Shown here: in pieces, positions 1 to 64,000 of the stretch
Layout: the number at the start of each line of letters is the position of its first letter
How positions within the stretch are numbered: the first letter of the stretch is position 1
Source of the DNA: Lachnospiraceae bacterium
Lineage (GTDB): Bacteria; Bacillota; Clostridia; Lachnospirales; Lachnospiraceae
Direction of reading: 5' to 3'
Assembly (NCBI GenBank): GCA_017427685.1
Contig: JAFRSH010000027.1
Location: 2,477 to 66,476, forward strand
Length of the DNA stretch: 64,000 bases
Translations under genes and position numbers: made by a program
The notes under the pieces: model-generated
Databases searched by the model: none
Told to the model about the DNA's origin: nothing
Seen by the model: the letters and a program-made list of their open reading frames with translations, nothing else

Positions 1-260
1 CAGTAACTTCGAAAACGTGTGAGAACTGCAAGCCAATTAAGAATGTTGAATCCGGAGTCATTGAGTTTGAGGACCTTTAAACCTGTCATGTCAAATTCGT
101 AGATATTGGCGATCCCGTCCGTGTTGTTGCCGCAAGCCCACTCTTTGGCCAGTTCGATACTTTCTGTGGTGTAAAAACCATATCCATAATCATTAGTTTT
201 TTTACTTCCGTTATATACAGGCTTCTCGATGATGTGATCTGAACCATGATATATGAGCAT
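1..260 (-). CDS. DUF3990-family protein, N-terminal part (3' end leaves the window)
   Basis: Hand translation of the minus strand from ATG at 258-260 gives MLIYHGSDHIIEKPVYNGSKKTNDYGYGFYTTESIELAKEWA..., with no stop before position 1. GGAGG lies 10 nt upstream (271-275 on the complement). Family recognised from the YHGS / YGFYTT pattern. Confidence 0.6.
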   Translation of the reverse strand, partial: MLIYHGSDHIIEKPVYNGSKKTNDYGYGFYTTESIELAKEWACGNNTDGIANIYEFDMTGLKVLKLNDSGFNILNWLAVLTRFRSY

Positions 261-426
261 AAGCGTTAACCCTCCTTTGCGAATATTGTATCGCTACAGC
301 GATACAATGTCAATGACTCTTTGAGGTTGATGATCAATCATGGATAGTTTTTATGTCACTTTACAAAAGGAGTGGGGTGTGTGAAAATCAATATAACTGT
401 ATGATGTGATAACAGGGGGTGCGGAA

Positions 427-3162
427 TTGAAAAGGATTGATCGTAATCAGAACTGGAAAATGCGGATTTTAGGGACTCCGAAAGAGCTTGATTGCCTGAC
501 TGAGAAGGGCAGGGCTCTCCTGGCGGACGGCGGCTTCCTGCCTGCCGAGGTTCCGGGCTCCGTTATAAACGATCTGTTAAACGCCGGTGCCATGGACGAA
601 CCCTACTACAGGGACAACGAGCTTAAGGCTCTGACGCTTATGAAGAACGATTTCGAGTATCACGGCACATTCGACGTTGATGCGGACGAGCTTCTCGACG
701 CGGACGATGTGATACTTCGCTTCAACGGACTTGATACGATCGCCGATATCACTCTCAATGGGCATAATCTCGGTTCCGTCAACAATATGCACCGAACATG
801 GGAGTACCATGTAAAGGATCTTTTGAAAACCGATGCTTTTGGAGCAGCATCTTCTCGAAATGAGTTGTTGATTTCTTTCAAGTCACCCGTAAATTATATT
901 GCGGAGCAGTACAAAGCCGATCCCGGAATCCTCGGAACGGAAGACGCGATGAGAGGCTTCCCCAAGATTAGAAAAGCACATTACATGTTCGGATGGGACT
1001 GGGGCCCCAGGATCCCGGATGCAGGTATCTGGAAGAGTGTTGAACTCCTGAAGGTTAAAAAGGCACGTCTTACAAGAGTCTACGTGCATCAGGATCTCAC
1101 GGATGACTACTCCGAAGCGACGTTACGGATCGAAGCCCTTGTGGAGGGCGCCGGATCCGAAAAGACGAAGGGTTCAAATAGCACAGCCACAGCCGGATCG
1201 TTTGGGACTGCGAGCTTTGGGGAAGGTGGCATACAGGTACTTGTTACCGTGACAGATCCCGATGGAAAGGTTATCTTCGACAGAGCAGATATCTACGCCG
1301 GAGATGATATATCCGCACATAATTCAAATAAGTCTTCTTCGGAAGAGCATGAAAGCAAGAGCGGAACAGTTAAGATCACGGGTAAGACTCTCGTGATAAA
1401 GAATCCCCGCCTCTGGTGGCCGAACGGACTCGGAGAACAGCCTCTTTACACGATTAATACTGAGCTTGTAGACGGAGATATGATCCTTGACAAAGACACC
1501 AAGCGTATCGGACTCCGCCGGCTCGAAGTGAGCACAGCGAAAGACGAGTACGGCTCGGAGTTTGCGCAGGTCATCAACGGCGTGAAGTTCTTCGCGATGG
1601 GTGCGGATTACATCCCCGAGGACAATATCCTCCCGAGAACAGGACGGGCACGCACCTTCGAGCTCCTGAAGCAGTGCGCCGATGCGAACTTCAACAGCAT
1701 CCGTGTCTGGGGCGGAGGACTCTATCCGACAGACGATTTCTACGACGCATGTGACGAACTCGGGCTTGTGGTATGGCAGGATTTCATGTTCGCATGCGCG
1801 AATTACAGACTTACTCCTGAATTTGAGGAAAACATAAAAGCGGAACTTGTGTGCCAGATCAGAAGACTTGCACATCACGCGAGCCTCGGACTCTGGTGCG
1901 GCAACAATGAGATGGAGCAGTTCGCGGGACAGGGCAGCTGGGGCGCGGACGATGCGATCAGAGCCGATTACCTCAGGATGTACGAAGACATCTTCCCTGC
2001 GATAGTGAAAGCTGAGGATCCCGACAGATTCTACTGGCCCGCTTCGCCCTCGAGCGGAGGAGGCTTTGACGATCCGAACTGTCCGGATCGCGGCGACACG
2101 CACTACTGGGATGTATGGCACGGAAACAAGCCTTTTACGGAGTACCGAAAGTTCTTCTTCAGATACCTTTCCGAATTCGGCTTCCAGTCCTTCCCTTCGA
2201 TCAGGACGGTTGAGAGCTTTACGCTTCCCGCGGACAGAAACGTTTTCTCGTATGTCATGGAGAAGCATCAAAGGAACGCGGCTGCAAACGGCAAGATCAT
2301 GAACTACATGGAGCAGACCTTCCTTTACCCCTGCGATCTTGACTTGTTCATATATGCGTCGCAGCTCATGCAGGCCGAAGCAATCCGCTACGGAGTCGAG
2401 CACTTCAGACGCAACCGCGGAAGGTGCATGGGAACCGTGTACTGGCAGCTCAACGATTGCTGGCCGGTGGCTTCCTGGTCGTCGATCGATTACTACGGCA
2501 GATGGAAGGCGCTGCATTATTACGCGAGAAGGTTCTTCACGCCGCTTATGATCTCGTGCGAAGAGGAAGGACTCTTAAGTCAGAGCCTCAATGTCAACGA
2601 GGAGCCTTTCGAAGTCAAAAAGTCGATCCGCCTGAACGTGGCGAACGAATCCATGACCGAGAGAGTGTGCGAGATCAGATGGCAGCTCAGAAATGCGCAA
2701 GCGGAAGTACTCAGGGAAGAAAGCACGTCGGTCAAGGTAGAACCCATGTCGGCGCTGTGGCTTGAGAAGGTCGAACTCCCGGAGGCAAGGATCTACGAGG
2801 ACTACGTGAGCTACCAACTCCTTGAGAACGGTGAGATCGTTTCGGAGGGTACGGTTCTATTCTGCGCTCCGAAGCACTTCGGGTTTGATGATCCGGGACT
2901 CGCGGTTAAGATTGAGAAAACAGATAAACCCGCTGCTTTAACCGGAGCGGATGAAACGGAGCGATCCGGCGAATCAGACAGCGGGTATGAGATCGTGGTA
3001 TCCAGCGAACATTACGCGAAAGGCGTCGAGATCAGAAACGAGAGCGACGATCTCGTGCTTTCGGACAATTTCTTTGACTTGAACGGCGGCGAGAAGCGCG
3101 TCAAAGTTTTAAAGGGTGACCCGACAGGGGTGAGCGTCAGAAGCGTGTGGTCGATAAGGTGA
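427..3162 (+). CDS. Beta-mannosidase, glycoside hydrolase family 2
   Basis: 918-aa ORF 406..3162 with GH2 beta-mannosidase-like blocks (FNGLDTIADITLNGHNLG, HYMFGWDWGP, WQDFMFACA, WCGNNE, YWQLNDCWP). Start set at TTG 427 (MKRIDRNQNWK...), preceded by GGGGG; the start is uncertain. Confidence 0.85.
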   Translation: MKRIDRNQNWKMRILGTPKELDCLTEKGRALLADGGFLPAEVPGSVINDLLNAGAMDEPYYRDNELKALTLMKNDFEYHGTFDVDADELLDADDVILRFNGLDTIADITLNGHNLGSVNNMHRTWEYHVKDLLKTDAFGAASSRNELLISFKSPVNYIAEQYKADPGILGTEDAMRGFPKIRKAHYMFGWDWGPRIPDAGIWKSVELLKVKKARLTRVYVHQDLTDDYSEATLRIEALVEGAGSEKTKGSNSTATAGSFGTASFGEGGIQVLVTVTDPDGKVIFDRADIYAGDDISAHNSNKSSSEEHESKSGTVKITGKTLVIKNPRLWWPNGLGEQPLYTINTELVDGDMILDKDTKRIGLRRLEVSTAKDEYGSEFAQVINGVKFFAMGADYIPEDNILPRTGRARTFELLKQCADANFNSIRVWGGGLYPTDDFYDACDELGLVVWQDFMFACANYRLTPEFEENIKAELVCQIRRLAHHASLGLWCGNNEMEQFAGQGSWGADDAIRADYLRMYEDIFPAIVKAEDPDRFYWPASPSSGGGFDDPNCPDRGDTHYWDVWHGNKPFTEYRKFFFRYLSEFGFQSFPSIRTVESFTLPADRNVFSYVMEKHQRNAAANGKIMNYMEQTFLYPCDLDLFIYASQLMQAEAIRYGVEHFRRNRGRCMGTVYWQLNDCWPVASWSSIDYYGRWKALHYYARRFFTPLMISCEEEGLLSQSLNVNEEPFEVKKSIRLNVANESMTERVCEIRWQLRNAQAEVLREESTSVKVEPMSALWLEKVELPEARIYEDYVSYQLLENGEIVSEGTVLFCAPKHFGFDDPGLAVKIEKTDKPAALTGADETERSGESDSGYEIVVSSEHYAKGVEIRNESDDLVLSDNFFDLNGGEKRVKVLKGDPTGVSVRSVWSIR

Positions 3163-3894
3163 TCACTTTACGATAGTGACCTTACCGAACTGTACGGTAT
3201 CGAGAAGATCCTGGTTTGCCACGATCTGATACTGACGCTTCAATTCTTCATAAACGAGATCGATGCCTTTCCTAAGGTAGCTGGCCTTGTCCTCTTCGGT
3301 CTCGATAGCGATGAACTCTTCCTTCTGGGAGAGTTTTTCTCTTATGGAATCCTCATACTTGAGCGCAAGCTCCTGAGTCCTGAGTGCGGCGTCGATCCCG
3401 TCAACCGTGATCCCACTCTGCTTGACCTGCTCCTCCGTGAAAGAGTCGAAGGTGAGCTGTGCGGTAACGCGGCACTCCTCGAGTTCGTCGCTGCTGAGTG
3501 TCATGCCGGCATCGAGAGCTGCGTTCTTGGCGATCTCGTAGTAAACGACCGTCTCTTCAACGAGCGACTTGTAGTGGTCGGCCTCGGTCTGTGTATCGTC
3601 GTACTTCTGAGCGAGGTAGTCGCCGGTGAAACCGAGCTCCTGCTCGTAGCTCTGCATCATCGCCTGAGCGACAAGCTCGTAATAAGCAACGAAGTAAAGG
3701 TACTTGCCGTAGGAGATCGATGATCTTCCGAGGTCGTAGACGATCTCTGTGTTGTCGCTGTAGGGATCGGTCGACTTTTCGAAGGGCTTGCGGCTGTCAC
3801 CCGAGCATCCCGTAAGGAAGACCGAAACACTCATAACGCAGACGAGCAGTAAAGCAATGATCCTTTTCTGTATGTTCTGTGCTGAAGTTTTCAT
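3163..3894 (-). CDS. Putative lipoprotein of unknown function (helical, chaperone-like)
   Basis: Signal peptide with lipobox: LLVCVMSVSVFLTGC. ATG at 3894 follows GGGGAA. No catalytic motif recognised. Confidence 0.6.
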   Translation of the reverse strand: MKTSAQNIQKRIIALLLVCVMSVSVFLTGCSGDSRKPFEKSTDPYSDNTEIVYDLGRSSISYGKYLYFVAYYELVAQAMMQSYEQELGFTGDYLAQKYDDTQTEADHYKSLVEETVVYYEIAKNAALDAGMTLSSDELEECRVTAQLTFDSFTEEQVKQSGITVDGIDAALRTQELALKYEDSIREKLSQKEEFIAIETEEDKASYLRKGIDLVYEELKRQYQIVANQDLLDTVQFGKVTIVK

Positions 3895-4056
3895 GTGAAA
3901 TTCCCCATTCAATGATTTAATGCTTATGTGTGCTGCCGGAATTCACGGCCGGCACGATTCCGGTGCCTGAAACCGACATGCAACATTATATGTCATGATC
4001 TCTTTCAAGGCAAGGATAACCTACAGTATTTCACGCTCTTTTCACGATTTCCATCT

Positions 4057-4084
4057 TTGCCGGGGACGGGATTTGTGGTACAAT
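4057..4084 (+). promoter_or_regulatory. Candidate sigma-A promoter upstream of cysK
   Basis: TTGCCG, 16-nt spacer, TGgTACAAT (extended -10). Leaves a leader of about 150 nt before cysK. Confidence 0.4.
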
Positions 4085-4240
4085 ATAAGTTGTGACTTCA
4101 TGCAAACCTGTCGGGCAGACGCTTATGTGATAAGCCTTGCATCACCCACAGACACGGCGAAGCGGAAGTTACGCACAAAAGTTGAAGAGGAGTATGGCTT
4201 TCCGTAGTGACAGTTGACGCGGAAGACCGGCAACAAAGAG

Positions 4241-5143
4241 ATGTACTACACAAACGTTTTGGATCTGATAGGAAACACACCGCTCGTCAGCCTTGAGCAG
4301 ACGACAGGACTTCAGATCTTTGCAAAAGCTGAATTCTTAAATCCCGGAGGAAGTATTAAGGACAGGATCGCCCTTAACATGATAAATCAGGCAGAGAAGG
4401 ACGGGAAGCTGAAGCCCGGCATGACGATCATCGAGCCCACATCGGGCAACACAGGCATCGGACTTGCTCTGTGCGGAGTCAGGAAAGGTTACCGCGTCAT
4501 CATCGTAATGCCGGAGAACATGAGCGAGGAACGCAAGAAGATCATCAAGGCACTCGGTGCCGAACTCGTGCTCACCGACCCCAAGCTCAGTATCGGCGGT
4601 TCGGTAGACAAGGCTCTTGAGATCGCGGCATCGTCGGACGAGTACTTCGTTCCCCAGCAGTTCCAGAACCCCGCGAACCCCGAGATGCACTACAGGACGA
4701 CCGCAGTCGAGCTCACGGAGCAGCTCGGGCGTAAGATCGATATCTACGTTTCGGGTATCGGCAGCGGCGGAACGCTTCAGGGCGTTGCCAAGTACCTGCT
4801 CGAGAAGAACCCGGAGTGCAAGATTGTGGCAGTTGAGCCCAAGAACGTTTCGGCACTTCTCGGAGACGAGCCCGGACTTCATCAGATCCAGGGTATCGGT
4901 GACGGATTCATCCCCGACATCCTCGACACCAAGATCATCACGGACATCGTCGAAGTTAGCGACGAGGACGCCATCAATACAGCACGTGAGCTTGCCAGAG
5001 TTCAGGGACTTCTCGTCGGAACATCGTCGGGAGCGAACGTTTGGGCAGCCAAGCTCATGGCACAGAAGTACGGCAAGGACAAGGTTATCGCCACAATCCT
5101 CGCCGACCGCGCAGAGAGGTATTTCAGCACGGCTCTCATCTGA
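4241..5143 (+). CDS. cysK: Cysteine synthase A (O-acetylserine sulfhydrylase)
   Basis: PLP-enzyme motifs NPGGSIKDRIA and PTSGNTGIGLA, with a GSGGT loop. ATG 4241 gives MYYTNVLDLIGNTPLV. Confidence 0.9.
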   Translation: MYYTNVLDLIGNTPLVSLEQTTGLQIFAKAEFLNPGGSIKDRIALNMINQAEKDGKLKPGMTIIEPTSGNTGIGLALCGVRKGYRVIIVMPENMSEERKKIIKALGAELVLTDPKLSIGGSVDKALEIAASSDEYFVPQQFQNPANPEMHYRTTAVELTEQLGRKIDIYVSGIGSGGTLQGVAKYLLEKNPECKIVAVEPKNVSALLGDEPGLHQIQGIGDGFIPDILDTKIITDIVEVSDEDAINTARELARVQGLLVGTSSGANVWAAKLMAQKYGKDKVIATILADRAERYFSTALI

Positions 5144-5204
5144 GACAGAGAGTATTTCGTAAGGGATCGGAAGCCGGACATAACGCTTCCGGGAGGAGGA
5201 CTGA

Positions 5205-5534
5205 ATGGATTGCACGAAGTGTCAGTCGCTCATCGAGAGTTTCCTGAAACAGTCGCTTACTCCCGTTGAGAACGAGGAATTCATCAGACACGTGAAGGGC
5301 TGTTCGGATTGCTACGGCGAGCTCGAGGTCTACCACATGGTCAACACCGTCGTCACGCAGCTCGACAGCGGCAGTGAGGAAGAGGACATCGACTACAAGG
5401 AGACCCTCGCACGCATGCTCAGCCGCGCCGACACCCAGAAGCGCAGGAGACGCTTCGCGCGTTACGTGTTCATCACGGTGGTCGTGACACTTCTGATAAT
5501 TATTTACTTCCTGATCCGCGGGATAGTTTTTTAA
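5205..5534 (+). CDS. Putative zf-HC2 anti-sigma factor, single-pass membrane protein
   Basis: N-terminal C-x2-C ... H-x3-C-x2-C pattern (MDCTKCQ...RHVKGCSDCYGELEV). Basic stretch, then a C-terminal TM helix (YVFITVVVTLLIIIYFLI). Confidence 0.55.
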   Translation: MDCTKCQSLIESFLKQSLTPVENEEFIRHVKGCSDCYGELEVYHMVNTVVTQLDSGSEEEDIDYKETLARMLSRADTQKRRRRFARYVFITVVVTLLIIIYFLIRGIVF

Positions 5535-5543
5535 GGATTGATT

Positions 5544-8357
5544 ATGGGACAGAGAAACGATAAAGACACGCTTTTGATCATAGACGGTTCGAGCCTGCTC
5601 ACCACCATGTTCTTCGGGAACCTCCCTAGGGAGATCCTCTTTGCGAAGACTGATGAGGAGAAGGAGAAGTACTTCTACAAGATCATGCAGAACTCGAGGG
5701 GAGTGTACACGAACGCGATCTTCGGATTCTTCAGGACGCTCTTCAAGATCCTTTCGGGCGGAGCACGTCCGAAGTACCTTGCGATCGCCTGGGATATGGG
5801 TCGCGACACCTTCCGCAGGAAGATCGACAGCTCCTACAAAGCAAACCGCAAATCAACCATGAAGCCGCTCTCACAGCAGTTTGAGAGGATCGAGGCAATG
5901 CTCGACGCAGCCGGCTTCAGGCAGTTCATGAGCGAGGACTATGAGGCGGACGACTTCGCCGGGACACTTGCGTCCCGCTTCGAAGACGAAGTCAACGTCA
6001 GGATAATGACCAAGGACAACGACTATCTTCAGCTCGTCAGCGAGAACACGCACCTCTTCCTGATGCACTCTACACAGGAGAAGACGGACGAGCTCTACAA
6101 GAAGTACGGTATCGAGAAGAAGAGCACCGTGCCCGATCGTTGTTTTGAGTACGACCCCGAGCTCGTTGAGAAGGAATTCATGATCAAGCCCGCTTCGGTG
6201 CCCGATCTCAAGGGCCTCATGGGCGATACATCGGACAACATCAAAGGTATAAAGGGCGTCGGCGGTGAGACCGCAGCCAAAATGATCGCACACTACGGTA
6301 CGATCGAGGCGATGTACGAGGAGATCGGTCCCCTGCCCATCACACCGGCACGCCAGAAGGAACTCACGGAGCTCTTTAAGAGCTTCGGCATCAACAGACC
6401 GCCCATCAAGCTCCTCACCAAACAGGACGAAGAGGGCTGCGCGCGTGACGACGCCATGAAGAGCAAGCAGCTCGCGACCATCAAGCGCGACATCGACCTC
6501 GGAGACCTGCAGCTCGCAGACCTTGAGATCGCCTCGAAGTTCTCGAGGATGGATCTCATCAGAGAGTTCGAAGACCTCGAGATCAAGGCTCTTAAGGTAC
6601 CTACGCTTATGGGCACCGAGGGCGAGTATGACAGGGCTGTTGCGGAAGAAGAATTACAGTTTACATACATTGAAGATAAGAAAGCACTCGAAAAGGTGCT
6701 TGAAGAGATAAAAAGCGACGAAGGAACTTCTGACAAAGTTGTCGGTCTGGAAGCCATCCCCGACGGGGACGGATCCTTTAAGGCACTCGCGGTCTGGACG
6801 GGTAAGGACGGCTTCGTGGTAAGTCGCGACACTCTCGAAGAACCCGGTACGGACAGCGTGATAGCCGGGATAGCAAAGAGCGTGCTCATAAGCGTTAAGG
6901 GCCTCAAGAGCTTTTACAGGATGACAGGGATCAGCGAGCTCACGAACGTTCACGACACGGAGCTTGCCGACTACCTCCTGAACCCCGAGGGAGCGGACTC
7001 CGGTGAGGACGATGACGCACCCGGACAGAAGCCCTCGAGATCGAAGACCAAGGAGCTTCAGGACAAGGACTACGTGGCATCGGCCAAGATGAATGCCGAA
7101 AACGCGCTCCCGCAGCGCAAAGCGATCGAAGACACGGGCATGACCTACGTGCTCGAGGAGATCGAGAAGCCGCTTGCTTACGTGCTCGCGTGCATGGAGA
7201 AGGAGGGCGTGCTCCTCGACACCGGGGCACTCGCGGAATTCGCGGCATCCCTCGAGAAGGATATCGCAGAGACACAGCGTAAGATCTACGAGCGTGCGGG
7301 CGAAGAGTTTAACATCAACTCACCGAAGGCACTCGGCACGATCCTCTTCGAGAAGATGAGGCTGCCGAGCGGCAAGAAGACGAAGACAGGTTACTCGACA
7401 TCGGCACAGGTGCTCGAGAAGATCAGACTTGAGGATCCGATCATTGAGATGATCCTCACATACAGACAGCTCTTTAAGCTGAACTCGACCTACGCAACCG
7501 CGCTTCCGGGCTACATGGGCGCGGACGGCAGGATCAGGACGAGCTTCAACCAGACAGCGACGGCGACGGGCAGACTCAGCAGCAGCGACCCGAACCTTCA
7601 GAACATCCCGATCCGCTCGGACAAGGGAAAGCTCATCAGGAGGGCTTTCGTTGCGGACAAGGGCAAGGTGCTCGTGGACGCCGACTACTCACAGATAGAA
7701 CTGAGGATCCTCTCGTCCATGTCGGGTGACGAGAAGCTGATCGCGTCATACAGGAACCATGTGGACATCCACGCCGCGACCGCGGCCGAGGTATTCCATG
7801 TGCCCCTCGACCAAGTTACAGACAAAGAAAGAAGCCGTGCGAAGGCAGTCAACTTCGGTATCGTATACGGCATCAGTTCCTTCGGACTCGGTACGGGACT
7901 CGATATCTCGAGGGCGGAGGCGCAGAGCTACATCGATGCTTACTTCCTCACTTACCCGACGGTCCGCAGTTACCTCGACGGACTTATCGCTTCGGCGAGG
8001 GACAAGGGCTACTCCGTGACACTGTTCGGAAGACGCAGGCCGATCGCGGACATCTCGTCGCCGAACTTCGTGAAGCGCAGCTTCAGCGAGAGGATCGCGA
8101 TGAACGCACCGATCCAGGGTACGGCGGCCGACATCATGAAGATCGCGATGATCAGAGTGTTCAGGCGACTCGCAAAAGAACTCCCGGATGCCAAGCTCAT
8201 CCTTCAGGTTCACGACGAACTGCTTGTCGAAGTCGATGAGAAGGACGCGCAGAAAGCTGCCAAGATCCTTGAGGAAGAGATGAAAGCTTCCGCTGATCTT
8301 GCGGTAGAGCTCGAGGTTGGTATCGGAACAGGAACCAACTGGGGGGATGCGCACTAA
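5544..8357 (+). CDS. polA: DNA polymerase I
   Basis: 5' nuclease N-terminus (LLIIDGSSLL, GVGGETAAKMI). Family-A polymerase motifs DYSQIELRIL, KAVNFGIVYG and QVHDELLVE. Confidence 0.95.
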   Translation: MGQRNDKDTLLIIDGSSLLTTMFFGNLPREILFAKTDEEKEKYFYKIMQNSRGVYTNAIFGFFRTLFKILSGGARPKYLAIAWDMGRDTFRRKIDSSYKANRKSTMKPLSQQFERIEAMLDAAGFRQFMSEDYEADDFAGTLASRFEDEVNVRIMTKDNDYLQLVSENTHLFLMHSTQEKTDELYKKYGIEKKSTVPDRCFEYDPELVEKEFMIKPASVPDLKGLMGDTSDNIKGIKGVGGETAAKMIAHYGTIEAMYEEIGPLPITPARQKELTELFKSFGINRPPIKLLTKQDEEGCARDDAMKSKQLATIKRDIDLGDLQLADLEIASKFSRMDLIREFEDLEIKALKVPTLMGTEGEYDRAVAEEELQFTYIEDKKALEKVLEEIKSDEGTSDKVVGLEAIPDGDGSFKALAVWTGKDGFVVSRDTLEEPGTDSVIAGIAKSVLISVKGLKSFYRMTGISELTNVHDTELADYLLNPEGADSGEDDDAPGQKPSRSKTKELQDKDYVASAKMNAENALPQRKAIEDTGMTYVLEEIEKPLAYVLACMEKEGVLLDTGALAEFAASLEKDIAETQRKIYERAGEEFNINSPKALGTILFEKMRLPSGKKTKTGYSTSAQVLEKIRLEDPIIEMILTYRQLFKLNSTYATALPGYMGADGRIRTSFNQTATATGRLSSSDPNLQNIPIRSDKGKLIRRAFVADKGKVLVDADYSQIELRILSSMSGDEKLIASYRNHVDIHAATAAEVFHVPLDQVTDKERSRAKAVNFGIVYGISSFGLGTGLDISRAEAQSYIDAYFLTYPTVRSYLDGLIASARDKGYSVTLFGRRRPIADISSPNFVKRSFSERIAMNAPIQGTAADIMKIAMIRVFRRLAKELPDAKLILQVHDELLVEVDEKDAQKAAKILEEEMKASADLAVELEVGIGTGTNWGDAH

Positions 8358-8440
8358 GCCCGGAAGAGAAACAGAGAGTTACCCCGGCGACAAAGATCGG
8401 CTGTTTATAATCATAATAATCAGAATTCAGGTGTACGTTT

Positions 8441-9088
8441 ATGGCTGTGATCGGAATAACAGGCGGAGCGGGCTCGGGCAAGTCCTTTGTGGCGGCGCTC
8501 GCGGCAGAGAACTTTGACATGCTCCACATTGATACGGACAGGCTTGCACGGACGCAGATGATGCCGGGCGGAGCTTCCTACGCGGGAGTTGCGGAGGCAT
8601 TTCCGGACTGCCTGTGTGAATGTAAAGATAATACGGATCTTCCCGAGATAGACCGTGCAGCGCTTGCTAAGAAGGTGTTCGGGAACAAGGAGCTTCTCGG
8701 GAAGCTGAACGGACTCACGCATCCCCATGTCAGGGAGACTGTCGAGTCGCTCATAGAGGGCTCGAAAGGACTGTTTACTCATGTTCTCATCGAAACGGCG
8801 ATACTCGCCGACGCAGGGTACTGTCCGATCTGCGACGCGGTCTGGCTTGTGACCGCACCCGAAGAGGACAGGAAGAAGAGACTCACCGAGCGCGGATACG
8901 ACGAAGCGAGGATCGAGAGCGTGTTCGGATCGCAACCGTCGGACGACGAGTACAGAAAGACCTCCACACACGAGATCCGGAACGGTTCGGACGCCGACGA
9001 GGAGAACATCATCGCACAGATAAAAGAGATACTCAAGAGCATGGGTGCGGACGAGATCTTGTCAGACGATGACGACGAGGACGAGTAA
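8441..9088 (+). CDS. coaE: Dephospho-CoA kinase
   Basis: P-loop MAVIGITGGAGSGKS, the right length and the usual position after polA. Acidic C-terminal tail. Confidence 0.85.
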   Translation: MAVIGITGGAGSGKSFVAALAAENFDMLHIDTDRLARTQMMPGGASYAGVAEAFPDCLCECKDNTDLPEIDRAALAKKVFGNKELLGKLNGLTHPHVRETVESLIEGSKGLFTHVLIETAILADAGYCPICDAVWLVTAPEEDRKKRLTERGYDEARIESVFGSQPSDDEYRKTSTHEIRNGSDADEENIIAQIKEILKSMGADEILSDDDDEDE

Positions 9089-9124
9089 GAAGATACAGAT
9101 TGTTCATAATTTGAGGAGGGTTTT

Positions 9125-11287
9125 ATGGATACGGGTAAAGAAAACTTGATCTTTGGCTTGGACATCGGAACACGTAGTGTTGTCGGAACAGTCGGATACA
9201 GAACATCCGCTCGTGAATTCGTGGCGGTCGCTCAGTCCGTGAGATTCCATGAGACCCGTGCGATGCTTGACGGTCAGATCCACGATATCGGTGCGGTAGC
9301 CGCAACGATCGGTGAAGTAAAGCGTGAGCTCGAGAACAAGACTCACACCAGACTTACCGGTGTCTGCATCGCAGCCGCAGGTCGTGTGCTCAAGACCAGA
9401 CAGGTCAGGATCGACTACGACCTTGAGGGCGAGGCTGTCATCGACAACGGCATGATCCATACCATGGAGCTCATGGGTGTCGAGAAGGCGAGCGATGTAC
9501 TCCGTCGTGAGGAAAAGGGCGGCGGTAACTATTTTTGTGTCGGCTATTCCGTGACGAAGTACTACCTCGGCGATGTTGCGATCATGAACCTCGAGGGTCA
9601 CAAGGGTACGGCGATCGGTGCAGATCTCCTCGCAACCTTCCTTCCGCGCGATGTCACCGACGGACTTTACGCCGCAACAGACAGAGCGGGACTCGAAGTC
9701 ATCAACCTTACACTCGAGCCTATCGCGGCCATCAACATCGCGATCCCTCAGAAGTTCAGACTCCTCAATCTCGCTCTTGTCGATGTCGGAGCGGGAACAA
9801 GCGATATCTGTATCACGAGCGAGGGCTCGGTTACAGCCTACGGAATGATCCCGAAAGCGGGAGATTTCCTCACCGAATCAGTCATGCAGAAATACCTCGT
9901 GGAATTCAAGACCGCGGAAGACATGAAGATCGGTATATCCGGTAAGAAAAAGAAGATATCATACAAAGACATCATCGGTTCAAAGGTCAGCGTGCCTGTG
10001 GAAGACCTTAAGGCAACCCTGAGCGATCCGATGAAAGAGCTCGCGAAGATGATCGCGGACAAGATCAAGGAGCTTAACGGCGGCAAGTCGCCCAGCGCAG
10101 TCTTCCTTGTAGGAGGCGGCGGCAAGACACCCGGTTTCACCGACATGATCGCCGCAGCACTCAAGATCCCTTCGGAGCGTGTGGCTCTGCGCGGAGCCGA
10201 GGTACTCGGCGAGGTTCGTTTCCTCGAAGAGAACATCAAGAAGGATCCGATGCTCGTTACACCGATCGGTATCTGCCTCAACTACTACGAGCAGAACAAC
10301 AACTTCATCTTCGCACGTGTTAACGGTGAGCTGCTGAGACTTTATGACAACGGTCATCTGACTGTTATGGATGCGGCCATGGGTATCGGTATCGATACGA
10401 GCTCGCTCTTCCCGAGACGCGGAGACGGCGTTTCCTTCACCTTCAACGGCAAGAGTCGTGTTGTGCGCGGTGAAGCGGGCGAGGGTGCGGTCATCAAAGT
10501 TAACGGTCAGCTTGGATCGATCGCTTCGCCGATCGTCAGGGGCGACGAGGTCATCATCACTCCTTCGACGAAGGGTACACCGGCTGAGGTCAGTGTTGAA
10601 AGCCTTGCAGAGGGCGCGAGAAGCATCTGCTTCATTGTCAACGGTCGCAAGGTTGCGGCTCCGAGACTCTTGCTTGTCAATGGCAAGGAAGCCGAGCCCG
10701 GTATGATGGTAAGCAACGGTGACTCGATCGAGGAAGCAGACTACTACACCGCGGGAAGACTGCTCGAATACATGGATGTCACCGCCGTCGGGACCATAAG
10801 CATTAATAACGTACCTGCCCTTCCGCAGGACATGGTCTACGAGAACTTCTCGATAGATTTCGAGCTTGCGGGCGAAGACAGTTCGCTTGACAATCAGGGT
10901 GAAATGATGCAAGATGTATCAGGTGTCGAGGCGGACGAAGAGCAGGAAGAAACCGCTCAAACCGTTGTAAACACTGAAGTTCCGGGCACCAAAGAGGAGC
11001 CCGCGGTACAGAAACCCGAAGATAAAAAGCCCGATGAAGACAAGCCTGCAGTCGCGGAAGCGGCTCCCGCCACAGGACCTCACAACATCACCGTTGTGGT
11101 CAACGGGCTGCCTGTTTCACTGACGGGCAAGGACCTCTACAGACTTGTGGACGTGCTCGATGTTTACCCTTCGTTCGATACCAAGAACCCGCAGGGTGAC
11201 AGAGCGGTCATCAGGATAAACGGCACAGACACCGACTTTATCCACGAGCTGTACGGCGGAGAACGTATCGATCTTTATTGGGAATGA
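9125..11287 (+). CDS. FtsA-like actin-fold ATPase with a long C-terminal extension
   Basis: Phosphate-1 motif LIFGLDIGTRSVVG and DVGAGTSDI. The C-terminal ~320 aa contain three xVNG-type segments resembling ThiS/MoaD beta-grasp units. Confidence 0.7.
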   Translation: MDTGKENLIFGLDIGTRSVVGTVGYRTSAREFVAVAQSVRFHETRAMLDGQIHDIGAVAATIGEVKRELENKTHTRLTGVCIAAAGRVLKTRQVRIDYDLEGEAVIDNGMIHTMELMGVEKASDVLRREEKGGGNYFCVGYSVTKYYLGDVAIMNLEGHKGTAIGADLLATFLPRDVTDGLYAATDRAGLEVINLTLEPIAAINIAIPQKFRLLNLALVDVGAGTSDICITSEGSVTAYGMIPKAGDFLTESVMQKYLVEFKTAEDMKIGISGKKKKISYKDIIGSKVSVPVEDLKATLSDPMKELAKMIADKIKELNGGKSPSAVFLVGGGGKTPGFTDMIAAALKIPSERVALRGAEVLGEVRFLEENIKKDPMLVTPIGICLNYYEQNNNFIFARVNGELLRLYDNGHLTVMDAAMGIGIDTSSLFPRRGDGVSFTFNGKSRVVRGEAGEGAVIKVNGQLGSIASPIVRGDEVIITPSTKGTPAEVSVESLAEGARSICFIVNGRKVAAPRLLLVNGKEAEPGMMVSNGDSIEEADYYTAGRLLEYMDVTAVGTISINNVPALPQDMVYENFSIDFELAGEDSSLDNQGEMMQDVSGVEADEEQEETAQTVVNTEVPGTKEEPAVQKPEDKKPDEDKPAVAEAAPATGPHNITVVVNGLPVSLTGKDLYRLVDVLDVYPSFDTKNPQGDRAVIRINGTDTDFIHELYGGERIDLYWE

Positions 11288-12093
11288 AAGGATCAGTTTT
11301 GAAGTTTTGTTCACTTGCCAGTGGCAGCAGCGGCAACTGTCTCTACCTTAAGGCGGGAGACACGGCCATCCTTGTTGACGCGGGGCTAAGCTGCAAGAAG
11401 GTTTGCGAGGGCCTCGAAGAGATAGGAGAGAGCCCCTGTAAGATAAAAGCGTGCTTCGTCACGCATGACCACAGCGATCACATCAAAGGCGTTCCGACGC
11501 TTATGCGGAAGTTCGGGATACCCGTCTATGCCACGAGGGGAACCCTCACGTCGATCGCGCTCAGTGATAAGCGAGAGCTTCCGCGGGAACTGATGTACGA
11601 GCTTGTTCCCGACATGGAGGTGACGCTCGGAGATCTGAACGTTATGCCGTTCAGGATCTCGCACGATGCGGCCGACCCCGTGTGCTACACGATCCGCCAC
11701 GGAGACAGGAAGCTCGGGATGGCGACGGATCTCGGAGAGTTCACGGATTACACGCTCGGTCATCTCGCCGGGTCGAACGCACTTTATGTGGAAGCCAACC
11801 ATAACAAGAACATGCTTATGATGGGACCCTATCCTTATCAGCTCAAACTCAGGATAGACTCGCCGCTCGGGCATCTTTCGAACGAGGCGTGCGGTGACAT
11901 GGTCTCGAGGGTAATGACCGGAGAGCTGAGCACTGTCATGCTCGCTCACATAAGCGTTGATAACAATTTTGAAGAACTTGCTTACCAAACGGTCAGTCAG
12001 ATCGTTAAGGAAGCGGCACGGGAGCGCGGGATCGACGCTCCGACGGTAGTGGTGGCGGACCGTTTTAAACCGACCGCCGTATTTGAGATCTAG
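11284..12093 (+). CDS. MBL-fold metallo-hydrolase (YycJ/WalJ-like)
   Basis: LASGSSGNC and the HxHxDH motif (THDHSDHIKG). ATGA overlap with the upstream stop codon. Confidence 0.8.
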   Translation: MKGSVLKFCSLASGSSGNCLYLKAGDTAILVDAGLSCKKVCEGLEEIGESPCKIKACFVTHDHSDHIKGVPTLMRKFGIPVYATRGTLTSIALSDKRELPRELMYELVPDMEVTLGDLNVMPFRISHDAADPVCYTIRHGDRKLGMATDLGEFTDYTLGHLAGSNALYVEANHNKNMLMMGPYPYQLKLRIDSPLGHLSNEACGDMVSRVMTGELSTVMLAHISVDNNFEELAYQTVSQIVKEAARERGIDAPTVVVADRFKPTAVFEI

Positions 12094-12182
12094 GTTCGAG
12101 ATTAATGGGGAAAATTTGGAACCGAGTGGGGAAAAAGAACGTCTGATATATTGGGATCATTTATCAAAGAAATGGAGTTATT

Positions 12183-12455
12183 ATGCAGAAAGTAATTATC
12201 ACCGTAGTCGGAAAAGACTGTGTAGGCATCATGGCAAAGGTTTGTACATACCTTGCCGAAAAGCAGATCAACATCCTCGATATTTCGCAGACGATCGTTT
12301 CGGGATATTTTAACATGATGATGGTTGCCGACAGGCAGCTCGACAAGGGTCATTTTGAGGATACAGCGAAGGAGCTTGAGGAACTCGGCAGCTCGATCGG
12401 AGTTGTTATCCGCATGCAGCGCGAAGAGATCTTCAATATGATGCACAGGATTTGA
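12183..12455 (+). CDS. ACT-domain protein (UPF0237 family)
   Basis: [20 protein letters not shown]...ILDISQTI, the ACT pattern. Conserved pairing with the downstream UPF0210 gene. Confidence 0.8.
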
Positions 12456-12477
12456 GCCGAGAGCAGAGGTAGAAGTC

Positions 12478-13842
12478 ATGATAAATATAACGGAAGTTTC
12501 CGAGACCAATGAGATGATCAACAAGGAAAACCTTGATGTCAGAACGATCACCATGGGTATCAGCCTGTATGATTGCGCGGGGGAAGACCTGTCGCGCGTG
12601 CAGGATAAGATCTTAGAGAAAATTGTGAGAAAGGCCGGTCGTCTTGTTGAGGTCGGCGAGCACATTTCGAAGAGCTACGGGATCCCCGTAGTCAATAAAA
12701 GAATTGCCGTAACACCCATTTCGAGCATCGGATCCTCATGCTGCAAGAGCGAGGAGGATTTCGTCAAGCTTGCGCTCACGCTCGAAAAGGCCGCACAGGA
12801 GACGGGCGTCAACCTGATCGGCGGCTACGGCGCAGTCATCTCGAAGGGGATGACGGATCACGAGAAGATCTTCCTTCGCTCGATCCCCGAGGCACTCAAG
12901 GTTACAAGGAGTGTGTGCAGCTCCGTCAATGTCGGTTCTACCAGAACAGGCATCAACATGGACGCTGTAAGGATGATGGGCGAGATCATCGTAGATACGG
13001 CCAAGCGTTCCTACGGTACGGATTCGCTGGGCTGTGCAAAGCTTGTTGTTTTCTGTAACGCACCCGATGACAATCCCTTCATGGCAGGCGCTTTCCACGG
13101 CGTGAGCGAAGGCGAGGCGATCATCAATGTCGGCATCAGCGGACCCGGTGTTGTTAAGAAGGCACTCGAGAGCCTGCACGGAGCGAGCTTTGAAGTGCTC
13201 TGCGAGGCTATCAAGAAGACGGCGTTCAAGATCACGCGTGTCGGTCAGCTCGTTGCGACCGAAGCAGCGCGCAGGCTTGACGTTCCGTTCGGGATCGTGG
13301 ATCTTTCGCTGGCTCCCACACCCGCTGTGGGCGACAGTGTTGCTGATATACTTAAGGAGATCGGACTTGAGCATCCCGGTGCACCCGGAACGACTGCGGC
13401 TCTCGCTCTTCTCAACGATCAGGTGAAGAAGGGCGGCGTTATGGCCAGCTCGTACGTCGGCGGACTTTCGGGCGCGTTCATCCCCGTATCGGAGGATAAG
13501 GGTATGATCGAAGCTGTCGAAGCCGGAGCTCTTTCACTTGAGAAGCTTGAAGCAATGACATGTGTATGTTCGGTAGGTCTCGATATGATCGCGATCCCCG
13601 GCGACACACCTGCATCGACCATTTCCGGCATTATCGCCGACGAGATGGCCATAGGCATGATCAATCAGAAGACAACGGCAGTACGACTTATCCCCGCGAT
13701 AGGTAAGAAGGTCGGGGAAAGCCTTGATTTTGGCGGACTTTTTGGGTACTCACCCGTAATGCCTGTCAACACCTTCTCATGCAGCGACTTTATCGCCAGG
13801 GAAGGCAGGATTCCCGCACCGATTCACAGCTTTAAGAATTGA
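12478..13842 (+). CDS. UPF0210 / DUF711 (PFL-like) family protein
   Basis: 454 aa. N-terminus [13 protein letters not shown] and overall resemblance to the UPF0210 family. Confidence 0.8.
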
Positions 13843-13882
13843 TACGGTTTTTTGTTAGGTTTATTAGGAGGCACCGGCACTG

Positions 13883-15730
13883 ATGGCAGGTAAAGATTTT
13901 AATGACGGGTACGACGATCCCGGATACGATGAACCCGAATTCGACGAAACTGAGTTTGACGAGTCGGATTATGAGGATTCGGATTACGAGGATTCAGAGT
14001 ACGATGAGCTCCTTCTTGATGCGGAGGAGGACGGCGAACTGATCCCCGCCGAAGACGGGGAAGAGCTTGCGTATGAGGAGTATGATGAAGGACTCTTGCC
14101 GGAAGACGGCGACGAGGAGTTCATGTACGACGAAGAAGGAAACAGCGAGCTTAAGCCCAAGGTTTATTACTACAAGGATGAAGAAAACTACGAAGAAGAT
14201 ATGCTCTACGAAGAGCCGGAGGATGATGGTGAAGTGACTAAAGGAAAGAAGAAGATGTCATTGCTCAAGAAGATCCTCCTCGGAGTGGGTATTTTCTTCG
14301 GCGTGGTGATAATCTTTGCTGTGTTCACGATCTTCACTCCCGCCGGAAGAAACTTCTGGTACTGGATCGCCGGAGGAATTGTGGATGACGGCTTGATCAC
14401 TATTTCAGAAGAAGAGGAAGCGAAGGCAACCAAGATCCTTGCCGATAACGATATTCTTTTGGAAAGCGGGGTCGGTATAGTTGATCCGAGCGGCAACCCG
14501 CTCAGACCGGATGGCCCGAGAAGCGAAGATTATGTCAAGACATACCTGATCTTCGGTATCGAGGAGATCGGCGGAGCGGCCAATACGGACGCGATCATGC
14601 TCGTCTCGATCAATAAGCAGGATAACACCATAAAGCTCACGTCCATAATGCGTGATACTTACGTCAACATCCCGGGCAACAACCCCAACAAGATCAATTC
14701 GGTCTACTCGAGGGGTGCCAAGATGACAGACGATCCCAAGCTCAAGAAAGCTACGGGAGCACTGCTTCTCAAGAACGTTATCGAGAACACCTTTGATGTT
14801 GCAATCTCGGGATACGCGTGCGTTAACTTCCAAAGCTTTGAGAAGATCGTCGATATACTCGGCGGTATCGATATCGAGCTCGGTGAGAAGGAAGCGGCAT
14901 ATCTGCGCAAGACCAACTACATCAGCAACCCCGCAAACCGTACCGTTCAGAAGGGCTGGAACCACATGAACGGCAACCAGGTGCTCGGTTACTGTCGTGT
15001 CAGAAAGGTTGTCACACTCGGCGGAGCGAACAATGACTACGGACGTACCGTAAGACACAGACGTGTCATAAACGCCATTATTTCGAAGTTCAAGTCACTC
15101 AGCTACCTTGACATGCTGCCCATCATGAAGGAAGTGCTCGGCGAGATCACCACGAACATCAGAGAGGATCAGATCACCGATACACTCAGAGATGTTGTCG
15201 AGAACAGTATCTTCACGACCAACTCCATGAGACTTCCGGCTGACGAGTTCTTCACGGACAGCGGCAGGAAAGGCATTTACAACGGAAGCAGCAACATCAC
15301 ATACACACTTGTAATGGGAGACCAGCTCGGTAAGAATATCGAGAGGCTCCACCAGTTCATTTTCCTTGATAAGGAAGGAGAGACCGATACAACAGGAATG
15401 GTAGGAGCAGGTGCGGGAGCACAGAGCGGATCCGGCAGTTCGTCAAGCTCGGGTTCGTCCTCGTCAAAGACGTCGCCCACACCCACTGCAACTCCCCAGA
15501 CATCAATGATAGACGAGGCGATCCCGTCCTCACAGCAGCTCGGAGCCGAGGCACCGACCGGTCCCACGGGAATCCCCGGACTCGTGCCCGAGGACTCACT
15601 TGTAAGCACGGAGGGCGCGATCGAACTTACACCTTCGGATACGACACCCGCCGAGCCGGTGATCACTGATCCCGTGACTACGGTGACAGAGCCGGTGACG
15701 ATAATTGATGACACTTATCCTGACGAGTAA
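13883..15730 (+). CDS. LCP (LytR-CpsA-Psr) family protein
   Basis: Acidic cytoplasmic N-terminus, one TM helix, then the LCP core (NTDAIMLVSINKQDNTIKLTSIMRDTYVNIPG, GYCRVRK). Ser/Thr/Pro-rich tail. Confidence 0.8.
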   Translation: MAGKDFNDGYDDPGYDEPEFDETEFDESDYEDSDYEDSEYDELLLDAEEDGELIPAEDGEELAYEEYDEGLLPEDGDEEFMYDEEGNSELKPKVYYYKDEENYEEDMLYEEPEDDGEVTKGKKKMSLLKKILLGVGIFFGVVIIFAVFTIFTPAGRNFWYWIAGGIVDDGLITISEEEEAKATKILADNDILLESGVGIVDPSGNPLRPDGPRSEDYVKTYLIFGIEEIGGAANTDAIMLVSINKQDNTIKLTSIMRDTYVNIPGNNPNKINSVYSRGAKMTDDPKLKKATGALLLKNVIENTFDVAISGYACVNFQSFEKIVDILGGIDIELGEKEAAYLRKTNYISNPANRTVQKGWNHMNGNQVLGYCRVRKVVTLGGANNDYGRTVRHRRVINAIISKFKSLSYLDMLPIMKEVLGEITTNIREDQITDTLRDVVENSIFTTNSMRLPADEFFTDSGRKGIYNGSSNITYTLVMGDQLGKNIERLHQFIFLDKEGETDTTGMVGAGAGAQSGSGSSSSSGSSSSKTSPTPTATPQTSMIDEAIPSSQQLGAEAPTGPTGIPGLVPEDSLVSTEGAIELTPSDTTPAEPVITDPVTTVTEPVTIIDDTYPDE

Positions 15731-15747
15731 TCATAAGGAGTTCCCCG

Positions 15748-17313
15748 ATGACAGATGATCCCGTAATCGATGAGATGATCGAAATCCTGCCGGACGAAGT
15801 TCCCGCAGACCCCGAAGAGGTCACGACTGAGACTGCGTCCGATGACAGTGATATGACCATTGTTCCCGAAAGGGAGCCTGAGCCCGAGATCCCGGACGAT
15901 GAGGATTCGGACATGAAGATCGTTCCCGAGCGTGTGTCAATCGAGGATTTCAACAGATCGGTCAGTGAGGAACAACAGGCAGCACCTCCCGAAGAACTCG
16001 ACGAGGATGCCGACATGAAGATCATCCCCGAGGGCGGTTCCTACGAGGACGATTACAGCAAGGAAATATACGAGCTGGAGCATGAGGATGATGATCGTGA
16101 GCTTATCGAAGCGATCGGAGCGTCACTTCAGGAAGAGAACATGAACTCGATCGTCGGTGAGGTTCCTCTCACGGACATCGTGATAGAGACCGAGACTACG
16201 CCCTGGTACAAGAGGCTGTGGAAGCGGATCAAAAAGCTTCCTGTGTGGGTTTACCCCGCCGCGGGAGCATGTACACTTCTCATAGTTGCGGTGATCCTGA
16301 TCTTCGCAACCAACATCGGAAGGGATATCGTCATTGACGAGGGCGCAAGCTACGCCAGCGGCATGATGAACTACAGCCCGGTTGTTCCCGAGAAGATCAT
16401 CGAGATTCCGGACGACCTTGATTTCGACATGATGCCGGGTGTTGAGGTTGTAGACGAGACACAGAAGCTCGACCTCCCCGAGAACGAGAAGAAGCCGGCG
16501 AACACGGGCACGGAACCGGAAGAGAAGAAGGTCCACAACATCCTTCTGCTCGGTGAAGAGAATCTTGAATCCGGCGGGGGACGCGGGCGTTCGGACCTTA
16601 TAATGATCGCCACCATTAACGAAGAGGACGGAAGCATCAAGCTCACCTCGATCATGCGTGATATACTTGTCGCGATCCCCGGATACAGCGACAACAGGCT
16701 TAATGCCGCATATGCGATGGGAGGGGTATCGCTCGTCTACCAGACACTCGCCAACAATCTCGGACTTGATATCGACAACTACGCACTCGTGAACTTTGAA
16801 TCGTTTGAGAAGATCATCGATGCGATCGGCGGAGTCGATATCGAGCTCACCGAAGAAGAGGCTTCGTACCTCAACAGGACCAATTACATAAGCAAAGAGA
16901 AATACCGTAATGTGAGGGTCGGCAAGAACCACCTCAACGGTAATCAGGCACTCGGGTACTGCCGCATCAGAAAGGTCGGAACCTCGGGCCGTGAGTACAG
17001 CGATTTCGGACGTACATCACGTCAGAGGATGTTGCTCGAGTCGATAGTCGCATCACTTAAGGGCATGAGCATCAAGCAGCTCAAGAAGTTCTGTGACAAG
17101 TGCCTGCCGTATGTTACGACGGACATAGATGAGGAGACTCTCGAGAAGTATATCAAGGCAGTCTTCGACATCGGGCTCGACAAGAAGATCCGCGATTACA
17201 GGATCCCTATCGACGGGACCTACAGCGATGCCAACCTGCGAGGGATGCTCGTGACGAAGGTGGATCTGAGGAAGAACGCACTCGAGCTGCAGGAGTTTAT
17301 TTACGGTAAGTGA
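15748..17313 (+). CDS. LCP (LytR-CpsA-Psr) family protein, paralog
   Basis: Acidic N-terminus with three D[SA]DM[TK]I[VI]PE repeats, a TM helix, then the LCP core (RSDLIMIATINEEDGSIKLTSIMRD, GYCRIRK). Confidence 0.8.
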   Translation: MTDDPVIDEMIEILPDEVPADPEEVTTETASDDSDMTIVPEREPEPEIPDDEDSDMKIVPERVSIEDFNRSVSEEQQAAPPEELDEDADMKIIPEGGSYEDDYSKEIYELEHEDDDRELIEAIGASLQEENMNSIVGEVPLTDIVIETETTPWYKRLWKRIKKLPVWVYPAAGACTLLIVAVILIFATNIGRDIVIDEGASYASGMMNYSPVVPEKIIEIPDDLDFDMMPGVEVVDETQKLDLPENEKKPANTGTEPEEKKVHNILLLGEENLESGGGRGRSDLIMIATINEEDGSIKLTSIMRDILVAIPGYSDNRLNAAYAMGGVSLVYQTLANNLGLDIDNYALVNFESFEKIIDAIGGVDIELTEEEASYLNRTNYISKEKYRNVRVGKNHLNGNQALGYCRIRKVGTSGREYSDFGRTSRQRMLLESIVASLKGMSIKQLKKFCDKCLPYVTTDIDEETLEKYIKAVFDIGLDKKIRDYRIPIDGTYSDANLRGMLVTKVDLRKNALELQEFIYGK

Positions 17314-17473
17314 GCAAAGGAATAACATACGGCATTTAATGCCGGAAGTGCCGACCGTTCCGGGACTGTTAAGGGGTTACAAAAGGACTGACAAAGGAAT
17401 TTGGAGAGTCCACAGGGGACGGTTATAAATGTGAGAAAGTATTAAGTTATGGAAAACTGAAAGGAGCGGGTGT

Positions 17474-18277
17474 ATGGAAATACAGATGTGGAGAGAGATC
17501 CTTGAGCCTTATTCACTTGCGGTGGATGAACTCAAGGAAAAATTCGAGCACATGAGATCGGCTTACAGGGCTGCGGGCCTTTATTCACCCATCGAGCAGG
17601 TCGATGTACGAGTAAAATCCATCTCGAGCCTTCTGGAGAAGGTTCAGCGCAAGCATATCTCGCTTGACGACATCGAAACGCACATCGACGATATCGCGGG
17701 TGTTCGTATCATCTGCCAGTTCATAGAGGACATCTACAAGGTCGCACAGATCATCAAGAAGCGTACCGACATGCAGGTGGTTGAAGAGCAGGACTATGTG
17801 AAGGATCAGAAGCCTTCGGGCTACAGAAGCTACCACATGGTCATCAAATACAGGGTTGAGTCGCTCAAAGGACCCAAGGACATCTTCTGCGAGATCCAGA
17901 TCAGAACGCTCGCGATGAACTTCTGGGCTACGATCGAGCACTCCCTTCAGTACAAGTACAAGCAGAACATGCCCGAGAACCTGCGTGTCAGACTTTTAAA
18001 GGCGGCAGAGGCTATCGTCGTTCTCGACAGGGAGATGTCCCTTGTACGAGGCGAGATCATGGACGCTCAGAACACGTTCACCCTTAAGTCGAACCTCGTG
18101 GCCGACATCCTGACCAACATCCAGAACCTCTACAAGGTAGCGAACAAGCGCGAGATCGTGAAGATTCAGGATGAGTTCTTTAAGATCTATAACTCGGAGG
18201 ATCTGGCGCATCTCGAACTCTTCGCGAAGGAGCTGGATATAATCTCTGAAGGTTATAGGGCGCAAAGCCTTAAATAA
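17474..18277 (+). CDS. Small alarmone synthetase (RelQ/RelP-type GTP pyrophosphokinase)
   Basis: RelA/SpoT synthetase motifs DIAGVRIIC, GYRSYHMVI and EIQIRTLAMNFWATIEHSLQYKY. No hydrolase domain. Confidence 0.8.
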   Translation: MEIQMWREILEPYSLAVDELKEKFEHMRSAYRAAGLYSPIEQVDVRVKSISSLLEKVQRKHISLDDIETHIDDIAGVRIICQFIEDIYKVAQIIKKRTDMQVVEEQDYVKDQKPSGYRSYHMVIKYRVESLKGPKDIFCEIQIRTLAMNFWATIEHSLQYKYKQNMPENLRVRLLKAAEAIVVLDREMSLVRGEIMDAQNTFTLKSNLVADILTNIQNLYKVANKREIVKIQDEFFKIYNSEDLAHLELFAKELDIISEGYRAQSLK

Positions 18278-18288
18278 AATGCCAAGAG

Positions 18289-18331
18289 GCCTGCGCCGGC
18301 AAACACCTTGTCCGCGCAGGCTGTTTACGTT
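18289..18331 (+). terminator. Possible intrinsic terminator after the alarmone synthetase gene
   Basis: GCCTGCGC ... GCGCAGGC stem with a 17-nt loop, followed by TGTTTACGTTT. Confidence 0.4.
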
Positions 18332-18391
18332 TGGGAAAGTTTAATAAATCAGTTTAAGAAGATTAAGGATTGAAAACAGGGGATTGCGTCT

Positions 18392-19876
18392 ATGTACAGA
18401 GATTATCTTCCTGAAAAATTCATAGATAACATGCAGGAACTCCTCGGAGATGAATTTGAGGAGTTTTTGGCGTCGTATGACGTGGAACCTGCGTCGGGGC
18501 TTCGTGTTAATACCATGAAGGTTTCACCCGGGAGGTTCGGGGAGATTTACAGGAAGCTCGAGAGAGTGCCTTGGGCTGAGGGCGGCTTCTACGTTCAGAC
18601 AGAAGAGGGCGAGTCCGCTCCCTCGAAGCATCCTTACTATCATGCAGGCCTTTATTATCTTCAGGAGCCGAGTGCCATGGCTCCGGGGGCGCTCCTGCCG
18701 CTTACTGAGGGTTGCAGGGTCCTCGATCTTTGCGCGGCTCCCGGCGGGAAGAGTACCCAGATTGGGGCAAGGCTAGCAGGAAAAGGAATCCTTGTTTCAA
18801 ATGACATAAGCGCTTCACGCGCAAGGGCGCTCCTCAAGAATATAGAACTTTTCGGGATCGGAAATGTGCTCATCACCTCCGAATCACCCGACAGACTCGC
18901 GGGAGTATTCTCCGGATATTTCGACAGGATCGTTATCGACGCGCCCTGTTCGGGTGAGGGCATGTTCAGAAAGGTGCATGCGGTCGCGAAGAACTGGGAA
19001 CAGTACGGCAGCGGCTACTACGCCGACCTTCAGAAGCAGATCATCCCCCACGCGATCGAGATGCTTGCACCCGGCGGCGTCATGATCTACTCGACATGCA
19101 CGTTCTCGCCCCTTGAGGACGAGGCATCACTCGCGCTTATCCTGCGTGAGCATCCCGACATGCACGTGATACCCTTCCCCGAGGCCGAGCGTCTGTTCGG
19201 CGAGATCGGGTTCGTGAGGGCAAACGGCACCGATTACCCCGCCGAGATCTCAAACGCAGCCAGACTTTATCCCCACAAGATCAAGGGCGAGGGCCATTTC
19301 GTGGCGCTCCTTCGCAAGGACGGCCCCGGTGAGCTTGGGGTCGAGGCCATCTCTAAGGATCAGACAGACACACTCCCGACCGGGGGAGCTACAAGGGCCT
19401 TTAATCAGTGTAACGCCTATGCTGCATCCGTTCGCAAACGCCACCGTGACGTACCTGACAGTGCGTTTGACTTCTTTGAGAAGATCGGATTCGAGATCCC
19501 TGCCGAAAGGCTTTATGTCAAGGGCGGATTCGTTTCGCTCGATCCCGAACCGCAGATCCCGTTCGGAGCCGAGAAGCTTAGAACCCTGCGTCGCGGACTC
19601 CTGCTCGGCGAGATCAAGAAAGACAGATTCGAGCCCTCGCAGGCACTCGCTTGCGCGATGCCCGCAGGAGCTTTTGAGAACGTCATCGACTTCCCTTCGG
19701 ATTCGCAGGACGTGATCAGATACCTGAAGTGCGAGACTATAAGCGTCAGCGGAGAGAACGCTGAGGCTGAGGACGGGTACGTCCTTGTGTGCACGGATGG
19801 GTTCCCCCTCGGGTGGGGACGCAAGAAGGGGGACACCATCAAGAATCGGTATCTGCCGGGGTGGAGGATGATGTGA
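18392..19876 (+). CDS. RsmF/RsmB-like rRNA (cytosine-C5) methyltransferase
   Basis: NOL1/NOP2/Sun motifs LDLCAAPGGKSTQ, DAPCSGEGMFRK and YSTCT. C-terminal PUA-like region. Confidence 0.85.
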   Translation: MYRDYLPEKFIDNMQELLGDEFEEFLASYDVEPASGLRVNTMKVSPGRFGEIYRKLERVPWAEGGFYVQTEEGESAPSKHPYYHAGLYYLQEPSAMAPGALLPLTEGCRVLDLCAAPGGKSTQIGARLAGKGILVSNDISASRARALLKNIELFGIGNVLITSESPDRLAGVFSGYFDRIVIDAPCSGEGMFRKVHAVAKNWEQYGSGYYADLQKQIIPHAIEMLAPGGVMIYSTCTFSPLEDEASLALILREHPDMHVIPFPEAERLFGEIGFVRANGTDYPAEISNAARLYPHKIKGEGHFVALLRKDGPGELGVEAISKDQTDTLPTGGATRAFNQCNAYAASVRKRHRDVPDSAFDFFEKIGFEIPAERLYVKGGFVSLDPEPQIPFGAEKLRTLRRGLLLGEIKKDRFEPSQALACAMPAGAFENVIDFPSDSQDVIRYLKCETISVSGENAEAEDGYVLVCTDGFPLGWGRKKGDTIKNRYLPGWRMM

Positions 19877-19896
19877 GTATCTAGCACAATTTGGTA

Positions 19897-20048
19897 CATA
19901 CGGTTTCTCCTGCCGCGAACCATCTTTCGAGGATACGCTCGCGCTCAGGTCCTCGCGCAGCGGTTCTAACCTCTGACCTACGGTCATCGCTAAGAACCGG
20001 CGTTGCGGATGCTCCCCGAAAGACGCTTCGGGCGCGGAGAAACCTATG
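19897..20048 (+). repeat. Interspersed palindromic repeat, family A, long form (copy A1)
   Basis: About 150 nt. Outer arms CATAcGGTTTCTCCTGCCGCGAA ... TTCGGGCGCGGAGAAACCTATG. The inner module is shared with copies at 21521 and 22737. Confidence 0.85.
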
Positions 20049-20106
20049 CACACTGGGAATAAAACTATTTACAGAGCTAGAATGATTTTGAAAGATTATC
20101 AGAAGT

Positions 20107-20796
20107 ATGAATAATAATGATATAGCGGAAGTAAAGATACCGTCAGAAGAGCTGTTAAACGGAATTAACGCAGTGATATTTGATTTAGATGGCACACTCA
20201 TCGACTCCATGTGGATGTGGAAGCAGATCGATATAGATTATCTGGCCTCAAAGGGAAAGCCTTTCCCACCGAATCTGCAGGACACGATCTCGGGGATGAG
20301 CTTTTCGGAGACGGCGGTGTACTTTAAGGAGACTTTCGGGATCGAGGATGATCTCGATACGATCAAGAAATGTTGGAACGACATGGCGTGGGAGATGTAC
20401 AGCACGCGCGTTACTCTTAAGGAGGGAGCGCTTGAGTTCCTTAAGTACCTCAAGGAGCGCGGGATCAAGACCGGCATCGCGACAAGCAACTCGAATGAGC
20501 TCGCCTTCATGGTTACGAAGCGACTCGGCATCGACGCCTATATCGACGAGATCCACACTGCCTGCGAAGTCGAGAAAGGCAAACCGAGCCCCGATATCTA
20601 CCTCTTTGTAGCCGAGACGCTCGGAGTCGACCCTTCGGAGTGCCTGGTGTTCGAGGATGTGCTCCGCGGAGTCATCGCAGGACTCAGAGCCGGGATGCGT
20701 GTGTGCGCGTTCTATGATCCTGCGAGCGCATATGAGGACGAGGAGAAGAGGGAAGCTGCGAACTGCTACCTTCATTCTTTTAAAGAATTGATATAA
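20107..20796 (+). CDS. HAD-superfamily hydrolase (beta-phosphoglucomutase-like subfamily IA)
   Basis: Motif I FDLDGTLIDS, motif II GIATSN, and a motif III/IV region KGKPSPDIY...FEDVLRG. Confidence 0.8.
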   Translation: MNNNDIAEVKIPSEELLNGINAVIFDLDGTLIDSMWMWKQIDIDYLASKGKPFPPNLQDTISGMSFSETAVYFKETFGIEDDLDTIKKCWNDMAWEMYSTRVTLKEGALEFLKYLKERGIKTGIATSNSNELAFMVTKRLGIDAYIDEIHTACEVEKGKPSPDIYLFVAETLGVDPSECLVFEDVLRGVIAGLRAGMRVCAFYDPASAYEDEEKREAANCYLHSFKELI

Positions 20797-20798
20797 CA

Positions 20799-20860
20799 CA
20801 TACGTTTTCTCCTGCCACGAATCATCTTTCCGGGAGACGCTTCGGGCGCGGAGAAACCTT
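20799..20860 (+). repeat. Family A repeat, short form (copy A2; arms only, inner module absent)
   Basis: CATACGTTTTCTCCTGCCACGAA...CTTCGGGCGCGGAGAAACC matches both ends of A1 but lacks the central ~90 nt. Confidence 0.8.
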
Positions 20861-20886
20861 AATACCTCTTCAAAAAGGAGAATCAC

Positions 20887-21480
20887 ATGGAAAAGAAACA
20901 GAAACTCGTCCCTGCAAAGGGATCACGCGGATATATCGACAGAACAAAGAAACTCGCGATACTTGTTGCAGCGGGCTCATTTATGCTCGCAGCTGCCATG
21001 TTCATCGCGGGCCTGTTCCTGTTTGACAGCAAGTTTAACGTGCTTTCGATATTCGCGGCGCTTATCGTCATCCCGTTCGCGGGTGCGATCACGAGGTTTG
21101 TACTTTTCGCAAAGTACAAGTCTGTGAGCGAAGAGGACGAGAAGAAGGTCTTTGATGCGTCTCCCGCAGGAAGTACGACACTTTCTGATGTGGTATTGAC
21201 ATCGACTGAACGTGCGATGGGACTTGCGTTCGTGGTAATCACGGACAACGAGGTTGCAGCGCTTAAAGCGACCGGAGAGAAACTTCCCGCAGTCAAGCTC
21301 TACGAGTACCTGAAGGACCTTGTGAAGCGCAAGGGCTTCGCTAACTCTGTTGAAGTGGTTGAAGATATGGATAAATTCCTTAAACACCTCGGAACGCTTT
21401 CGGAATCTCCCGCACGTGCCGAAGATGAGGAAGATCCTCAGCAGGAAGTTGTTGAGATGCTGCGAGTTTATATGGCATGA
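20887..21480 (+). CDS. Hypothetical membrane protein (two N-terminal TM helices)
   Basis: Strong RBS (AAGGAG). TM helices LAILVAAGSFMLAAAMFIAGLFLF and VLSIFAALIVIPFAGAI. No recognised domain. Confidence 0.55.
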   Translation: MEKKQKLVPAKGSRGYIDRTKKLAILVAAGSFMLAAAMFIAGLFLFDSKFNVLSIFAALIVIPFAGAITRFVLFAKYKSVSEEDEKKVFDASPAGSTTLSDVVLTSTERAMGLAFVVITDNEVAALKATGEKLPAVKLYEYLKDLVKRKGFANSVEVVEDMDKFLKHLGTLSESPARAEDEEDPQQEVVEMLRVYMA

Positions 21481-21520
21481 TTTGCTACCCGCACGATCAA
21501 CTTTTGAATGATCATTTGTT

Positions 21521-21669
21521 TAAAGGATTATCTGCGCAGAAGCGTTTTCAGAGAGCATCCGCAACGCCGGTTCTTAACGACGACTGAAGGAAGGAGTATA
21601 GAACCGCTGCGTGAGGACCTGAGCGCGAGCGTATCTCTGAAAATGCTTCGTGGCAGGATAATCCGTAAG
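21521..21669 (-). repeat. Family A repeat, long form, inverted orientation (copy A3)
   Basis: Reverse complement aligns with A1 and A4 over the inner module (GCATCCGCAACGCCGGTTCTTA...GAACCGCTGCG). Outer arms changed to GGATTATC / GATAATCC. Confidence 0.85.
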
Positions 21670-21681
21670 AGGACAACACGG

Positions 21682-22704
21682 ATGAAAGCTATTGCTATCG
21701 GTGCTAACGAACACGGTCAGCGTGTCGACAGGCTTGTCGGCAAGCTTATTCCGCGCGCCGAGAAGGGGCTTGTCTATAAAGCGATCAGGAAGAAGATAGT
21801 TACTCTTAACGGCAAGAAGACCCAACCGGACGCAAGAGTTTGTGAGGGTGACGAGCTCAAGCTTTTCTTCAGTGACGACACTCTGCGTGAGCTCGGAGGG
21901 ACAGTCGGCAATGCCGGGGACAAGAGTATTTCGGGACAGACGGCCGGGACTGTTTCGAAAAAGAGCTCAAGCATAAAGGGCTACGAATTTGCCGAAAATA
22001 TCATCTACGAGGACACGGATGTGATCCTTGTCTATAAGCCTGCAGGGATCCTTTCGCAGGGGTCGGACAGCAACGAGGTCTCTCTCAACGATCTTTTGAT
22101 CGATCATCTCAGTCACAGCGGAAAGCTCTCGGGAACCGGGGAAACGTTCAAACCATCGGTATGCAACAGGCTTGACCGCAACACCGCAGGGATAGTTGTC
22201 TGCGGGTGTTCTCTGAAGGGACTCAGGATCATGTCATCCCTGATCCATGACAGAAAGCTTGAAAAGTATTATATGTGCGCGGTCAAAGGGATCATCACCG
22301 AACCCGGTGATCTTAAGGGGTGGCTCCTTAAGGATGAGAAGACCAACAAAGTAAAGATCTTTTCGGATGCGTCCGTACCGGGAGCTTTGAACATCGAAAC
22401 TAGGTACAGGCCGATCGCAAGTGCACATGGCATGACGCTCCTGGAGGTTGAACTGGTTACAGGGCGACCCCACCAGATCAGAGCGCATATGGCGAGTATA
22501 GGGCATCCTGTTGTCGGGGATCCGAAGTACGGGGATGTTGCGTTTAACCGCATGGCGGCGAAAGAGTATGGGATTAAACATCAGATGCTTGTCGCATGGA
22601 AGCTCAGGTTTCCCGAACTCGAAGAACTCAGTGGACTATCAAGTAAAGAATTCACGTGCAACACGCCTGAGTTCGTGAAAAAGATATTTGATCTAAATCT
22701 TTAG
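21682..22704 (+). CDS. RluA-family pseudouridine synthase
   Basis: S4-like N-terminus, catalytic region NRLDRNTAGIVV and HQIRAH. Start moved to ATG 21682 after AAGAGGA, because the first 58 codons of the track ORF translate repeat A3. Confidence 0.85.
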   Translation: MKAIAIGANEHGQRVDRLVGKLIPRAEKGLVYKAIRKKIVTLNGKKTQPDARVCEGDELKLFFSDDTLRELGGTVGNAGDKSISGQTAGTVSKKSSSIKGYEFAENIIYEDTDVILVYKPAGILSQGSDSNEVSLNDLLIDHLSHSGKLSGTGETFKPSVCNRLDRNTAGIVVCGCSLKGLRIMSSLIHDRKLEKYYMCAVKGIITEPGDLKGWLLKDEKTNKVKIFSDASVPGALNIETRYRPIASAHGMTLLEVELVTGRPHQIRAHMASIGHPVVGDPKYGDVAFNRMAAKEYGIKHQMLVAWKLRFPELEELSGLSSKEFTCNTPEFVKKIFDLNL

Positions 22705-22736
22705 TGGAATAATCATATGGAATAGGCATATTGCTG

Positions 22737-22886
22737 CGTACGGCTTCTCCTGCCACGAAACAACTTTCCGGGAGACGCTCTCGCTCTGTCCTCACGCAAC
22801 GGTTCTAAGCTCTGACCTACGGTCATCGCTAAGAACCGGCGTTGCGGATGCTCCCGAAAGTTATTTCGGGCGCGGATAAGCCTATG
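22737..22886 (+). repeat. Family A repeat, long form (copy A4)
   Basis: Same architecture and inner module as A1. Arms GGCTTCTCCTGCCACGAAA / ATTTCGGGCGCGGATAAGCC. Confidence 0.85.
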
Positions 22887-22946
22887 AGGATTTTTGAAAA
22901 AAAAAATTATTGTGGAATTGGATGGTCTATAGGACCGATCGTCAAG

Positions 22947-22975
22947 TTGTAAAAGATATATCGTTTTGATAAAAT
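22947..22975 (+). promoter_or_regulatory. Candidate promoter of the large surface-protein gene
   Basis: TTGTAA, 17-nt spacer, TAAAAT. Located 50 nt upstream of ATG 23025. Confidence 0.4.
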
Positions 22976-23024
22976 AATACAGATAGGGTTTTAGCAGATT
23001 ATTATGACTAAGGAGATACAGAAC

Positions 23025-26000
23025 ATGAGTTTTTTGCAACACTACGGTAAGAAAAACAGTACAGGGAATCGCTTTATAAGGATGATCGCTGCATTGTTTG
23101 CAGTGGTCTTTGCGTTCACATCGCTTCCTTCGGCGGATGCCTTTGCCGATACGACGTCGAAGGTTATGAATCCCAGATACATTTTCAGGGATGAAACTTC
23201 GGATGCGACAGGAATTCCCGCGTATTATCATAAAGGTGCAAAGTATACAGAGAACAGAACATACATGACCAACACTTTGGGAAATGTTTATATTTTGAAT
23301 GACTACGAAAAGAAGTTATATGATCAGGTCGTTCTTCTGCACATGTATCTCACTGATGCAAACAGAAATCAAAACAGCTTTTTAAGTCAGTTCAATAATG
23401 CATTTAATTCGGGTGATTTTGCGTTTGTGCAGGCCTATCAGGACCGTCATTTTTTCTCGATTGATTCTTCAAGAATGCCCGATGCATATAAGATCCCTTC
23501 TGTAGAGATCATGGTTGAAAAGCCGGGAACTGCAAGTGGGGGTGCAGTGTCGTATTATACAGAAAGTGAACTGAGAAGTCTTGAGGGCTCGTCCACTGTT
23601 CTTAGTGATGCTATAAGCAGTCAGTTTATTAATTTCGGAAGAGTAATGGAGGCTCTCTTTGTTGACCTTCCCGATCTTTTCTGGTGGGATAAAACCTGTG
23701 TGGCTTGGAATTACAGTTATAACAATGGCTCGAACGGAGGCATTGTTATAAGTGGCATTAATGTCTATCTTGCAAGTCAGCTTCTTAATTCAGGGGGATG
23801 CTATACGAAAGATACGATCCCTCAGACAATGAATTCAATAAACGCTTTTGCTGACAGAGTTATCTCTGAAGTAGCATCGAAAGGTTTCTGGGAAACTGTT
23901 AAGGGCGGTGAAGAAGCTGTTGTGACAGAAGTACCCGGTGTATTGTCGGATTATGACAAGTTGGTGGGCACAGCACTCATGCTTGAAAAACTGATCAAGT
24001 ATGATACCGCTTGCCTGGCTGCAGGAGGGGATGTTAACAGAGCAAAGCATTCGTCTCTCGGAATTGACTGTGTCGCACAGTATAGCGGATGGGGAACTCA
24101 TCTCTATGATTCGTCAGATGTGCTCGAGGCAGTTTGTGAAGGCTACGCCGAAATATATAAGTATATCTGTGACAGAACCCGATTCTACAACGATGTAAAG
24201 ATGGGAATTGAGATCGGTTACGTTGAAAACAAAAACTTAGAAACCGGTGTAACAACGTACGGAAGACATGAATGGAACATTGCAACAATAGAAGATGCTT
24301 CTTATGTGATCGATCTTACAAATGACGATTTCAATTGGTTACGCACTGATTTGAATTCATCTGTCAGCGATGCTGAAAGATATAAGTATAAGAATGCGCT
24401 CTTACTGAAAGGCAAAAAATCTTTTGATGCTTTTGATCAGAATACACAACCTGAAGAGGGAAAAGGTTATTACATTCAGTATAGCTATAAAGATTCAGAT
24501 GGCGTTACACACAAAATAACTCCGATACCGTTCTATTTGTTTGAGGGAACGACTATTAATATTAGTAATGACTTGCTTCCGCTCGTTACCGAAGCAGTGG
24601 GCTACGAACCTTCGTATAGCGGAGATTTTATAAAATGTCTTTCCGGGAAATATTACCCGATATTGCAAATAAAGGACAGCAATAACTATTGGGATAACGA
24701 TTCTTTGTTTGACAACATAAACAGCGTCCCTCAGATCATATATAAGGATGGGGAGTCTATAAACAGGGGGCTTTATATTGGTATTCAGACCGGATATGGA
24801 TCCACTTATGAAACCTGTTATGAATACGAACTGATCAAAGTGGATGAGTTTGCAGACGGAGTTATTCCGCCTCAGAATGGGACTGTTGTAAAAAGCGGAA
24901 CCTTTACAGATGTTGGGTATCACCCCATGGATGTGAACTTTGGTGATCCTCATGATCTGGCTCCCGGAAACTATACAATTTACGTTGTTGTAAATACTTG
25001 GTCTGGCTACAGTTATCCATTGAAAGGACAGAGCTTTACTGTCCTTCCTGCAACTCTGACTCCTTCTGTTGTTATTAAGAACGGAGCAAATAAGGTTACC
25101 ATAGCGCCGAGTGAGATCACATCTGACCTGAAGGATCGTTTTGAGATCAAGCTTGCAGGAGTTGCTTCGGGAGATACGGTGACTGCAGAGATCACCAATC
25201 TGGAGCTCACAAATGTGGTTGATCCGACAACCACAGCCGAGGGTTCGGCAGGTGTCAAGGCGACATTCAGACTGACAGGTACACACGCACAGAACTACGT
25301 GCTTGCGAACAATAATACAACCACTGTTACGCTTGATAATGCCATAACTATTTCTAAGAAACAGCAGGCTACCAATCCCGAGCAGGGCGGAACCACAGAA
25401 GGTGGCGGAACCTCAGGTGGTGGAACTGTAGGAGGAGGCACCGTAGGCGGTGAAACCACAGGAGGTGAAACTGTAGGTGGTGGAACCGAAGGTGGTGGAA
25501 CCGTAGGCGGAGGAACCTCAGGCGGTGGAACTGTAGGAGGCGGAACCGTAGGTGGAGGAACCTCAGGCGGTGGAACTGTAGGAGGCGGAACCGTAGGTGG
25601 AGGAACCTCAGACGGTGGAACTGTAGGAGGCGGATCTGTAGGAGGTGGAACCTCAGGAGGCGGAGGAGTCTCAGGAGGTGGAGCAGTCTCAGGCGGAGGT
25701 GGAGCAATCTCCGGTGGTGGAGGAGCAATCTCCGGAGGAGGAGCAACTTCAGGTGGCACCGACTCGACCAAGAAGGATGATGAAACTGCCGACGAGAAGA
25801 AAGAAGATAAAGCATCGGACGACAAAAAGGACGATAAGGCGTCGGACGATAAAAAAGACGACAAAAAAGAAGATGACGGAACCGTGGTGGTTGAAAACGA
25901 GGACGGATCGGTCACAACCACAAATATAAGCGTTAACAAGAAGGGCTCGGTGATCGTTGAGTCGGTTACCGAAAACACCGACGGCTCAACAGTCGAAACG

Positions 26001-26486
26001 AAGGTTAAAACAACAAAGTCGGGTAAGGTTACAGAGACAAACGTTGAAAAGGATGCGGACGGTAATGTTATTTCGACAGTCGAGAGCACATATTCGGTTT
26101 CAAGCAAGGGAACGGTCAAGATGACCGCGATCGAGACTGATGAAAAAGAAGTAGAGATCCCTAAGACTGTGGAAGTTGCCGGAGAAGAGCGCACTGTAAC
26201 ACAGATAGCCAAGTATGCTCTTAAAAACAACAAGACCATGACAAGCGCCCGAATCGGTGAGAACATCACATCGATCGGATCGGGAGCATTTAAGAACAAC
26301 AAGAAGCTCAAGACCATCGAACTGACGGATTCCGTAAAAAAGGTTTATAAGAATGCTTTCAAGGGAATCGCAAAGAATGCGGTCTTCAAGATCAAGGCTT
26401 CTTCGAAGAAGAAGTTCGATAAGATCGTAGCCCTTCTCAAAGCATCCGGTGTGAGTGACACCGTGACCTTTGAAATGGTAGAGTAA
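23025..26486 (+). CDS. Large secreted/cell-surface protein: transglutaminase-like core, Gly-rich repeat spacer, BspA-type leucine-rich repeats
   Basis: Signal peptide FIRMIAALFAVVFAFTSLPSADAFA. Cys...His...Asp arrangement (VCEGYAEIYKYIC ... GRHEWNIA ... VIDLTND). The GGGT[SV] repeats, a Lys/Asp-rich spacer, and C-terminal LRRs (VTQIAKYALKNNKTMTSARIGENITSIGSGAFKNNKKLKTIEL). An alternative ATG exists at 23004. Confidence 0.75.
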   Translation: MSFLQHYGKKNSTGNRFIRMIAALFAVVFAFTSLPSADAFADTTSKVMNPRYIFRDETSDATGIPAYYHKGAKYTENRTYMTNTLGNVYILNDYEKKLYDQVVLLHMYLTDANRNQNSFLSQFNNAFNSGDFAFVQAYQDRHFFSIDSSRMPDAYKIPSVEIMVEKPGTASGGAVSYYTESELRSLEGSSTVLSDAISSQFINFGRVMEALFVDLPDLFWWDKTCVAWNYSYNNGSNGGIVISGINVYLASQLLNSGGCYTKDTIPQTMNSINAFADRVISEVASKGFWETVKGGEEAVVTEVPGVLSDYDKLVGTALMLEKLIKYDTACLAAGGDVNRAKHSSLGIDCVAQYSGWGTHLYDSSDVLEAVCEGYAEIYKYICDRTRFYNDVKMGIEIGYVENKNLETGVTTYGRHEWNIATIEDASYVIDLTNDDFNWLRTDLNSSVSDAERYKYKNALLLKGKKSFDAFDQNTQPEEGKGYYIQYSYKDSDGVTHKITPIPFYLFEGTTINISNDLLPLVTEAVGYEPSYSGDFIKCLSGKYYPILQIKDSNNYWDNDSLFDNINSVPQIIYKDGESINRGLYIGIQTGYGSTYETCYEYELIKVDEFADGVIPPQNGTVVKSGTFTDVGYHPMDVNFGDPHDLAPGNYTIYVVVNTWSGYSYPLKGQSFTVLPATLTPSVVIKNGANKVTIAPSEITSDLKDRFEIKLAGVASGDTVTAEITNLELTNVVDPTTTAEGSAGVKATFRLTGTHAQNYVLANNNTTTVTLDNAITISKKQQATNPEQGGTTEGGGTSGGGTVGGGTVGGETTGGETVGGGTEGGGTVGGGTSGGGTVGGGTVGGGTSGGGTVGGGTVGGGTSDGGTVGGGSVGGGTSGGGGVSGGGAVSGGGGAISGGGGAISGGGATSGGTDSTKKDDETADEKKEDKASDDKKDDKASDDKKDDKKEDDGTVVVENEDGSVTTTNISVNKKGSVIVESVTENTDGSTVETKVKTTKSGKVTETNVEKDADGNVISTVESTYSVSSKGTVKMTAIETDEKEVEIPKTVEVAGEERTVTQIAKYALKNNKTMTSARIGENITSIGSGAFKNNKKLKTIELTDSVKKVYKNAFKGIAKNAVFKIKASSKKKFDKIVALLKASGVSDTVTFEMVE
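25384..25757 (+). repeat. In-frame tandem repeat (45-nt unit and variants) encoding GGGTSGGGTVGGGTV
   Basis: Near-identical adjacent 45-nt units are visible, e.g. 25507-25551 versus 25552-25596. The repeats degenerate at both ends. Confidence 0.85.
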
Positions 26487-26554
26487 AAATGACCCACAAA
26501 GAGGAAGCGCTTGCGCTTCCCCCGTCCCCATGGGACCATCGAGAGGAAACAGAC

Positions 26555-27088
26555 ATGCCGGCATGGAATTCACGAGGCCTCAGGGGCTCGGCGTTTGAGG
26601 AAAGGATCAACCTTACAAACGAGAAGCTGCGGGACCGCGGGCTTGCGCTTGTACAGAAGATCCCCACACCCATTACACCCATTGAGATGGATAAGGAACA
26701 CGGCCACATTACGCTCGCGTACTTTGACAAGAAGAGTACCGTCGATTATGTGGGAGTAGTTCAGGGTGTGCCGGTATGCTTTGATGCCAAAGAATCGGCA
26801 ACCGATACATTCGCTCTGAGCAATGTCCATGAGCATCAGGTAAAGTTTATGGAGGACTTTGAGAAGCAGGACGGCGTTGCGTTCCTGCTCATAAGCTTTA
26901 CGGGCAGCGGGCGGCTCTACTATATGCGTAGTAGAGAACTAAAGGTTTTCTGGGACAGAGCGCAAAGCGGTGGACGAAAGAGTGTGAGAGCTGATGAACT
27001 AGACGAGGAGTACTTCTTTGGACAGGGCGACGGGCTTGTGATCCCGTACCTTGAGATGCTTCAGAAGGATCTCGAAGAGAGAGAATAA
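26555..27088 (+). CDS. recU: Holliday-junction resolvase RecU
   Basis: NSRGLRGSAFEERIN, VDYVGVVQGVPVCFDAKES and HQVKFM blocks are typical of RecU. ATG 26555 follows GAGAGGAAA. Confidence 0.85.
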   Translation: MPAWNSRGLRGSAFEERINLTNEKLRDRGLALVQKIPTPITPIEMDKEHGHITLAYFDKKSTVDYVGVVQGVPVCFDAKESATDTFALSNVHEHQVKFMEDFEKQDGVAFLLISFTGSGRLYYMRSRELKVFWDRAQSGGRKSVRADELDEEYFFGQGDGLVIPYLEMLQKDLEERE

Positions 27089-27186
27089 TACAGTGTTATA
27101 AGGAAATACAGGGTTGATAAAACTCTAAAAAATCATATGAGAGACCGATACTTTGTGTTGAGTGTTGGACTGAGAGGAGAAATCTT

Positions 27187-27627
27187 ATGAGAGTCGAAAG
27201 ATTAAAGGAATACACACCGGAGGCTGCTAATCGCATCCGCGAGCTTTTGATCCAGCTTTCGCGCAGCAAGAAAGACCGTGGAGAGATCCCGCGCGAGTGG
27301 TTTGAGGAGGTCATCAATTCTCCGCACAACGACATGCTTCTTGCTGTAAATGATGAAGGGAAGATCGTCGGAATCGCTACACTTTCGATCATCATGGGAC
27401 CGATCTGCAGAAAGAATGCGTACCTTGAAGATTTCGTTACGGACGAGTCTGTCCGCGGACAGGGTGTCGGTGGTATGCTTTTTGCAGCTATGCTCGAGTG
27501 GGCAGCCGAAAAGGGCTGCGGTGAGCTCAACTTCACTTCCGGAAAGGGACGCGAAGAAGCCTGGAGATTCTACCAGAACAAAGGCGCCGAAATTTACGAT
27601 ACAAACTTTTTTAAGAAGAAGATATAA
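27187..27627 (+). CDS. GNAT-family N-acetyltransferase
   Basis: Acetyl-CoA motif VDESVRGQGVGGMLFAAMLEWAAEKG. Confidence 0.8.
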   Translation: MRVERLKEYTPEAANRIRELLIQLSRSKKDRGEIPREWFEEVINSPHNDMLLAVNDEGKIVGIATLSIIMGPICRKNAYLEDFVTDESVRGQGVGGMLFAAMLEWAAEKGCGELNFTSGKGREEAWRFYQNKGAEIYDTNFFKKKI

Positions 27628-27672
27628 ATCATCATCGACGACAAAAATACTATAAAATTTGGCACAAAGGCA

Positions 27673-27981
27673 TTAATCATATTCGAACATACCTTGAATG
27701 GCATCTGAGATGTTCATTATGTCTTGATACTTCAAGGAATCTGTTTTGTTGACAGCTCTGACAGCAGGATCAATCATTTTTAATTGTTCGCATATTACTG
27801 TGCCTTTAGTGCCATTTTTGCCGATCACAGGAATATGGAGAGGACCATCGGTGTATTCCAAAAGAAGGGGACTTACGTGAAATACACCCAAGGCTTGTAT
27901 GAATGCATTCTTGCTGGTTATAACAAAATGGTGTTTTCCTAATCCATCTATCTTTACTATATCGCCTTGACAGTAAGTCAT
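27673..27981 (-). CDS. PemK/MazF-family toxin (mRNA interferase-like)
   Basis: 102 aa. GDIVKID...HHFVITS...VICEQLKMID pattern. 4-nt overlap with the upstream antitoxin gene, in an AT-rich island. Confidence 0.7.
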   Translation of the reverse strand: MTYCQGDIVKIDGLGKHHFVITSKNAFIQALGVFHVSPLLLEYTDGPLHIPVIGKNGTKGTVICEQLKMIDPAVRAVNKTDSLKYQDIMNISDAIQGMFEYD

Positions 27982-28220
27982 AACAGTTCCCTCCCGACAG
28001 GTTCACCCCAATCAAAATCACAAGCAGATATTTTATTATGGTATTCCAGCATTCTCTCTTCAAAAGTCTTATGACGGAAAGCTTTTCGAAGAATTATTTC
28101 ATCATGGTAAACCTCAATATCAAGAGTGTCAGATATTTTAAGCCCCATTATATCCATGATTTCTTTGCTAAGACGTATTCCTTGGCTGTTACCCCAAGAT
28201 CTGATAGCCACCTGAGACAT
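27978..28220 (-). CDS. AbrB/MazE-family antitoxin
   Basis: SpoVT-AbrB pattern VAIRSWGNSQGIRLSKEIMDIMGL. ATG 28220 follows GGAGG; the track ORF is extended upstream by 17 codons. Confidence 0.7.
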   Translation of the reverse strand: MSQVAIRSWGNSQGIRLSKEIMDIMGLKISDTLDIEVYHDEIILRKAFRHKTFEERMLEYHNKISACDFDWGEPVGRELL

Positions 28221-28327
28221 ATAGAAGACCTCCTTTAGTATATACGTATATACAGGATAACGTATATACATGGATAAGTCAAGAGGGGATTATGAATTAC
28301 AATTTGCTTAAAAGACATAAAAAACAC

Positions 28328-28357
28328 TTGACGGGATAACCGGCTGACCATTATAAT
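28328..28357 (+). promoter_or_regulatory. Candidate his-operon promoter
   Basis: TTGACG, 18-nt spacer, TATAAT. Confidence 0.55.
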
Positions 28358-28371
28358 CGTTTTAATTTACT

Positions 28372-28395
28372 ACCTTGCTACTATAGTAGCAAGGT
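28372..28395. promoter_or_regulatory. Perfect palindrome just downstream of the -10 box; candidate operator or leader hairpin
   Basis: CCTTGCTACTA|TAGTAGCAAGG (22 nt perfect, 24 with the flanking A/T pair), 15 nt after TATAAT and 34 nt before the hisZ ATG. Confidence 0.45.
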
Positions 28396-28428
28396 GACGC
28401 GTTAATGTGATAAAGCGAGGATTTGCGA

Positions 28429-29541
28429 ATGAAAGACAGACTATTACACACACCCGAGGGTGTCAGAGACATATACGGCAGTGAGTGCGTACTTAAGAAG
28501 GGTCTTGAGGACAGGCTTTCCGAGAAGATGCGTCTTAACGGGTACGACATGATCGAGACTCCTGTCTTCGAGTATTTCGAAGTGTTCGGAGAGAAGAGAG
28601 GTACCGCCCGCCCGAAGGATATGTACAGATTCTTCGACAGAGAGGGCAACACGCTTGTGCTCCGTCCCGACATGACTCCTTCAGTTGCGCGTTGCGCGGC
28701 CCGTTACTACAAGGACAGCAAGGAGCCTGTGAGGATCGCATATTGCGGTAGCACTTTCATCAACAGCAGCGAGTATCAGGGCAAACCCCGCCAGAGCACA
28801 CAGCTCGGCGCCGAGCTTATCGGTGACGGAAGCGCATACGGTGATGCCGAGATGATCGCACTTACGATCGATTGCCTCCTTGAAGCGGGACTCACACAGT
28901 TCCAGGTTGAGATCGGTGACACGGCGTTCTTCACCGCGATAGCGGACGAAGCAGGGATCAAGGGCGATGAGTATGACGAGCTCGTAAGGCTCATCATTGA
29001 CAAGAACATCTTTGGTATTGAAGATCTCATTAAGAGAGAAGGCCTTGATGAAAAGTACAGGAAACTGTTCCTCGCACTTCCCTCGCTGTTCGGCTCTGTC
29101 GACAGACTTGAGGACTTCAAAAAGCTTACAGACAACAAGGCTGCAATCGAAGCGATCGAGCGACTTGAGAAGATCTACGAGATCATGAAGATCTACGGCT
29201 ACGATGATTATATCGGGTTCGACCTCGGTATGCTCAGCAGCTACAGATACTACACAGGCATCATCTTCAGCGCCTTTACGTACGGACTCGGCGAAGCGCT
29301 TGTTGCGGGCGGCCGCTATGACAAGCTCGCAGGCCAGTTCGGTATCGACAGACCCGCAGTCGGTATGGCTGTTTATGTGGAGCGCATGATGGAAGCTCTC
29401 GTGAGAAACGGTTGCGTCAGAGGCGAGCACGAGCCGCAGAAGACAGCCGTTGAAGCGGATGAGAACTCTTATGCAAAGGCCCTTAAAGAGGCAAGAGAAC
29501 TCAGAAAAGCCGGGAAGCCTGCATATATTAAAGTGAAATGA
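28429..29541 (+). CDS. hisZ: ATP phosphoribosyltransferase regulatory subunit
   Basis: HisRS-like catalytic-core paralog (LHTPEGVRDIYG, LRPDMTPSVAR, GGRYD) without an anticodon-binding domain. Sits directly upstream of a short-form hisG. Confidence 0.85.
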   Translation: MKDRLLHTPEGVRDIYGSECVLKKGLEDRLSEKMRLNGYDMIETPVFEYFEVFGEKRGTARPKDMYRFFDREGNTLVLRPDMTPSVARCAARYYKDSKEPVRIAYCGSTFINSSEYQGKPRQSTQLGAELIGDGSAYGDAEMIALTIDCLLEAGLTQFQVEIGDTAFFTAIADEAGIKGDEYDELVRLIIDKNIFGIEDLIKREGLDEKYRKLFLALPSLFGSVDRLEDFKKLTDNKAAIEAIERLEKIYEIMKIYGYDDYIGFDLGMLSSYRYYTGIIFSAFTYGLGEALVAGGRYDKLAGQFGIDRPAVGMAVYVERMMEALVRNGCVRGEHEPQKTAVEADENSYAKALKEARELRKAGKPAYIKVK

Positions 29542-29687
29542 TTTGCCGGAATGACAAATCTCCGGGATCACGGCATAAGGCGGCATCATCCGAAACAAGC
29601 CCTATGAGAAGGTAATACAGATCCGGCGCATGTTAATTACAGACAGCGATCATTTTCGGATAAAGAGAAACAATAGAGAGGTAACAC

Positions 29688-30338
29688 ATGAGATACATTA
29701 CTATAGCACTTGCGAAAGGACGTCTCGCCAAGCAGACGATGGAGATCCTCAAAAAGCTCGGGATCACATGTCCCGAGATGGAGGACAAGGATTCCAGGAA
29801 GCTCATTTTCACAAATGAGGAGCTCGGACTCAGGTTCTTCCTTGCGAAGGCGAACGACGTGCCCACATATGTTGAATACGGCGCAGCCGACATCGGGATC
29901 GTCGGAAAGGATACGATCGTTGAGGAGGCCAGATCGCTCTACGAGGTACTCGACCTCAACCTCGGCAAATGCAGGATGTGCGTAGCGGGTCCCGAATCCG
30001 CAAGGTCGCTTCTTGATTCCTCACTCCCGCTGAGGGTTGCGACCAAGTACCCCAGGATCGCCAAGGATTACTTCTACAACGAGCGACACCAGTCGGTGGA
30101 GATCATCAAGCTCAACGGTTCGATCGAGCTTGCACCGATCGTCGGACTTTCGGACGTGATCGTGGATATCGTTGAGACTGGTTCGACACTTCGCGAGAAC
30201 GGCCTCAAGGTACTCTGCGAGATCATGCCGCTGTCCGCAAGAATGGTAGTCAACCGCGTGAGCCTCAAGATGGAGCAGGAGCGTATCAGGAAGCTGATCG
30301 CAGACATGCGCGAAGTTATCGAGCAGAAGGAAGAGTAA
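29688..30338 (+). CDS. hisG: ATP phosphoribosyltransferase, short form
   Basis: IALAKGRL, GIVGKD and VDIVETGSTLRENGL. 216 aa. Confidence 0.9.
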   Translation: MRYITIALAKGRLAKQTMEILKKLGITCPEMEDKDSRKLIFTNEELGLRFFLAKANDVPTYVEYGAADIGIVGKDTIVEEARSLYEVLDLNLGKCRMCVAGPESARSLLDSSLPLRVATKYPRIAKDYFYNERHQSVEIIKLNGSIELAPIVGLSDVIVDIVETGSTLRENGLKVLCEIMPLSARMVVNRVSLKMEQERIRKLIADMREVIEQKEE

Positions 30339-30350
30339 GGAGAAACTAAT

Positions 30351-31640
30351 ATGAAGATTATTAAGCTGGATGAATCATCAAAGAAAGAGATATTAAGTAA
30401 TCTTATAAAGAGGAGCCCCGGTCAGTACAGAGAGTACGAGGACAAGGTTGCGGCGATCGTCGGTGACGTCAGAGCGCGCGGCGACGAGGCTGTTGCCCAG
30501 TACACAAAGAAGTTCGACGGATTTGACCTTACGCCCGAGAACATCCTCGTGACTCAGGCTGAGATCGATGACGCTTATGCTAAAGCAGGCGAGAAGCTCG
30601 TCTCAGTCATCAGAAAAGCAGCTGCCAACATTCGTGATTTCCACGAGCGTCAGAAGGAGCTCTCCTGGTTCGAGAACCCTTCGGAGGGCATCTTCCTCGG
30701 ACAGAAGGTCGTTCCCCTAAAACGCGCCGGCGTTTATGTGCCCGGAGGCAAGGCTGCTTACCCCTCGTCGGTACTTATGAACGTTATCCCCGCGAGAGTT
30801 GCCGGTGTTGACGAAGTCATCATGTGCACACCTCCCGGAAAAGACGGCGTGATCTACGAGGGAACTCTCGTGGCAGCCAAGGAAGCCGGAGTTGACAAGA
30901 TATACAAGGTCGGCGGCGCACAGGCGATCGCTGCAATGGCATTCGGAACCGAATGCGTCCCGAGGGTGGACAAGATAACCGGACCGGGTAACATATACGT
31001 TGCTCTCGCAAAGAAAGCCGTTTACGGCAATGTGAGCATAGATTCGATCGCAGGCCCCAGTGAGATACTTGTGCTTGCGGACGAGACAGCCAATCCTTCG
31101 TTCGTTGCGGCCGATCTTCTTTCACAGGCAGAGCATGACGAGCTCGCGTGCGCGATCCTTATCACCACGAGCCCCGAGCTTGCCGAGAAGGTTAACAAGG
31201 AAACGGAGCGCATGACGAAGGAGATGCCCCGTGAGAAGATCATCAGTGCTTCTCTCGGCAGCTACGGCTACATACTCATCGCGGACAACATGCGTGACGC
31301 GATCGATGCGGTTGACGAGATCGCTCCCGAGCACCTTGAGATCCAGACCAGGGATGCATACGGCGACATGCTGAAGGTCAGAAATGCCGGTGCGATCTTC
31401 CTCGGACCTTACTCGAGTGAACCGCTCGGCGACTACTGGGCAGGCCCGAACCACATCCTTCCCACGAACGGAACAGCAAGATTTTTCTCCGCAGTCGGAG
31501 TATATGATTTCATTAAGAAGTCAAGTGTGATATCATATTCGAAGGAAGCACTTGAAGCCGCACACGAAGATATCGAGTTCTTCGCGCGTGCAGAGGGACT
31601 TTTCGCACATGCTGCTTCTGTTGCTGAGAGATTTAAGTAA
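30351..31640 (+). CDS. hisD: Histidinol dehydrogenase
   Basis: GGAQAIAAMAFGT, GPGNIYVALAK, SQAEHD and HLE motifs. Confidence 0.9.
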   Translation: MKIIKLDESSKKEILSNLIKRSPGQYREYEDKVAAIVGDVRARGDEAVAQYTKKFDGFDLTPENILVTQAEIDDAYAKAGEKLVSVIRKAAANIRDFHERQKELSWFENPSEGIFLGQKVVPLKRAGVYVPGGKAAYPSSVLMNVIPARVAGVDEVIMCTPPGKDGVIYEGTLVAAKEAGVDKIYKVGGAQAIAAMAFGTECVPRVDKITGPGNIYVALAKKAVYGNVSIDSIAGPSEILVLADETANPSFVAADLLSQAEHDELACAILITTSPELAEKVNKETERMTKEMPREKIISASLGSYGYILIADNMRDAIDAVDEIAPEHLEIQTRDAYGDMLKVRNAGAIFLGPYSSEPLGDYWAGPNHILPTNGTARFFSAVGVYDFIKKSSVISYSKEALEAAHEDIEFFARAEGLFAHAASVAERFK

Positions 31641-31741
31641 TAAACGCATTTTAGGAATGCGAGAGGACCCTGGGTACTTTTAGGGGTTGACCATGAGAAA
31701 TGCATTTGGTAATAACGAAATGCTGAGATGAAGGGAGAATT

Positions 31742-32329
31742 ATGGGTAGAAAAGCTACGGTTGAGAGGAATACAAACGAGACAAAGATCGTTGTGAGCGT
31801 TGATCTTGACGGAACAGGCGCATCACAGATCTACACGGGCATCGGGTTCTTTGATCACATGCTCACGCTTTTTGCTAAGCACGCATGCATCGATCTGTCG
31901 GTTAAGACAGAGGGAGACCTGTTTGTTGACGGACATCACAGTGTTGAGGACACCGGTATCGTGATCGGCCAGGCCATCAGGAACGCACTCGGTGACAAGG
32001 CAGGGATCACACGATACGGCAATTTCCTCCTTCCCATGGATGAGACACTTGTGCTGTGTGCTACCGACCTGTGCGGAAGACCTTATCTCGGATTTGATCT
32101 GTCGTTCACGGCACCCGTTATCGGAGGCCTTGATACACAGCTCGTCCGCGAGTTCTTCTACGCGCTTTCATACAGTATCGGAGCAAGCATACACCTCAAG
32201 CAACTGGCCGGTGTTAACGATCACCACATCAGTGAGGCTGCTTTCAAGGGTTTCGGAAGGGCGCTCAGGCAGGCGGTTTCCTACGATCCCAAAGAGAAGG
32301 GAATACCCTCCACTAAAGGAGTAATTTGA
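31742..32329 (+). CDS. hisB: Imidazoleglycerol-phosphate dehydratase
   Basis: ERNTNETKI, DGHHSVEDTGI and NDHHISEAAFKGFGRAL. Confidence 0.9.
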   Translation: MGRKATVERNTNETKIVVSVDLDGTGASQIYTGIGFFDHMLTLFAKHACIDLSVKTEGDLFVDGHHSVEDTGIVIGQAIRNALGDKAGITRYGNFLLPMDETLVLCATDLCGRPYLGFDLSFTAPVIGGLDTQLVREFFYALSYSIGASIHLKQLAGVNDHHISEAAFKGFGRALRQAVSYDPKEKGIPSTKGVI

Positions 32330-32335
32330 ATTGAG

Positions 32336-32423
32336 CATACGGCTCTCCCTGCCACATGTATTGTTCCAAAAACGCTGACGCTTTAATTGTTTTTGGAACA
32401 ACACATGGTCGCGGTCGAGCCTG
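32336..32423 (+). repeat. Interspersed palindromic repeat, family B (copy B1)
   Basis: CATACGGCTCTCCCTGCCACATGT-ATTGTTCCAAAAAC...GTTTTTGGAACAAC-ACATGGTCGCGGTCGAGCC. Near-identical to the copy at 33283. The termini resemble the family A arms. Confidence 0.85.
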
Positions 32424-32438
32424 TTAAAGTGACCTACC

Positions 32439-32510
32439 AGGGTGCCTGGTATTGTTAAAAAGATGTTAGGAACGAAGTTCTTAACAGGTTTTTAACAGTA
32501 CCTGGCTCCC
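32439..32510. repeat. Long imperfect palindrome, family C (copy C1)
   Basis: AGGGTGCCTGGTATTGTTAAAAAGATGTTAGG...CTTAACAGGTTTTTAACAGTACCTGGCTCCC. Homologous to the copies at 43301 and 44439. Confidence 0.8.
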
Positions 32511-32557
32511 GGTAAAAGAAAAATGTAAAAAGAAAAAGAGTAATAAGGAATTAAGCT

Positions 32558-33274
32558 ATGAGAATATACCCCGCAATAGACATCAGAAACGGCAAGGCTG
32601 TCAGGCTCAAGATGGGCAACTATGACGACATGACCGTTTACGGTGACGATCCGGTTAAGATCGCACTTGATTTCAAGACACTCGGTGCTCAGTACATCCA
32701 TGTGGTCGATCTTGATGCCGCACGTGTCGGAGAATCCGAGAATTCCAAGGTGATCGGAAGGATCGCTGTCGAAAGCGGTCTGCCCGTTCAGACCGGAGGC
32801 GGGATCAGGACGCTTGAGAACATTGAGACAAAGCTTGCTGCAGGTGTGACGAGAGTCATCATCGGAACACGTGCCGTTCAGGAGCCCGAGTTCGTCGGCA
32901 AGGCGATCGAACGCTTCGGTGCGGACAGGATAGTGGTCGGACTTGATGCCAAGAACGGCAAGGCTGCTGTTCACGGCTGGGAAGTCGAGAGCGACAAGAC
33001 TGTAATCGACCTTACGGAGCAGTTCCGTGATATGGGCGTTCAGACCATCGTTTACACCGACATCTCACGTGACGGAATGCTCAGCGGACCCGATGTGATC
33101 ACGACCGAGAAGCTTGTGGATATCACGGGTCTCGATATCATCGCTTCGGGAGGAGTCGGGTCGTCGTTCGATCTCGAGAGGCTCGAAGAGATAGGAGTCG
33201 AAGGCGTTATCATCGGGAAGGCCTATTATGAGGGCAAGGTAGACTTAAGGAAAGAAATACCTAAATACATGTAA
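32558..33274 (+). CDS. hisA: ProFAR isomerase (HisA)
   Basis: IYPAIDIRNGKAVRL, VQTGGGIR and IASGGV. 238 aa. Confidence 0.9.
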   Translation: MRIYPAIDIRNGKAVRLKMGNYDDMTVYGDDPVKIALDFKTLGAQYIHVVDLDAARVGESENSKVIGRIAVESGLPVQTGGGIRTLENIETKLAAGVTRVIIGTRAVQEPEFVGKAIERFGADRIVVGLDAKNGKAAVHGWEVESDKTVIDLTEQFRDMGVQTIVYTDISRDGMLSGPDVITTEKLVDITGLDIIASGGVGSSFDLERLEEIGVEGVIIGKAYYEGKVDLRKEIPKYM

Positions 33275-33282
33275 ACCGGTAA

Positions 33283-33369
33283 TTTCGGCTCTCCCTGCCA
33301 CATGTGTTGTTCCAAAAACGCTTACGCTTAAATTGTTTTTGGAACAACACATGGTCGCGGTCGAGCCTG
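33283..33369 (+). repeat. Family B repeat (copy B2)
   Basis: Direct repeat of B1, with only a few mismatches by eye. Confidence 0.85.
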
Positions 33370-33385
33370 ATCACAGTATACAAAA

Positions 33386-33406
33386 GGGTGCCAGTACCTG
33401 GCTCCC
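33386..33406. repeat. Family C remnant (both outer ends, interior deleted)
   Basis: GGGTGCC-AGTACCTGGCTCCC equals the first 7 and last 14 nt of C1. Confidence 0.6.
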
Positions 33407-33433
33407 GATAGAAGGAAAAAAAGGAGTAATTAC

Positions 33434-34729
33434 ATGCAGAAGAGACTGCTTGCATACATTAACGCGGAGAACGGCATCGGGGACAACCTGATCGAGACTG
33501 CCACTCTCTATGAGAATCTGGGTATCGACGGACTGTTCGTCTATAACCACAGTGAGAACGAGACTGAGAGAGAGGAGTTCCTGCTCCTCGTGAAGGACAT
33601 GGCCAGGGTTGTCGACATCCCGATCATCATCGGATGCCGTGTCGGCAGGTTCGAGGATGTGAAGAAGGCGTTCTACACGGGTGCCGTTGCTGTATCGATC
33701 CTTCTCGGCGACATTAAGGACATGGCCCTCCTCAAGGAGAGCATCGATCGTTTCGGTGCCGCTAACATCTACGTCGAAGCAGACATGACACAGGGCAACT
33801 CTGCTCCTGTTCTTGAAGCGTACAAGAGCGGAAGACTCACGCCCTCTTGCAACATAATCGCTAAACACACATCCCAAGACGACGGCCTCAAGGCACTTGT
33901 TTCGCAGTGCGCGGGCGACCTCATCATCCGTGACAGCCTCGTTCGTAACGATATCGGAACGCTTATGTCCATCGAAAAGGTCAGCGCCGTTGCTACCAAC
34001 TTCTATGAGAACACACTTCGCGCGGACGAGGACGGTGCCGATAAGCAGGGCAGCATCATGAAGGTCAAGAGATCCCTCGAGAGCGACGGGATTGACATTA
34101 ACACCTTCAAAAGCGCGATCAGCTTCGACGACCTTAAGACTGTCGACGGACTCATCCCCTGTGTTACACAGGACTACAGGACCGGTCAGGTGCTCATGGT
34201 CGCATACATGGACAAGGAAGCGTTTGAGAAGACGGTTGAGACCGGTATCATGACTTACCATTCGAGAAGCCGCAACGAGCTTTGGGTCAAGGGACTTACT
34301 TCGGGACACTTCCAGTATGTTAAGGAGATCAGTGCTGACTGCGACAAGGACACGCTCCTGGCTAAGGTACGCCAGATCGGCGCAGCCTGCCACACAGGCG
34401 AGTACTCCTGCTTCTTTAACACCATGGTCCATCACGATTTCGACGAGAAGAATCCTTACGCGGTACTGGGGAGACTTTACGACGTAGTTATCGACAGAAA
34501 GAAGAACCCTAAGGAGGGCTCATACACCAATTACCTCTTTGACAAGGGAATAGACAAGATCCTCAAGAAGTGCGGAGAGGAGGCTACCGAGATGGTCATC
34601 GCGGCCAAGAATCCCGGTGCCGAGGAGCTCAAGTACGAGATCGCGGATCTTATGTATCATATGACGGTGCTTATGGCAGAGTGTGGCATCGACTGGGACG
34701 ATGTTATGGGTGAACTCGCCAACAGATAA
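33434..34729 (+). CDS. hisIE: Fusion protein: degenerate HisF/HisA-like barrel domain + PR-AMP cyclohydrolase (HisI) + PR-ATP pyrophosphatase (HisE)
   Basis: C-terminal half: HisI ([49 protein letters not shown]) and HisE ([37 protein letters not shown]). The N-terminal ~230 aa align by eye to HisF ([30 protein letters not shown]) but lack the Gly-rich phosphate-binding loops. Confidence 0.8.
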
Positions 34730-34753
34730 CAGAAGAGCAGAGAGGAGTTTACA

Positions 34754-35308
34754 ATGCGTATAACAACAGAGAAAAACGACATCGAGTATGTACTTTTTTC
34801 GGAGGAAACGATCAGGGCGAGAGTTGCGGAGCTCGGCAAACAGCTCACCGAGATGTACAAGGACAGTGAGCCGATCATGGTCTGCATCCTTAAGGGTGCT
34901 TCGATCTTCTACACAGACCTGTGCAGACAGATGAAGACACAGATCCACATGGATTTCATGGTTGTTTCAAGCTACGGTAATGCTACACAGTCGTCAGGTG
35001 CCGTACGCCTTATCAAGGATCTTGACAACACGATCCTTAACAGGGATGTTGTTATCGTGGAGGATATCATCGACTCGGGCCTCACGCTCAAGTACCTCAA
35101 GGAGATCCTTCTCTCACGTAAGCCCCGTTCTGTCAAGACGGTCTGCCTGCTTGACAAGTTCGAGTGCCACCCCGCAGAGATCGGATGCGATATCAGCGGA
35201 TTCTCGATCAACAACAGCTTTGTTGTGGGTTACGGACTCGATTACGCCGACTACTACAGAAATCTTCCGTACATCGGTGTCCTGAAGAAGGAAGTTTACT
35301 CAGACTGA
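34754..35308 (+). CDS. hpt: Hypoxanthine phosphoribosyltransferase
   Basis: PRPP motif VVIVEDIIDSGLTL. 184 aa. Confidence 0.9.
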   Translation: MRITTEKNDIEYVLFSEETIRARVAELGKQLTEMYKDSEPIMVCILKGASIFYTDLCRQMKTQIHMDFMVVSSYGNATQSSGAVRLIKDLDNTILNRDVVIVEDIIDSGLTLKYLKEILLSRKPRSVKTVCLLDKFECHPAEIGCDISGFSINNSFVVGYGLDYADYYRNLPYIGVLKKEVYSD

Positions 35309-35331
35309 GACGAAATAATCACAAATAGTGC

Positions 35332-35360
35332 TTGCATTTTGCTTTTTGTGGTGTTATTAT
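35332..35360 (+). promoter_or_regulatory. Candidate promoter of the rimP-nusA-infB operon
   Basis: TTGCAT, 17-nt spacer, TATTAT. Confidence 0.5.
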
Positions 35361-35383
35361 CACATATGGTAATGTTGTTATGG

Positions 35384-35414
35384 AGAGTGGACCGAGCGGT
35401 CCACTCTTTCATGT
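35384..35414 (+). promoter_or_regulatory. Leader hairpin (possible attenuator/terminator) upstream of rimP
   Basis: AGAGTGGACC-gagc-GGTCCACTCT, a perfect 10-bp stem, followed by TTCATGTTGT. Lies about 25 nt after the putative -10 box. Confidence 0.4.
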
Positions 35415-35503
35415 TGTAAGTGAAGATTTACAAAGCAGCGGTTACAGCATAATTCCCGGGACGGTTTTTGAACGGTTCGGGATGACTCTTACGGGGTATC
35501 ATA

Positions 35504-35968
35504 ATGGCAAAAAAAGAAACATACGAGCAGGTGGCCACAGAGCTTGCCTTAAAGGTGACCGAACCTCTCGGGCTTGAACTTGTGGATGTCGAGTTCGTCA
35601 AAGAAGGCGGAGAGTACTACCTGCGGGTTTACATCGACAAGGAAGGCGGAGTCGGTATCAACGACTGCGAGGCCGCAAGCAGGAAGATCAGTGATCTCCT
35701 CGATGAGAAGGATCCGATCAGCGAGGCCTACATCCTCGAGGTTAGTTCGCCCGGACTCTTCAGAGTCCTAAAAAAGGACAAGGATCTTGAACGCAGCATC
35801 GGCAAGACGGTACTTGTCAAATTCTTCAAGGCGATCGACGGCGAGAAGCAACTGCGAGGTGAGCTTGAGAGCTTCGACTCTTCCGGCATAAGCGTTAAGG
35901 TAGACGGAACAAGCAGAACCGTGAACAGAGAAAACGTTGCGAAGATCTCGCTCGACCCGGATCTTTAA
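35504..35968 (+). CDS. rimP: Ribosome maturation factor RimP
   Basis: LELVDVEFVKEGGEYYLRVYID and EVSSPG motifs. Positioned upstream of nusA. Confidence 0.9.
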   Translation: MAKKETYEQVATELALKVTEPLGLELVDVEFVKEGGEYYLRVYIDKEGGVGINDCEAASRKISDLLDEKDPISEAYILEVSSPGLFRVLKKDKDLERSIGKTVLVKFFKAIDGEKQLRGELESFDSSGISVKVDGTSRTVNRENVAKISLDPDL

Positions 35969-36062
35969 GACAGGGTACCAAGGAACCATTTGGAAGCAAA
36001 CCGGATTCATCGGACAGACTGAACCGGAAGAATAAAACAATAACACATAAAGGGAAAACGAC

Positions 36063-37160
36063 ATGAAAAAGAACGCACAAGAAAGGAAAACAAAGGAAAA
36101 CATTGACGCGAACAAGGAACTGATCATGGCACTCGACATGCTCGAGAAGGAGAAGGAGATCAGCAAGGAAGTTATGCTCGAAGCTATCGAGACATCACTT
36201 CTTGCCGCATGCAAGAACCAGTTCGGCAAAGCTGACAACATCAAGGTAACCATCAGCCGTACAACAGGTGCGGTGAGCGTTATCGCACAGAAGACGGCAG
36301 TTGCGGAAGTAACTGACCCTTCACTTGAGATCTCGATTGACGAAGCAGCCGCTCTTTATCCTACTGAGGAGATCAAGGAGGGTGATGTTGTCAACGTTGA
36401 GGTTACACCCAAGAACTTCTACAGGATCTCGGCTCAGAAGGCCAAGCAGACAGTCGTTCAGAAGATCCGCGAGGAAGAGAGAAGGATCCTCTATATGCAG
36501 TACATCGGTATCGAACACGAAGTTGTTACGGGTACCGTTCAGAGATATGTCGGCAACAATGTAAGTATCAACCTCGGTAAGGTTGACGCGCTCCTCACCG
36601 AGAACGAGCAGATCTTCGGCGAGCGCTTTGTTTCGGGCGAGAGGATCAAGGTTTATGTCACAAAGGTTGAGGATAACTCCCGCGGACCCAGGATCACTGT
36701 TTCAAGAGCACACAGGGATCTTGTAAAGCGTCTCTTTGAAGAGGAAGTTACAGAGGTTCGTGAGGGTATCGTCGAGATCAAGAGCATCTCTCGTGAGGCC
36801 GGTCAGAGAACCAAGATGGCAGTTTGGTCGAACGACCCTAACATCGACCCCGTAGGCGCATGCGTTGGTCTCAACGGTCAGAGAGTTAACGCTATCGTTG
36901 ACGAACTCAAGGGCGAGAAGATCGATATCATCGTTTGGGACGAGGATCCCGCAAGACTTATCGAGAACGCTTTGAGCCCCGCTAAGGTTGTTTCAGTGGA
37001 CGTTGATATCTACGAGAAGAGCGCCAAGGTCGTTGTTCCCGATTACCAGCTTTCTCTTGCTATCGGCAAGGAAGGCCAGAACGCACGCCTTGCAGCAAGA
37101 CTTACAGGCTACAAGATCGACATCAAGAGCGAAACTCAGAACGCAGAAGGATACTATTAA
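36063..37160 (+). CDS. nusA: Transcription termination/antitermination factor NusA
   Basis: N-terminal domain, S1 and two KH domains (RAHRDLVKRLFE, GACVGLNGQRV, AIGKEGQNARLAARLTGYKIDI). Confidence 0.95.
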   Translation: MKKNAQERKTKENIDANKELIMALDMLEKEKEISKEVMLEAIETSLLAACKNQFGKADNIKVTISRTTGAVSVIAQKTAVAEVTDPSLEISIDEAAALYPTEEIKEGDVVNVEVTPKNFYRISAQKAKQTVVQKIREEERRILYMQYIGIEHEVVTGTVQRYVGNNVSINLGKVDALLTENEQIFGERFVSGERIKVYVTKVEDNSRGPRITVSRAHRDLVKRLFEEEVTEVREGIVEIKSISREAGQRTKMAVWSNDPNIDPVGACVGLNGQRVNAIVDELKGEKIDIIVWDEDPARLIENALSPAKVVSVDVDIYEKSAKVVVPDYQLSLAIGKEGQNARLAARLTGYKIDIKSETQNAEGYY

Positions 37161-37417
37161 TGGCTAAAGGTAAGATACCGGTTCGTAAATGTACGGGTTG
37201 CGGCGAGATGATGCCCAAGAAGGAGATGGTCAGGGTGATCCTGACACCCGAGGGCAGTATCGAGCTTGATCTCACGGGCAAGAAGAACGGCCGCGGCGCA
37301 TATATCTGTCGCAGTCGCGAATGCCTCGAAAAGGCGCTTAAGACACACGGCCTCGAGAGATCTTTGAAAGCCGCGATCCCTGAAGAGATAGCAAAACAGC
37401 TCATGGCAGAGATCTAG
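37160..37417 (+). CDS. ylxR: YlxR/RnpM-family (DUF448) RNA-binding protein
   Basis: RKCTGCGEM...GRGAYIC motif. TAATG overlap with nusA. Confidence 0.85.
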   Translation: MAKGKIPVRKCTGCGEMMPKKEMVRVILTPEGSIELDLTGKKNGRGAYICRSRECLEKALKTHGLERSLKAAIPEEIAKQLMAEI

Positions 37418-37430
37418 CGGGGAGGACAAC

Positions 37431-37754
37431 ATGAAGCAGGACAAAGTTTACATGCTCCTCGGACTTGCCAAGAGGGCGGGCAGGATCGCTGCCGGAGAAT
37501 TCCTGACCGAGAAGTCGATTAAAGGCTTCAAGTCGTTTCTTTGTATCGTGGCGTGTGACGCCTCGGACAACACCAAGAAGAACTTCAGGGACATGTGCAA
37601 TTACTACGAGGTCGAGTACGCCGAGTACGGTGACAAGGAAGGCCTCGGACATGCGACCGGAACGCAGATGCGAGCCAGTCTTTCGGTTAACGACGAAGGC
37701 TTCGCGAAGAAGCTTAAGGACCTGATCGCTCTGCAAAACAGCACAGAACAATGA
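37431..37754 (+). CDS. ylxQ: L7Ae-family ribosomal-protein-like YlxQ
   Basis: LLGLAKRAGRIAAGE pattern. Conserved position between ylxR and infB. Confidence 0.8.
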   Translation: MKQDKVYMLLGLAKRAGRIAAGEFLTEKSIKGFKSFLCIVACDASDNTKKNFRDMCNYYEVEYAEYGDKEGLGHATGTQMRASLSVNDEGFAKKLKDLIALQNSTEQ

Positions 37755-37798
37755 ACAAAGCATTTAGGAAATAAAAAGGAACAGGAGAACTAAAAGGA

Positions 37799-40639
37799 AT
37801 GCCTAGTAATCAAACTATCACAATTCGCAGAAAGGACGGAACGGCTACCAAGTACATCGTCGGCGAAGACAACATGCTTGTCAATGCTCAGACCGGTGTA
37901 AAGTCTGACTTGAGGATGACACCGGAAGGGCTCTTCAATGTTAAGGAAGGAAAGCTGCTCCCGAAAAAGAGCGCACCCGCCGGTGACGGCTCACGTCGTC
38001 CGGCTGCCGGAGAGAAGTCTCAGGCGGGTCGTGGACAGTCGAAGCCCCAGTCACAGGTTTTTGACGGGCGCTCCGAGAGGGATAAGAGAGCCATCGCATC
38101 CGCGTCGACTCCCGCAGCCGGCAGAGGAAGCAGAAAGGCGCTTACCGAGACCCTTGGCGATAAGATAAAGGGCTTTGAGTTTGACCCTTCGGCTGAAACT
38201 ATCGATTATTCTCAGGTTCCCAAGAAAAAGAAGAAGGAGATCGAGCTTCCTCCCAACCCTCTTAAGGCAGCTAAGGCAGCTGAGGCTCCCGCAGCAGGTG
38301 AGACTGTCGAGGAGGCAAGACCCGCTCGTCCCGCAACACCCGCGCGCAGGGAAGCACGTCCCGAGAGAGAGGGCGGCAGAGAGCAGAGACCCGCAAGAGA
38401 CGGTGAGCGTCCCGCAAGAGGACCCCGTCCCGAAGGCGGCAGATCTTCGGATCGTCCCGCTTCGGGCAGAGACAGAGGCGGCGCACCCGCAGGCGGTCGT
38501 CCCGGATACGGAAGAGACGGCGGCAGACCTCAGGGCGGAAGACCCTTCGCAGGCGGTGAAGGCAGAGACCGCGGCGGCCGTCAGGGCGGATTCGGCGGAC
38601 AGGGCGGATTCGGCGGCAAGGATGAAGAGCCCGCACGTCGTACCTTCAGCAAGAAGAACGACTCTCGTTCTTCCGGCATGAGAGACCTTCCCGGCGATAT
38701 GGGAAGAAGCAGCTCGCGTGCCGATAACCTTAAAGACAGAAGCCGTGATAAGAATCGTAAGGATCGTAACACATCCTTTGACGAGGACGGCATGAGAAAC
38801 GGCAAGCAGAAGAAAGATCCCAACCGTAAGGGAGCTTTCCAGAAGCCTGTTGCTAAGCCCAAGGAAGAAGTGGTTGACGATATCAAGACGATCACCGTTC
38901 CCGAGGTCATCACCATCAAGGATCTTGCTGACAAGATGAAGCAGACTCCTTCGGTGATCATCAAGAAGCTCTTCATGGGCGGCAAGATGGTTAACCTCAA
39001 CTCCGAGATCTCCTACGAGGAAGCGGAAGAGATCGCCATGGAATACGAGATCCTCTGCGAGAAAGAAGTTAAGGTCAACATCGTTGAGGAACTCCTTAAG
39101 GATACAGAGGAAGAGGATCCCGAGAAGCTCATCAAACGTCCTCCCGTTGTCTGCGTTATGGGTCACGTTGACCATGGTAAGACATCACTCCTCGATGCGA
39201 TCAGAAAGACAAACGTTACCGCTCGCGAAGCAGGCGGTATCACACAGCACATCGGTGCATATATGGTCGAGATCGGCGGTCGCAAAATCACGTTCCTCGA
39301 CACACCCGGTCACGAAGCATTCACATCAATGCGTATGCGTGGTGCGAAGTCGACCGATATCGCGATCCTCGTGGTCGCAGCTGACGACGGCGTTATGCCC
39401 CAGACGGTTGAGGCTATCAACCATGCGAAGGCAGCCGGAGTACAGATCATCGTTGCAGTCAACAAGATCGATAAGCCCGGTGCAAATATCGAACGTGTTA
39501 AGCAGGAGCTCACAGAGCACGGCCTCGTAGCAGAGGATTGGGGCGGCGACGTTGTGTTCGCACCCGTTTCGGCCAAGACAGGCGAGGGTATCGAGAACCT
39601 CCTCGAGATGGTTCTTCTTACTGCAGATGTGCTCGAACTGAAGGCCAACCCCGACCGCAAGGCACGTGGTATTGTTATCGAGGCACAGCTTGACAAGGGA
39701 CGCGGTCCCGTTGCTACGGTACTCATCCAGAAGGGTACTCTTAATGTCGGCGAGAACGTCGCTATCGGCGCAGCACACGGCAAGGTTCGTGCGATGATCG
39801 ACGACAACGGACAGAAAGTTAAATCAGCTACTCCTTCAACACCTGTTGAGATCCTCGGTCTCAATGCGGTTCCCGAGGCCGGCGAGGTTATGCTCGCCGT
39901 TGCGGATGAGAAGGAAGCAAGGAACATCGCTTCGGCATTCATCTCACAGAACAAGGAGAAGCTTATTGCGGAGACTAAGGCCCGCATGAGTCTTGACGGA
40001 CTCTTCTCACAGATCCAGGCCGGTGAAGTCAAGGAACTTAACCTCATCGTCAAGGCCGACGTTATGGGTTCTGTTGAGGCCGTTAAGCAGAGTCTTGAGA
40101 AGCTCAGCAACGAAGAAGTCGTGGTTCATGTTATCCACGGCGGTGTTGGTAATATCAACGAATCCGACGTTACTCTCGCAAGTGCAAGTAACGCGATCAT
40201 CATCGGTTTCAATGTCAAGCCGGACAACACGGCCAAGGATATCGCGGAGCGCGAGAACGTGGATGTCAAGCTCTACAAGGTCATCTACGACGCTATCAAC
40301 GATATCGAAGCAGCCATGAAGGGTATGCTCAAGCCCGTATACGAGGAGCGCATCATCGCACATGCGGAGATCCGTCAGCTCTTCAAGGCTTCGGGACTCG
40401 GTGTTATCGCAGGTTCTTATGTGCTTGACGGTAAGGTTGAGAGAGGCTGCTCGGCACGTATCAGCCGTGGTGGCGAGCAGATCTACGACGGACCTCTTGC
40501 TTCGCTCAAGAGATTCAAGGATGACGTTAAGGAAGTTGCGGCAGGTTACGAGTGCGGTTTCGTATTCGAGAAGTTCAACGACATCGCAGAGCTCGACCAG
40601 GTAGAATTCTACAAGATGGTAGAGGTACCCAGAACCTGA
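37799..40639 (+). CDS. infB: Translation initiation factor IF-2
   Basis: G-domain motifs [19 protein letters not shown] and NKID. Low-complexity Arg/Gly/Pro-rich N-terminal region. Confidence 0.95.
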
Positions 40640-40747
40640 TCATAAGCGTATCGACATGACCGATGTTTGAGATCCGTTATAGCGGCAGGCGCCCGGCAGC
40701 GCATGTCGAACATAGGGATTAGGAAACAGAACAGGAGGACAGTCTCC

Positions 40748-41128
40748 ATGAGAAAGAACAGTATCAAAAACAACAGGATAAACCGTGAGTTCCAGAGAGA
40801 GCTTTCGGAGCTTATCAATAACGAGATCAAAGACCCCCGCATCGCACCGATGGTTTCGGTCGTAGCGGTTGAGGTCGCTCCCGATCTCAAGACATCGAAG
40901 ATCTACATCTCGGTACTCGGTGACCTTGAGGCACAGGAGAACACACTTAAGGGCTTAAAGAGCGCGGCTCCGTTCCTTCGCAGCCAGCTCGCCCACAACC
41001 TGAACATGAGAAACACGCCCGAACTGACGTTTATAGTGGACCAGTCCATCGAGTACGGCGTGAACATGTCACACCTCATCGACGAGGTGATCGAGGCTGA
41101 CGAGGCCTCCAAAGGGGAAGAAGATTAA
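40748..41128 (+). CDS. rbfA: Ribosome-binding factor A
   Basis: RINREFQRELSELI...VSVVAVEVAPDLKTSKIYIS. ATG 40748 follows AGGAGG. Confidence 0.9.
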   Translation: MRKNSIKNNRINREFQRELSELINNEIKDPRIAPMVSVVAVEVAPDLKTSKIYISVLGDLEAQENTLKGLKSAAPFLRSQLAHNLNMRNTPELTFIVDQSIEYGVNMSHLIDEVIEADEASKGEED

Positions 41129-42099
41129 TGGCATTTGAGAAACAAACTTTTTGGGATGATGTGAGCAATGCCGGAAGTATCGGCATTGCCGGACACATCA
41201 GGCCCGACGGCGACTGTGTCGGAAGTGCTTTGGGACTTGCAAGCTACATCCGCGACAACTTCGGCAAAGAGCCCACGGTCTACCTCGAGGAATTACCGAA
41301 GGCTTTTGATTTCCTCACGGGAGGAGACAAAGTCGTTACGGGATATCCCTACAGGGAAGAACCGTTCGACCTCTTTATCTCGGTTGACTGCGGCGACGAT
41401 GGCAGGCTCGGCAAGGCAATGGAGTACGTCAAGAAAGCTAAGAAGACGTACTGCATCGACCATCATGCGACAAGCAACGGTTTCCTCGAGAACAATCTCG
41501 TGAAGCCCGAAGCGGCCGCTACGGCACAGATCATCTACACACTCCTCGACGACAGCAAGGTAACTCTCGGCACGGCCGAGGCGCTCTACCTCGGGATCGT
41601 TCATGACACGGGAGTGTTCAAGCATTCATGCACCACGCGTGAGACGATGGAGATCGCGGGAGCGCTGCTTGACCACGGTGTTTCATCATCGAGGATCATC
41701 GACGGAACATTTTTTGAGAAGACATACCTTCAGAATCAGATACTCGGACGCTGCCTGATGGAGAGCATCCTGTGTCTTGACGGAAGAGTCATCTTCTCAT
41801 CCATAGACAGGAAGACTATCAATCTCTACGGACTCGCACCCGCGGACACGGAAGGCATCATCGACCAGCTTCGTGTCACCAAGGGAGTCGAGGTTGCGAT
41901 CCTCATCAGAGAACTCACTCCGCGCTCGTGGCGCGTGAGCATGAGGTCGTGTGAGATCGTGGACGTCTCCAAGATCTGCGCCATGTTCGGAGGCGGCGGT
42001 CACGTGAGGGCCGCAGGTGCCACCATGAGCGGTTCGAGACGCGACGTTATCAATAACCTTACCGCGGAAATCGAAAAGCAGCTCATAAACAGAGAATAA
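41128..42099 (+). CDS. nrnA: DHH-family phosphoesterase (NrnA-like oligoribonuclease / pAp phosphatase)
   Basis: GHIRPDGDCVGS, DCGD, IDHH and GGGGH motifs. Confidence 0.85.
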   Translation: MAFEKQTFWDDVSNAGSIGIAGHIRPDGDCVGSALGLASYIRDNFGKEPTVYLEELPKAFDFLTGGDKVVTGYPYREEPFDLFISVDCGDDGRLGKAMEYVKKAKKTYCIDHHATSNGFLENNLVKPEAAATAQIIYTLLDDSKVTLGTAEALYLGIVHDTGVFKHSCTTRETMEIAGALLDHGVSSSRIIDGTFFEKTYLQNQILGRCLMESILCLDGRVIFSSIDRKTINLYGLAPADTEGIIDQLRVTKGVEVAILIRELTPRSWRVSMRSCEIVDVSKICAMFGGGGHVRAAGATMSGSRRDVINNLTAEIEKQLINRE

Positions 42100-42192
42100 A
42101 GTTTAAGATCCGATAACAGAAGGATCCAAAAGATATGGAAGATGGAGCTGCTATGTAGTGAAAAGCATAACAGTGAAGAAAAGAAAGACTAC

Positions 42193-43287
42193 ATGGACGG
42201 AATCATAAATATATATAAAGAGCAGGGCTACACCTCTCATGACGTTATCGCACGCATGCGCGGTATCTCGGGTCAGAGAAGGGCAGGTCACACCGGGACT
42301 CTCGATCCCGATGCTGAGGGAGTGCTTCCCGTCTGCCTCGGAACCGCTACCCGTGTTGTCGAGATGCTCACAGACACCGACAAGTCATACGAAGCGGTCG
42401 TACTGCTCGGTATCGCGACGGACACCGAGGACATCTCGGGTGAGATCACAGCTTTCGGTCAGGACAGGCTTTCAGAGATCCCGGACGACAGCATAAGCGT
42501 TGCGGTACAAAGCTTTAAAGGTGAATACATGCAGATCCCGCCCGTCTACTCAGCCATCAAGAAGGACGGCAAGAAGCTCTGCGAGCTCACGCGAGAGGGC
42601 AAGGAGCTCACTCCGGAGGCGAGGAGCGTGACGATCAAAGAGATCGAGATCATGTCGAACATCGCGGACGGAGTACTCGGTGAGAAGCCGGAGCTCGTAC
42701 GGGGCGGAGACGGTTCGGAGGGCAGTGGGACGCTCGTTTTACAGGAAGGCTCATACATGGACCGCTTCGGCGCGAACGGTGAGCCCGAAGACGACCGTTT
42801 CAAGCGTAACAACGACCCCGAATGGATGAAGGACGAAGCAGTGCTCACGCTTCCCGTGAAGAGGTTCGTGATCAGAGTCGAGTGTGCAAAGGGGACGTAC
42901 ATCAGATCGCTCTGCCGAGACATCGGTGAGAAACTCGGGGTCCACGCGACCATGGAGAAGCTCATCAGGACAAGGGTCGGAAGCCTCGGGATCGAGAGCA
43001 GCCTGACACTCGCGCAGGCACAGGAGCTTGCCGGGGAAGGGAGGCTTTCGGAAGCGCTGATAGCGACAGACGAATGCTTCAAGGATCTGCCCGCGCTTCA
43101 CACAAAGGAGAAGTACGATCAGGTGTTGGAGAACGGTAACATCATGTTCTTCAGGCATTTCAAGGAATACATCAAAGAACCGGTATCACCGGTGAGGGTT
43201 TACACCTCGAAGGGCGAATTCCTTGCGGTCTACCAGTTCGAGGAGCGCCGCAAGCTTTACAAACCGCTCAAGATGTTCACACAGTAG
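42193..43287 (+). CDS. truB: tRNA pseudouridine(55) synthase TruB (with an internal insertion)
   Basis: GHTGTLDPDAEGVLPVCLG, YSAIK and CAKGTYIRSLCRDIG. An extra segment of about 60 aa lies before the CAKGTYIR block. Confidence 0.9.
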   Translation: MDGIINIYKEQGYTSHDVIARMRGISGQRRAGHTGTLDPDAEGVLPVCLGTATRVVEMLTDTDKSYEAVVLLGIATDTEDISGEITAFGQDRLSEIPDDSISVAVQSFKGEYMQIPPVYSAIKKDGKKLCELTREGKELTPEARSVTIKEIEIMSNIADGVLGEKPELVRGGDGSEGSGTLVLQEGSYMDRFGANGEPEDDRFKRNNDPEWMKDEAVLTLPVKRFVIRVECAKGTYIRSLCRDIGEKLGVHATMEKLIRTRVGSLGIESSLTLAQAQELAGEGRLSEALIATDECFKDLPALHTKEKYDQVLENGNIMFFRHFKEYIKEPVSPVRVYTSKGEFLAVYQFEERRKLYKPLKMFTQ

Positions 43288-43300
43288 TATTGTTTTAGAT

Positions 43301-43398
43301 GGGAACCAGGTACTGTTACAGTTACGAGGGTACCAGGTATTGTTACAAAGATGTTAGGGTCGAAGACCTTAACAGGTTTGTAACAGTACCTGGTTCCC
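43301..43398. repeat. Family C palindromic repeat (copy C3, with an extra duplicated left arm)
   Basis: GGGAACCAGGTACTGTTACA-gttacga-GGGTACCAGGTATTGTTACAAAGATGTTAGGGTCGAAGACCTTAACAGGTTTGTAACAGTACCTGGTTCCC. Confidence 0.85.
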
Positions 43399-43422
43399 GT
43401 ATTAAGTAAGGAGGGGTCAGAT

Positions 43423-43995
43423 TTGGAGATTTATACATATCCGGATGTGAATCTTAAGGACACGGCCGTTACGATCGGCAAATTCGACGGAGTTCATCAC
43501 GGACATCGATACCTTATAGATATCCTTAAAGAGAAGGCCGCTGAGAAGAAGCTCAAGACCGTTGTGTTCGTGGTCGACATGGAGGACGACACGAGCGGCA
43601 GGCTTGACATCGAGGTCCTCAAGAAGTCGATGAAGAAAGCTTCACTGCTCACCACATGGGACGAGAAGGTGAAGAAGCTTGAACAGATGGGTGTCGACGT
43701 GGTTGTGCGTTGCCCCTTCACCCGCAAGATCTCGATGCTCAGACCCATGATGTTCGCGAAGGACGTGCTTGCGAAAAAGCTCGGATGCAAGCTTATGGTC
43801 TGCGGTGACGATTTCCACTACGGCAGACTCGCTTCCGGCGATATCGCGAAGCTTGAGACCTACGGTGAGCGCTACGGTTACGAGACCTATACTGTTGAGC
43901 GTCTCAAGGAAGGCGGAGAGGTTGTCAGCTCCACAAGGATCAGAGACCTGATCGAGAACGGCAAGACAGACGAAGCCAAGAAATTGATGTCTTGA
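43423..43995 (+). CDS. ribF: FAD synthetase (FMN adenylyltransferase) domain protein; RibF lacking the riboflavin-kinase domain
   Basis: [16 protein letters not shown] and [12 protein letters not shown]. 190 aa, stopping where bifunctional RibF proteins continue into the kinase domain. TTG start after AAGGAGGGG. Confidence 0.75.
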
Positions 43996-44020
43996 CACCC
44001 GGCCCCGCGCGTTGTATTAT
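43992..44020 (+). promoter_or_regulatory. Candidate rpsO promoter
   Basis: TTGACA, 17-nt spacer, TATTAT. Overlaps the ribF stop codon and leaves a leader of about 90 nt. Confidence 0.5.
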
Positions 44021-44113
44021 ATCAGAGCACACGGACCATGCTCAGGTGAGCGGCTTCTCCCGCCGCCATTCCGGGTTTTGGTTTTCAGCTACAATAAAAA
44101 GGAGGAATTTAAC

Positions 44114-44380
44114 ATGACAAGCAAGGAAAGAAAAGCAGAGATCGTTGCTAAGTACGGCAAGAACGCTCAGGACACAGGTTCTACAGAGGTTCAGGTAGCT
44201 CTTCTTACAGAGAGGATCAACGACCTTACAGCACACCTTAAGAACAACCAGAACGATCATCACTCAAGACGTGGTCTTTTAAAGATGGTTGGTCAGAGAC
44301 GTGGACTTCTCGAGTACCTTAAGAAGTCAGACATCACAGCTTATCGTGAGCTTATCGAGAAGCTTGGTCTTCGTAAGTAA
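44114..44380 (+). CDS. rpsO: 30S ribosomal protein S15
   Basis: [51 protein letters not shown] 44114 follows AGGAGG. Confidence 0.95.
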
Positions 44381-44401
44381 TAAGTTAACATCAAACACTT
44401 G

Positions 44402-44430
44402 GGCTCCGCGAGTTTCGCGGGGCCTTTTTT
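44402..44430 (+). terminator. Intrinsic terminator of rpsO
   Basis: GGCTCCGCG-agttt-CGCGGGGCC followed by TTTTTT. Confidence 0.8.
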
Positions 44431-44438
44431 CACTTTAT

Positions 44439-44509
44439 GGGAACCAGGTACTGTTACAAACCTGTTAAGGTCTTTGACCCTAACATCTTTGTAACAATAC
44501 CTGGTACCC
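44439..44509. repeat. Family C palindromic repeat (copy C4, inverted relative to C3)
   Basis: Equals the reverse complement of 43328-43398 with one mismatch by eye. Confidence 0.85.
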
Positions 44510-44600
44510 TGTTGGTGACTTCATCATGCACTTGTAAAAACCCTGAAAGTTTAATAAAATGAAAAGAAGGGGTTAAAGAACTTATGTAAGAGGTGGTTTT

Positions 44601-44966
44601 ATGCGAGAATCAGGCGAAATGTATCTTGAAACGATACTTGTGCTTTCAAAAGAGAAGGCGACAGTCAGGTCTATCGACGTGGCTGATCATATGAATTTCT
44701 CTAAACCCTCGGTGAGCAGGGCTGTCAACCGACTCAAGGACGACGGCTACCTTAACATGTCACCCGAAGGATTCCTTACACTTACAGACAAGGGACTTGA
44801 CGTTGCGAAGACTATCTACGAGCGTCATGTCGTTCTTACCAAGATCCTGGTAAAGCTCGGAGTCGATGAGCAGATCGCTGCGGAAGACGCATGCAAGATC
44901 GAGCACGACATCAGCCCCGAGACATTTGCGGCGTTGAAGAAGACAGCAGCCGGTTATATCGATTGA
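44601..44966 (+). CDS. DtxR/MntR-family metal-dependent transcriptional regulator (short form)
   Basis: MYLETILVL...VRSIDVADHMNFSKPSVSRAVNRLKDDGYL. Winged HTH plus dimerisation helix. Confidence 0.8.
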   Translation: MRESGEMYLETILVLSKEKATVRSIDVADHMNFSKPSVSRAVNRLKDDGYLNMSPEGFLTLTDKGLDVAKTIYERHVVLTKILVKLGVDEQIAAEDACKIEHDISPETFAALKKTAAGYID

Positions 44967-44985
44967 TCCCGAAAGGAAGCTTGCT

Positions 44986-45864
44986 TTGAAGTCCACAGGT
45001 TTGAACGTATTCTGTTCGTGCTCTTCGGATGCGCAACCATCTAAGAGCAGCAGAGAACTTATCACAGCAGCCGGTCACATGCCGGTTGAGGGCGATGCCC
45101 GCACCCTGCTCGGTGCGGACGCTCTTTTTATCTGTGTCTGCGGCAAGGAGAACAGGCGTGTCAAGGAAGACCTCAATCTCGCGCTCGACAAGGGTCTCCC
45201 GGTCGCGTACATCCTCGAAGAGGGCGGTACGCTTGACTCCGGTCTGAGTATCCAGCTCGCGATCGCGGCGAAGGTGGACGGGGCGAACCCGGCGAACGAC
45301 CTGACCGCATGGCTTAAGGGCGTGAGCGAGAGCGTATCGGCCGGACAAAAGAAGAGCAGGATCAAGCTGGCAGTGATCCTAACCGCAGTGTTACTGCTTG
45401 TTGCAGGCGGAGTGATAGCGGCTCTGACGCTTATGAACCAAGATACGGGTACCGCAGCAGAGTCGGCACTTTCGGAAGTCGAAAGACTCGGGATAGATGT
45501 GGAAGCACTCAAAAAGAGCGAGAAGATAGATCTCGCGGGACTCGGACTCACGGATATCTCGTTCCTCGCGGATTGCACCGCGTGCAAGGAGCTTGATATC
45601 AGCGACAATTCCATAAGCGACATCGGCGTGCTCATGGGACTTAAGGAGCTGAGCGTCCTGAAGGCGGATAACAACAGGATCGTTGACATAAGCGTTCTGA
45701 GCAGCACCACGGGGCTCTTGGTACTGAGCGTTCGGGGCAACAGGGTCAAGGACATCAACGTCCTGCTCGCGCTCACGCAGCTGAGGGAAGCGGACATCCG
45801 CGACAACCCGATAGAGGATTACACGGCAATGAATTTCCTGACCGGAGTGAACATACAGAGTTAA
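44986..45864 (+). CDS. Single-pass membrane protein: TIR-like cytoplasmic N-domain, TM helix, extracytoplasmic internalin-type LRRs
   Basis: TTG start after GAAAGGAAG. N-domain strands NVFCSCSS / ALFICVCGK / PVAYILEE parallel the clear TIR in the next gene. QKKSR, then TM IKLAVILTAVLLLVAGGVIAALTLM. About four 22-aa repeats follow (LTDISFLADCTACKELDISDNSISDIGVLMGLKELSVLKADNNRIVDISVL...). The LRR call is solid; the TIR-like call is tentative. Confidence 0.6.
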   Translation: MKSTGLNVFCSCSSDAQPSKSSRELITAAGHMPVEGDARTLLGADALFICVCGKENRRVKEDLNLALDKGLPVAYILEEGGTLDSGLSIQLAIAAKVDGANPANDLTAWLKGVSESVSAGQKKSRIKLAVILTAVLLLVAGGVIAALTLMNQDTGTAAESALSEVERLGIDVEALKKSEKIDLAGLGLTDISFLADCTACKELDISDNSISDIGVLMGLKELSVLKADNNRIVDISVLSSTTGLLVLSVRGNRVKDINVLLALTQLREADIRDNPIEDYTAMNFLTGVNIQS

Positions 45865-45878
45865 AGAAAGGAAGGATT

Positions 45879-48104
45879 ATGAGCGAGAAGCCTACCGCGT
45901 ACAAAGGAGACGAAAAGTACATTTTTGTAAGCTACGCCCACAAGGACAGCGCTGACGTGATGCCTCTCATCGAGGCTCTGCAGAGCGCTTCATACCGCGT
46001 GTGGTATGACGAGGGGATCGAACCCGGCAACGACTGGGCAGGCGTGATCGGTAACAACCTTGAGAAGGCTGCAATCGTGCTTTTCTGCGCGTCCAAGACA
46101 TCGGTCAAGCGTGACAACGTGCTGCGCGAGATCGCATTTGCCGGAGAACATGATGTGCCCGTCCTCACGGTGACGATCGGAAACGTTGCGTTCCCGGCCG
46201 AGCTCGAGAGGATGCTCATGGTCAATCAGACCGTTTCGCTCAGGACTTTTAAGACATACGGCGATTTCGTGAATGCGATCTCAGGCGTGCTGAAGAAGGC
46301 CGGGACCTACGCAGGAGCAGCAGAGGGCAGCTCCGTAACGGAAGTTAAGGAAGCTTCCGCTGTGGCTACGGGCGGGGCACTCGATAAGAAGATCATGCTT
46401 GGAAGCAGGATGAAGCGTAACAAGCTGATCCTCAGACTGCTCATCGTACTCGCTGTTCTGGCGGCACTTGCGGCAGCGACCTTCTTCGTGGCTTTCAAGG
46501 ATGTACCCGACGTTATCGACATGGATGCGGACGAGGCGCGCGCACTGATCGAAGAAGCCGGTTTTGATTGTGATATCAGTAACGATTACTCTGATACATA
46601 TCCGTTCGGAAAGGTATTCGCGCAGAGCAGGAGCGGTATGAACTTCCGCTTTGTGCCCGTCCTTATCAGGCAGAGCCTCGGACCCGAGGAGAACCTGACG
46701 GATGTTCCGGACACTGTAACGCACCATATAAGCGAAGCGGCGTCGATGCTGATCACCGCCGGCATGAAGAAGTTTGAGATCTCACCCGTGCTCGGTACGG
46801 GCAGAGAGAACGCGCATGTCGATGCGCAGAGCATCCCTGCGGGACTCAGGGTTTCGAGAAACAACGTGATAGACCTTGATGTGGCAACGGACGGCGGCGA
46901 AATCATCTTTGAGATCGCGGGCAAGTACTACGTGATCCGCGGTACGCAGCCTGTAGTTGTCGATGCGGACGATACGAGCAATCTTGAGGAAGTGAAGCCC
47001 GCGGAGGATCCGAACCCGGCTCCCGACAGGAGCACGACCCCTGATGATACCACAGGCTCAATTTCGGGCGGTGATGTCGCAGCGGTCACAGAGGATGAAG
47101 GCGCGGCAGAAGAAGATACGGCCGATACAGAAGATACAGCAGACGCAGGCGATGAAACACCCGAGGGACGGGACGTTGCAGGCGTGACAGATGCTGAAGC
47201 GGAAGAACCTGAAGTCGAAGAAGTACCCGAGCCTACACCTGTTCCGGCACCTACGGCTACGCCTGTTCCCGAACCCACACCGGTACCTACACCGACGCCG
47301 GCACCCACAGCGACACCCGTTCCCACGGCGACGCCTGTTCCCACGGCAACACCTTCGCCCACACCCACACCGAAGCCTACAGCGACACCCACTCCGACTC
47401 CGGAAACGGCGAAGTACAACAGCCTCGGCGGGAACAAGTGGGAGGTTTATAATCAGGCGGCCATGCAGGAGATCCATGATATGCCCATGACTGCAGAGGA
47501 AGCCCGGTCGTACGGTGACGAATGGTTCGAAGGAGAGCACGCCAACGACACATACAGCACTAACATGAAGATCATGGATGACTTTACGATCAACACGGAT
47601 CTGGGAGGGCTTTGGACTGTCGAAGTTCCTTCGGGAAGGACGCTCACCATTGGTAAGGGCGGAAGGCTTCAGGCATGTGTGACGGTACAGAAGGGCGCCA
47701 AGATCGTGGTTGAATCGGGTGGCAAGCTCTGGTGTACGCAGGGCGGCGAGGAGTGCATCATGAACTACGGCACCGTCGATGTCAAATCGGGCGGCCAGAT
47801 CCAGAGTATGTTCGGAGGAACCTTCAACAACCTTTCGGGCGCGACACTCAACCTGAACGGAACCTTTAACTGCGGATCCGTTATGCATAACGTGACTCCC
47901 GACGGCTCGATGGCCCGTGCTGTATGGTTCGTGAACAAGGGAACCGTTAAGGGCAGTGGAAAAGCAACTATCTTCGGAGCTTTCCTCGGAAATTATACCG
48001 ATGAGGAGATAGATGAATTCTTTAACTGGGCTGAGGAACAGCTCGCTGAAAGGCTCGGAAACAGCAGTATCACGACGAGTCAGAACAGGGATTATGATCC
48101 GTAA
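45879..48104 (+). CDS. TIR-domain membrane protein with PASTA-like repeats, Pro/Thr linker and a C-terminal beta-rich module
   Basis: TIR_2-type N-terminus KYIFVSYAHKDSADVMPLIEALQSASYRVWYDE...IVLFCASKTSVKRDNVLREIAFA. KRNK, then TM LILRLLIVLAVLAALAAATFFVAF. Two PASTA-like units (VPDVIDMDADEARALIEEAGF..., VPDTVTHHISEAASMLITAGM...). A (T/P)-rich linker. The C-terminal ~200 aa resemble the end of ORF 52184..56305. Confidence 0.8.
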   Translation: MSEKPTAYKGDEKYIFVSYAHKDSADVMPLIEALQSASYRVWYDEGIEPGNDWAGVIGNNLEKAAIVLFCASKTSVKRDNVLREIAFAGEHDVPVLTVTIGNVAFPAELERMLMVNQTVSLRTFKTYGDFVNAISGVLKKAGTYAGAAEGSSVTEVKEASAVATGGALDKKIMLGSRMKRNKLILRLLIVLAVLAALAAATFFVAFKDVPDVIDMDADEARALIEEAGFDCDISNDYSDTYPFGKVFAQSRSGMNFRFVPVLIRQSLGPEENLTDVPDTVTHHISEAASMLITAGMKKFEISPVLGTGRENAHVDAQSIPAGLRVSRNNVIDLDVATDGGEIIFEIAGKYYVIRGTQPVVVDADDTSNLEEVKPAEDPNPAPDRSTTPDDTTGSISGGDVAAVTEDEGAAEEDTADTEDTADAGDETPEGRDVAGVTDAEAEEPEVEEVPEPTPVPAPTATPVPEPTPVPTPTPAPTATPVPTATPVPTATPSPTPTPKPTATPTPTPETAKYNSLGGNKWEVYNQAAMQEIHDMPMTAEEARSYGDEWFEGEHANDTYSTNMKIMDDFTINTDLGGLWTVEVPSGRTLTIGKGGRLQACVTVQKGAKIVVESGGKLWCTQGGEECIMNYGTVDVKSGGQIQSMFGGTFNNLSGATLNLNGTFNCGSVMHNVTPDGSMARAVWFVNKGTVKGSGKATIFGAFLGNYTDEEIDEFFNWAEEQLAERLGNSSITTSQNRDYDP

Positions 48105-48136
48105 TATAATACGATGTTTATAAAGAAAGGGTACAA

Positions 48137-49030
48137 ATGATGAGAAGAAGAACAATCGTTTTTTCGATTTTGGTTGGTATAATGGCTGCATGCCTGCTTA
48201 TGGGATGCAAATCAGGGACAAAGCTTGAAAACATAGCCTTTGATAAAGAAAAGAACAGTTACACATGTGAGTATGATGGCTTAAAACGAGAGTTTATCGT
48301 AAGTCTGCCCGAGACGGCGAAGAATGCTCCGCTTGTTGTCATGCTTCACGGGTCCGGGGATGCCGCAGACAACTTCAGACAAACCTCTGAGTTCGACAAA
48401 GATGCGAATGAAAAGGGCTATGCTGTCTGCTTTATCAACGGAACGGTCAATGTTAAGGCCGGAAGAAACTCATGCAGTTGGAACTACGGAAGGATCGAAC
48501 CCGATAATGATGACGTATCGTTTATAAAAGAAGTGGTAAAGTACGTCTGCGATGAGTACTCGCTCGACGATGATGATGTTTACTGCGCGGGATTCTCGAA
48601 CGGAGGCTACATGAACTTCAGACTTGCACTCGAGGCCCAGGACGTCTTCAAGGGCTGTGTCAGTGTCGGAGGAGATCTCTGCAAGACCCTTTGGAACAAA
48701 AAGCCCGAAAAGAATGATGTGAGTCTCATGGCTGTATACGGCGAAAAGGACGAGATAGTTCCGAAGAACCTTGACGGATCGGCAAAGAGCGCACTCGATC
48801 CGGCGATAGAAGATGTGCTTGAGTATCTCGCATCGTCAAACGGACTCGCCAAGCAATCGGAGGGCGAGATCGGAAGCGGTTCGACCATATATAAATACGG
48901 TGCGGACGGAGACAGCGATGCCATTTGGGGTGTGCTTGTAAAGGACGGCAAGCACGGATGGCCGACGCAGGAGTCTAATGGTTTCAGTGTGAATCAGTTG
49001 ATACTTGAGTTCTTTTCAAGCATCAAGTGA
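48137..49030 (+). CDS. Lipoprotein esterase, PHB-depolymerase/feruloyl-esterase (COG3509-like) family
   Basis: Lipobox LLMGC, VVMLHGSGD, nucleophile elbow GFSNGG. Confidence 0.75.
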   Translation: MMRRRTIVFSILVGIMAACLLMGCKSGTKLENIAFDKEKNSYTCEYDGLKREFIVSLPETAKNAPLVVMLHGSGDAADNFRQTSEFDKDANEKGYAVCFINGTVNVKAGRNSCSWNYGRIEPDNDDVSFIKEVVKYVCDEYSLDDDDVYCAGFSNGGYMNFRLALEAQDVFKGCVSVGGDLCKTLWNKKPEKNDVSLMAVYGEKDEIVPKNLDGSAKSALDPAIEDVLEYLASSNGLAKQSEGEIGSGSTIYKYGADGDSDAIWGVLVKDGKHGWPTQESNGFSVNQLILEFFSSIK

Positions 49031-49085
49031 TCCCAAAACGCTGTCGTCTAATTGTTTTTTGGAAAACACACGGGCGCGGAAAAGC
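49031..49085 (+). repeat. Family B repeat, partial (copy B3; the left outer arm overlaps or is replaced by the esterase 3' end)
   Basis: TCCCAAAACGCTGTCGTCTAATTGTTTTTTGGAAAACACACGGGCGCGGAAAAGC matches the inner stem and right arm of B1 and B4. Confidence 0.65.
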
Positions 49086-49124
49086 TTGTGAACGTTTAGG
49101 AAGAGTAGAGAAAAGCAGAGGATT

Positions 49125-50765
49125 ATGGTTAAGGATGCGATAAAAACACAATATATTCCTCTTGTTCTGGGAGTTACGGGACACAGGGACATCACTCCTG
49201 ATGACGCCAGACTCGCCCGGGATGTCGTTAGATACGAGATCAAGAGGCTCGCAGCACTTGCTCCCGACACTCCCTTGGAGTTGCTCTCGAGCCTTGCGGC
49301 GGGAGCGGACAGGATCGTAGCTGAGGTGGCTCTTGAAGAAGGGATCCCTCTCACTGTCATCCTCCCAATGAAGTCGGAGCTTTATGAGGAAGACTTTACC
49401 CCCGAAGAGGTTACAGAGTACAGGGAGCTTCTCTCGGGCGCATCAAACGTCTTCGTTGCGCCCGAGATCGAGGATCACAAAGAAGGTCGCGACTTCCTCT
49501 ACCGTCAGGCCGGGATTTACGTAGCGACACATTCACATGTGCTCATAGCGCTCTGGGACGGTTCGGAGCCGAAACGCGGGGGATGCGGAACCGCTGAGAC
49601 GGTGGACATCAAGCTTAAGGGAAGCCTCGAACTCAGCAAGGCACCGGGCTTTTCGCCCGAGAAGGGGTTCGTGATACATATCCCCGTAAGAAGAGGTGGA
49701 GTGGAACCTTTCCCCGAAAGGACCATCACACCGAACTATCTCGGCGATGAGAAGACTTTTAACAGAGTTATCGAACGAACTGAAGAGTTTAACAGGAGCG
49801 CCCTGAAGCTCGCCGCGAAGGGAGAAATCGCATCGCAGGCTTCACTCGCCGGGTCGGAGCATGAGACCGGGAACGAACGCGCTTTCGAGCGTATGTCGAG
49901 GGTCGGATGCGCAGCGGATCTCAGCAGTGTGAAGGGAGCCAAGAGACACAGGATCACAGTCGGACTGATCGCCGTGATGGCGACGCTCCTTACGATGTCG
50001 TTCCTTCTTTATGACGAAGCAAACATTCATTACCTGATCGTCGGCTGTGGCGTGATGATCGTGGGTATATACGTTCTGAACCTGCTTGCCCGGAAGCGTG
50101 ACTTCCATCGCAAGTATCTTGAGTACAGACTGCTTGCGGAGGCGCTTCGTGTTCAGAGTGCACTGATCGAGGCAGGTGTTTATGCCGAGACCTTCGAGAT
50201 GCTCTCGTGGGCACAGAAGCTCGAGACACCGTGGATCAGCCGTGCACTGGCGGCTATCTGCATCTACGATCCCGATTCGCTCACGCTGACCGGTGCGACC
50301 GACAACTGGATCAACGGACAGCTCTCGTATCAGAGGAGAGCCGTGGAACGCGCCAAGGCTCAGTCGAAAGCGAACGACAGGATAGTGCACGTCGCTGTCG
50401 CGATCACTGTAGCGGTGTACATGGCGGCACTCGTGTTCGAGATCTTCTGGGCAGGAACTTTCGGAGGAAGCGCGAAGCTGGGTGAAGTCGATGCCGAGTT
50501 CGTGAGGACCATCTTCAAACTCGCCACCGGATCGCTTTCAGCGATCTCGCTCTTCGCAGGAAGCTACTACGGCAAGCTCTCGCTTGATCAGTGGGCACAC
50601 GATTCCGAGAGAATGGTGCTGCTTTATGAGGAAGCGAACGCAGCCAAGGAGAACTGCCGTGACCTCGGAAAGCTCTGTGTGAGCCTCGCGAGGGAGGAGC
50701 TGTCGGAGAATATGCGGTGGTACGCGTACCAGAGCGTAAACAGTCCCGACGCGCCTATCAGTTGA
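49125..50765 (+). CDS. SLOG-like (LOG/DprA-type Rossmann) domain fused to two SLATT-like 2TM modules
   Basis: LVLGVTGHRD, LAAGADRIVAEVALEEGIP and RGGCGTAETV. Two TM hairpins, each followed by an amphipathic helix (HRKYLEYRLLAEALRVQ; LDQWAHDSERMVLLYEEA). Confidence 0.6.
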   Translation: MVKDAIKTQYIPLVLGVTGHRDITPDDARLARDVVRYEIKRLAALAPDTPLELLSSLAAGADRIVAEVALEEGIPLTVILPMKSELYEEDFTPEEVTEYRELLSGASNVFVAPEIEDHKEGRDFLYRQAGIYVATHSHVLIALWDGSEPKRGGCGTAETVDIKLKGSLELSKAPGFSPEKGFVIHIPVRRGGVEPFPERTITPNYLGDEKTFNRVIERTEEFNRSALKLAAKGEIASQASLAGSEHETGNERAFERMSRVGCAADLSSVKGAKRHRITVGLIAVMATLLTMSFLLYDEANIHYLIVGCGVMIVGIYVLNLLARKRDFHRKYLEYRLLAEALRVQSALIEAGVYAETFEMLSWAQKLETPWISRALAAICIYDPDSLTLTGATDNWINGQLSYQRRAVERAKAQSKANDRIVHVAVAITVAVYMAALVFEIFWAGTFGGSAKLGEVDAEFVRTIFKLATGSLSAISLFAGSYYGKLSLDQWAHDSERMVLLYEEANAAKENCRDLGKLCVSLAREELSENMRWYAYQSVNSPDAPIS

Positions 50766-50850
50766 AGGGCGCTAAAGAATTGGTTGGATTTTTATAAAAA
50801 TATAGTTATATTTATTGCTTTTCGAACCCCAAATAGAATCAATTGACACA

Positions 50851-50892
50851 CGCGCCTCAATACAACAGTACGTTGAGGCGCGATCCTTTTTT
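50851..50892 (+). terminator. Intrinsic terminator after the SLOG-SLATT-like gene
   Basis: CGCGCCTCAA-12 nt-TTGAGGCGCG followed by ATCCTTTTTT. Confidence 0.75.
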
Positions 50893-50985
50893 CTACTTTA
50901 TTTTTACTTGTAGAAAGCAAATTCAACTGATAGAATCAAGGCAGATACGCAGCCCGGGGAGAGACTCGGGGAAAGGGGAAAAGGA

Positions 50986-51876
50986 ATGAAGAAAATAATT
51001 TATTTAACGCTTATGCTGATCGGGCTTATGGCTGCCTGCATTCTTACGGGATGTTCGTCGTCGGGGCCCAAGCTTGAGAATGTTGAGCTTGATAAGGGTA
51101 ACAAGTACAATTGCACGTTTGAGGATGTTAAGCATGATTTCGTAATCAGCCTTCCCGAGCAGACCAAGAACGCACCTCTCATCGTGATGCTTCACGGAGC
51201 TTCGGATTCTGCTGAGAACTTCAGACTCACGAGCCGTTTTGATGAAGATGCGCTTCCTAAGGGTTACGCAGTTTGCTACGCAACCGGAACCGTTAATGTG
51301 AAGGCCGGAAGAAGTGAGAAGAGCTGGAACTACGGAAGAATGGATCCTGATTACAATGATGTAGGATTTATCAAGGCGCTCGTTAACTACCTTGTTGATG
51401 AGTACTCACTCGACGAAGACCGCGTGTTCTGCGCAGGCTTCTCGAATGGAGGATTCATGAACTTCAGACTCGCGCTTGAGGCACAGGATACATTCCAGGC
51501 ATGCGTGAGCGTCGGTGGAGATCTTTGCAAGACACTTTGGAACAAGAAACCTGAAAAGAACGATGTCGGAATGCTTGCTATCATCGGAGAGATCGATGAG
51601 TCCGTTCCGAAGAACTTCGACGGAACAGCAAAGACTGCTCTTGATCCCGCTATTGAGGATGTACTTGATTACATGGCTTCATCAAACGGCCTTGAGCTTC
51701 AGTCCGAAGCTGAGATCGGAGAAGGTTCGACGATCCGCAAGTATGGTGCTGACGGCGATGAGGACATGGTTTGGGGCGTAGTAGTAAAGGGAGCTAAGCA
51801 TGGATGGCCGACGGAGGAGCTTAACAAGATCAGTGCGAATAAACTCATCCTTGATTTCTTCGAGAATTGGAAATAG
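50986..51876 (+). CDS. Lipoprotein esterase, paralog of 48137..49030
   Basis: Lipobox ILTGC, IVMLHGASD, GFSNGG. Collinear with the first esterase; most positions are identical by eye. Confidence 0.75.
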   Translation: MKKIIYLTLMLIGLMAACILTGCSSSGPKLENVELDKGNKYNCTFEDVKHDFVISLPEQTKNAPLIVMLHGASDSAENFRLTSRFDEDALPKGYAVCYATGTVNVKAGRSEKSWNYGRMDPDYNDVGFIKALVNYLVDEYSLDEDRVFCAGFSNGGFMNFRLALEAQDTFQACVSVGGDLCKTLWNKKPEKNDVGMLAIIGEIDESVPKNFDGTAKTALDPAIEDVLDYMASSNGLELQSEAEIGEGSTIRKYGADGDEDMVWGVVVKGAKHGWPTEELNKISANKLILDFFENWK

Positions 51877-52018
51877 AGTTTCTGAATAATTGAATAGTCA
51901 ACGATCAATTCATCTGCTCGTTCAATCCTCACTCCGGTGATCAATATGTCTATGCATATGCATATGCAAAAAGCGTTTCTTGTTTGGATCACATACAAAG
52001 TGCTCTTTACGTTTAGCA

Positions 52019-52047
52019 TTGCATTTCTTTCGAAATATGGGTAAAAT
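52019..52047 (+). promoter_or_regulatory. Candidate promoter of the 1373-aa secreted-protein gene
   Basis: TTGCAT, 17-nt spacer, TAAAAT. Leaves a leader of about 130 nt containing three short hairpins. Confidence 0.45.
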
Positions 52048-52183
52048 ACATACCATGTATGCGTATAAGAGCCTACTACTTCGTTGAAGTGTATGGCCTA
52101 ACGGCCCTGATCATTCCCTTCGGGAATTGAAGGGGCGAGGAAACGCAGTCGGTAGAAAACCGACGGCAAAGAGGAGGTTTTAA

Positions 52184-55100
52184 ATGAAAAGGATTGCTAC
52201 CAGGTTAGTCGTGTTGTTTGCGATCGTTGCTCTGGTGTTCGGAACACTTCCCGCCGGCAGTGCGGAAGCAGCTTCGAAGAAGAGCAAGAAGAAGACGATC
52301 GTCGTTACGACACAGGAAGAACTTGTTGCTGCTCTCAAGAAGTACGGTTCTTCAAATTCAAAGGTTAAGATCAAGATCGAGACTACCGAGGCAAGTACCT
52401 TCACACTCAGTGCGAAGTACAGCTCGGACAGTATTCAGATCGTTGTTGACGCGCCCAATGCCACCATCAAGAGTAAGGCTAAGGTGTCGAGTATTACTAT
52501 TAATGAGGCGAAGTCTGTTAAGGAGTACGCTTCGGGCAACAAGATCACCGTTAATGATGAGAAGCTGACATTCACAGCTATGGAGAATGCGTCGGTTGAG
52601 AAGCTGACGATCGCTTCCGAGACGGGTACCGTCAAGGTCGTTAACAACGGTGGTATCGAGAAGGTTTCCGTTAAGACCGAAGTTAAGGTTGACCTGACAC
52701 AGAACGGTGAAATGGGACGTGTTTACGTCGCTGCGGCTGCTGATATCAGCGTCAGCGGAACTTCTGAAGAGAGTCTTAAAGTTACGGTTCAGAAGGAAGC
52801 TGTCGGAGCGTCGGTTAAGGCTGAAGTTCCGGTTAGCGTTAACGCTTATGCAGACGTTGATCTGACCCTCGAAAAAGGTGCCGAGAACTCCAAGGTCACA
52901 ATGAAGGAAGAGACGGCAGGCGTTAAGCTTGAGAACAATACGGAAGAAACCGTTTCCGTAAAGGATACCGAAGGAAATACCCAGAAGGTTGAGACAGGTG
53001 AGGACCTCACAACAGACAACTTCGTCGGCAAGCCTGATGAGCCCGAAACAACCGAAGGCACAGTAACAGAGCAGCCTAAGGAAGAGGAGCAGAAGGAAGA
53101 AGAAAAGAAAGACGACACAACCAATACCGGCTCGGACAATAACGAAACGGACAATAATCAGGGGAATACAGATCCCGGTAACAACCAGGGCAACACAGAT
53201 CCCGGCTATACAAGCGTGCCCGGTCCTACCGCTACGGAATTGTTTATAAAAGAACTCACGACTGCAGCTGAGACGGCTGCACAGAACGGCTACAGTCAGC
53301 TTGTGCCTGTAAAGAGAACAACCGATCTTACACTTACCGAGGATATCGTCATTCCTACAGGTGTACAGTTGTTTATCGGATACGAAAACAGTAGTGCAAC
53401 ACTTGACGCAGATTCATATGGAATCAAGCTTTCGGAGAATTCACAGATAATCGTATCGTCCCAGAGTAAGCTTAATGTTGAGGAACAGAAAATAGTCTAC
53501 TCTCCCGAAGATAAGGTTCGCCACACAGAGGCTTGGCTTGTTGTTGAACCGGGTGCAGAGTTTAACTTCGGTGCTTACAGGTTTATCGCTGACGGAGATC
53601 AGGGCGTTACCGATCCTCATTATCATATTTGCGCTATCCGCTATGCGTGCGGTGAGGATTGGCATTGGAGTCAAGACGCAGATCGTAATGTCAGGTTCTT
53701 TAATAATTCCGTTTCTGTTCAGAACAATGGCGGTACCGTAACGATCACCGGTGAAGGCGCAGGCTTAAGCGAGCTTCCCGCTGCTTTCGGTGTTGGCAGC
53801 TATATCCTGAATATTCCAAATACCGATTGGGCTGATTTCGAAAATGCCCGTAACGCAGTACCTGAGGACGGAGTGTTCTCTTATCTTGAGTTCACAAACG
53901 GGGACAACCTCAGTTGCAACAAGTTCGTGACCAAGTTTGGAAATGAAGCGATTTATGAATACGTGAACTCTGACGTTGACTGGCTTAATGCATACCTTGA
54001 TCCGAACAGAGCAAACGAGATATCCGATGCAGAGAAAGCAGGAAAGTACTCGACTATATCTGTTGAGAAATCTGATGTGGGCAGGATCAGGACTGTCACT
54101 ATACCTTCGGGCAACTCAAACGGCGCAGCGATAACGATTACCGGCGAGCTTCGTATTCCTGTGGGTTCAAAGCTTATTGCAAATAAGCCGCTTGACATGA
54201 AAGAGTACGGCGCAGTCCTCAAGATCATGGGAACCTTTGAATCGCAAGCAAATTATTATCATGGTCTTGGCGTTTGCAGCTCGGTGATTGGTAATACAAG
54301 CAAAGAAAGGGCAGGAGTTCCTCATCTTCTCGTAGAGATGTGCGGCCCTCAGGCAAGACTGATTTTAAAAGAAAGCAGTGAGTACAGAGAGTATTTCTTT
54401 AAATACTCATTTGAAGATGGCAGACAGGTTGATCTTACAAAGATCGATCCCGAACAGCAGGGCCTGGCGATCGAAACATGGAGAGACGAGGTAGACGGGA
54501 ACACCTATATAAAATCAATATGGGAATACATCTATATCCCCGAGGATACCACCAAAGGAACACCTCACTGGATGGTTTACAGGAAAACAAAGGGTGCTGC
54601 CGATACAACCGGTGTAGAGGTTGTAAATCATCCTTTCAAAGACAATTTCATATCGCTTGAAGATCTTCGGAAGGGAATAAATATAGGAGTTATAGATAAC
54701 AGGCATGAGCTTGTGAGATTTCTTGACTGGTCAAGCAGTGTTGCATGGTTGTATGTCAACGAGAATTGGAACAACTTGACCGGAATCAGAGAAGTAGCAG
54801 ATGATAATAACAATAAGTATGTCGACTTTAGCGGAATAGCTGCGAATGCTTTTGATGGTATTGAAAACTATGCTAACATCGGGTGGCATAAGTTTTCAAC
54901 AAATACACAACAGTATCTTACATTGCCTGCAAGAAAGTCGTCGGACGGAAACAATATTCCTTGGGAATTGAGCGCCGTTGAGCTTAAGCTAAGCGATTAC
55001 ACTGCAAGCGAACTTTGTTCGATGAGACTCAGGCAGGAAGCTTCTCTTAAAGTGAGCATGGGCGGAACACTTGTGGTTGACTCTGTAATGGCTGCCTCAA

Positions 55101-56305
55101 AGGATAACAATTATTTATATACGAAGGCACTTGTGCTCGATTATGATGAGAATGCAACGCAACAGCAAAACAAGGGTGCCCGTATCGATGTATGTCTCGG
55201 TGGTGCGCTTCAGATTGGTGACATCAAGGTTTCTGTTCCCGACAACTGCACCGGCGATTGGAAAGCAGGCCAACCCGGAATCTCACTCTCTGCTGAATAT
55301 GATAATAACAGGACTACAGATTCCCAGAATGGTGTTTATAAGTATTATTTAAGACTTCAGGTACCCCAGTGCGCTAAGTTCACCAAGGTCGATAATGGAA
55401 CTGAAACCATTCCCACAGCTGCAGAGATCAATGCATGGTTACTCGCGAACAATATCTCGATCGATTTTATCGATCCCAGCAAGCTTAATGGTGAGGAATA
55501 CTTTGTAGTAACAGGCGATCCTGACAGAGCATGGATCCTGAAACGCGCAGCGGGTGGATTGGCAAATAACAGTATTGAGGAATTAATAGCTCCTAAAAAG
55601 GACAGTGATGGATACTATGAAATAAAGGAAAGTGAACATCTCCGCGCTCTTTACATGTGCAAGGGAGACGGATCGGGGTCGGAAAGGATCAAGGTGCGGA
55701 TCAATCCGGATAATGCGGACAATGAGCTTATCCTTAACTCAAAGCTGGAGACCATGTGGGATGTTGAAATCGTTTCCGGCAAGAAGCTCACCGTAAACCC
55801 TGGATCTGTACTCGAGGCAGCGGTTACTGTCGCTTCATGCGCAGCTATTGATATTCAGGTCAGCGGAAGCGAATATGGTGAACTTCGCACCACCCAGGGC
55901 GGAAACATCACCGTAAAAGCCGGCGGAACAATCAATGTATATGACGGTACTCATGGTAATGGAAACAGCGGTGAAGGAAAAGCCAAGCTTGTTTCTCAAA
56001 AGGGTGGAAGAGTAATTGTTGAAGCCGGTGGTACACTTGAAATCTATGGTACCTTTGAGTGTGGCGGATATAAAAGTGCCGATGTAGTAACGCCTGAGGT
56101 TTGGTTTGCAAACAACGGAACAGTTAATAACTACGGAAGCATTATCGTAACGATCTTTATTGCGAAATCGTCAACTAGTCAAAGCCTGACCGTAAACGAA
56201 GTGAATGGTATAGCGTTTGATATAAGAAATAAAGGCACTTACAAAGGTGATGGCGTAATCGATATCAAGTACGTAAGTGAAATAGCGTTGACAAATCATT
56301 CGTAA
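52184..56305 (+). CDS. Very large secreted protein of unknown function (beta-rich repeats; C-terminal module shared with the TIR protein)
   Basis: Strong RBS. Signal peptide LVVLFAIVALVFGTLPAGSAEA. Lys/Glu/Asn-rich linker with a duplicated NNQGNTDPG. C-terminal W.VE..SG..LT / GTFxCG / VWFxNxGTV pattern matches 45879..48104. Confidence 0.7.
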   Translation: MKRIATRLVVLFAIVALVFGTLPAGSAEAASKKSKKKTIVVTTQEELVAALKKYGSSNSKVKIKIETTEASTFTLSAKYSSDSIQIVVDAPNATIKSKAKVSSITINEAKSVKEYASGNKITVNDEKLTFTAMENASVEKLTIASETGTVKVVNNGGIEKVSVKTEVKVDLTQNGEMGRVYVAAAADISVSGTSEESLKVTVQKEAVGASVKAEVPVSVNAYADVDLTLEKGAENSKVTMKEETAGVKLENNTEETVSVKDTEGNTQKVETGEDLTTDNFVGKPDEPETTEGTVTEQPKEEEQKEEEKKDDTTNTGSDNNETDNNQGNTDPGNNQGNTDPGYTSVPGPTATELFIKELTTAAETAAQNGYSQLVPVKRTTDLTLTEDIVIPTGVQLFIGYENSSATLDADSYGIKLSENSQIIVSSQSKLNVEEQKIVYSPEDKVRHTEAWLVVEPGAEFNFGAYRFIADGDQGVTDPHYHICAIRYACGEDWHWSQDADRNVRFFNNSVSVQNNGGTVTITGEGAGLSELPAAFGVGSYILNIPNTDWADFENARNAVPEDGVFSYLEFTNGDNLSCNKFVTKFGNEAIYEYVNSDVDWLNAYLDPNRANEISDAEKAGKYSTISVEKSDVGRIRTVTIPSGNSNGAAITITGELRIPVGSKLIANKPLDMKEYGAVLKIMGTFESQANYYHGLGVCSSVIGNTSKERAGVPHLLVEMCGPQARLILKESSEYREYFFKYSFEDGRQVDLTKIDPEQQGLAIETWRDEVDGNTYIKSIWEYIYIPEDTTKGTPHWMVYRKTKGAADTTGVEVVNHPFKDNFISLEDLRKGINIGVIDNRHELVRFLDWSSSVAWLYVNENWNNLTGIREVADDNNNKYVDFSGIAANAFDGIENYANIGWHKFSTNTQQYLTLPARKSSDGNNIPWELSAVELKLSDYTASELCSMRLRQEASLKVSMGGTLVVDSVMAASKDNNYLYTKALVLDYDENATQQQNKGARIDVCLGGALQIGDIKVSVPDNCTGDWKAGQPGISLSAEYDNNRTTDSQNGVYKYYLRLQVPQCAKFTKVDNGTETIPTAAEINAWLLANNISIDFIDPSKLNGEEYFVVTGDPDRAWILKRAAGGLANNSIEELIAPKKDSDGYYEIKESEHLRALYMCKGDGSGSERIKVRINPDNADNELILNSKLETMWDVEIVSGKKLTVNPGSVLEAAVTVASCAAIDIQVSGSEYGELRTTQGGNITVKAGGTINVYDGTHGNGNSGEGKAKLVSQKGGRVIVEAGGTLEIYGTFECGGYKSADVVTPEVWFANNGTVNNYGSIIVTIFIAKSSTSQSLTVNEVNGIAFDIRNKGTYKGDGVIDIKYVSEIALTNHS

Positions 56306-56345
56306 AGTAGCTGCGACGTGGCAGTCACAGCGATTGCAGTAAACC

Positions 56346-56383
56346 AACAGGAACCCTCCGCGGAGGGTTCCTGTTGTTATTTA
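56346..56383 (+). terminator. Intrinsic terminator
   Basis: AACAGGAACCCTCCG|CGGAGGGTTCCTGTT perfect palindrome followed by GTTATTTAATTT. Confidence 0.8.
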
Positions 56384-56489
56384 ATTTGACATCTCTGACA
56401 ACTTTTTCTTTATTTAACGAACAAGACATGCTATAATAGCAAACGGTAGGGACGATGTTGCGTTTTGAAAAGTGGGAGATGATCAAATC

Positions 56490-58283
56490 ATGAACAATAC
56501 ATCTACTGTTGCAAAATCACGAAGGTATATCGGTCTGATTTCGGTATATCTTGGTTGCATTCTTATAAACATTCTTTTCAGCAGGCTTTGTGGGCTCCTC
56601 GAGATCCCTCTGTTCCTTGACTGCATCGGAACTCTTCTTGCTGCGATCTGCGGAGGCTTCCTGCCGGGTATCATCGTCGGGTACGTGACGAACCTGATCA
56701 ACTCGGTCTTCAATCCGCCCACCGCCTACTACGCAGTGATAAGCGTGCTGATCGCGCTTTCCGCATCGGCCCTGGCTTACAAAGGTTTCTATAAGAAGTT
56801 TTACAAATCGCTTGTTTCAATCCCGGTCTTTACTTTTTTGGGTGGCTTTTTGGGATCGCTTCTTACTTATCTCCTTTACGGCTTCGGAATGGGAGAAGGG
56901 ATCTCGGCGCCCTTTGCGCAGAAGCTGCTTGCAAACGGGACCTTGAGTGTTTTCTCGGCGCAGCTGATCTCTGATGTTGCGATCGACATCATCGACAAGA
57001 CCGTTACGGTTCTTATAGTCTATGCTCTGTTAAAGCTCATACCGGAGAAAATCCGGGATTCGATAGCGCTCACCTCATGGCAGCAGAGACCCCTTGACAG
57101 GGATGAGATCAGAGCTTCCCACAACATGGACGTAGCGCGCAGAAAGCTCAGCAGCAGGATCATCATGATCGTCGGTTCTGTCATGTGCTTTGTGGCGGTA
57201 ACGACGTGCATCATTAGCTACGTGATATATGATCAGTTTGCACAGGATCACTTCGCGGTCATGGGCTCGGTTGCCGACGTGTCTGCCGAAGCGGCGCCCG
57301 TGGACGGAGTGATGTTCATCACGAGGCTGGCCTCGCTCTTTATCGGTTTCTTCATTGTGGTACTTGTGTTCTGCCTGTGGCACATGAAGTACCACATGAC
57401 CTATCCGATCAATTCCATGACCTTCGCTGCAAGGCAATTTGCCTATAACAGCGAGGAAGAGCTTGAGACGGGACTGAGGAGTCTGGCAGACCTTAAGATC
57501 TCAACGGGAGACGAGATAGAGAAGCTCTACGAGGCTGTACTTAAGACCATGGGTGATACTGTCGGCTATCTTGAGGATGTTCGTGTAAAAGGAGAGCAGA
57601 TCTCCAGGATGCAGAACGGTCTGATCTACATCCTCGCCGACCTGGTTGAGAGCCGCGACAAGTGCACGGGCGACCATGTCAAGAAGACAGCGGCCTATGT
57701 GAGGCTGATCCTCGAGCTCCTGCGCGACAGCGGAGAGTATGGCGGCGTGGTTACGGACGAGTACATCGAAGATGTGTGCAACTGTGCGCCTCTTCACGAC
57801 ATCGGCAAGATCAAGGTTTCCGACCTTATCCTCAACAAGCCCGCCCGTCTGAATGACGAGGAGTTCCTTGAGATGCAGAAACACACGACAGCCGGAAAGA
57901 AGATCATCGAGAGCGCCATGGAGCTTACGGGCGGTTCTTCGGGATACCTTAAAGAGGCGCTTAACCTTGCCACCTATCACCATGAGAAGTGGGACGGCTC
58001 GGGTTATCCGGAGGGCCTGAAGGGTGAGGAGATACCTCTTTCCGCAAGGATCATGGCTGTTTCGGATGTATATGACGCGCTTCTTTCGGATCGAAGCTAC
58101 AAGAAGGCTTTCTCACACGAGGAAGCAATGAGGATACTCAAAGAGGGCTCCGGCAAGCATTTCGATCCTGTCATCGTGAGACTGTTCTCGGAAAACGAGG
58201 ACAAGGTCAGGAAGATAGAGGAAGAAAACAGAAAGCTGATCAACAGTGAAAAAACAGAAAACGATTATATGAGAGCGGTGTGA
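56490..58283 (+). CDS. HD-GYP domain c-di-GMP phosphodiesterase with a multi-pass membrane N-terminal region
   Basis: At least six hydrophobic helices, then HDIGKIKV and HHEKWDGSGYPEGL. An upstream in-frame GTG at 56472 is possible. Confidence 0.8.
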   Translation: MNNTSTVAKSRRYIGLISVYLGCILINILFSRLCGLLEIPLFLDCIGTLLAAICGGFLPGIIVGYVTNLINSVFNPPTAYYAVISVLIALSASALAYKGFYKKFYKSLVSIPVFTFLGGFLGSLLTYLLYGFGMGEGISAPFAQKLLANGTLSVFSAQLISDVAIDIIDKTVTVLIVYALLKLIPEKIRDSIALTSWQQRPLDRDEIRASHNMDVARRKLSSRIIMIVGSVMCFVAVTTCIISYVIYDQFAQDHFAVMGSVADVSAEAAPVDGVMFITRLASLFIGFFIVVLVFCLWHMKYHMTYPINSMTFAARQFAYNSEEELETGLRSLADLKISTGDEIEKLYEAVLKTMGDTVGYLEDVRVKGEQISRMQNGLIYILADLVESRDKCTGDHVKKTAAYVRLILELLRDSGEYGGVVTDEYIEDVCNCAPLHDIGKIKVSDLILNKPARLNDEEFLEMQKHTTAGKKIIESAMELTGGSSGYLKEALNLATYHHEKWDGSGYPEGLKGEEIPLSARIMAVSDVYDALLSDRSYKKAFSHEEAMRILKEGSGKHFDPVIVRLFSENEDKVRKIEEENRKLINSEKTENDYMRAV

Positions 58284-58533
58284 GAAGCATTGCTCTTTTT
58301 TTTTTGCGCAGGAGAAAGTCCTGTCGGGTCGTGGATTTAGGTCTGCACATATAATCGAAACAAACGCAAAGGGGAATTTTTAACCTTTAATTCACAAAAC
58401 GCAAAGCCGCCACGGATGTAATTTCGAATCTCAAGATTATGAATAAAATTTCACAAAAACATAGTGACAAAACTCCGAACATATAGTATTATTTTGTTTA
58501 GGGTATTAAAAAGCAATCTTAAGGAGGCTATTC

Positions 58534-60672
58534 ATGAAGAACTTGAAGATGAAAACACTGATCATCGCCATTGTATTTTTATCGACGGCGATCGGCATCA
58601 TCGGTCTTTGTGCGCTTTCGATCCGAAATACGGACAAAGTGCTCGAAGAAAAGACCAGTGATAATATGAAGACGTACCTCGACTCACAGGCAAGGTCGGT
58701 TGAGCAGTTCGTTTCGACCTCTGAGAAGCAGCTCCTTCTCTTTAAGGAAGCCTGCGAGGTTGAGGATCTTATCTATGACGATCTGGCTGATTATAATGCC
58801 AATCCGAACAGAGAACTCCCTATGTTCAATGATCCCGACTATAACACGGTTGCATATTTTAAGGACCACTATCCGCACTTCGAGCATTCGCAGGAGTACG
58901 TTATGGAGTACGCTGCGGGTCTCGGAAACTGGGAAGGACTTTATATCGGCAGCTTCGAGACAAGAGCTCTTGCATACAGTGTGCCTCCCGTTGTCGGTAA
59001 ATGCTTCAGAACCGATCCCGAAAAGATTCAGCAGCTGATGGACGCTATGAAGGCAAATCCCGAGGGTGTTTATAATCTCGGTATCATTGTTTCACCCGGT
59101 ACCGGAAAGCTTTGCCTTTCGATGTACGCTCCCGTATATAAGAACGGAGAGATGATCGGATACGTCGGCGCGGGACGATTCCACACCGAGCTTGAAGAGA
59201 TAATGACGGCTTATCAACTCACGGGTGTTGAGAACAGCCATTTCTACATGATCAATACCGCTAACAGCATGTTGTTTACCGATACCGAGCTTTCGCCGGA
59301 ACAGGAAGAGGAGTTCCTCGCAAAGGAGACGACGAAGCCCCTTCTTCTTGAAGTCATCAAGCGTGTAAATGAAGGCAAAAAGGATTACGATCAGTTTGAA
59401 TTTGAGGACGGCGACAAGACGCTCGTAGCCAGCTACGAGAAGCTTGAAGGACGTGACTGGGCAATCGTTGTTGCTGCCGACAAAAAGGATGTTTACGCAG
59501 CTTCCGCGGGCAGCAAGCAAACCATGATCATCCTCGGTATCGGCGCGTTTGTGCTTATCATGGCACTCGTTATTGTTTCGGTCATCCTCTTTACAAGACC
59601 CCTCAATACCATTACCGAATCGATCAGGAAGCTCGGAAGTCTCAATCTTTCGATCGATGACTCGATAAAGCCTTATGTCGGAAGAAAGAGCGAGGTCGGA
59701 ATGATAGCGACGGAGGTTGATTCGCTTTCGGGAACCTTCCGCGACATTATGGGAACGCTCGGACAATGCTCCGATTCACTCTCGAAGAATTCAGCCGATA
59801 TGACCGGCACCTCAAAGTCACTCCATGAAAGCATGGAAGACAACTCGGCGACCACACAGCAGCTCTCTGCAGGCATCACGAACACGAACGCGGCTCTCGA
59901 GACGGTTTGTGACGAGATGAACAACATGAACGAGATGGTCGGCAGTATCTCCGATGCGGTTAAGGCAGGTACCGACAAGAGCAGCGAGATGATCGTGAAC
60001 TCCAAGGCTATGTCTGAGAAGTCGGAAGAGCAGCTTAACAACAGCATCCAGAAGATCGAAACCACCAAGAAGAACATCAACGAAGCTATCGAAGCGCTTG
60101 CAACACTTTCGCAGATCGATGAGATGGCTTCAAAGATCCTTGATATCACAGAACAGACCAACCTCCTTTCACTCAATGCTTCGATCGAGGCAGCAAGAGC
60201 AGGCGAGATGGGCAGAGGCTTCGCAGTAGTTGCCGGCGAGATCGGAACACTTGCGGAAGATTCGTCACAGACAGCTACCCAGATCCAGAACATCTGTGTT
60301 GCATCCAACAGCAGTATTGAGAGCGTTAAGGCCTGCTTCAAGGATATCATCGAATTCATGGAGAAGGACGTTACCGTTCAGTTCAAGGAATTCTCGGATA
60401 TGGCCAAGGGCTACGGCGAGGATGTTAAGAACATCCGTGAGTCCATGGACAGCATCGCAGAGGTTTCCGGCAAGTTCAGTGAGTCCATGAACAAGATCAA
60501 GCAGCAGGTTGATTACGTCAGCGGCGCATCCTCCGACAATGAGAAGGGCGTTGAGGACATCATCTACAAGAACGAGCTCACCACCGAGATCGCAGAGAAG
60601 ATCATGAAGGTTGCGGAAGAGAACGGACGCAGCGCGAAGGAGATCAACGATATCATCGACAGGTTTGAATGA
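58534..60672 (+). CDS. Methyl-accepting chemotaxis protein (Cache-like sensor, HAMP, MA domain)
   Basis: Two TM helices flank a periplasmic domain of about 290 aa. Signalling hairpin [28 protein letters not shown]. Confidence 0.85.
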
Positions 60673-60708
60673 GCAATTATCTCCGAAATGAATTGATTTA
60701 GGATTGTG

Positions 60709-60795
60709 CTTACGGCTCCTCCTGCCACGTAGTCTTTCCGGAAAACGGCTTCGCCTTTAATTGTTTTCCGAAAAGACCACGGGCGCGGAGGAGCC
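60709..60795 (+). repeat. Family B repeat (copy B4)
   Basis: CTTACGGCTCCTCCTGCCACG-TAGTCTTTCCGGAAAAC...GTTTTCCGAAAAGACCA-CGGGCGCGGAGGAGCC. Confidence 0.8.
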
Positions 60796-60880
60796 TTTTG
60801 TGATAAGAAGAAGTGATTTTTGTTTTGGATACGCAGTGGTATAATGTCTTTGAATACACTTAGAGTAATTTAGAAAAGGG

Positions 60881-61948
60881 ATGATTTCGAATATGTCATA
60901 TAAGGATATCGCTGATAAACTCGCTACGGACAGGAACCTCTCGGATGAGGAGTTCCTTGAAGTGATCTGTGCTCCCTTCGGGGAGATCGATGAGCTGCTG
61001 GCCGAGCGTGCAAGGGAAGTCAGAGAGAAGTATTACGGCAAGGATGTGTACCTGCGAGGACTGGTTGAATTCTCGAACATCTGCAGGAACAACTGCTATT
61101 ACTGCGGGATCCGTCGCGATAATAAGAACTTCGACCGCTACAGGCTCACCAAGGAGCAGATCCTTTCGTGCGCCGACACGGGCTACGAGCTCGGGTTCAG
61201 GACCATCGTTCTCCAGGGCGGTGAGGACAGACACTTTACGGCGGAGATCATGGCCGACATCATAAGCGCTATCAAGGAAAAACACAGCGATTGTGCAGTG
61301 ACCCTGTCGATCGGCGAGATGGAGAGGGAAGAGTACGAGATCATGTTCAGGGCGGGTGCCGACAGGTACCTCCTGCGCCACGAGACAGCCGACAAGGAGC
61401 ATTATGAGAAGCTTCATCCCGCCGGGATGTCGTTCGAGCACAGGATGAATTGCCTGAAGGTCCTCAAGGAGATCGGTTATCAGGTCGGATGCGGGATGAT
61501 GATAGGGTCGCCCTACCAGGAGCCGCGCCACCTTGTGAAGGACCTGCGTTTCCTGATCGATTTCAAGCCGGAGATGGTCGGGATCGGACCCTTCATACCT
61601 CATCACGACACGCGGTTCGCAAACTTCGAGGCCGGGAGCGTGCCGCTTACCCTGAGGCTTCTGTCGGTGATCAGACTCATCCTCCCGGATGTGCTGCTGC
61701 CCGCAACGACGGCACTCGGGACGGTCGACCCCAAGGGTCGCGAGAAGGGACTCCTCGCCGGAGCCAACGTTATCATGCCGAACCTTTCACCCACCGATGT
61801 CCGCAACAAGTACCTGCTCTATGATAATAAGATCTGCACGGGCGAGGAAGCAGCCGAGTGCATCAGATGCATGGAGCGCCGTGTAGAGAGCGTAGGGTAT
61901 AAGGTTGCTATGACCAGAGGAGATCATGTGAAGTATTCGGTAAAGTAA
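60881..61948 (+). CDS. hydE: Radical SAM protein, [FeFe]-hydrogenase maturase HydE-like (BioB/HydE family)
   Basis: CRNNCYYCGIR CxxxCxxC motif. About 350 aa with BioB-like core blocks (VLQGGE, ETADKEHY, GMMIGSP). An alternative ATG exists at 60893. Confidence 0.7.
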   Translation: MISNMSYKDIADKLATDRNLSDEEFLEVICAPFGEIDELLAERAREVREKYYGKDVYLRGLVEFSNICRNNCYYCGIRRDNKNFDRYRLTKEQILSCADTGYELGFRTIVLQGGEDRHFTAEIMADIISAIKEKHSDCAVTLSIGEMEREEYEIMFRAGADRYLLRHETADKEHYEKLHPAGMSFEHRMNCLKVLKEIGYQVGCGMMIGSPYQEPRHLVKDLRFLIDFKPEMVGIGPFIPHHDTRFANFEAGSVPLTLRLLSVIRLILPDVLLPATTALGTVDPKGREKGLLAGANVIMPNLSPTDVRNKYLLYDNKICTGEEAAECIRCMERRVESVGYKVAMTRGDHVKYSVK

Positions 61949-61954
61949 AGAAAA

Positions 61955-61990
61955 GTGCCTGAAAGGTTAATCCTCTCAGGCACTTGTTTT
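61955..61990. terminator. Bidirectional intrinsic terminator between convergent genes
   Basis: GTGCCTGA...TCAGGCAC stem flanked by AAAGAAAAG upstream and TTGTTTT downstream. Confidence 0.65.
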
Positions 61991-62044
61991 ATGGATGATT
62001 GAAAGTCAGTGCTTTTATGTTTATGTGAAAATCGATTGCTTAGT

Positions 62045-63319
62045 TTATGCCCTGTTCTTTTTCTTCAACTTTATCTGCTTCAGTTTAAGATTCGTATTAT
62101 AGAAGTCCTTAGTCGAACATCCGGCACGTCCGCCGCCGGCGCAGGCACATGCACAGGCGCACGCACAGGAGTGAGCGCAGGCGCAGTGGCTGTGGGCGCA
62201 TGAACTGTGAGCACAGGAGCTCCTCGGAGGAGGAGGGGCAGGGATGTGAGTCACATGTACTCTGATAAATGTGTTCGGACTCGAACCGTAGCGGTAAGTT
62301 CCTTCGTTTGAGTAGTTCTCGGGATTGGTGATCTCTTTCTCCTCAACGACTTCTTCACTTTCGATAAAGCTTCGGCCGCAGTACGCACACTTTTCGGCGT
62401 TTTCGGGCCTCGGAGCCGCACAGCCCGGGCACTCGGGATAATACTTGATGAGCGTACGGGTTATCTTCTTTGTGGTCTTGGGCTGCGAGCTGAAACCGGT
62501 TCCTTTAAAGTAGCTTTTTATCTTGGAGACGATCACTCTGATACCTATCCAGAAAAGGAACACAGGTATCAATTCTATGAAAGCCACGCCCACGGAGAAA
62601 TCGTCGTAATCATAGTAATCATCGTAGTCGTAGCTGTAATAATCAAATCCATTGCTGTTCTGGTAGCCGTTGCCGTATGCATCATAAGCGTTGGCCGTCT
62701 TTGAAGTATCAAATGCGAAGGCATCGCTTGGATAGGTCACGCTGATCTCTTCGAACTTCGCGCCTGCCGAAAGAGTGCCCTTCCATACCAGTTTCCCGTC
62801 TTCGGTCGTGGCGCCGTGGCTCCACGCAGTTGCTTTGTCTGCATTCCAGATGATCGTGAGGTTGTCGACCGGGATGTCCTTGAACCAGCCGGGAGTGAAG
62901 TAGTACACCGTCTCGCCTTCCTTGAGGACATTCATCTCGTACATGTAGTCCTGGATCACTCTGAAATCAAAGTTGACGATATCATCCTTGTAGTACTTGT
63001 TCTTAAAGTAGACCTGAGCGAACACTTCAGAGCCGGAAAACTGAACTTTGACATCTTGGATGTTGTCGCTCACTTTCGCGCAGGACTTGTAATTAGAATT
63101 CGGAATTCCGATCTGAACCCAGTCGAGCGCGCCGATGCTGTCGTCGAGGACCTTCCACTCGATGTGGTAGAGCATGTTGAGGGTCGCGTCATCGTTCACA
63201 TCCACAGTGATAGTGAAGTCAAGTATCTCGTCGGTAGGCTGGGCCTTAACGCCTATGCCGGGAAGTGCGACTGCCGCAACAAGGACGAGGGAAGCTAAGA
63301 TAGAAAGTAATTTTTTCAT
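62045..63319 (-). CDS. Membrane-anchored protein: secreted N-domain, Tyr/Asp-rich stalk, TM helix, cytoplasmic zinc ribbon and Cys/His/Ala-rich tail
   Basis: Signal peptide LLSILASLVLVAAVALPGIGVKA. YYSYDYDDYYDYDDF; TM VAFIELIPVFLFWIGIRVIV; CPGC...CAYCG. Tail SSCAHSSCAHSHCACAHSCACACACACAGGG. AGGAGG RBS. Confidence 0.7.
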   Translation of the reverse strand: MKKLLSILASLVLVAAVALPGIGVKAQPTDEILDFTITVDVNDDATLNMLYHIEWKVLDDSIGALDWVQIGIPNSNYKSCAKVSDNIQDVKVQFSGSEVFAQVYFKNKYYKDDIVNFDFRVIQDYMYEMNVLKEGETVYYFTPGWFKDIPVDNLTIIWNADKATAWSHGATTEDGKLVWKGTLSAGAKFEEISVTYPSDAFAFDTSKTANAYDAYGNGYQNSNGFDYYSYDYDDYYDYDDFSVGVAFIELIPVFLFWIGIRVIVSKIKSYFKGTGFSSQPKTTKKITRTLIKYYPECPGCAAPRPENAEKCAYCGRSFIESEEVVEEKEITNPENYSNEGTYRYGSSPNTFIRVHVTHIPAPPPPRSSCAHSSCAHSHCACAHSCACACACACAGGGRAGCSTKDFYNTNLKLKQIKLKKKNRA

Positions 63320-64000
63320 CTTGAGCCTCCTTCCTTTTCGGAATGGTCATTCTTATCCGAAATTATTGAGACTTCAGAGCTGTCGTCTGTATTAGTACTC
63401 TTGTAGCTGCTTATAATGTGATCTGTCTTTTCACCGGATCGTGAAGACAAATCGGCGGGTGAGTTTTTCCGCAGAGGGCACCTGCCCAGCATAAGCGCCG
63501 AGAAATCCCTGCGCTTCTTGCATGCTTCGCTGTTCCAGATGTCTTCCCATTTGTCTGTGAGGAAGTTGCCGAGGGGTGCGCCCGAGAGCCAGCTCTGGCA
63601 GGGCACCACATTGCCGCCGGGGGTGATGGCCATGTTGCTGAGACATGCGCCGCAGTTCGGGGTCGAGAGGGCATGCTCCGCAAAGAACTCACCGTCTATC
63701 CAACCCGGGGAGGTGAAGCTGATCTCCATCCCGTTAGCATAGGCGTAATCGGCCGCGTCCGCGAGGATATCGCTGATCTCACGGGGAGAGAGCTGCAGCG
63801 ACTCCGAAGCATCTTTGAGGGCGTTGCCGGTCGTGATGAGACCGGAGCAGGTGACGTAGGTGACACCTTTCTCCTTAAGGAAGCGGAGAGTTTCGACGTA
63901 GTCCTTGTTAAGAGTGCACAGGGGCGTGTTGACGCTGAGACTCAGTCCCGCTTTGAGGGCGTTCTCGATGCCGGCCACCGTGTCGTCGTAGTGGTTCGCG
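63316..64000 (-). CDS. Radical SAM enzyme, C-terminal part with a SPASM/twitch-type Cys cluster (5' end outside the window)
   Basis: ...NCGACLSNMAITPGGNVVPCQSW...LGNF...IW...C...CP. The frame stays open to position 64000. The stop overlaps the downstream ATG (ATGA). Confidence 0.7.
   Translation of the reverse strand, partial: ANHYDDTVAGIENALKAGLSLSVNTPLCTLNKDYVETLRFLKEKGVTYVTCSGLITTGNALKDASESLQLSPREISDILADAADYAYANGMEISFTSPGWIDGEFFAEHALSTPNCGACLSNMAITPGGNVVPCQSWLSGAPLGNFLTDKWEDIWNSEACKKRRDFSALMLGRCPLRKNSPADLSSRSGEKTDHIISSYKSTNTDDSSEVSIISDKNDHSEKEGGSR

What the first reader, a model, noticed from the sequence alone, without database searches (positions are those of the whole stretch)
19897..22886. 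Dense cluster of a long nested-palindrome repeat (family A/B superfamily) with compensatory changes in the outer stem
- **Local density:** Four copies separate five consecutive genes within 3 kb. They are A1 19897-20048 (+), A2 20799-20860 (+, short), A3 21521-21669 (inverted) and A4 22737-22886 (+).
- **Related copies elsewhere:** Family B copies share the same termini but have a different inner hairpin. They sit at 32336-32423, 33283-33369, 49031-49085 (partial) and 60709-60795.
- **Consensus ends:** (C)ATAC-GG(Y)T(Y)(Y)TCC-TGCC(R)CG ... CGGGCGCGG-(R)(R)A(R)(R)CC-TATG, forming a stem of more than 20 bp with 1-nt bulges.
- **Compensatory substitutions:** The outer 9 bp differ between copies in a paired way. 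The arm pairs are GGTTTCTCC/GGAGAAACC (A1), GGATTATCC/GATAATCC (A3) and GGCTCCTCC/GGAGGAGCC (B4). That argues for selection on the hairpin rather than on the sequence.
- **Strand hint:** A T-G pair inside the stem would be a U-G wobble only on the strand co-oriented with the flanking genes (A1, A2, A4, B copies). This hints at an RNA-level role.
- **Modularity:** The short A2 is the two arms without the ~90-nt inner module, so the elements are modular, like nested MITE/REP/BOX-type repeats.
- **What is absent:** None carries an ORF, a transposase or a clear U-tract.
Basis: seen in the sequence. Interest (0 to 1): 0.7.

Follow-up and report, generated by a model that had tools for sequence, protein, structure and literature searches.

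The report
Bulged-hairpin intergenic repeat family, rumen Lachnospiraceae
The flagged sequences are real copies of an undescribed family of long hairpin-forming repeats that sit between housekeeping genes of an uncultured rumen Lachnospiraceae bacterium; they resemble the REP, BOX and Correia repeats of other bacteria, so this is a new family of a familiar kind, not a new kind of system.

Summary
The window has seven complete copies and one truncated copy of one repeat family, all intergenic, four of them within 3 kb.

**Architecture.** Every copy has an A-T pair, a bulged C, a 9-bp outer stem, a second bulged C, a 4-bp stem with an invariant T·G, a bulged purine and an 18-bp variable stem. 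The apex is either a ~20-nt loop motif (B) or a ~75-nt rod-like module (A).

**Evidence.**
- Pairing is strongly maintained: 90% of cells are paired against 73% in shuffles, and 19 of 32 pairs show double changes.
- There is no Rfam, phage, plasmid or literature match.
- The family is confined to a small clade. A relative with the same gene order has empty sites, and other metagenome contigs carry copies at unrelated loci.
- 11 of 13 independent loci are co-oriented with the upstream gene.
- Orthologous copies diverge about three times more slowly than four-fold degenerate sites.

- The wobble-based strand hint fails.
- A2 is a deletion derivative, not a module-free form.
- Mirror-image indels in both arms show that templated arm-to-arm correction can produce the "compensatory" changes without selection.

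**Best reading.** This is a REP/MITE-like repeat with a protein-recognised hairpin base that is co-transcribed as an mRNA 3' hairpin. The mobilising enzyme and any RNA role are untested.

The parts
19897..20048 (+). A1, a full-length A-type element. CATAC flank; outer stem 19902-19910 pairs with 20036-20044. It lies 21 nt after the RsmF-like stop (19876) and 59 nt before the HAD start (20107).
   Evidence: (48.2 bits on +)
20799..20860 (+). A2, an internally deleted A-type element. It keeps the 5' arm through GGGAGACGCT and then joins directly to TCGGGCGCGGAGAAACC. It begins 3 nt after the HAD stop.
   Evidence: 37.1 bits; a full-length element sits at the same site in L260/L261
21521..21669 (-). 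A3, an A-type element inverted relative to the flanking genes. It is the most degenerate copy: a 1-nt deletion in the 3' arm and a C·A in the outer stem. In the sister strain it is reduced to a 22-nt hairpin.
   Evidence: I1, I4; 36.2 bits on -
22737..22886 (+). A4, a full-length A-type element downstream of the RluA-family gene. Its inner module is 96% identical to that of A1, while the third stem differs.
   Evidence: D11; 49.3 bits
32336..32423 (+). B1, a B-type element 7 nt after the hisB (IGPD) stop. It is followed by a family-C palindrome at 32435-32511.
   Evidence: (102 bits)
33283..33369 (+). B2, a B-type element 9 nt after the hisA stop and 96% identical to B1. It is followed by a short family-C remnant.
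   Evidence: D6; 101 bits
49031..49085 (+). B3, a 5'-truncated B-type copy. It keeps the apical loop, the 3' half of stem 3 and the 3' arm, and abuts the esterase stop codon (49030).
   Evidence: arm3 hit only; 18.3 bits
60709..60795 (+). B4, a B-type element with a perfect outer stem, between the MCP gene and a radical-SAM gene.
   Evidence: L154 is the same locus; 98.6 bits

Best explanation
**What it is.** This is a lineage-specific family of non-autonomous, REP/MITE-like palindromic repeats in a clade of uncultured rumen Lachnospiraceae.

**Anatomy.** Each copy is one long irregular hairpin.
- The base is conserved in sequence and in its irregularities: TAC flank, bulged C, 9-bp stem, bulged C, and a TGCC/GGCG stem with an invariant T·G and a bulged purine.
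- The middle is an 18-bp helix that is free in sequence but fixed in length.
- The apex starts with ACGCTnnCGC and is either a small loop (B) or a ~75-nt rod-like module (A).

**Shown.**
- Copies occur at non-orthologous intergenic sites in several related organisms.
- Copies are absent from the same sites in a relative.
- Copies undergo internal deletion.
- Copies are mostly co-oriented with, and close behind, the upstream gene.

**Inferred.**
- The invariant bulges and T·G at the base, and probably the apex motif, are recognition features for a trans-acting protein that copies or maintains the element.
- The helix between them is kept paired partly by templated arm-to-arm correction and partly by selection.
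- Because the elements lie inside operons in sense orientation, they are transcribed. They then form very stable 3' hairpins on the upstream cistron that protect or process the mRNA, as shown for REP, ERIC and Correia elements elsewhere.
- The slower-than-synonymous divergence of orthologous copies suggests the host now depends on, or at least constrains, them.
For: - **Repeat family and significance:**
- **Hairpin and covariation:**
  - 13 of 33 pairs show double changes among 6 B copies.
  - among 14 copies, 90.0% of cells are paired against 73.4 +/- 1.2% in shuffles. 19 of 32 pairs show double changes, and slid controls give 36-51%.
- **Invariant irregularities:** C3, T13·G61 and C62 are invariant, and column 17 is always a purine, in 14 of 14 copies.
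- **Asymmetry:** the covariance model scores about 100 bits on one strand and about 45 bits on the other.
- **Dispersal:**
  - Copies lie beside flagellar, HprK/glucokinase and phosphatase genes on other metagenome contigs.
  - The A1, A2 and A4 sites are empty in the syntenic locus L256.
  - No copies were found in L232 or L257.
- **Deletion dynamics:**
- **Orientation:** 11 of 13 loci are co-oriented, binomial two-sided p = 0.022. One convergent spacer in L157 has one copy behind each gene.
- **Position:** 3-41 nt after the upstream stop codon in the window copies.
- **In-situ constraint:** B1+B2 diverge 1.7-2.9% against 6.8-7.1% at four-fold sites of the flanking genes, Fisher p = 0.004-0.04.
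- **Not already known:** no Rfam match, no phage or plasmid match, and no paper found.
Against: - **No mobilising enzyme was found.** The window, its flanks and all related loci carry no transposase, RAYT or integrase. The whole genome could not be searched.
- **No target-site duplication or exact insertion boundary could be defined.** No within-species presence/absence polymorphism of a complete element was seen; only deletions within elements.
- **No transcript data.**
- **Wobble statistics and folding energies do not favour the sense RNA**.
- **The orientation bias rests on 13 loci.** It is confounded with replication direction, except for the single L157 pair.
- **The conservation test rests on 175 sites** and on strain pairs that are not independent.
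Confidence: 0.55

Rival explanations
1. The element is a purely DNA-level substrate of a single-strand HUH/Y1 enzyme, of the RAYT or IS200/IS605 TnpA type. That enzyme would recognise the bulged hairpin and the adjacent TAC on the lagging-strand template. The orientation bias would then reflect replication direction, because most genes in Firmicutes are co-directional with replication. Any RNA hairpin would be incidental.
For: - A conserved trinucleotide lies immediately 5' of an imperfect hairpin that carries invariant extrahelical bases and a mismatch. These are the kinds of features that give strand and site specificity to IS608-type TnpA and RAYTs (established knowledge).
- The element is strongly strand-asymmetric.
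- There is no sense-strand wobble signal.
- Tandem reiterations of the element's 5' end occur in L157 (16-nt unit, three times) and L159 (42-nt unit, three times).
- Group 1 RAYTs occur in Clostridia (PMC5581495).
Against: - No Y1 transposase was seen in about 84 kb of this genome or in any related locus.
- The flank is TAC, not the GTAG of REPs, and the hairpins are 2-5 times longer than REPs.
- The L157 convergent spacer has two copies in opposite orientation, each behind its own gene. That fits transcription better than replication.
- Orthologous copies are conserved in situ, which a dead selfish copy would not be.
Confidence: 0.2
2. The element is a host cis-acting structured RNA motif, for example a ribonuclease processing or stability determinant or a protein-binding element in operon mRNAs. 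It would be selected at each locus, and mobility would be irrelevant or long past.
For: - Copies are co-oriented with genes and lie just after stop codons inside his and rRNA-modification operons.
- The helical spacer between the two conserved motifs has a fixed length.
- Covariation is strong.
- Orthologous copies evolve more slowly than four-fold sites.
- The one inverted window copy (A3) is the most decayed and is nearly deleted in the sister strain.
Against: - Syntenic relatives do without it at the same sites.
- The flanking genes have no common function.
- Near-identical copies (B1/B2 96%; A1/A4 modules 96%) indicate recent copying.
- The sense strand carries more A·C than G·U and folds less well than the antisense strand.
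- Mirror-image indels point to DNA-level arm correction.
Confidence: 0.15
3. The elements are U-tract-poor intrinsic terminators or attenuators that have been copied around the genome.
For: - They are very stable hairpins with a GC-rich base placed 3-41 nt after stop codons.
- Copies lie behind both genes of a convergent pair in L157.
- Some copies are followed by T-rich runs: B4 CCTTTTGTG, and L157 CCTATTTTGTG.
Against: - There is no consistent U-tract: A1 is followed by TATGCACAC, A2 by TTAATACC and B1 by TGTTAAAG.
- The terminator scan does not call any element as a whole.
- Several copies sit inside operons whose downstream genes need read-through (hisB-hisA-hisF).
- A genuine terminator-like hairpin with a T-run nearby (18298-18334) looks quite different.
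Confidence: 0.07
4. The elements are attC-like recombination sites separating gene cassettes of an integron-like array.
For: - Imperfect palindromes with extrahelical bases, conserved ends and a variable centre of very different lengths separate consecutive co-oriented genes.
Against: - The ends do not match RYYYAAC...GTTRRRY. Here the polarity is reversed (GGTTTCTCC...GGAGAAACC), and the GTT is not conserved in A3, A4, B1, B2 or B4.
- There is no integrase.
- The genes are housekeeping genes (the his operon, rsmF, rluA) and keep the same order in relatives that lack the elements.
Confidence: 0.02

Closest known systems
REP/BIME elements of Enterobacteria and Pseudomonas, with their RAYT transposases
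   Same: - Extragenic imperfect palindromes at roughly one per 8 kb, often inside operons just after stop codons.
- A conserved short motif immediately 5' of the hairpin.
- Occasional inverted pairs (L159).
- A known role for REPs as 3' mRNA stabilisers.
   Different: - These are 60-300 nt long, not 20-40 nt.
- The flank is TAC, not GTAG.
- They have a three-tier architecture with invariant bulges and a fixed 18-bp variable helix.
- No RAYT was identified.
- The host is a Lachnospiraceae.
Correia elements (NEMIS) of Neisseria
   Same: - About 100-155 nt, with long and internally deleted short forms.
- Long terminal inverted repeats that fold into a hairpin in co-transcribed mRNA.
- Lineage-specific expansion.
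   Different: - Correia elements have 26-bp TIRs, a TA target duplication, an IHF site and promoter elements. None of these is seen here.
- There is no sequence similarity.
ERIC/IRU and the pneumococcal BOX, RUP and SPRITE repeats
   Same: - Modular, highly structured intergenic repeats with insertion and deletion variants.
- They are transcribed with neighbouring genes.
- ERIC has orientation-dependent effects on mRNA stability.
   Different: - BOX is a linear A-B-C module array, not a nested hairpin.
- RUP has an IS630-related origin.
- No sequence or covariance-model similarity was found.
Subterminal hairpins of IS200/IS605 elements and their miniature derivatives (PATEs)
   Same: - Imperfect hairpins with extrahelical bases and mismatches that confer strand specificity.
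- The cleavage or target motif lies 5' of the hairpin (TTAC for IS608, compared with NTAC here).
   Different: - Those hairpins are about 20 nt long and occur as two different ends of one element.
- Here a single long hairpin is the whole element, and no tnpA or tnpB is nearby.
Integron attC sites
   Same: - Conserved paired ends with extrahelical bases.
- A highly variable central structure, from a small loop to a branched module.
- Placement between co-oriented genes.
   Different: - The core-site consensus is absent.
- There is no integrase.
- The flanking genes are core operon genes with conserved order.

Membership tests
REP / REPtron (RAYT-associated) | Short (about 20-40 nt) extragenic imperfect palindrome present in many copies | tested here: inconclusive
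   The copies are extragenic, palindromic and multicopy (8 per 64 kb). They are 60-150 nt long, and 296 nt in L258, which is well outside the REP range.
REP / REPtron (RAYT-associated) | Conserved GTAG tetranucleotide 5' of the palindrome | tested here: not met
   The flank is (C/G)(A/T)TAC followed by a bulged C within the paired region. No GTAG is present on either strand in that position.
REP / REPtron (RAYT-associated) | A cognate RAYT (Y1 transposase) gene flanked by the repeats | tested here: inconclusive
   None is present in the window, in 10 kb beyond its right end, or in any related locus (Pfam lists). The rest of the genome could not be read.
MITE (DDE-transposon derived) | Terminal inverted repeats flanked by a direct target-site duplication | tested here: not met
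   The arms are inverted repeats, but the bases outside them (ACGG...CCT) continue the palindrome. No direct duplication is seen in any of 14 copies.
MITE (DDE-transposon derived) | A full-length IS with the same termini | tested here: inconclusive
   None is present in the sequence available. The metagenome scan for both arms at 22-52 nt spacing gave only short elements. Longer spacings were not scanned.
Integron attC | R''/R' core sites RYYYAAC ... GTTRRRY, plus a nearby tyrosine-recombinase integrase | tested here: not met
   The ends are GGNTYNTCC...GGANRANCC. No integrase is present, and the flanking genes are core operons with conserved order.
Intrinsic terminator | GC-rich hairpin immediately followed by a U-tract | tested here: not met
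   The hairpin is present. The 3' flanks are TATGCAC, TTAATAC, TGTTAAA and the like, with only partial T runs in B4 and L157.
Any Rfam 15 family | A covariance-model score at or above the gathering threshold | tested here: not met
   There are 0 hits at gathering thresholds over the whole window. At E<=10 there are only sub-threshold hits: an unrelated sRNA hit (16 bits against a 48-bit gathering threshold) within the HAD gene, not on any element, and generic hairpin (miRNA-precursor-type) hits of 25-27 bits against gathering scores of 58-140.

The most novel reading that the evidence does not exclude
**The reading.** These Lachnospiraceae carry a set of hairpin elements that grow by insertion into the loops of existing hairpins. 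The arms are then made complementary by fold-back or templated copying. This would be a mode of spread that leaves inverted, not direct, duplications of the target.

**Within this reading.** The A/B base, with its invariant bulges and T·G, and the apex motif, held 18 bp apart, would be the two contact sites of a dedicated and so far unknown protein.

**Hints.**
- The sister strain has a 150-nt family-E module inside the loop of what in the window is a simple relA terminator-like hairpin. An 11-nt inverted copy of the loop sequence lies on the far side of the module.
- Two E copies share the module but have unrelated complementary arms.
- An A-like element is nested inside another palindrome in L258.
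- Mirror-image indels occur in both arms.
- Several deletion or short forms retain the 5' half of the inner stem as their loop.
Probability: 0.12. Interest if true: 0.75.

Novelty: new member of a known kind. Interest (0 to 1): 0.4.

Why it matters
Structured intergenic repeats are well studied in Proteobacteria, Neisseria and pneumococci. They are almost undescribed in Lachnospiraceae, which dominate gut and rumen communities and are known largely from metagenome-assembled genomes.

- **For assembly and annotation.** A dense family of 60-300-nt hairpins inside core operons matters for assembly and binning, because repeats break contigs. It also inflates ORF calls: several RluA and RecU calls in related loci run into these elements.
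- **For RNA biology.** The elements are candidates for post-transcriptional control of operons such as his.
- **For mechanism.** The family combines invariant bulges, a fixed-length free-sequence helix, a swappable apex, in-situ conservation and mirror-image indels. This makes it a clean natural case for separating selection on structure from templated quasipalindrome correction.
- **For follow-up.** The invariant features give a defined bait for finding the protein that recognises the element.

Tried and rejected
1. **Genome-collection scan.** The pattern TACGGNNNNTCCTGCCRCG was too loose. No whole-genome copy count and no taxonomic survey of isolate genomes could be made.
2. **Metagenome scan with both arms.** It returned 100 loci, of which only 7 (5 distinct) were real. 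A-type spacings were not covered.
3. **Viral contig scans and BLAST against phages and plasmids.** Nothing real was found.
4. **Rfam.** Nothing.
5. **Literature.** No description of this element was found. Sequence-string hits were unrelated primers.
6. **Integron attC idea.** Rejected on core-site consensus, gene content and synteny.
7. **K-turn or L7Ae-type site at the bulged base.** Rejected by inspection, because there are no tandem G·A pairs.
8. **Guide-like role for the variable stem.** Neither stem half has any match elsewhere in the window at up to 2 mismatches.
10. **Extending 10 kb to the right of the window.** No further copies.
11. **Polarising the family-E insertion against a deletion using outgroups.** The outgroup spacers are unrelated, so this was inconclusive.


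Full report
**1. The observation**

- The 5'-arm consensus, searched with up to three mismatches, gives six hits against 0.05 expected from shuffles.
- Profile searches with each arm find seven complete copies and one copy with only the 3' arm (B3), and nothing else in 64 kb.
- All copies are intergenic.
- Each copy folds far better than dinucleotide shuffles, with z from -3.9 to -9.8.
- No tRNA, no Rfam family at gathering thresholds or at E<=10, and no consistent terminator or promoter signal coincides with the copies.

**2. Organism and context**

Window proteins are annotated in public records as coming from uncultured Lachnospiraceae MAGs. The same locus occurs on a 549-kb scaffold from a ruminant gut metagenome.

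The flanking genes are housekeeping genes, nearly all on one strand:
- rsmF-like | HAD | hypothetical 197 aa | rluA-family | LRR protein | recU;
- hisZ-G-D-B | hisA | hisF/IE;
- an esterase, and an MCP gene followed by a radical-SAM gene.

No transposase, integrase or reverse transcriptase is present in the window, in 10 kb beyond its right end, or in any related locus examined.

**3. Anatomy**

I aligned the two arms of 14 distinct copies. The alignment shows one common architecture.
- An A-T pair and a bulged C come first.
- A 9-bp outer stem follows, GGNTYNTCC / GGANRANCC.
- A bulged C lies on the 3' side.
- A 4-bp stem TGCC/GGCG follows, whose first pair is T·G in all 14 copies.
- A bulged purine lies on the 5' side.
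- An 18-bp helix follows, beginning CG/CG. It is ungapped in every copy but very variable in sequence.
- The apex begins ACGCTnnCGC.
  - In B copies the apex is a loop of about 20 nt (ACGCTGACGCTTTAATTG).
  - In A copies it continues as a rod-like module of about 75 nt with internal loops.
  - In a related species it is larger still, giving a 296-nt element.

A and B are therefore one family that differs at the apex.

The element is clearly asymmetric. A covariance model built from six B copies scores about 100 bits on one strand and about 45 bits on the other.

**4. Covariation and what it means**

Pairing statistics:
- On the 14-copy alignment, 90.0% of cells form standard pairs against 73.4 +/- 1.2% after shuffling partners.
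- 19 of 32 pairs show double changes.
- Sliding the partner by 1-3 columns drops pairing to 36-51%.
- Among six B copies from four organisms, 13 of 33 pairs show double changes.

The hairpin is therefore maintained.

*The strand hint fails.*
- Apart from the one invariant T·G, the gene-sense strand has 9 G·T cells but 17 A·C cells. A·C cells would be G·U on the other strand.
- The antisense strand is the more stable fold in every copy tested.

*Some changes are mirror-image indels.*
- The L258 copy lacks 3 nt at matching positions of both outer arms.
- The second L157 copy lacks 1 nt on both arms.
- Paired indels are not expected from independent mutation plus selection.
- They are the expected outcome of templated correction of one arm from the other. 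This is quasipalindrome template switching, an established mutational mechanism.

Complementarity alone therefore does not show selection on an RNA.

The same process should erase bulges and mismatches. Yet the two bulged C's, the bulged purine and the T·G survive in 14 of 14 copies. That is the better argument that specific features of the base are under selection, most simply as a recognition site.

**5. Distribution and dynamics**

*Other organisms.*
- A metagenome scan requiring both conserved arm cores returned 100 loci. Only seven were real, five of them distinct.
- The covariance model then found second copies in two of those loci.
- These copies lie at unrelated places: between flagellar rod genes and a helicase gene (L140), after hprK (L159), and in a convergent spacer between a phosphopantetheinyl-transferase-like gene and a phosphatase gene (L157).

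*Relatives in the clade with shared synteny.*
- A species with 73% RluA identity and identical gene order has spacers of 42, 65 and 65 nt at the A1, A2 and A4 sites, with no element.
- Two others have no copy in about 20 kb each.
- One has a long, sense-oriented A-like element at the rluA-upstream site, where the window has the inverted A3.

*A sister strain (90% or more protein identity).*
- It has a full-length A element where the window has the short A2.
- It has only a 22-nt outer-stem hairpin where the window has A3.
- It has an unrelated palindromic element where the window has A1.
- A4 is conserved.

*What A2 is.* A2 is therefore a deletion derivative. Its junction, GGGAGACGCT|TCGGGCG, lies at a GACGCT hexamer that flanks the missing segment on both sides in A1-type copies. 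Deletion through that microhomology is an inference from sequence.

*Elsewhere.* Nothing was found in viral contigs, phages or plasmids.

The family is thus lineage-restricted, occupies different sites in different genomes, and is gained, lost and trimmed. This is the behaviour of a dispersed repeat, not of a fixed regulatory site.

**6. Orientation and position**

- Of 13 independent loci, 11 have the element in the sense orientation of the gene immediately upstream. The exceptions are A3 and the second L159 copy. Binomial two-sided p = 0.022.
- In the window the elements start 3-41 nt after the upstream stop codon. They are usually farther from the next start codon.
- Most genes here are co-directional, so this bias could follow replication as well as transcription.
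- The one informative case is the L157 convergent spacer. It holds two copies in opposite orientation, each behind its own gene. That favours transcription, but it is a single case.

**7. Constraint in place**

- Between the window and three other strains, orthologous B1 and B2 differ at 1.7-2.9% of 175 sites.
- Four-fold degenerate sites of the flanking his, prt, rimP and nusA genes differ at 6.8-7.1% of 842-1009 sites. Fisher p = 0.004-0.04, but the strain pairs are not independent.
- Within A copies the inner module is nearly invariant while the 18-bp helix differs at about a third of positions.
- Orthologous A1 copies in two strains differ in a block that matches another copy. This suggests exchange between copies.

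These results suggest that established copies are not decaying neutrally. The sample is small.

**8. Mechanism**

*Shown.* This is a dispersed, strand-asymmetric, strongly paired hairpin family. It has an invariant irregular base, is gained and lost between lineages, lies preferentially in sense orientation just after genes, and is conserved in place.

*Inferred.*
- The base, and probably the apex held one fixed helix length away, is bound by a protein that copies or maintains the element.
- The helix is kept paired by arm-to-arm correction and by selection.
- As part of operon transcripts, the element forms a very stable 3' hairpin on the upstream cistron and modulates decay or processing. 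REP, ERIC and Correia elements do this in other bacteria (background knowledge; reviews PMC10969869 and PMC2229807 were found but not read in detail).

I put about 0.55 on this composite. Most of the remainder goes to a purely ssDNA-transposase substrate (0.2) or a purely host RNA motif (0.15). Terminator and attC readings are unlikely.

**9. Comparison with known families**

- It works like REP/BIME, Correia, ERIC and BOX-type repeats.
- It is not a member of any of them: GTAG is absent, the length is 2-5 times that of a REP, there is no target duplication, and there is no sequence or covariance-model similarity.
- It fails the defining attC core-site test.
- Group 1 RAYTs are reported in Clostridia (PMC5581495). 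A RAYT-like partner is therefore plausible but untested.

**10. Verdict**

This is a real feature and an undescribed family of a known kind. Interest is moderate at 0.4. It is a well-defined, testable example in an under-studied and ecologically important group, and it has unusual regularities: a fixed-length free helix, invariant bulges and mirror-image indels. Nothing found so far places it outside the REP/MITE-like class.

The most novel reading still open is loop-targeted nesting with inverted duplication of the target. It is hinted at by the family-E insertion in the relA terminator-like hairpin, and I give it about 0.12.

Noticed in passing
window 32435-32511, 33392-33419, 43323-43399, 44434-44510: A second, unrelated nested-palindrome family ('C'): GGGTGCCTGGTATTGTTAAAAAGATGTTAGGAACGAAGTTCTTAACAGGTTTTTAACAGTACCTGGCTCCCG. 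It directly follows B1 and, as a 22-nt remnant, B2. It also flanks the FAD-synthetase gene as an inverted pair. Among strains it shows length variants of about 16, 22, 40 and 77 nt at the same sites.
   Followed up: partly
window 18298-18334, compared with L260 6966-7225 and 8757-9088: The relA-rsmF spacer of the window holds a simple terminator-like hairpin (GCCTGCGC C GGCAA ACACC TTGTC C GCGCAGGC, then TGTTTACGTTT). In a sister strain a 150-nt module ('family E') sits inside that hairpin's loop, and an 11-nt inverted copy of the loop sequence lies on the far side of the module. A second E copy has the same module but unrelated complementary arms. I could not decide between insertion with inverted duplication and asymmetric deletion.
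   Followed up: partly
L258 195-600: An A-like element of 296 nt is nested exactly inside another perfect palindrome: GGTGGTCCCTTGGGGACGGGGGTTGTGGGTCACAT ... ATGTGACCCACAACCCCCGTCCCCAAGGGACC. The right arm of that palindrome is the conserved rluA leader. The left arm is also repeated once more in tandem.
   Followed up: no
L157 11735-11795 and L159 10755-10890: The 5' end of the element is reiterated in tandem next to a complete copy. In L157 the unit is 16 nt (CATACGGGGTATCCTT), repeated three times. In L159 the unit is 42 nt, repeated three times, and contains the TAC flank and the start of the outer stem.
   Followed up: no
L256 9742-10001 and L157 11985-12105: A further family of very stable nested palindromes (about -124 kcal/mol over 258 nt) is shared, in opposite orientations, by two different organisms. 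In L256 it occupies the rluA-upstream spacer, where the window has A3.
   Followed up: no
window 21508-21681; related loci L257, L258, L261: The longest ORF for the RluA-family gene starts at 21508 and runs through A3. Gene callers in related assemblies likewise extend RluA (370-426 aa against 340 aa) and RecU (199 aa against 177 aa) into these repeats. The likely true RluA start is 21682.
   Followed up: partly
window 25380-25709 and 47250-47411: Two coding tandem repeats. One has a 15-nt period and lies in the LRR_5 surface-protein gene, whose length varies between strains (1145-1176 aa). The other has an 18-nt Pro/Thr-rich period and lies in a protein that combines a TIR_2 domain with a PASTA domain (45879-48104).
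   Followed up: no
window 48137-49030 and 50986-51876: Two paralogous esterase genes (about 73% DNA identity) lie 2.8 kb apart. The first ends exactly where the truncated B3 copy begins. It is also called as 286 aa rather than 297 aa on another assembly of the same species.
   Followed up: partly

Follow-up and report, generated by a model that had tools for sequence, protein, structure and literature searches.

Analysis of the window, a 64,000-nucleotide stretch of DNA from a rumen Lachnospiraceae, revealed a run of six plus-strand genes (44601-51876) in which membrane-anchored TIR or TIR-like proteins are encoded together with a SLOG-SLATT-type protein. Because this partnership of TIR and SLOG-SLATT genes recurs in dozens of species, we consider it on balance probable that the locus is a real, undescribed variant of Thoeris-type signalling, a Thoeris-like TIR-to-SLOG second-messenger module whose sensors are located in the membrane. 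The preliminary description had listed a same-strand series of DtxR-like, TIR-like/LRR, TIR/PASTA, esterase, SLOG-SLATT and esterase genes that starts directly after the rpsO terminator and a family C repeat; the run is real, its coordinates were correct, and both elements were found upstream of the DtxR gene. The features of the locus are as follows.

44401-44432, plus strand: rpsO intrinsic terminator (confirmed at 44401-44425; 11-bp GC-rich stem, then a T-run), the upstream boundary of the unit
44439-44510, no strand assigned: palindromic intergenic repeat ("family C repeat"), a perfect hairpin (-40.7 kcal/mol, z = -7)
44601-44966, plus strand: DtxR/MntR-family regulator, 121 aa, first gene of the unit (PF01325, PF02742)
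44986-45864, plus strand: p2, truncated TIR-like domain, TM segment and internalin-type LRR (Pfam, AF2/Foldseek, hhalign, TM topology)
45879-48104, plus strand: p3, TIR_2 domain, TM segment, PASTA region, Pro/Thr-rich linker and C-terminal domain (Pfam, invariant motifs, TM topology)
48137-49030, plus strand: est1, lipoprotein esterase of the PHB-depolymerase family (Pfam, NCBIfam)
49125-50765, plus strand: p5, SLOG domain, DUF4231/SLATT-type 2TM unit and second 2TM unit (AF2, Foldseek, profile matches, TM segments)
50851-50892, plus strand: intrinsic terminator directly 3' of p5 (GC-rich stem 50851-50882, then UCCUUUUUU)
50986-51876, plus strand: est2, esterase paralogous to est1, a separate unit (Pfam, NCBIfam)

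No terminator was found between the DtxR gene and p5, and neither the p3-est1 gap nor the est1-p5 gap holds a hairpin comparable to the one after p5. Because a terminator follows p5 and none precedes it, the genes for DtxR, p2, p3, est1 and p5 likely form one transcription unit with its 3' end at 50851-50892. Not all members of this unit belong to the conserved module. The regulator (Fe_dep_repress 1.8e-14 and Fe_dep_repr_C 4.4e-13 in Pfam, with MntR models scoring below cutoff) accompanies the module only in L001-L003, L161 and L165, est2 was found in the window clade only, and the DtxR gene, the esterases and a large surface protein are specific to the window lineage. The two esterases are PHB-depolymerase-type alpha/beta hydrolases, 66% identical to one another. 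In four close relatives (L001-L003 and L165) the TIR/PASTA gene adjoins the SLOG-SLATT gene directly, with no esterase between them, and est1 is therefore a movable, lineage-specific passenger outside the conserved module, which resolves an earlier worry that the intervening esterases mark unrelated neighbours.

Besides the domain identities, topology and operon layout of the module, the analysis established by comparison across genomes that the linkage of TIR and SLOG-SLATT genes is conserved across species and gene orders. Same-strand TIR genes lay within 6 kb upstream in 24 of the 43 informative loci, which come from a collection limited to one genome per species and combine a p5 homologue of full length with an upstream flank of 6 kb or more; the remaining 19 had no TIR gene nearby. 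The co-occurrence check proposed in the preliminary description, under which the link would fall if TIR and SLOG-SLATT genes never paired elsewhere, thus left the link standing. The usual cassette elsewhere comprises three TIR(-like)-TM-LRR paralogues (T1-T3), an HD-RyR protein (C1) and the SLOG-SLATT protein (SS); across 80 SLOG-SLATT loci an HD-RyR gene was present in 44 and a TIR gene in 34. The window contains neither an HD-RyR protein nor the three TIR-TM-LRR paralogues and carries a reduced, two-receptor version of the cassette. The proposal of a functional TIR/SLOG-SLATT module was partly supported, by a linkage that holds over species, over gene orders and into Proteobacteria.

This linkage persists through at least six gene orders. 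These include T1-T2-T3-C1-SS and C1-T1-T2-T3-SS, as well as DtxR-p2-p3-SS in L001-L003 and L165, C1-SS-p3-p2 in L167, SS followed by a TIR gene in L005, and T3-T1-T2-SLOG-C1-p3-p2 in L162, where a stand-alone SLOG protein without SLATT lies amid five TIR genes and beside HD-RyR. The p2-p3 pair adjoins a SLOG protein and/or HD-RyR in every locus with sufficient contig (L161 ends too early). In other phyla, the same SLOG clade was found on a Caballeronia plasmid as SLOG-DUF4231 with TIR_2 and WD40 proteins, on a Rhizobium plasmid in a set of ThsB_TIR, caspase, SLOG and TIR_2, and in L134 as a TrkA-RyR-SLOG fusion adjoining a 751-aa TIR-domain protein; the plasmid operons are IS-flanked, and the clade has there been swapped onto a caspase. 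Since the clade is fused or linked to SLATT, caspase and TrkA-RyR near TIR genes, it is a candidate general receptor domain for a TIR product. In a metagenome sample centred instead on generic TIR relatives, SLOG-SLATT lay nearby in 2 of 80 cases, many of the contigs being short. Two TIR-PASTA genes lie by themselves among housekeeping genes, with neither SLOG nor HD-RyR close by, which, together with the SLOG-SLATT loci lacking TIR genes, indicates that neither partner is obligatory to the other.

The predicted topology places the TIR and SLOG domains in the cytoplasm and the LRR and PASTA regions on the outside of the cell. In p3, a TIR_2 domain (3e-15 in Pfam, aa ~13-125) is followed by an N-in TM segment (aa 187-205), a PASTA region (aa 206-370, with PF03793 at 7.9e-14 over aa 208-250), a Pro/Thr-rich linker and a beta-rich C-terminal domain (aa ~567-700) homologous to the C-terminal end of a 1373-aa surface protein (35% identity, E 4e-17). 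The p3/T2 family has the invariant residues F16, S18, Y19, H21, W42, Y43, D44, E45, G46, N80 and E84; in alignment, E84 falls on the Glu conserved in Cat1 and TLR15/2, and the profile also matched AbTIR. The TIR domain of p3 appears to keep the canonical catalytic Glu, for which E84 is the candidate, and looks catalytically competent. The TM-plus-PASTA part of p3 matches that of the PASTA Ser/Thr kinases (PknB/PrkC/Stk1), with 7.6e-11 to the PASTA-kinase model NF033483 over aa 179-338, and that of PD-T4-6, a PASTA-bearing defence candidate, with 3.2e-6 to its PADLOC models across that part, but in p3 a TIR domain replaces the kinase.

The C-terminal half of p2 is an LRR region (LRR_4, 2.8e-11 in Pfam; aa ~165-292), extracellular by predicted topology, whose AF2 model has internalin LRRs among its Foldseek matches (E 1e-8). 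A single N-in TM segment (aa 128-146) separates it from an N-terminal domain of about 100 aa, which had no Pfam match and for which the Foldseek output was swamped by LRR matches. This domain has five beta/alpha repeats in the AF2 model and aligns with the TIR profile at 81.8% hhalign probability (E 1e-5), only over the C-terminal half to two-thirds of the profile. The label TIR-like is therefore plausible by fold and by hhalign, but this truncated domain has no conserved catalytic Glu, the corresponding position varying between D, N and E. The TIR-like domain (aa 1-100) is probably non-catalytic. A DSGLS motif is common to p2 and the T1 paralogues.

The effector candidate p5 begins with a SLOG domain (aa ~10-210) on the cytoplasmic side, modelled by AF2 with a pLDDT of 84.3 (>90 over aa 10-160). 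The top Foldseek matches were YpsA (2nx2, 7e-5), DprA, ShosA, ThsA-SLOG and LOG, and the SLOG domain of ThsA with 3'cADPR (7uxs) was among the structural matches; in the AF2 model, the N-terminal domain of p5 has the SLOG fold of the YpsA/DprA-like branch. SLOG proteins have a Rossmann-like fold with a GxGT-type motif and a Gly-rich loop near the N-terminus; the GVTGHR and GCGT motifs are invariant or almost so in the family. The position of the LOG-type catalytic Glu (E158) is not conserved, which favours ligand binding over hydrolysis. The 2TM unit that follows (aa ~250-350) matches DUF4231, which we take to be a member of the SLATT clan, at E 2.8e-4 and 21.7 bits, below the Pfam cutoff of 24.7; DUF4231 matches 21 of 23 p5 family members (best 9e-8) and YAcAr matches 8 of 23. 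The preliminary description had read p5 as carrying two SLATT units. The second pair of TM helices exists (aa ~392-546) but is not recognisably SLATT: it had no Pfam match and no profile similarity to the first unit, the hhalign probability between sub-alignments of aa 245-385 and 386-546 being 0.3. That the effector lacks SIR2, as had also been proposed, agrees with the absence of SIR2 matches in Pfam, NCBIfam and PADLOC; no PADLOC model matched p5, p2 or C1, and no NCBIfam model matched the SLOG protein p5.

We propose the following pathway, in which the sensing of ligands, the NADase chemistry, binding by SLOG, the action of the pore and the biological role are all inferred from these features. 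Single-pass p3 would hold its TIR domain in the cytoplasm and its PASTA and beta-rich C-terminal domains outside, with p2 holding a degenerate TIR-like domain inside and its internalin-type LRR outside. A surface change, with peptidoglycan damage or exposure perceived through PASTA and a foreign or surface ligand perceived through LRR as candidate triggers, would cluster the receptors and bring their TIR domains together, the TIR-like domain of p2 serving as scaffold or regulator. TIR NADases require self-association for activity. The activated p3 TIR domain would convert NAD+ into an ADP-ribose-derived signal that binds the cytoplasmic SLOG domain of p5, whereupon the 4-TM DUF4231/SLATT-type module could open or oligomerise, leading to membrane depolarisation and to growth arrest or abortive infection. 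Elsewhere, in the majority of genomes, the SLOG-SLATT protein would act together with HD-RyR and three TIR-TM-LRR paralogues.

Comparison with known systems places the locus near several Thoeris types. It has the general elements of a Thoeris system, namely a TIR domain with a conserved catalytic Glu (p3) and, in the same unit, an effector with predicted signal-binding and toxic modules (p5). With type I Thoeris (ThsB TIR and ThsA SIR2-SLOG), in which SLOG binds 3'cADPR, it shares the logic of a TIR making an ADPR-derived signal for a SLOG receptor, but it has no SIR2, its SLOG is YpsA/DprA-like rather than STALD, and a membrane module takes the place of the NADase effector. Type III Thoeris, as summarised in papers that cite its description, combines multiple TIR proteins with a DprA/Smf-like SLOG effector (van den Berg et al. 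2024, cited through 10.64898/2025.12.03.692087 and PMC13276650). Our locus likewise unites several TIR proteins (p2 and p3 in the window, three to five TIR(-like) genes elsewhere) with a SLOG of the DprA/YpsA branch, not STALD, in one operon. Against the NCBIfam model ThcB4 of type III, p3 scored 24.5 bits and T2 homologues 19-20 bits, below the cutoff of 220 bits, and by those same summaries the locus is set apart by single-pass membrane TIRs with LRR or PASTA ectodomains, by the fusion of SLOG to a 4-TM DUF4231/SLATT-type module and by the usual presence of HD-RyR. Type VII Thoeris pairs a TIR with the SLATT effector ThsH through a canonical cADPR signal (bioRxiv 10.64898/2025.12.03.692087) and resembles the arrangement proposed here, in which a TIR signal generator is coupled to a putative SLATT-class effector that would breach the membrane. 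In ThsH, however, the signal pockets are described as lying between SLATT protomers (10.64898/2025.12.03.692087), whereas the candidate receptor here is a separate N-terminal SLOG domain; type VII is, moreover, a two-gene operon validated in E. coli or B. subtilis, and we found no mention of membrane-anchored TIRs in its report (10.64898/2025.12.03.692087).

A related frame for SLOG-SLATT is provided by the SLOG/SLATT nucleotide-signalling predictions and by the 2TM/SLATT effectors of CBASS. TIR-SLATT gene neighbourhoods have been noted in Firmicute phages, according to papers that cite those predictions (Burroughs et al. 2015, through PMC7159879 and PMC9503650). In the SLOG/SLATT literature, with Burroughs et al. 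2015 represented by citing papers, we found no description of a cassette of TIR-TM-LRR/PASTA, HD-RyR and SLOG-DUF4231. The suggestion that this is not a described system holds, within that literature, for the specific cassette, but must be tempered by its closeness to type III and type VII Thoeris.

A more ambitious reading, which we advance tentatively and hold to be less probable than the Thoeris-like module itself, is that these proteins do in bacteria what Toll-like receptors do in animals, so that the two would correspond in function and not only in architecture. LRR and PASTA ectodomains would detect an outside event (for example phage adsorption, a tail enzyme attacking peptidoglycan, or a surface molecule of foreign origin), and clustered TIR domains would make an NAD-derived messenger for a SLOG-gated SLATT pore, joined in most genomes by the HD-RyR enzyme. 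Like animal Toll-like receptors, the p2/p3 family combines an extracellular LRR, a single TM segment and a cytoplasmic TIR domain, includes several paralogues that probably form hetero-oligomers, and has a TIR profile (p3/T2) that matches the TIR domains of TLR15/2, TLR6 and TLR10. In contrast to those receptors, the order is inverted, with TIR N-terminal and LRR C-terminal, the LRRs are internalin-type, and the TIR domain is predicted to be an enzyme rather than an adaptor scaffold. The resemblance is architectural; there is no evidence for common descent of the whole receptor.

The strongest alternative to an anti-phage role keeps the same wiring and gives it a physiological purpose, envelope or environment sensing in which, by analogy with PASTA kinases such as PrkC/PknB, muropeptides or surface ligands could set ion flux, dormancy or germination. 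We regard this as rather unlikely, although several observations point towards it: the match of the p3 PASTA region to the kinase model NF033483, the metal-dependent regulator that leads the unit, an effector without PADLOC matches, and the absence of p5 relatives from the viral contigs of IMG/VR. Genomic context points the same way. The window clade occupies a fixed site after rpsO, beside nusA-infB-truB-rpsO, in at least five further loci (L001, L003, L161, L165 and probably L002), a pattern more in keeping with vertical inheritance than with a mobile defence island, and flanks are mainly housekeeping, including SpoVAD and alanine racemase. Among 30 cassette loci with 93 flanking ORFs scanned, Cas9/Cas1 occurred in one locus and MADS matches in one or two (raw counts), giving defence genes in ~2-3 of the 30. 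On the other side, the ectodomains are the fastest-evolving part of the cassette and HD-RyR the most conserved: between the two most similar cassettes, identity is 73% in the T3 ectodomain compared to 95% in C1, 92% in SS and 98% in the T2 TIR domain, and overall identities range over 39-63% for receptors, 60-68% for SS and 81-95% for C1. We count this rapid change as suggestive of sensor-like evolution. Several receptor paralogues occur per cassette, the cassette is flanked by differing genes in differing species, and the swapping of the SLOG clade onto caspase and IS-flanked plasmid TIR operons is a modularity typical of conflict systems. Further, every experimentally characterised bacterial TIR-SLOG or TIR-SLATT pairing in the literature cited here is anti-phage.

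It is quite improbable, in our judgement, that each TIR protein is a complete effector in itself, depleting NAD+ once the surface is damaged, and that SLOG-SLATT, with HD-RyR, is a separate sensor-effector for another signal that merely co-travels with them. NAD+-depleting TIR effectors are known from CBASS, Pycsar and pAgo, TIR-PASTA genes can stand alone, and many SLOG-SLATT loci lack a TIR gene, HD-RyR being the commoner partner. Such independence is difficult to reconcile with close same-strand adjacency retained in different phyla and despite at least six rearrangements, with the stand-alone SLOG protein amid five TIR genes in L162, and with the precedent of SLOG as receptor for TIR products.

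Still less probable is a scheme in which SLOG acts on the signal as enzyme or regulator, making, trimming or degrading it, with HD-RyR as the true effector and the version in the window as a decayed remnant. The SLOG superfamily includes LOG phosphoribohydrolases, the SLATT-less SLOG protein of L162 adjoins HD-RyR, and HD-RyR is both the most conserved part of the cassette and missing from the window. Against this stand the variable LOG-type catalytic Glu position, the SLOG-4TM fusion retained at full length in 440 clusters (50% identity) at E <= 1e-30, and the intact ORFs of the window, whose relatives at 83-95% identity keep a full-length p5. That the genes are simply unrelated neighbours, as the lineage-specific esterases, DtxR gene and large surface protein, unlinked to the module elsewhere, might have suggested, already conflicts with the comparative evidence (TIR genes nearby in 24 of 43 informative loci, direct adjacency in L001-L003 and L165, linkage kept in rearranged loci and no terminator between the genes) and retains hardly any credibility.

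We know of no Thoeris system that senses outside the cell; the characterised ones detect infection within the cytoplasm. That single-pass TIR receptors with fast-evolving LRR or PASTA ectodomains form a widespread cassette suggests a new input, TIR signalling from the cell surface, and gives a parallel in prokaryotes to the layout of Toll-like receptors, one that bears on the origin of LRR-TM-TIR receptors. It also offers a testable function for three uncharacterised groups: the large SLOG-DUF4231 family with its 440 clusters, the HD-RyR family and the many TIR-TM-LRR proteins of rumen and gut Clostridia. If the Toll-like reading were true, prokaryotes would have their first TIR pathway that signals across the membrane from outside to inside, and the system would be the first Thoeris-like one to sense before or at genome entry.

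Finally, the palindromic repeat at 44439-44510, which is incidental to the TIR/SLOG finding, has further copies at 43305-43394: its arms recur there and at 32489, with six matches compared to 0.01 expected.

Seven + strand ORFs lie downstream of the rpsO terminator (44401-44425).

Genes of the window downstream of rpsO
44601-44966, + strand: DtxR/MntR-family regulator, 121 aa (PF01325 and PF02742)
44986-45864, + strand: p2, a TIR-like–TM–LRR protein, 292 aa (LRR_4, 2.8e-11)
45879-48104, + strand: p3, a TIR–TM–PASTA protein, 741 aa (TIR_2, 3e-15; PASTA, 7.9e-14)
48137-49030, + strand: est1, lipoprotein esterase of the PHB-depolymerase family
49125-50765, + strand: p5, a SLOG-SLATT protein between both esterases, 546 aa
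50986-51876, + strand: est2, lipoprotein esterase of the PHB-depolymerase family
52184-56305, + strand: large secreted surface protein, 1373 aa

This confirmed the six-gene run of the preliminary description, with the exception of a second SLATT copy in p5. No terminator was found in the p3-est1 and est1-p5 gaps of the window and a GC-rich hairpin with a U-run lies directly 3' of p5 (50851-50892), so DtxR-p2-p3-est1-p5 most likely form a single transcript. Judged by the charges on either side of each TM helix, TIR and SLOG lie on the cytoplasmic side of the membrane, and LRR and PASTA on its outer side.

A scan with the p5 alignment, covering one genome per GTDB species, recovered 80 loci, all from rumen or gut Clostridia MAGs. 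De novo ORF clustering of these loci revealed two conserved neighbour families: TIR proteins, with 71 genes near SLOG-SLATT in 34 of the 80 loci, and C1, a protein of ~575-676 aa found by tblastn in 44 of the 80, whose similarity to HD is weak, whose C terminus is a RyR domain (PF02026, best 1.3e-14) and whose PDB matches include ryanodine-receptor repeat domains. Among the 43 informative loci, in which the p5 homologue is of full length and ≥6 kb of flanking sequence is available upstream, same-strand TIR genes were present at ≤6 kb in 24 and TIR genes were absent from 19, against a chance expectation that we roughly estimate at ~1% from the few TIR genes per genome. This co-occurrence, which is kept through rearrangements, strongly supports the genetic link between TIR and SLOG-SLATT genes proposed earlier. 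Three other clusters were rejected. Cluster c6, upstream of SLOG-SLATT in Mogibacterium loci, reads in translation as a PtsI-type PEP-utilising enzyme, a housekeeping neighbour; c5 is an antisense ORF-calling artefact in GC-rich loci, where tblastn puts C1 on the opposite strand at the same position; and c4 likewise runs antisense to the SLOG-SLATT match, at precisely its location. In the reverse direction, metagenomes scanned from the T2/p3 TIR side gave SLOG-SLATT near 2 of 80 and HD-RyR near 3 of 80, in a sample too unspecific for a fair comparison because it consisted mostly of generic TIR_2 proteins of the 'RLWYDEGI' kind from short contigs; the p2/p3-specific family was traced via individual protein look-ups.

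The typical cassette consists of five same-strand genes, for which hhalign gave TIR homology at 99.3% probability for T1 and 96.9% for T3.

Genes of the typical cassette
T1, ~290 aa: TIR-like domain without the Glu, TM, short LRR
T2, ~390 aa: canonical TIR, TM, PT linker, LRR
T3, ~930-1290 aa: TIR-like domain, TM, very large internalin-type LRR
C1, ~575-676 aa: HD-RyR
SS, ~530 aa: SLOG-SLATT

Gene orders of the cassette and its rearranged forms
Many loci: T1-T2-T3-C1-SS
L048, L051, L052: C1-T1-T2-T3-SS
L005: SS, then TIR
L001, L002, L003, L165: DtxR-p2-p3-SS-esterase
L084: p3-p2-C1, then contig end
L167: C1-SS-p3-p2
L162: T3-T1-T2-(stand-alone SLOG, 191 aa)-C1-p3-p2

Wherever the contig is long enough, the p2+p3 pair adjoins a SLOG protein and/or C1; the L161 contig ends at its esterase and is uninformative in this respect. 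The concern that the intervening esterases could mark unrelated neighbours is answered by these loci: the esterase between p3 and p5 is missing in four close relatives and L161 has one directly after TIR/PASTA, indicating that the esterase is a movable passenger. The paralogues est1 and est2 are 66% identical, and the single esterase of L001 is nearer est1 (78%) and that of L002 nearer est2 (83%), which, with the placement in L161, indicates that esterase position has been shuffled within the window clade.

The uncharacterised HD-RyR protein (L017:7939-9969, L008:8296-10023 and 42 other loci) was the commonest and most conserved SLOG-SLATT partner and occurred as two subtypes (~676 aa and ~575 aa) with a mutual identity of ~26-30%. 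It was also found beside SLATT-only short forms (L073, L074, L078) and is missing from the window cassette. At SLATT-only loci (L080:7215-9667, L076, L078), two more genes recur near C1, encoding a ~180-315-aa protein and a ~565-650-aa BspA-like surface LRR protein (PDB 4gt6, 9.5e-13), which suggests another surface-sensor variant.

The AF2 model of p5 (23 homologues; mean pLDDT 84, pTM 0.83) matched in its N-terminal part, in order, YpsA (2nx2, E 7e-5), DprA, ShosA, the ThsA SLOG domain with 3'cADPR (7uxs) and LOG proteins. These matches identify the N-terminal domain as SLOG-folded and assign it to the YpsA/DprA branch. Among the 23 members of the p5 family, DUF4231 was matched in 21 (best 9e-8) and YAcAr in eight; p5 of the window itself scored 21.7 bits for DUF4231, slightly under the Pfam cutoff. 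Another TM helix pair follows downstream of the DUF4231 unit, and the duplicated SLATT reported in the preliminary description is not supported in that form: the second TM unit showed no profile similarity to the first (hhalign probability 0.3), and an internal duplication was rejected. The p5 family, which comprises 440 clusters (50% identity) at E ≤ 1e-30 and 3078 at E ≤ 1e-10, strongly conserves GVTGHR, GAD, E116, R127-Q128 and GCGT. At the site of the catalytic Glu of LOG proteins the family is variable, which we interpret as pointing to ligand binding rather than hydrolysis as the probable activity of the SLOG domain.

Analysis of the receptor-type proteins revealed one canonical TIR domain and one divergent, TIR-like domain. 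p3 is a member of a tight TIR subfamily, T2, in which F16, S18, Y19, H21, W42-Y43-D44-E45-G46, N80 and E84 are invariant and whose profile matches the TIR domains of Cat1, TLR15/2, TLR6, TLR10 and the NADase AbTIR; E84 aligned with the conserved Glu in the two profile alignments inspected (Cat1 and TLR15/2). Its TM helix spans aa 187-205 and a Pro/Thr-rich linker follows PASTA. The extracellular p3 C-terminal domain (aa ~567-700, window 47577-47980) is 35% identical (E 4e-17) to aa 1180-1327 (55721-56164) of the 1373-aa surface protein encoded 4 kb downstream, with no Pfam match in either region, and the two proteins may have a common ligand or anchoring partner. p2 has a five-fold beta/alpha domain in its N-terminal ~100 residues, a single TM helix (aa 128-146) and an internalin-type LRR as its C-terminal half, with InlA and InlB among the matches of the AF2 model (~1e-8). 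The fold search with the p2 model was swamped by internalin LRR matches; the N terminus was therefore examined by profile-profile comparison, and here it aligned (hhalign probability 81.8%, E 1e-5) with the second half of the TIR profile. Given its DSGLS motif, common to the T1 paralogues, the missing WYDEG loop region and a D, N or E at the catalytic position, p2 is probably a truncated, non-catalytic TIR-like partner.

Comparison with published systems suggested several partial precedents. Type I Thoeris pairs a TIR protein with SIR2-SLOG, in which SLOG binds 3'cADPR, type III combines multiple TIR proteins with a DprA-like SLOG effector and an unknown signal, and type VII combines TIR with a SLATT effector and a canonical cADPR signal (10.64898/2025.12.03.692087; PMC13276650). 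TIR-SLATT neighbourhoods and a predicted nucleotide-gated SLATT pore have been described by the Aravind group (PMC9503650; PMC7159879). The window system is not type I because it has no SIR2, and its TIR proteins, with T2 homologues, stay below the 220-bit cutoff of the NCBIfam type III model, scoring 19-25 bits. It is a recombination of parts known from Thoeris types and TIR-SLATT neighbourhoods. In our literature search, neither the whole cassette nor the HD-RyR partner was described, nor were TIR proteins whose LRR or PASTA ectodomains are TM-anchored, although Burroughs et al. 2015 (NAR) and van den Berg et al. 2024, with which the window system was compared through secondary descriptions, may mention them. 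We propose, as the best-supported reading, that the receptor ectodomains would sense at the surface, that TIR clustering would produce an NAD-derived signal and that the SLOG-gated membrane module would respond to that signal. The significance of the system lies in this Toll-like-receptor-style topology and in the wide spread of uncharacterised families.

Members of the same SLOG clade were also found beside TIR genes outside Clostridia, in other phyla. Caballeronia plasmid pSBC2-4 (L168:6046-12513) encodes a 577-aa SLOG and DUF4231 protein (SLOG domain 36% identical; DUF4231 at 3.8e-7), followed by TIR_2 and then a WD40 protein, and Rhizobium binae conjugative plasmid p4 (L169:4617-6986) carries ThsB_TIR, caspase, SLOG and TIR_2 as one operon between IS elements; each is apparently an additional Thoeris-like arrangement that has not been described. 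A metagenome contig (L134, 452-2770 and 3744-5999) encodes a TrkA-RyR-SLOG fusion, thus joining RyR and SLOG in one polypeptide outside Clostridia, beside a 751-aa protein with N-terminal TIR motifs and a C-terminal part that by eye looks TPR-like. One sensor-like domain with interchangeable outputs is a pattern of nucleotide-signalling conflict systems, and the combination of this SLOG clade with SLATT, caspase or TrkA-RyR outputs strengthens the coupling of TIR to SLOG.

Nevertheless, a physiological envelope-sensing role remains a serious rival, with PASTA kinases, which the p3 TM-PASTA region matches at 7.6e-11, as its precedent. No PADLOC model matches p5, p2 or C1, and p3 matches only generic TIR and PASTA. 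Searching the viral contigs of IMG/VR with the p5 alignment recovered no relatives, and tblastn of GenBank phages gave one weak SLOG-only match in a Klebsiella phage and nothing else. Cassette flanks are largely housekeeping (SpoVAD, alanine racemase, SmpB, L13), and the defence-island signal is weak, with Cas9/Cas1 at one locus and MADS matches at one or two; two flanking ORFs are large serine recombinases. In the window clade the locus occupies a fixed site after nusA-infB-rbfA-nrnA-truB-ribF-rpsO, and two TIR-PASTA proteins are solitary in housekeeping contexts. These observations, together with the TIR-less loci, keep envelope sensing in contention. Across cassettes, C1 was the most conserved (81-95% identity), followed by SS (60-68%) and the receptors (39-63%). 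Between L017 and L020, which form the closest pair, identity was 73% for the T3 ectodomain compared to 95% for C1, 92% for SS and 98% for the T2 TIR, and between the window and L001 p2 was 46% and p5 95% identical. Flanking genes differed across loci, even for closely related cassettes. This pattern of sequence identity and context fits sensors under diversifying pressure on a mobile cassette.

Several other elements were observed around the locus. Rfam gave no match above threshold over 43900-57000; the ribosomal S15 leader (RF00114) matched below threshold at 44064-44167 (23.3 bits compared to a gathering threshold of 39.5, E 0.076), upstream of rpsO and extending over its start. A palindromic element of ~70 nt with the arms ACCAGGTACTGTTACAAA / TTTGTAACAATACCTGGT occupies intergenic gaps of the truB-ribF-rpsO region (43305-43394 and 44439-44510; partial copy at 32489-32506) and, with a folding energy of -40.7 kcal/mol (z = -7), resembles REP or MITE repeats. 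The leader of the gene for the 1373-aa surface protein (52010-52150) has an unusually stable fold (-44.5 kcal/mol, z = -3.3) and has no Rfam match. Finally, the gene at 56472-58283, after a strong terminator (56345-56376), encodes a membrane protein of 603 aa that ends in an HD_5 domain (4.4e-30); it is kept in L001 and L002 and belongs to a different HD family from that of HD-RyR.

What the first reader, a model, noticed from the sequence alone, without database searches (positions are those of the whole stretch)
44986..48104. Two membrane-spanning TIR-type proteins with extracytoplasmic LRR or PASTA-like domains (Toll-like-receptor-like topology)
- **Clear TIR protein:** ORF 45879..48104 starts with a bacterial TIR_2-type domain (KYIFVSYAHKDSADV...RVWYDE...IVLFCASKTSVKRDNVLREIAFA). 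The Glu in REIAFA sits where the conserved TIR Glu normally is.
- **Its topology:** A positive patch (KRNK) and one TM helix follow. Beyond the membrane are two PASTA-like units, a long Pro/Thr linker and a beta-rich C-terminal module.
- **Second protein:** ORF 44986..45864 has a weaker TIR-like alpha/beta N-domain (NVFCSCSS, ALFICVCGK, VKEDLNLAL, PVAYILEE), then QKKSR plus a TM helix, then about four internalin-type 22-aa LRRs.
- **Predicted orientation:** By the positive-inside rule, both put the TIR side in the cytoplasm and the ligand-binding side outside. This mirrors animal TLRs and differs from the soluble ThsB-type TIR proteins of known defence systems.
- **Possible signal:** PASTA domains bind muropeptides in Ser/Thr kinases of the PknB/PrkC type. 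An envelope-sensing TIR NADase or signal generator is therefore conceivable.
- **Operon context:** Gaps of 14-32 nt link these genes to the DtxR-like regulator and to the first esterase.
Basis: partly seen in the sequence, partly recalled or inferred. Interest (0 to 1): 0.75.

Follow-up and report, generated by a model that had tools for sequence, protein, structure and literature searches.

The report
Membrane-spanning TIR receptors with SLOG–SLATT partner
Two neighbouring genes encode single-pass membrane proteins with a TIR-type domain inside the cell and a PASTA or leucine-rich-repeat domain outside. They share an operon with a predicted nucleotide-gated membrane protein, which suggests a bacterial outside-in version of TIR signalling that has not yet been tested.

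Summary
**Observation.** It is real. ORF 45879..48104 (741 aa) has five parts:
- a TIR_2 domain with the catalytic-type Glu (E84)
- one TM helix
- two PASTA-like units
- a Pro/Thr stalk
- a beta-rich module

ORF 44986..45864 (292 aa) has a small alpha/beta N-domain, one TM helix and about five internalin-type LRRs.

**The N-domain of the 292-aa protein.** Profile comparisons show it is TIR-derived. It is degenerate: Asp/Asn sits at the Glu position. Fold searches returned only generic flavodoxin-like matches.

**Topology.** Charge bias predicts N-in/C-out for both proteins and across 102 relatives.

**Main addition.** The same operon ends with 49125..50765 (546 aa), a probable SLOG + SLATT (DUF4231) membrane protein.
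- Relatives of this protein were confirmed in at least 548 stretches of the species-genome set, mostly rumen and gut Clostridia.
- In 32 of 45 well-flanked loci it lies within 10 kb of one to three TIR–TM–ectodomain genes.
- 97 of 112 such TIR genes are upstream on the same strand.
- Typically one TIR keeps the Glu and the others are degenerate.

**Best reading.** This is a Thoeris-like TIR-to-SLOG/SLATT signalling module whose TIR proteins are transmembrane receptors. It is not in a defence island.

**Limits.** Enzymatic activity, the ligand and the biological role are untested.

**Novelty.** New variant of a known kind.

The parts
44401..44425 (+). Intrinsic terminator after rpsO. It marks the upstream boundary of the operon.
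   Evidence: 11-bp stem with 8 G-C pairs followed by a T run.
44532..44560 (+). Promoter-like site upstream of the regulator gene.
   Evidence: TTGTAA-17-TAAAAT, 9 of 12 matches. The scan as a whole was not above the shuffled expectation, so this is weak evidence.
44601..44966 (+). DtxR/MntR-family metalloregulator (121 aa), the first gene of the operon. It is conserved at this position only in the close lineage.
   Evidence: Pfam Fe_dep_repress 1.8e-14 and Fe_dep_repr_C 4.4e-13. NCBIfam MntR models hit below cut-off. The same gene precedes the LRR gene in L001, L002, L003, L011 and L012.
44986..45864 (+). LRR292: degenerate TIR-derived N-domain (aa 1-118, 44986-45339; Asp62 codon 45169-45171), TM helix (aa 128-146, 45367-45423), internalin-type LRR ectodomain (aa 171-292, 45496-45861).
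   Evidence: Pfam LRR_4 2.8e-11. TM and charge bias. AF2 models. Foldseek matches to internalins. hhalign against TIR families 93-96% with reversed-template controls. Family alignment A1.
45879..48104 (+). TIR741: TIR domain (aa 1-140, 45879-46298; Glu84 codon 46128-46130), TM helix (aa 187-205, 46437-46493), PASTA unit 1 (46494-46694), PASTA-like unit 2 (46695-46913), acidic and Pro/Thr stalk (46995-47405), beta-rich C-terminal module (47406-48101).
   Evidence: Pfam TIR_2 3e-15 and PASTA 7.9e-14. PDB TIR matches 8qlo, 7uwg, 8g83 and 3h16. PASTA unit 2 by hhalign. C-terminal module shared with the 1373-aa protein. Coordinates checked.
48137..49030 (+). Esterase 1, a lipoprotein of the PHB-depolymerase/carboxylesterase family. 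Its place inside the operon is specific to this lineage, and it is probably not a core component.
   Evidence: Pfam Esterase_PHB and Abhydrolase_2. NCBIfam e_dPHAscl_type1 3.3e-31, below cut-off. N-terminal hydrophobic segment ending in LLMGC. 66% identical to esterase 2. Relatives carry a single copy, after the 546-aa gene.
49125..50765 (+). P546: probable SLOG domain (aa 1-260, 49125-49904) fused to a SLATT/DUF4231-type multi-TM region (aa 261-546, 49905-50762). Predicted signal receiver and membrane effector.
   Evidence: For the window protein, DUF4231 scores 2.8e-4 and YAcAr SLOG 0.12. Across 37 family members, 35 hit DUF4231 (best 1.3e-6), 33 hit YAcAr (best 1.7e-5), 11 hit DprA and 4 hit SLATT_3. 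Three or four TM helices have K/R on the cytoplasmic sides. Conserved motifs GVTGHR, LAxGAD and GCGTAE.
50851..50892 (+). Hairpin plus T run after P546. Probable end of the operon.
   Evidence: CGCGCCTCAA...TTGAGGCGCG folds at -18.1 kcal/mol and is followed by ATCCTTTTTT. The consensus scan missed it, probably because of its long loop (my reading of why).
50986..51876 (+). Esterase 2, a paralogue of esterase 1 in a separate transcription unit.
52184..56305 (+). Secreted 1373-aa protein with no known domain. Its C-terminal region (aa 1180-1325, 55721-56158) is homologous to the C-terminal module of TIR741.
   Evidence: BLASTP 36% identity over 152 aa, 1e-15. N-terminal signal-like helix. No Pfam family. 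Syntenic but only 35-50% identical in relatives.

Best explanation
**What it is.** The two ORFs are the receptor half of a five-gene operon (44601-50765). Its genes, in order, are:
- a DtxR-family regulator
- LRR292
- TIR741
- a lipoprotein esterase
- P546

The operon is a lineage-specific variant of a cassette that is widespread in rumen and gut Clostridia. In that cassette, one to three single-pass TIR-TM-ectodomain proteins are encoded just upstream of a SLOG+SLATT-type membrane protein.

**Shown by computation**
- The domain content.
- The N-in/C-out charge bias.
- The retention of the catalytic-type Glu in one TIR per cassette (TIR741 here) and its loss in the partner(s) (LRR292 here).
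- The conserved gene linkage and order.

**Inferred mechanism**
1. A ligand binds the extracytoplasmic PASTA/beta-module or LRR domains.
2. Binding clusters the cytoplasmic TIR domains. The degenerate TIR of LRR292 acts as a co-receptor or scaffold for the catalytic TIR of TIR741.
3. The assembled TIR converts NAD+ into an ADP-ribose-derived messenger.
4. The messenger binds the cytoplasmic SLOG domain of P546.
5. The SLATT transmembrane region of P546 changes membrane permeability, causing growth arrest, death or a physiological switch.

**Open question.** Whether the trigger is phage adsorption, cell-wall damage or a cue from neighbouring cells is unknown.
For: **Domains.**

**Topology**
- Each protein has one TM helix, with K/R 5 vs 1 (TIR741) and 4 vs 0 (LRR292) on the N side versus the C side.
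- Of 114 non-identical TIR-like neighbours of P546 homologues, 102 have a TM helix after the TIR.
- Their mean K+R is 4.14 on the N-flank versus 1.51 on the C-flank, and N exceeds C in 91 of 102.
- Only 2 of 120 have a hydrophobic segment before the TIR.

**Linkage**
- Among 45 loci with at least 8 kb upstream and 3 kb downstream of a P546 homologue, 32 have a TIR-like gene. Of these, 25 have a strong one (E<1e-30) and 22 have three or more.
- 97 of 112 TIR-like genes lie upstream on the same strand.
- The cassette sits in unrelated flanking contexts in different lineages.
- In L090 the same parts appear in a different order.
- The TIR model hit only the two expected ORFs in the whole 64-kb window.

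**Catalytic versus degenerate TIRs.**

**Selection.** All domains are under purifying selection, with dN/dS from 0.04 to 0.49. The LRR292 N-domain is at 0.14-0.20, so it is functional rather than decaying.

**Precedent**
- Type I Thoeris uses a SLOG sensor for 3'cADPR.
- Type III Thoeris has several TIRs plus a SLOG effector.
- Type VII Thoeris pairs a TIR with a SLATT effector that responds to cADPR (bioRxiv 10.64898/2025.12.03.692087).
- YpsA-clade SLOG domains sense cADPR variants, and SLATT is predicted to be an effector regulated by ADPr derivatives (PMC9503650).
Against: - No activity, ligand or phenotype has been measured.
- The window's own P546 scores below Pfam cut-offs for both DUF4231 (21.7 vs 24.7 bits) and YAcAr (12.6 vs 28.2 bits). 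Profiles of it found no relative of solved structure.
- 13 of 45 well-flanked P546 loci have no detectable TIR within 10 kb, and 7 of those have no RyR-like partner either.
- Close TIR relatives also occur alone, without P546 nearby.
- The locus lies among core genes (infB to rpsO upstream; HD-GYP, MCP and radical SAM genes downstream) and is syntenic across related genomes. This is unlike typical defence islands.
- PADLOC has no model for P546 or LRR292.
- The LRR292 N-domain could not be shown to be specifically TIR by fold.
Confidence: 0.6

Rival explanations
1. It is an anti-phage abortive-infection system: a Thoeris-type system that senses phage at the cell surface. Contact of the LRR, PASTA or beta-module ectodomains with a phage receptor-binding protein, or with phage-induced wall damage, triggers TIR signalling, and the SLATT region of P546 kills or arrests the cell. 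This is a specific version of the best explanation, not an alternative to its biochemistry.
For: - TIR plus SLOG or SLATT pairs are validated anti-phage systems.
- The multi-TIR arrangement recalls type III Thoeris.
- The cassette moves between genomic contexts.
- LRR292 evolves about four times faster at the protein level than the TIR domain at similar dS (dN 0.12 vs 0.027).
- Alleles recombine within the operon.
Against: - The locus is not in a defence island. It is stably syntenic next to core genes in at least four related genomes.
- No neighbour hits PADLOC.
- dN/dS is below 0.5 everywhere, so there is no gross sign of positive selection.
- PHROGs gave no informative match.
- Known ThsB proteins sense infection inside the cell.
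Confidence: 0.3
2. It is a housekeeping envelope-state sensor, analogous to PASTA Ser/Thr kinases (PknB, PrkC, Stk1) but with a TIR output in place of a kinase. It would report muropeptides, lipid II or surface-polymer status. It would tune membrane permeability, dormancy or sporulation and germination through P546, possibly under metal control by the DtxR-like regulator.
For: - The layout matches PASTA kinases: a cytoplasmic output domain, one TM helix, then tandem PASTA units.
- The PknB_PASTA_kin model aligns to aa 179-338 (7.6e-11).
- The TIR and PASTA parts are strongly conserved (dN/dS 0.04-0.07).
- The position is chromosomal and syntenic.
- The regulator is co-transcribed.
Against: - Most cassettes in other Clostridia use LRR rather than PASTA ectodomains and lack the DtxR gene.
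- The LRR292 family is very narrow: 25 clusters among 1.84 billion representatives.
- Only 7 close TIR-PASTA relatives were found, which is odd for a core function.
- P546 alleles differ by about 50% between genomes whose infB is 96-98% identical.
Confidence: 0.25
3. The TIR domains are only protein-protein adaptors that assemble a surface-protein complex, which may include the 1373-aa protein sharing the C-terminal module. P546 and the TIR proteins would then be functionally independent neighbours.
For: - Two of the three TIR classes, and LRR292, lack the catalytic Glu.
- TIR741 shares an extracellular module with the secreted 1373-aa protein.
- Orphan TIR-TM proteins exist without P546.
Against: - The Glu and the FxSYxH / WYDEG motifs are conserved in one TIR per cassette.
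- The ordered, same-strand linkage to P546 persists across divergent lineages and contexts.
- SLOG and SLATT are, by precedent, receivers of nucleotide signals.
Confidence: 0.1

Closest known systems
Thoeris anti-phage systems: type I (ThsB TIR + SIR2-SLOG ThsA), type III (several TIRs + SLOG effector) and type VII (TIR + SLATT effector ThsH, cADPR signal)
   Same: - A TIR protein with the catalytic-type Glu is encoded next to a protein that combines a SLOG-type sensor with a SLATT-type membrane region.
- There are several TIR paralogues per operon, as in type III.
- The expected logic is the same: an NAD-derived messenger made by the TIR activates a membrane effector.
   Different: - Here the TIR proteins are single-pass membrane proteins with large extracytoplasmic LRR or PASTA domains. 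Known ThsB proteins are soluble.
- SLOG and SLATT are fused in one effector.
- The partner TIRs are degenerate.
- The locus is not in a defence island.
- NCBIfam ThcB4 scores 24.5 bits against a cut-off of 220, and PADLOC ThsB models hit only weakly.
- No defence phenotype is known.
PASTA-domain Ser/Thr kinases (PknB / PrkC / Stk1)
   Same: Both have a cytoplasmic output domain, one TM helix and tandem extracytoplasmic PASTA units. The TM+PASTA region aligns to the PknB_PASTA_kin model.
   Different: - The output domain is a TIR, not a kinase.
- There are only two PASTA-like units, followed by a Pro/Thr stalk and an unrelated beta-rich module.
- The score is far below the family cut-off (41.7 vs 450 bits).
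Animal Toll-like receptors
   Same: Both are single-pass membrane proteins with an LRR ectodomain and a cytoplasmic TIR. Both are likely to rely on TIR-TIR assembly between receptor and partner.
   Different: - The domain order is reversed. Here the TIR is N-terminal and the ectodomain C-terminal. TLRs are type I, with an N-terminal ectodomain.
- The LRRs are the internalin-type 22-residue kind.
- The TIR of LRR292 is degenerate, and TIR741 carries PASTA rather than LRR.
- There is no sign of orthology, so convergence is the likely explanation.
SLOG-SLATT and TIR-SLATT gene neighbourhoods predicted by comparative genomics (Burroughs et al. 2015, recalled from memory because the paper is not held; restated in PMC9503650 and PMC7159879)
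   Same: P546 combines the two domains that define that network, and it is linked to TIR genes.
   Different: I found no description of membrane-spanning TIR-LRR or TIR-PASTA receptors as the TIR component, or of the RyR-domain partner, in the papers I could search.

Membership tests
TIR domain superfamily (Pfam TIR_2): TIR741 | Significant match to the TIR_2 profile above the curated cut-off | tested here: met
   57.2 bits against a cut-off of 28, E 3e-15, aa 15-102. PDB TIR proteins 8qlo, 7uwg, 8g83, 7uxr and 3h16 were hit at 1.8e-4 to 0.02.
TIR domain superfamily (Pfam TIR_2): TIR741 | Catalytic-type Glu on helix alpha-C, as needed for NADase-type TIRs | tested here: met
   E84 aligns with the Glu of 'VLKEIAVA' in 8qlo. 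It is conserved in 23/27 class-B and 4/4 TIR-PASTA relatives. Enzymatic activity cannot be tested with these tools.
TIR domain superfamily: N-domain of LRR292 | Sequence or profile homology to TIR domains | tested here: met
   - There is no Pfam hit.
- hhalign against TIR families gives 95.9% (E 6e-9), 94.2% and 93.1%. Reversed-template controls give <0.5%.
- The iterated TIR HMM hits the ORF at 3.2e-6.
- The domain's own profile reaches a Pfam TIR_2 protein (P0226) at a whole-library E of 1.8e-4.
TIR domain superfamily: N-domain of LRR292 | A predicted structure that specifically matches TIR folds | tested here: inconclusive
   The model has pLDDT 90.9.
- **PDB hits:** IRGQ, SEFIR (TM 0.57), CheY-like receivers, MilB and nucleoside deoxyribosyltransferase, all at E >= 1e-4. 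No canonical TIR appears in the top 50.
- **BFVD hits:** deoxyribosyltransferases and receiver domains, with one TIR protein at rank 31 (TM 0.66).
TIR domain superfamily: N-domain of LRR292 | Catalytic-type Glu | tested here: not met
   The aligned position is Asp62. Across the family it is Asp, Asn or Glu. The WYDEG/BB-loop motif is absent.
PASTA domain | Match to the Pfam PASTA profile above the cut-off | tested here: met
   Unit 1 scores 51.8 bits against a cut-off of 23.2. Unit 2 is supported only by internal profile similarity (86.8%) and by the span of the PknB_PASTA_kin match.
Internalin-type LRR | LRR profile match and an LRR solenoid structure with a 22-residue period | tested here: met
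   LRR_4 43.7 bits against a cut-off of 27. The AF2 LRR region has pLDDT >90. Foldseek matches InlA and InlB at E about 5e-8 with 37% identity.
SLATT (DUF4231 / SLATT_1-6): P546 | Match to a SLATT-family profile over a two-TM hairpin | tested here: inconclusive
   The window protein scores 21.7 bits against a cut-off of 24.7 (E 2.8e-4, aa 272-344, over TM1-TM2). Among family members, 35/37 hit DUF4231 (best 1.3e-6) and 4/37 hit SLATT_3.
SLOG superfamily (YAcAr / YpsA / DprA clades): P546 | Match to a SLOG-family profile and Rossmann-like glycine motifs | tested here: inconclusive
   - The window protein scores E 0.12 against YAcAr.
- 33/37 members hit YAcAr (best 1.7e-5), 11/37 hit DprA and 1/37 hits YpsA.
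- The conserved motifs are GVTGHR, LAxGAD and GCGTAE.
- There is no PDB sequence match.
Thoeris defence system | A TIR gene adjacent to an effector gene that carries a signal-binding domain | tested here: met
   TIR741 and P546 are in one operon. The linkage is conserved in 32/45 loci.
Thoeris defence system | Location in defence islands or on mobile elements | tested here: not met
   The flanks are infB-rbfA-nrnA-truB-ribF-rpsO on one side and HD-GYP, MCP and radical-SAM genes on the other. PADLOC has no hits for the neighbours. The locus is syntenic in relatives.
Thoeris defence system | Phage-triggered production of an NAD-derived messenger, and protection against phage | not testable with these tools
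   This needs biochemistry and infection assays.
Toll-like receptors | N-terminal LRR ectodomain, TM helix and C-terminal TIR (type I), with orthology to metazoan TLR TIR groups | tested here: not met
   The order here is TIR-TM-ectodomain. The TIR matches the bacterial TIR_2 and ThsB-type profiles.

The most novel reading that the evidence does not exclude
Clostridia carry a family of true outside-in TIR receptors. Extracytoplasmic LRR or PASTA domains detect an external cue such as phage adsorption, wall damage or a neighbouring cell. They transmit it across the membrane by assembling a heteromeric TIR complex, made of one catalytic TIR plus degenerate co-receptor TIRs. The NAD-derived product of that complex gates a SLOG-SLATT channel. 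This would be a bacterial counterpart of TLR-style surface sensing, arrived at independently and using the Thoeris chemistry.
Probability: 0.35. Interest if true: 0.85.

Novelty: new variant of a known kind. Interest (0 to 1): 0.7.

Why it matters
**Contrast with known systems.** The characterised bacterial TIR signalling systems I could find in the literature use soluble TIR proteins that detect infection inside the cell. The cassette here pairs receptor-like, membrane-spanning TIR proteins with a SLOG-SLATT protein.

**What it would show if the mechanism holds**
- TIR-made nucleotide messengers can report events at the cell surface.
- Catalytic and degenerate TIRs cooperate as receptor and co-receptor, much as paired plant and animal TIR proteins do.
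- The LRR-TM-TIR layout arose independently in bacteria.

**Annotation value.** It gives a first functional hypothesis for a 530-aa 'hypothetical protein' family confirmed in at least 548 genome stretches of rumen and gut Clostridia.

**Tractable experiment.** Test E84Q, NAD+ turnover and messenger binding by the SLOG domain.

Tried and rejected
1. **Cassette swap in TIR741.** A first BLASTP printout showed only the C-terminal match between TIR741 and its L001 orthologue, which suggested a swapped N-terminal half. Translation and Pfam showed that the orthologue is a full TIR-PASTA protein, so I dropped the idea.
2. **Fast evolution as the cause of uneven identity.** Identity across the operon between relatives is uneven. 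Synonymous distances show this is mostly a recombination mosaic. All segments are under purifying selection.
3. **Fold search with the full LRR292 model.** It returned only internalin LRRs. The N-domain had to be modelled alone, and even then the fold search was not specific for TIR.
4. **P546 profiles against PDB sequences.** The full-length profile and the N-domain profile both found nothing meaningful.
5. **C-terminal module of TIR741.** There was no PDB sequence hit, no Pfam hit and no useful PHROG.
6. **Rfam scan of the operon.** Nothing was found.
7. **Is LRR292 a miniature of the large class-C proteins?** hhalign to class C gave only 1.7%, against 93-94% to classes A and B.
8. **Literature.** Burroughs et al. 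2015 could not be retrieved. Searches for a prior description of TIR-TM-LRR or TIR-TM-PASTA receptors linked to SLOG/SLATT found none.
9. **Opposite topology (TIR outside).** I rejected this on charge bias, on the absence of N-terminal signal sequences, and on the typically extracytoplasmic nature of PASTA domains, internalin LRRs and Pro/Thr stalks.

Full report
**1. The observation**

The window region 44.3-52.3 kb holds co-directional ORFs downstream of infB-rbfA-nrnA-truB-ribF-rpsO.

*Operon boundaries*
- A strong terminator follows rpsO at 44401-44425.
- A hairpin plus T run follows the 546-aa ORF at 50851-50892 (-18.1 kcal/mol).
- Between them lie five genes: a 121-aa DtxR/MntR-family regulator (44601-44966), a 292-aa ORF (44986-45864, 'LRR292'), a 741-aa ORF (45879-48104, 'TIR741'), a lipoprotein esterase (48137-49030) and a 546-aa ORF (49125-50765, 'P546').
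- The gaps are 19, 14, 32 and 94 nt, each with a Shine-Dalgarno-like motif.

*TIR741*
- It scores TIR_2 3e-15 and PASTA 7.9e-14 in Pfam.
- It matches solved bacterial TIR proteins. The Glu of its REIAFA motif (E84) aligns with the Glu in 'VLKEIAVA' of 8qlo.
- It has a single hydrophobic helix at aa 187-205, with five K/R before it and six D/E after it.
- A second PASTA-like unit (aa 273-345) is not called by Pfam. It resembles unit 1 in a profile-profile comparison (86.8%, E 4e-6) and lies within the stretch that aligns to the PknB_PASTA_kin model.
- A 137-residue acidic and Pro/Thr stalk follows.
- The last part is a 232-residue beta-rich module. It matches nothing in Pfam or the PDB. It is 36% identical to the C-terminal region of the secreted 1373-aa protein at 52184-56305.

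*LRR292*
- It has LRR_4 at 2.8e-11.
- It has one helix at aa 128-146, preceded by QKKSRIK.
- Its AlphaFold2 model has LRR strands every 22 residues. The closest structures are internalins.

There are two small corrections: the Glu is residue 84, and there are about five LRRs rather than four.

**2. Is the N-domain of LRR292 a TIR?**

*For*
- Pfam finds nothing there.
- The family alignment (19 proteins) compared with an alignment of TIR domains from TIR741 relatives gives hhalign probability 95.9%, E 6e-9, over 73 columns.
- Against two other TIR classes from related cassettes it gives 93-94%.
- Reversed-template controls give <0.5%.
- A TIR HMM built from Pfam-positive proteins and iterated on cassette loci hits this ORF (3.2e-6), TIR741, and nothing else in the 64-kb window.
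- A profile of the N-domain searched against 1.84 billion representatives finds only 25 proteins. One of them (P0226, E 1.8e-4 over the matching region) is a Pfam TIR_2 + PASTA + LRR_4 protein.

*Against or limiting*
- The domain modelled alone is confident (pLDDT 90.9) and has the five-strand beta-alpha-beta order expected of TIR.
- Foldseek nevertheless returns only generic flavodoxin-like neighbours at weak E-values: SEFIR, nucleoside deoxyribosyltransferase/MilB and CheY-like receivers. A viral TIR appears at rank 31.
- The residue aligned with the catalytic Glu is Asp62. It varies between Asp, Asn and Glu in the family, and the WYDEG loop is missing.

*Conclusion:* it is a TIR-derived, probably non-catalytic domain. 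It is still under purifying selection (dN/dS 0.14-0.20).

**3. The missing partner**

P546 has a weak DUF4231 hit over its first two TM helices.
- Scanning 37 family members individually, 35 hit DUF4231 (best 1.3e-6), 33 hit the YAcAr SLOG family (best 1.7e-5), 11 hit DprA and 4 hit SLATT_3.
- The N-domain keeps the motifs GVTGHR, LAxGAD and GCGTAE. From memory, these resemble the LOG/SLOG glycine motifs.
- Charge bias puts the N-domain and all loops between the hairpins in the cytoplasm.

P546 is therefore best read as a SLOG sensor fused to a SLATT-type membrane region.

**4. Conservation of the linkage**

P546 relatives are common. There were more than 400 hits in the protein collection. 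Nearly all of the 80 loci kept are rumen or gut Clostridia MAGs.

I called ORFs in the 80 fetched loci and searched them with the TIR HMM. A recurrent same-strand array appears upstream of the P546 homologue:

| Position | Protein | Layout | Glu position |
|---|---|---|---|
| Class A | ~280 aa | TIR-TM | Not conserved |
| Class B | ~390 aa | TIR-TM-LRR | Conserved in 23/27 |
| Class C | 900-1300 aa | TIR-like-TM-large LRR | Not conserved; WYDEG loop absent |
| Optional | 575-700 aa | Soluble RyR-domain protein | n/a |
| Last | P546 homologue | SLOG+SLATT | n/a |

*Counts*
- Of 45 loci with enough flanking sequence, 32 have at least one TIR-like gene, 25 a strong one, 22 three or more, and 28 an RyR-like gene.
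- 97 of 112 TIR-like genes are upstream on the same strand.
- The flanking genes differ between lineages.
- In L090 the same parts occur in another order: RyR, P546-like, TIR-PASTA, LRR292-like.
- Of 114 non-identical TIR-like proteins, 102 have a TM helix right after the TIR. K+R averages 4.14 before it and 1.51 after it. Almost none has an N-terminal signal sequence.

*The window's version* has a DtxR-like regulator, LRR292, TIR-PASTA and P546, with esterase and a large secreted protein nearby. It is syntenic in four to five related genomes at the same chromosomal position.

*Limits of the linkage*
- It is not absolute: 13 of 45 loci lack a detectable TIR.
- TIR-PASTA and other TIR-TM relatives also occur alone.

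**5. Evolution within the close lineage**

Amino-acid identities to relatives are uneven:

| Protein or domain | Identity to relatives |
|---|---|
| infB | 96-98% |
| TIR domain | ~80% |
| PASTA units | 84-93% |
| LRR292 | 51-63% |
| P546 | 95% to L001, 45-54% to L003 and L012 |
| 1373-aa protein | 35-50% |

Synonymous distances explain most of this as recombination.
- Against L001, dS is saturated for the left part of the operon but about 0.2 for the TIR741 C-module and P546.
- Against L011 the pattern is reversed.
- dN/dS ranges from 0.04 to 0.49. It is lowest in the TIR and PASTA parts and highest in the TM/stalk segments.

**6. Mechanism**

*Shown:* the domains, the predicted topology, one Glu-bearing TIR accompanied by degenerate TIR partner(s), and an ordered, conserved linkage to a SLOG+SLATT-type protein.

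*From the literature*
- TIR domains of Thoeris systems make NAD-derived messengers.
- SLOG binds 3'cADPR in type I.
- Type III has several TIRs plus a SLOG effector.
- Type VII pairs a TIR with a SLATT effector that responds to canonical cADPR (10.64898/2025.12.03.692087).
- YpsA-clade SLOGs sense cADPR variants, and SLATT is predicted to control membrane permeability (PMC9503650).

*Inferred*
1. Ligand binding outside the cell drives assembly of TIR741 with LRR292.
2. The assembled TIR produces a messenger.
3. The SLOG domain of P546 binds the messenger.
4. The SLATT region gates.

The trigger and the biological role are open. Candidates are phage defence, envelope monitoring in the manner of PASTA kinases, and sensing of other cells. 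The core-genome, syntenic location and the lack of PADLOC hits argue against a typical defence island. They do not exclude defence.

**7. Comparison with known systems, and novelty**

- The intracellular half (TIR to SLOG/SLATT) is a known kind.
- The receptor half is not described in any paper I could search. It consists of TIR proteins that span the membrane, carry LRR or PASTA ectodomains and come as catalytic/degenerate sets.
- Burroughs et al. 2015 could not be read, so prior mention there cannot be excluded.
- The system is not a TLR, because the domain order is reversed and the TIR is of bacterial type.
- It is not a PASTA kinase.
- It is not a demonstrated Thoeris system.
- I rate it a new variant of a known kind.

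**8. Verdict**

The function remains a hypothesis. Interest 0.7.

Noticed in passing
window 44439-44509; also 32355-32504, 43307-43392 and about 56500: A near-perfect palindrome of about 70 nt (34-nt arms, 85% complementary) lies between the rpsO terminator and the operon promoter. Its 16-mer core, CAGGTACTGTTACAAA, occurs 9 times in the window with up to 3 mismatches, against 0.29 expected. It is absent as an exact match from all 92 fetched loci and has no Rfam match. It looks like a genome-specific REP/MITE-like intergenic repeat.
   Followed up: partly
window 48137-49030 and 50986-51876: Two 66%-identical lipoprotein esterases of the PHB-depolymerase/carboxylesterase family flank P546. Relatives have only one copy, after P546, so the copy inside the operon is a recent duplication.
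   Followed up: partly
window 45879-50765 compared with L001 and L011: There is a recombination mosaic. The left part of the operon (regulator, LRR292, TIR, PASTA) is closest to L011 (dS 0.3-0.6). The TIR741 C-module and P546 are closest to L001 (dS about 0.2, versus saturated elsewhere). This implies a breakpoint in or near the Pro/Thr linker.
   Followed up: partly
L005 6335-8062, L008 825-2852, L090 1185-2974 and 28 of 45 cassette loci: A soluble 575-700-aa protein with an RyR domain (PF02026) is usually encoded just upstream of the P546 homologue. It is absent from this window. Its role is unknown.
   Followed up: partly
window 52184-56305: A secreted 1373-aa protein with no Pfam family shares the C-terminal beta-rich module of TIR741. 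It is only 35-50% identical to its syntenic counterparts in genomes whose infB is 96-98% identical, so it is a hypervariable surface protein.
   Followed up: partly
proteins P0226 and P0049: P0226 (381 aa) combines TIR_2, PASTA and LRR_4 in one chain. P0049 (469 aa, Clostridia) is listed with TIR_2 plus the FtsZ/tubulin families PF00091 and PF12327, an unusual fusion.
   Followed up: no
L001 6107-8182: In the closest syntenic relative, a BlaR1-type M56 peptidase gene (691 aa) is inserted between ribF and rpsO. It is absent at that position in the window.
   Followed up: no
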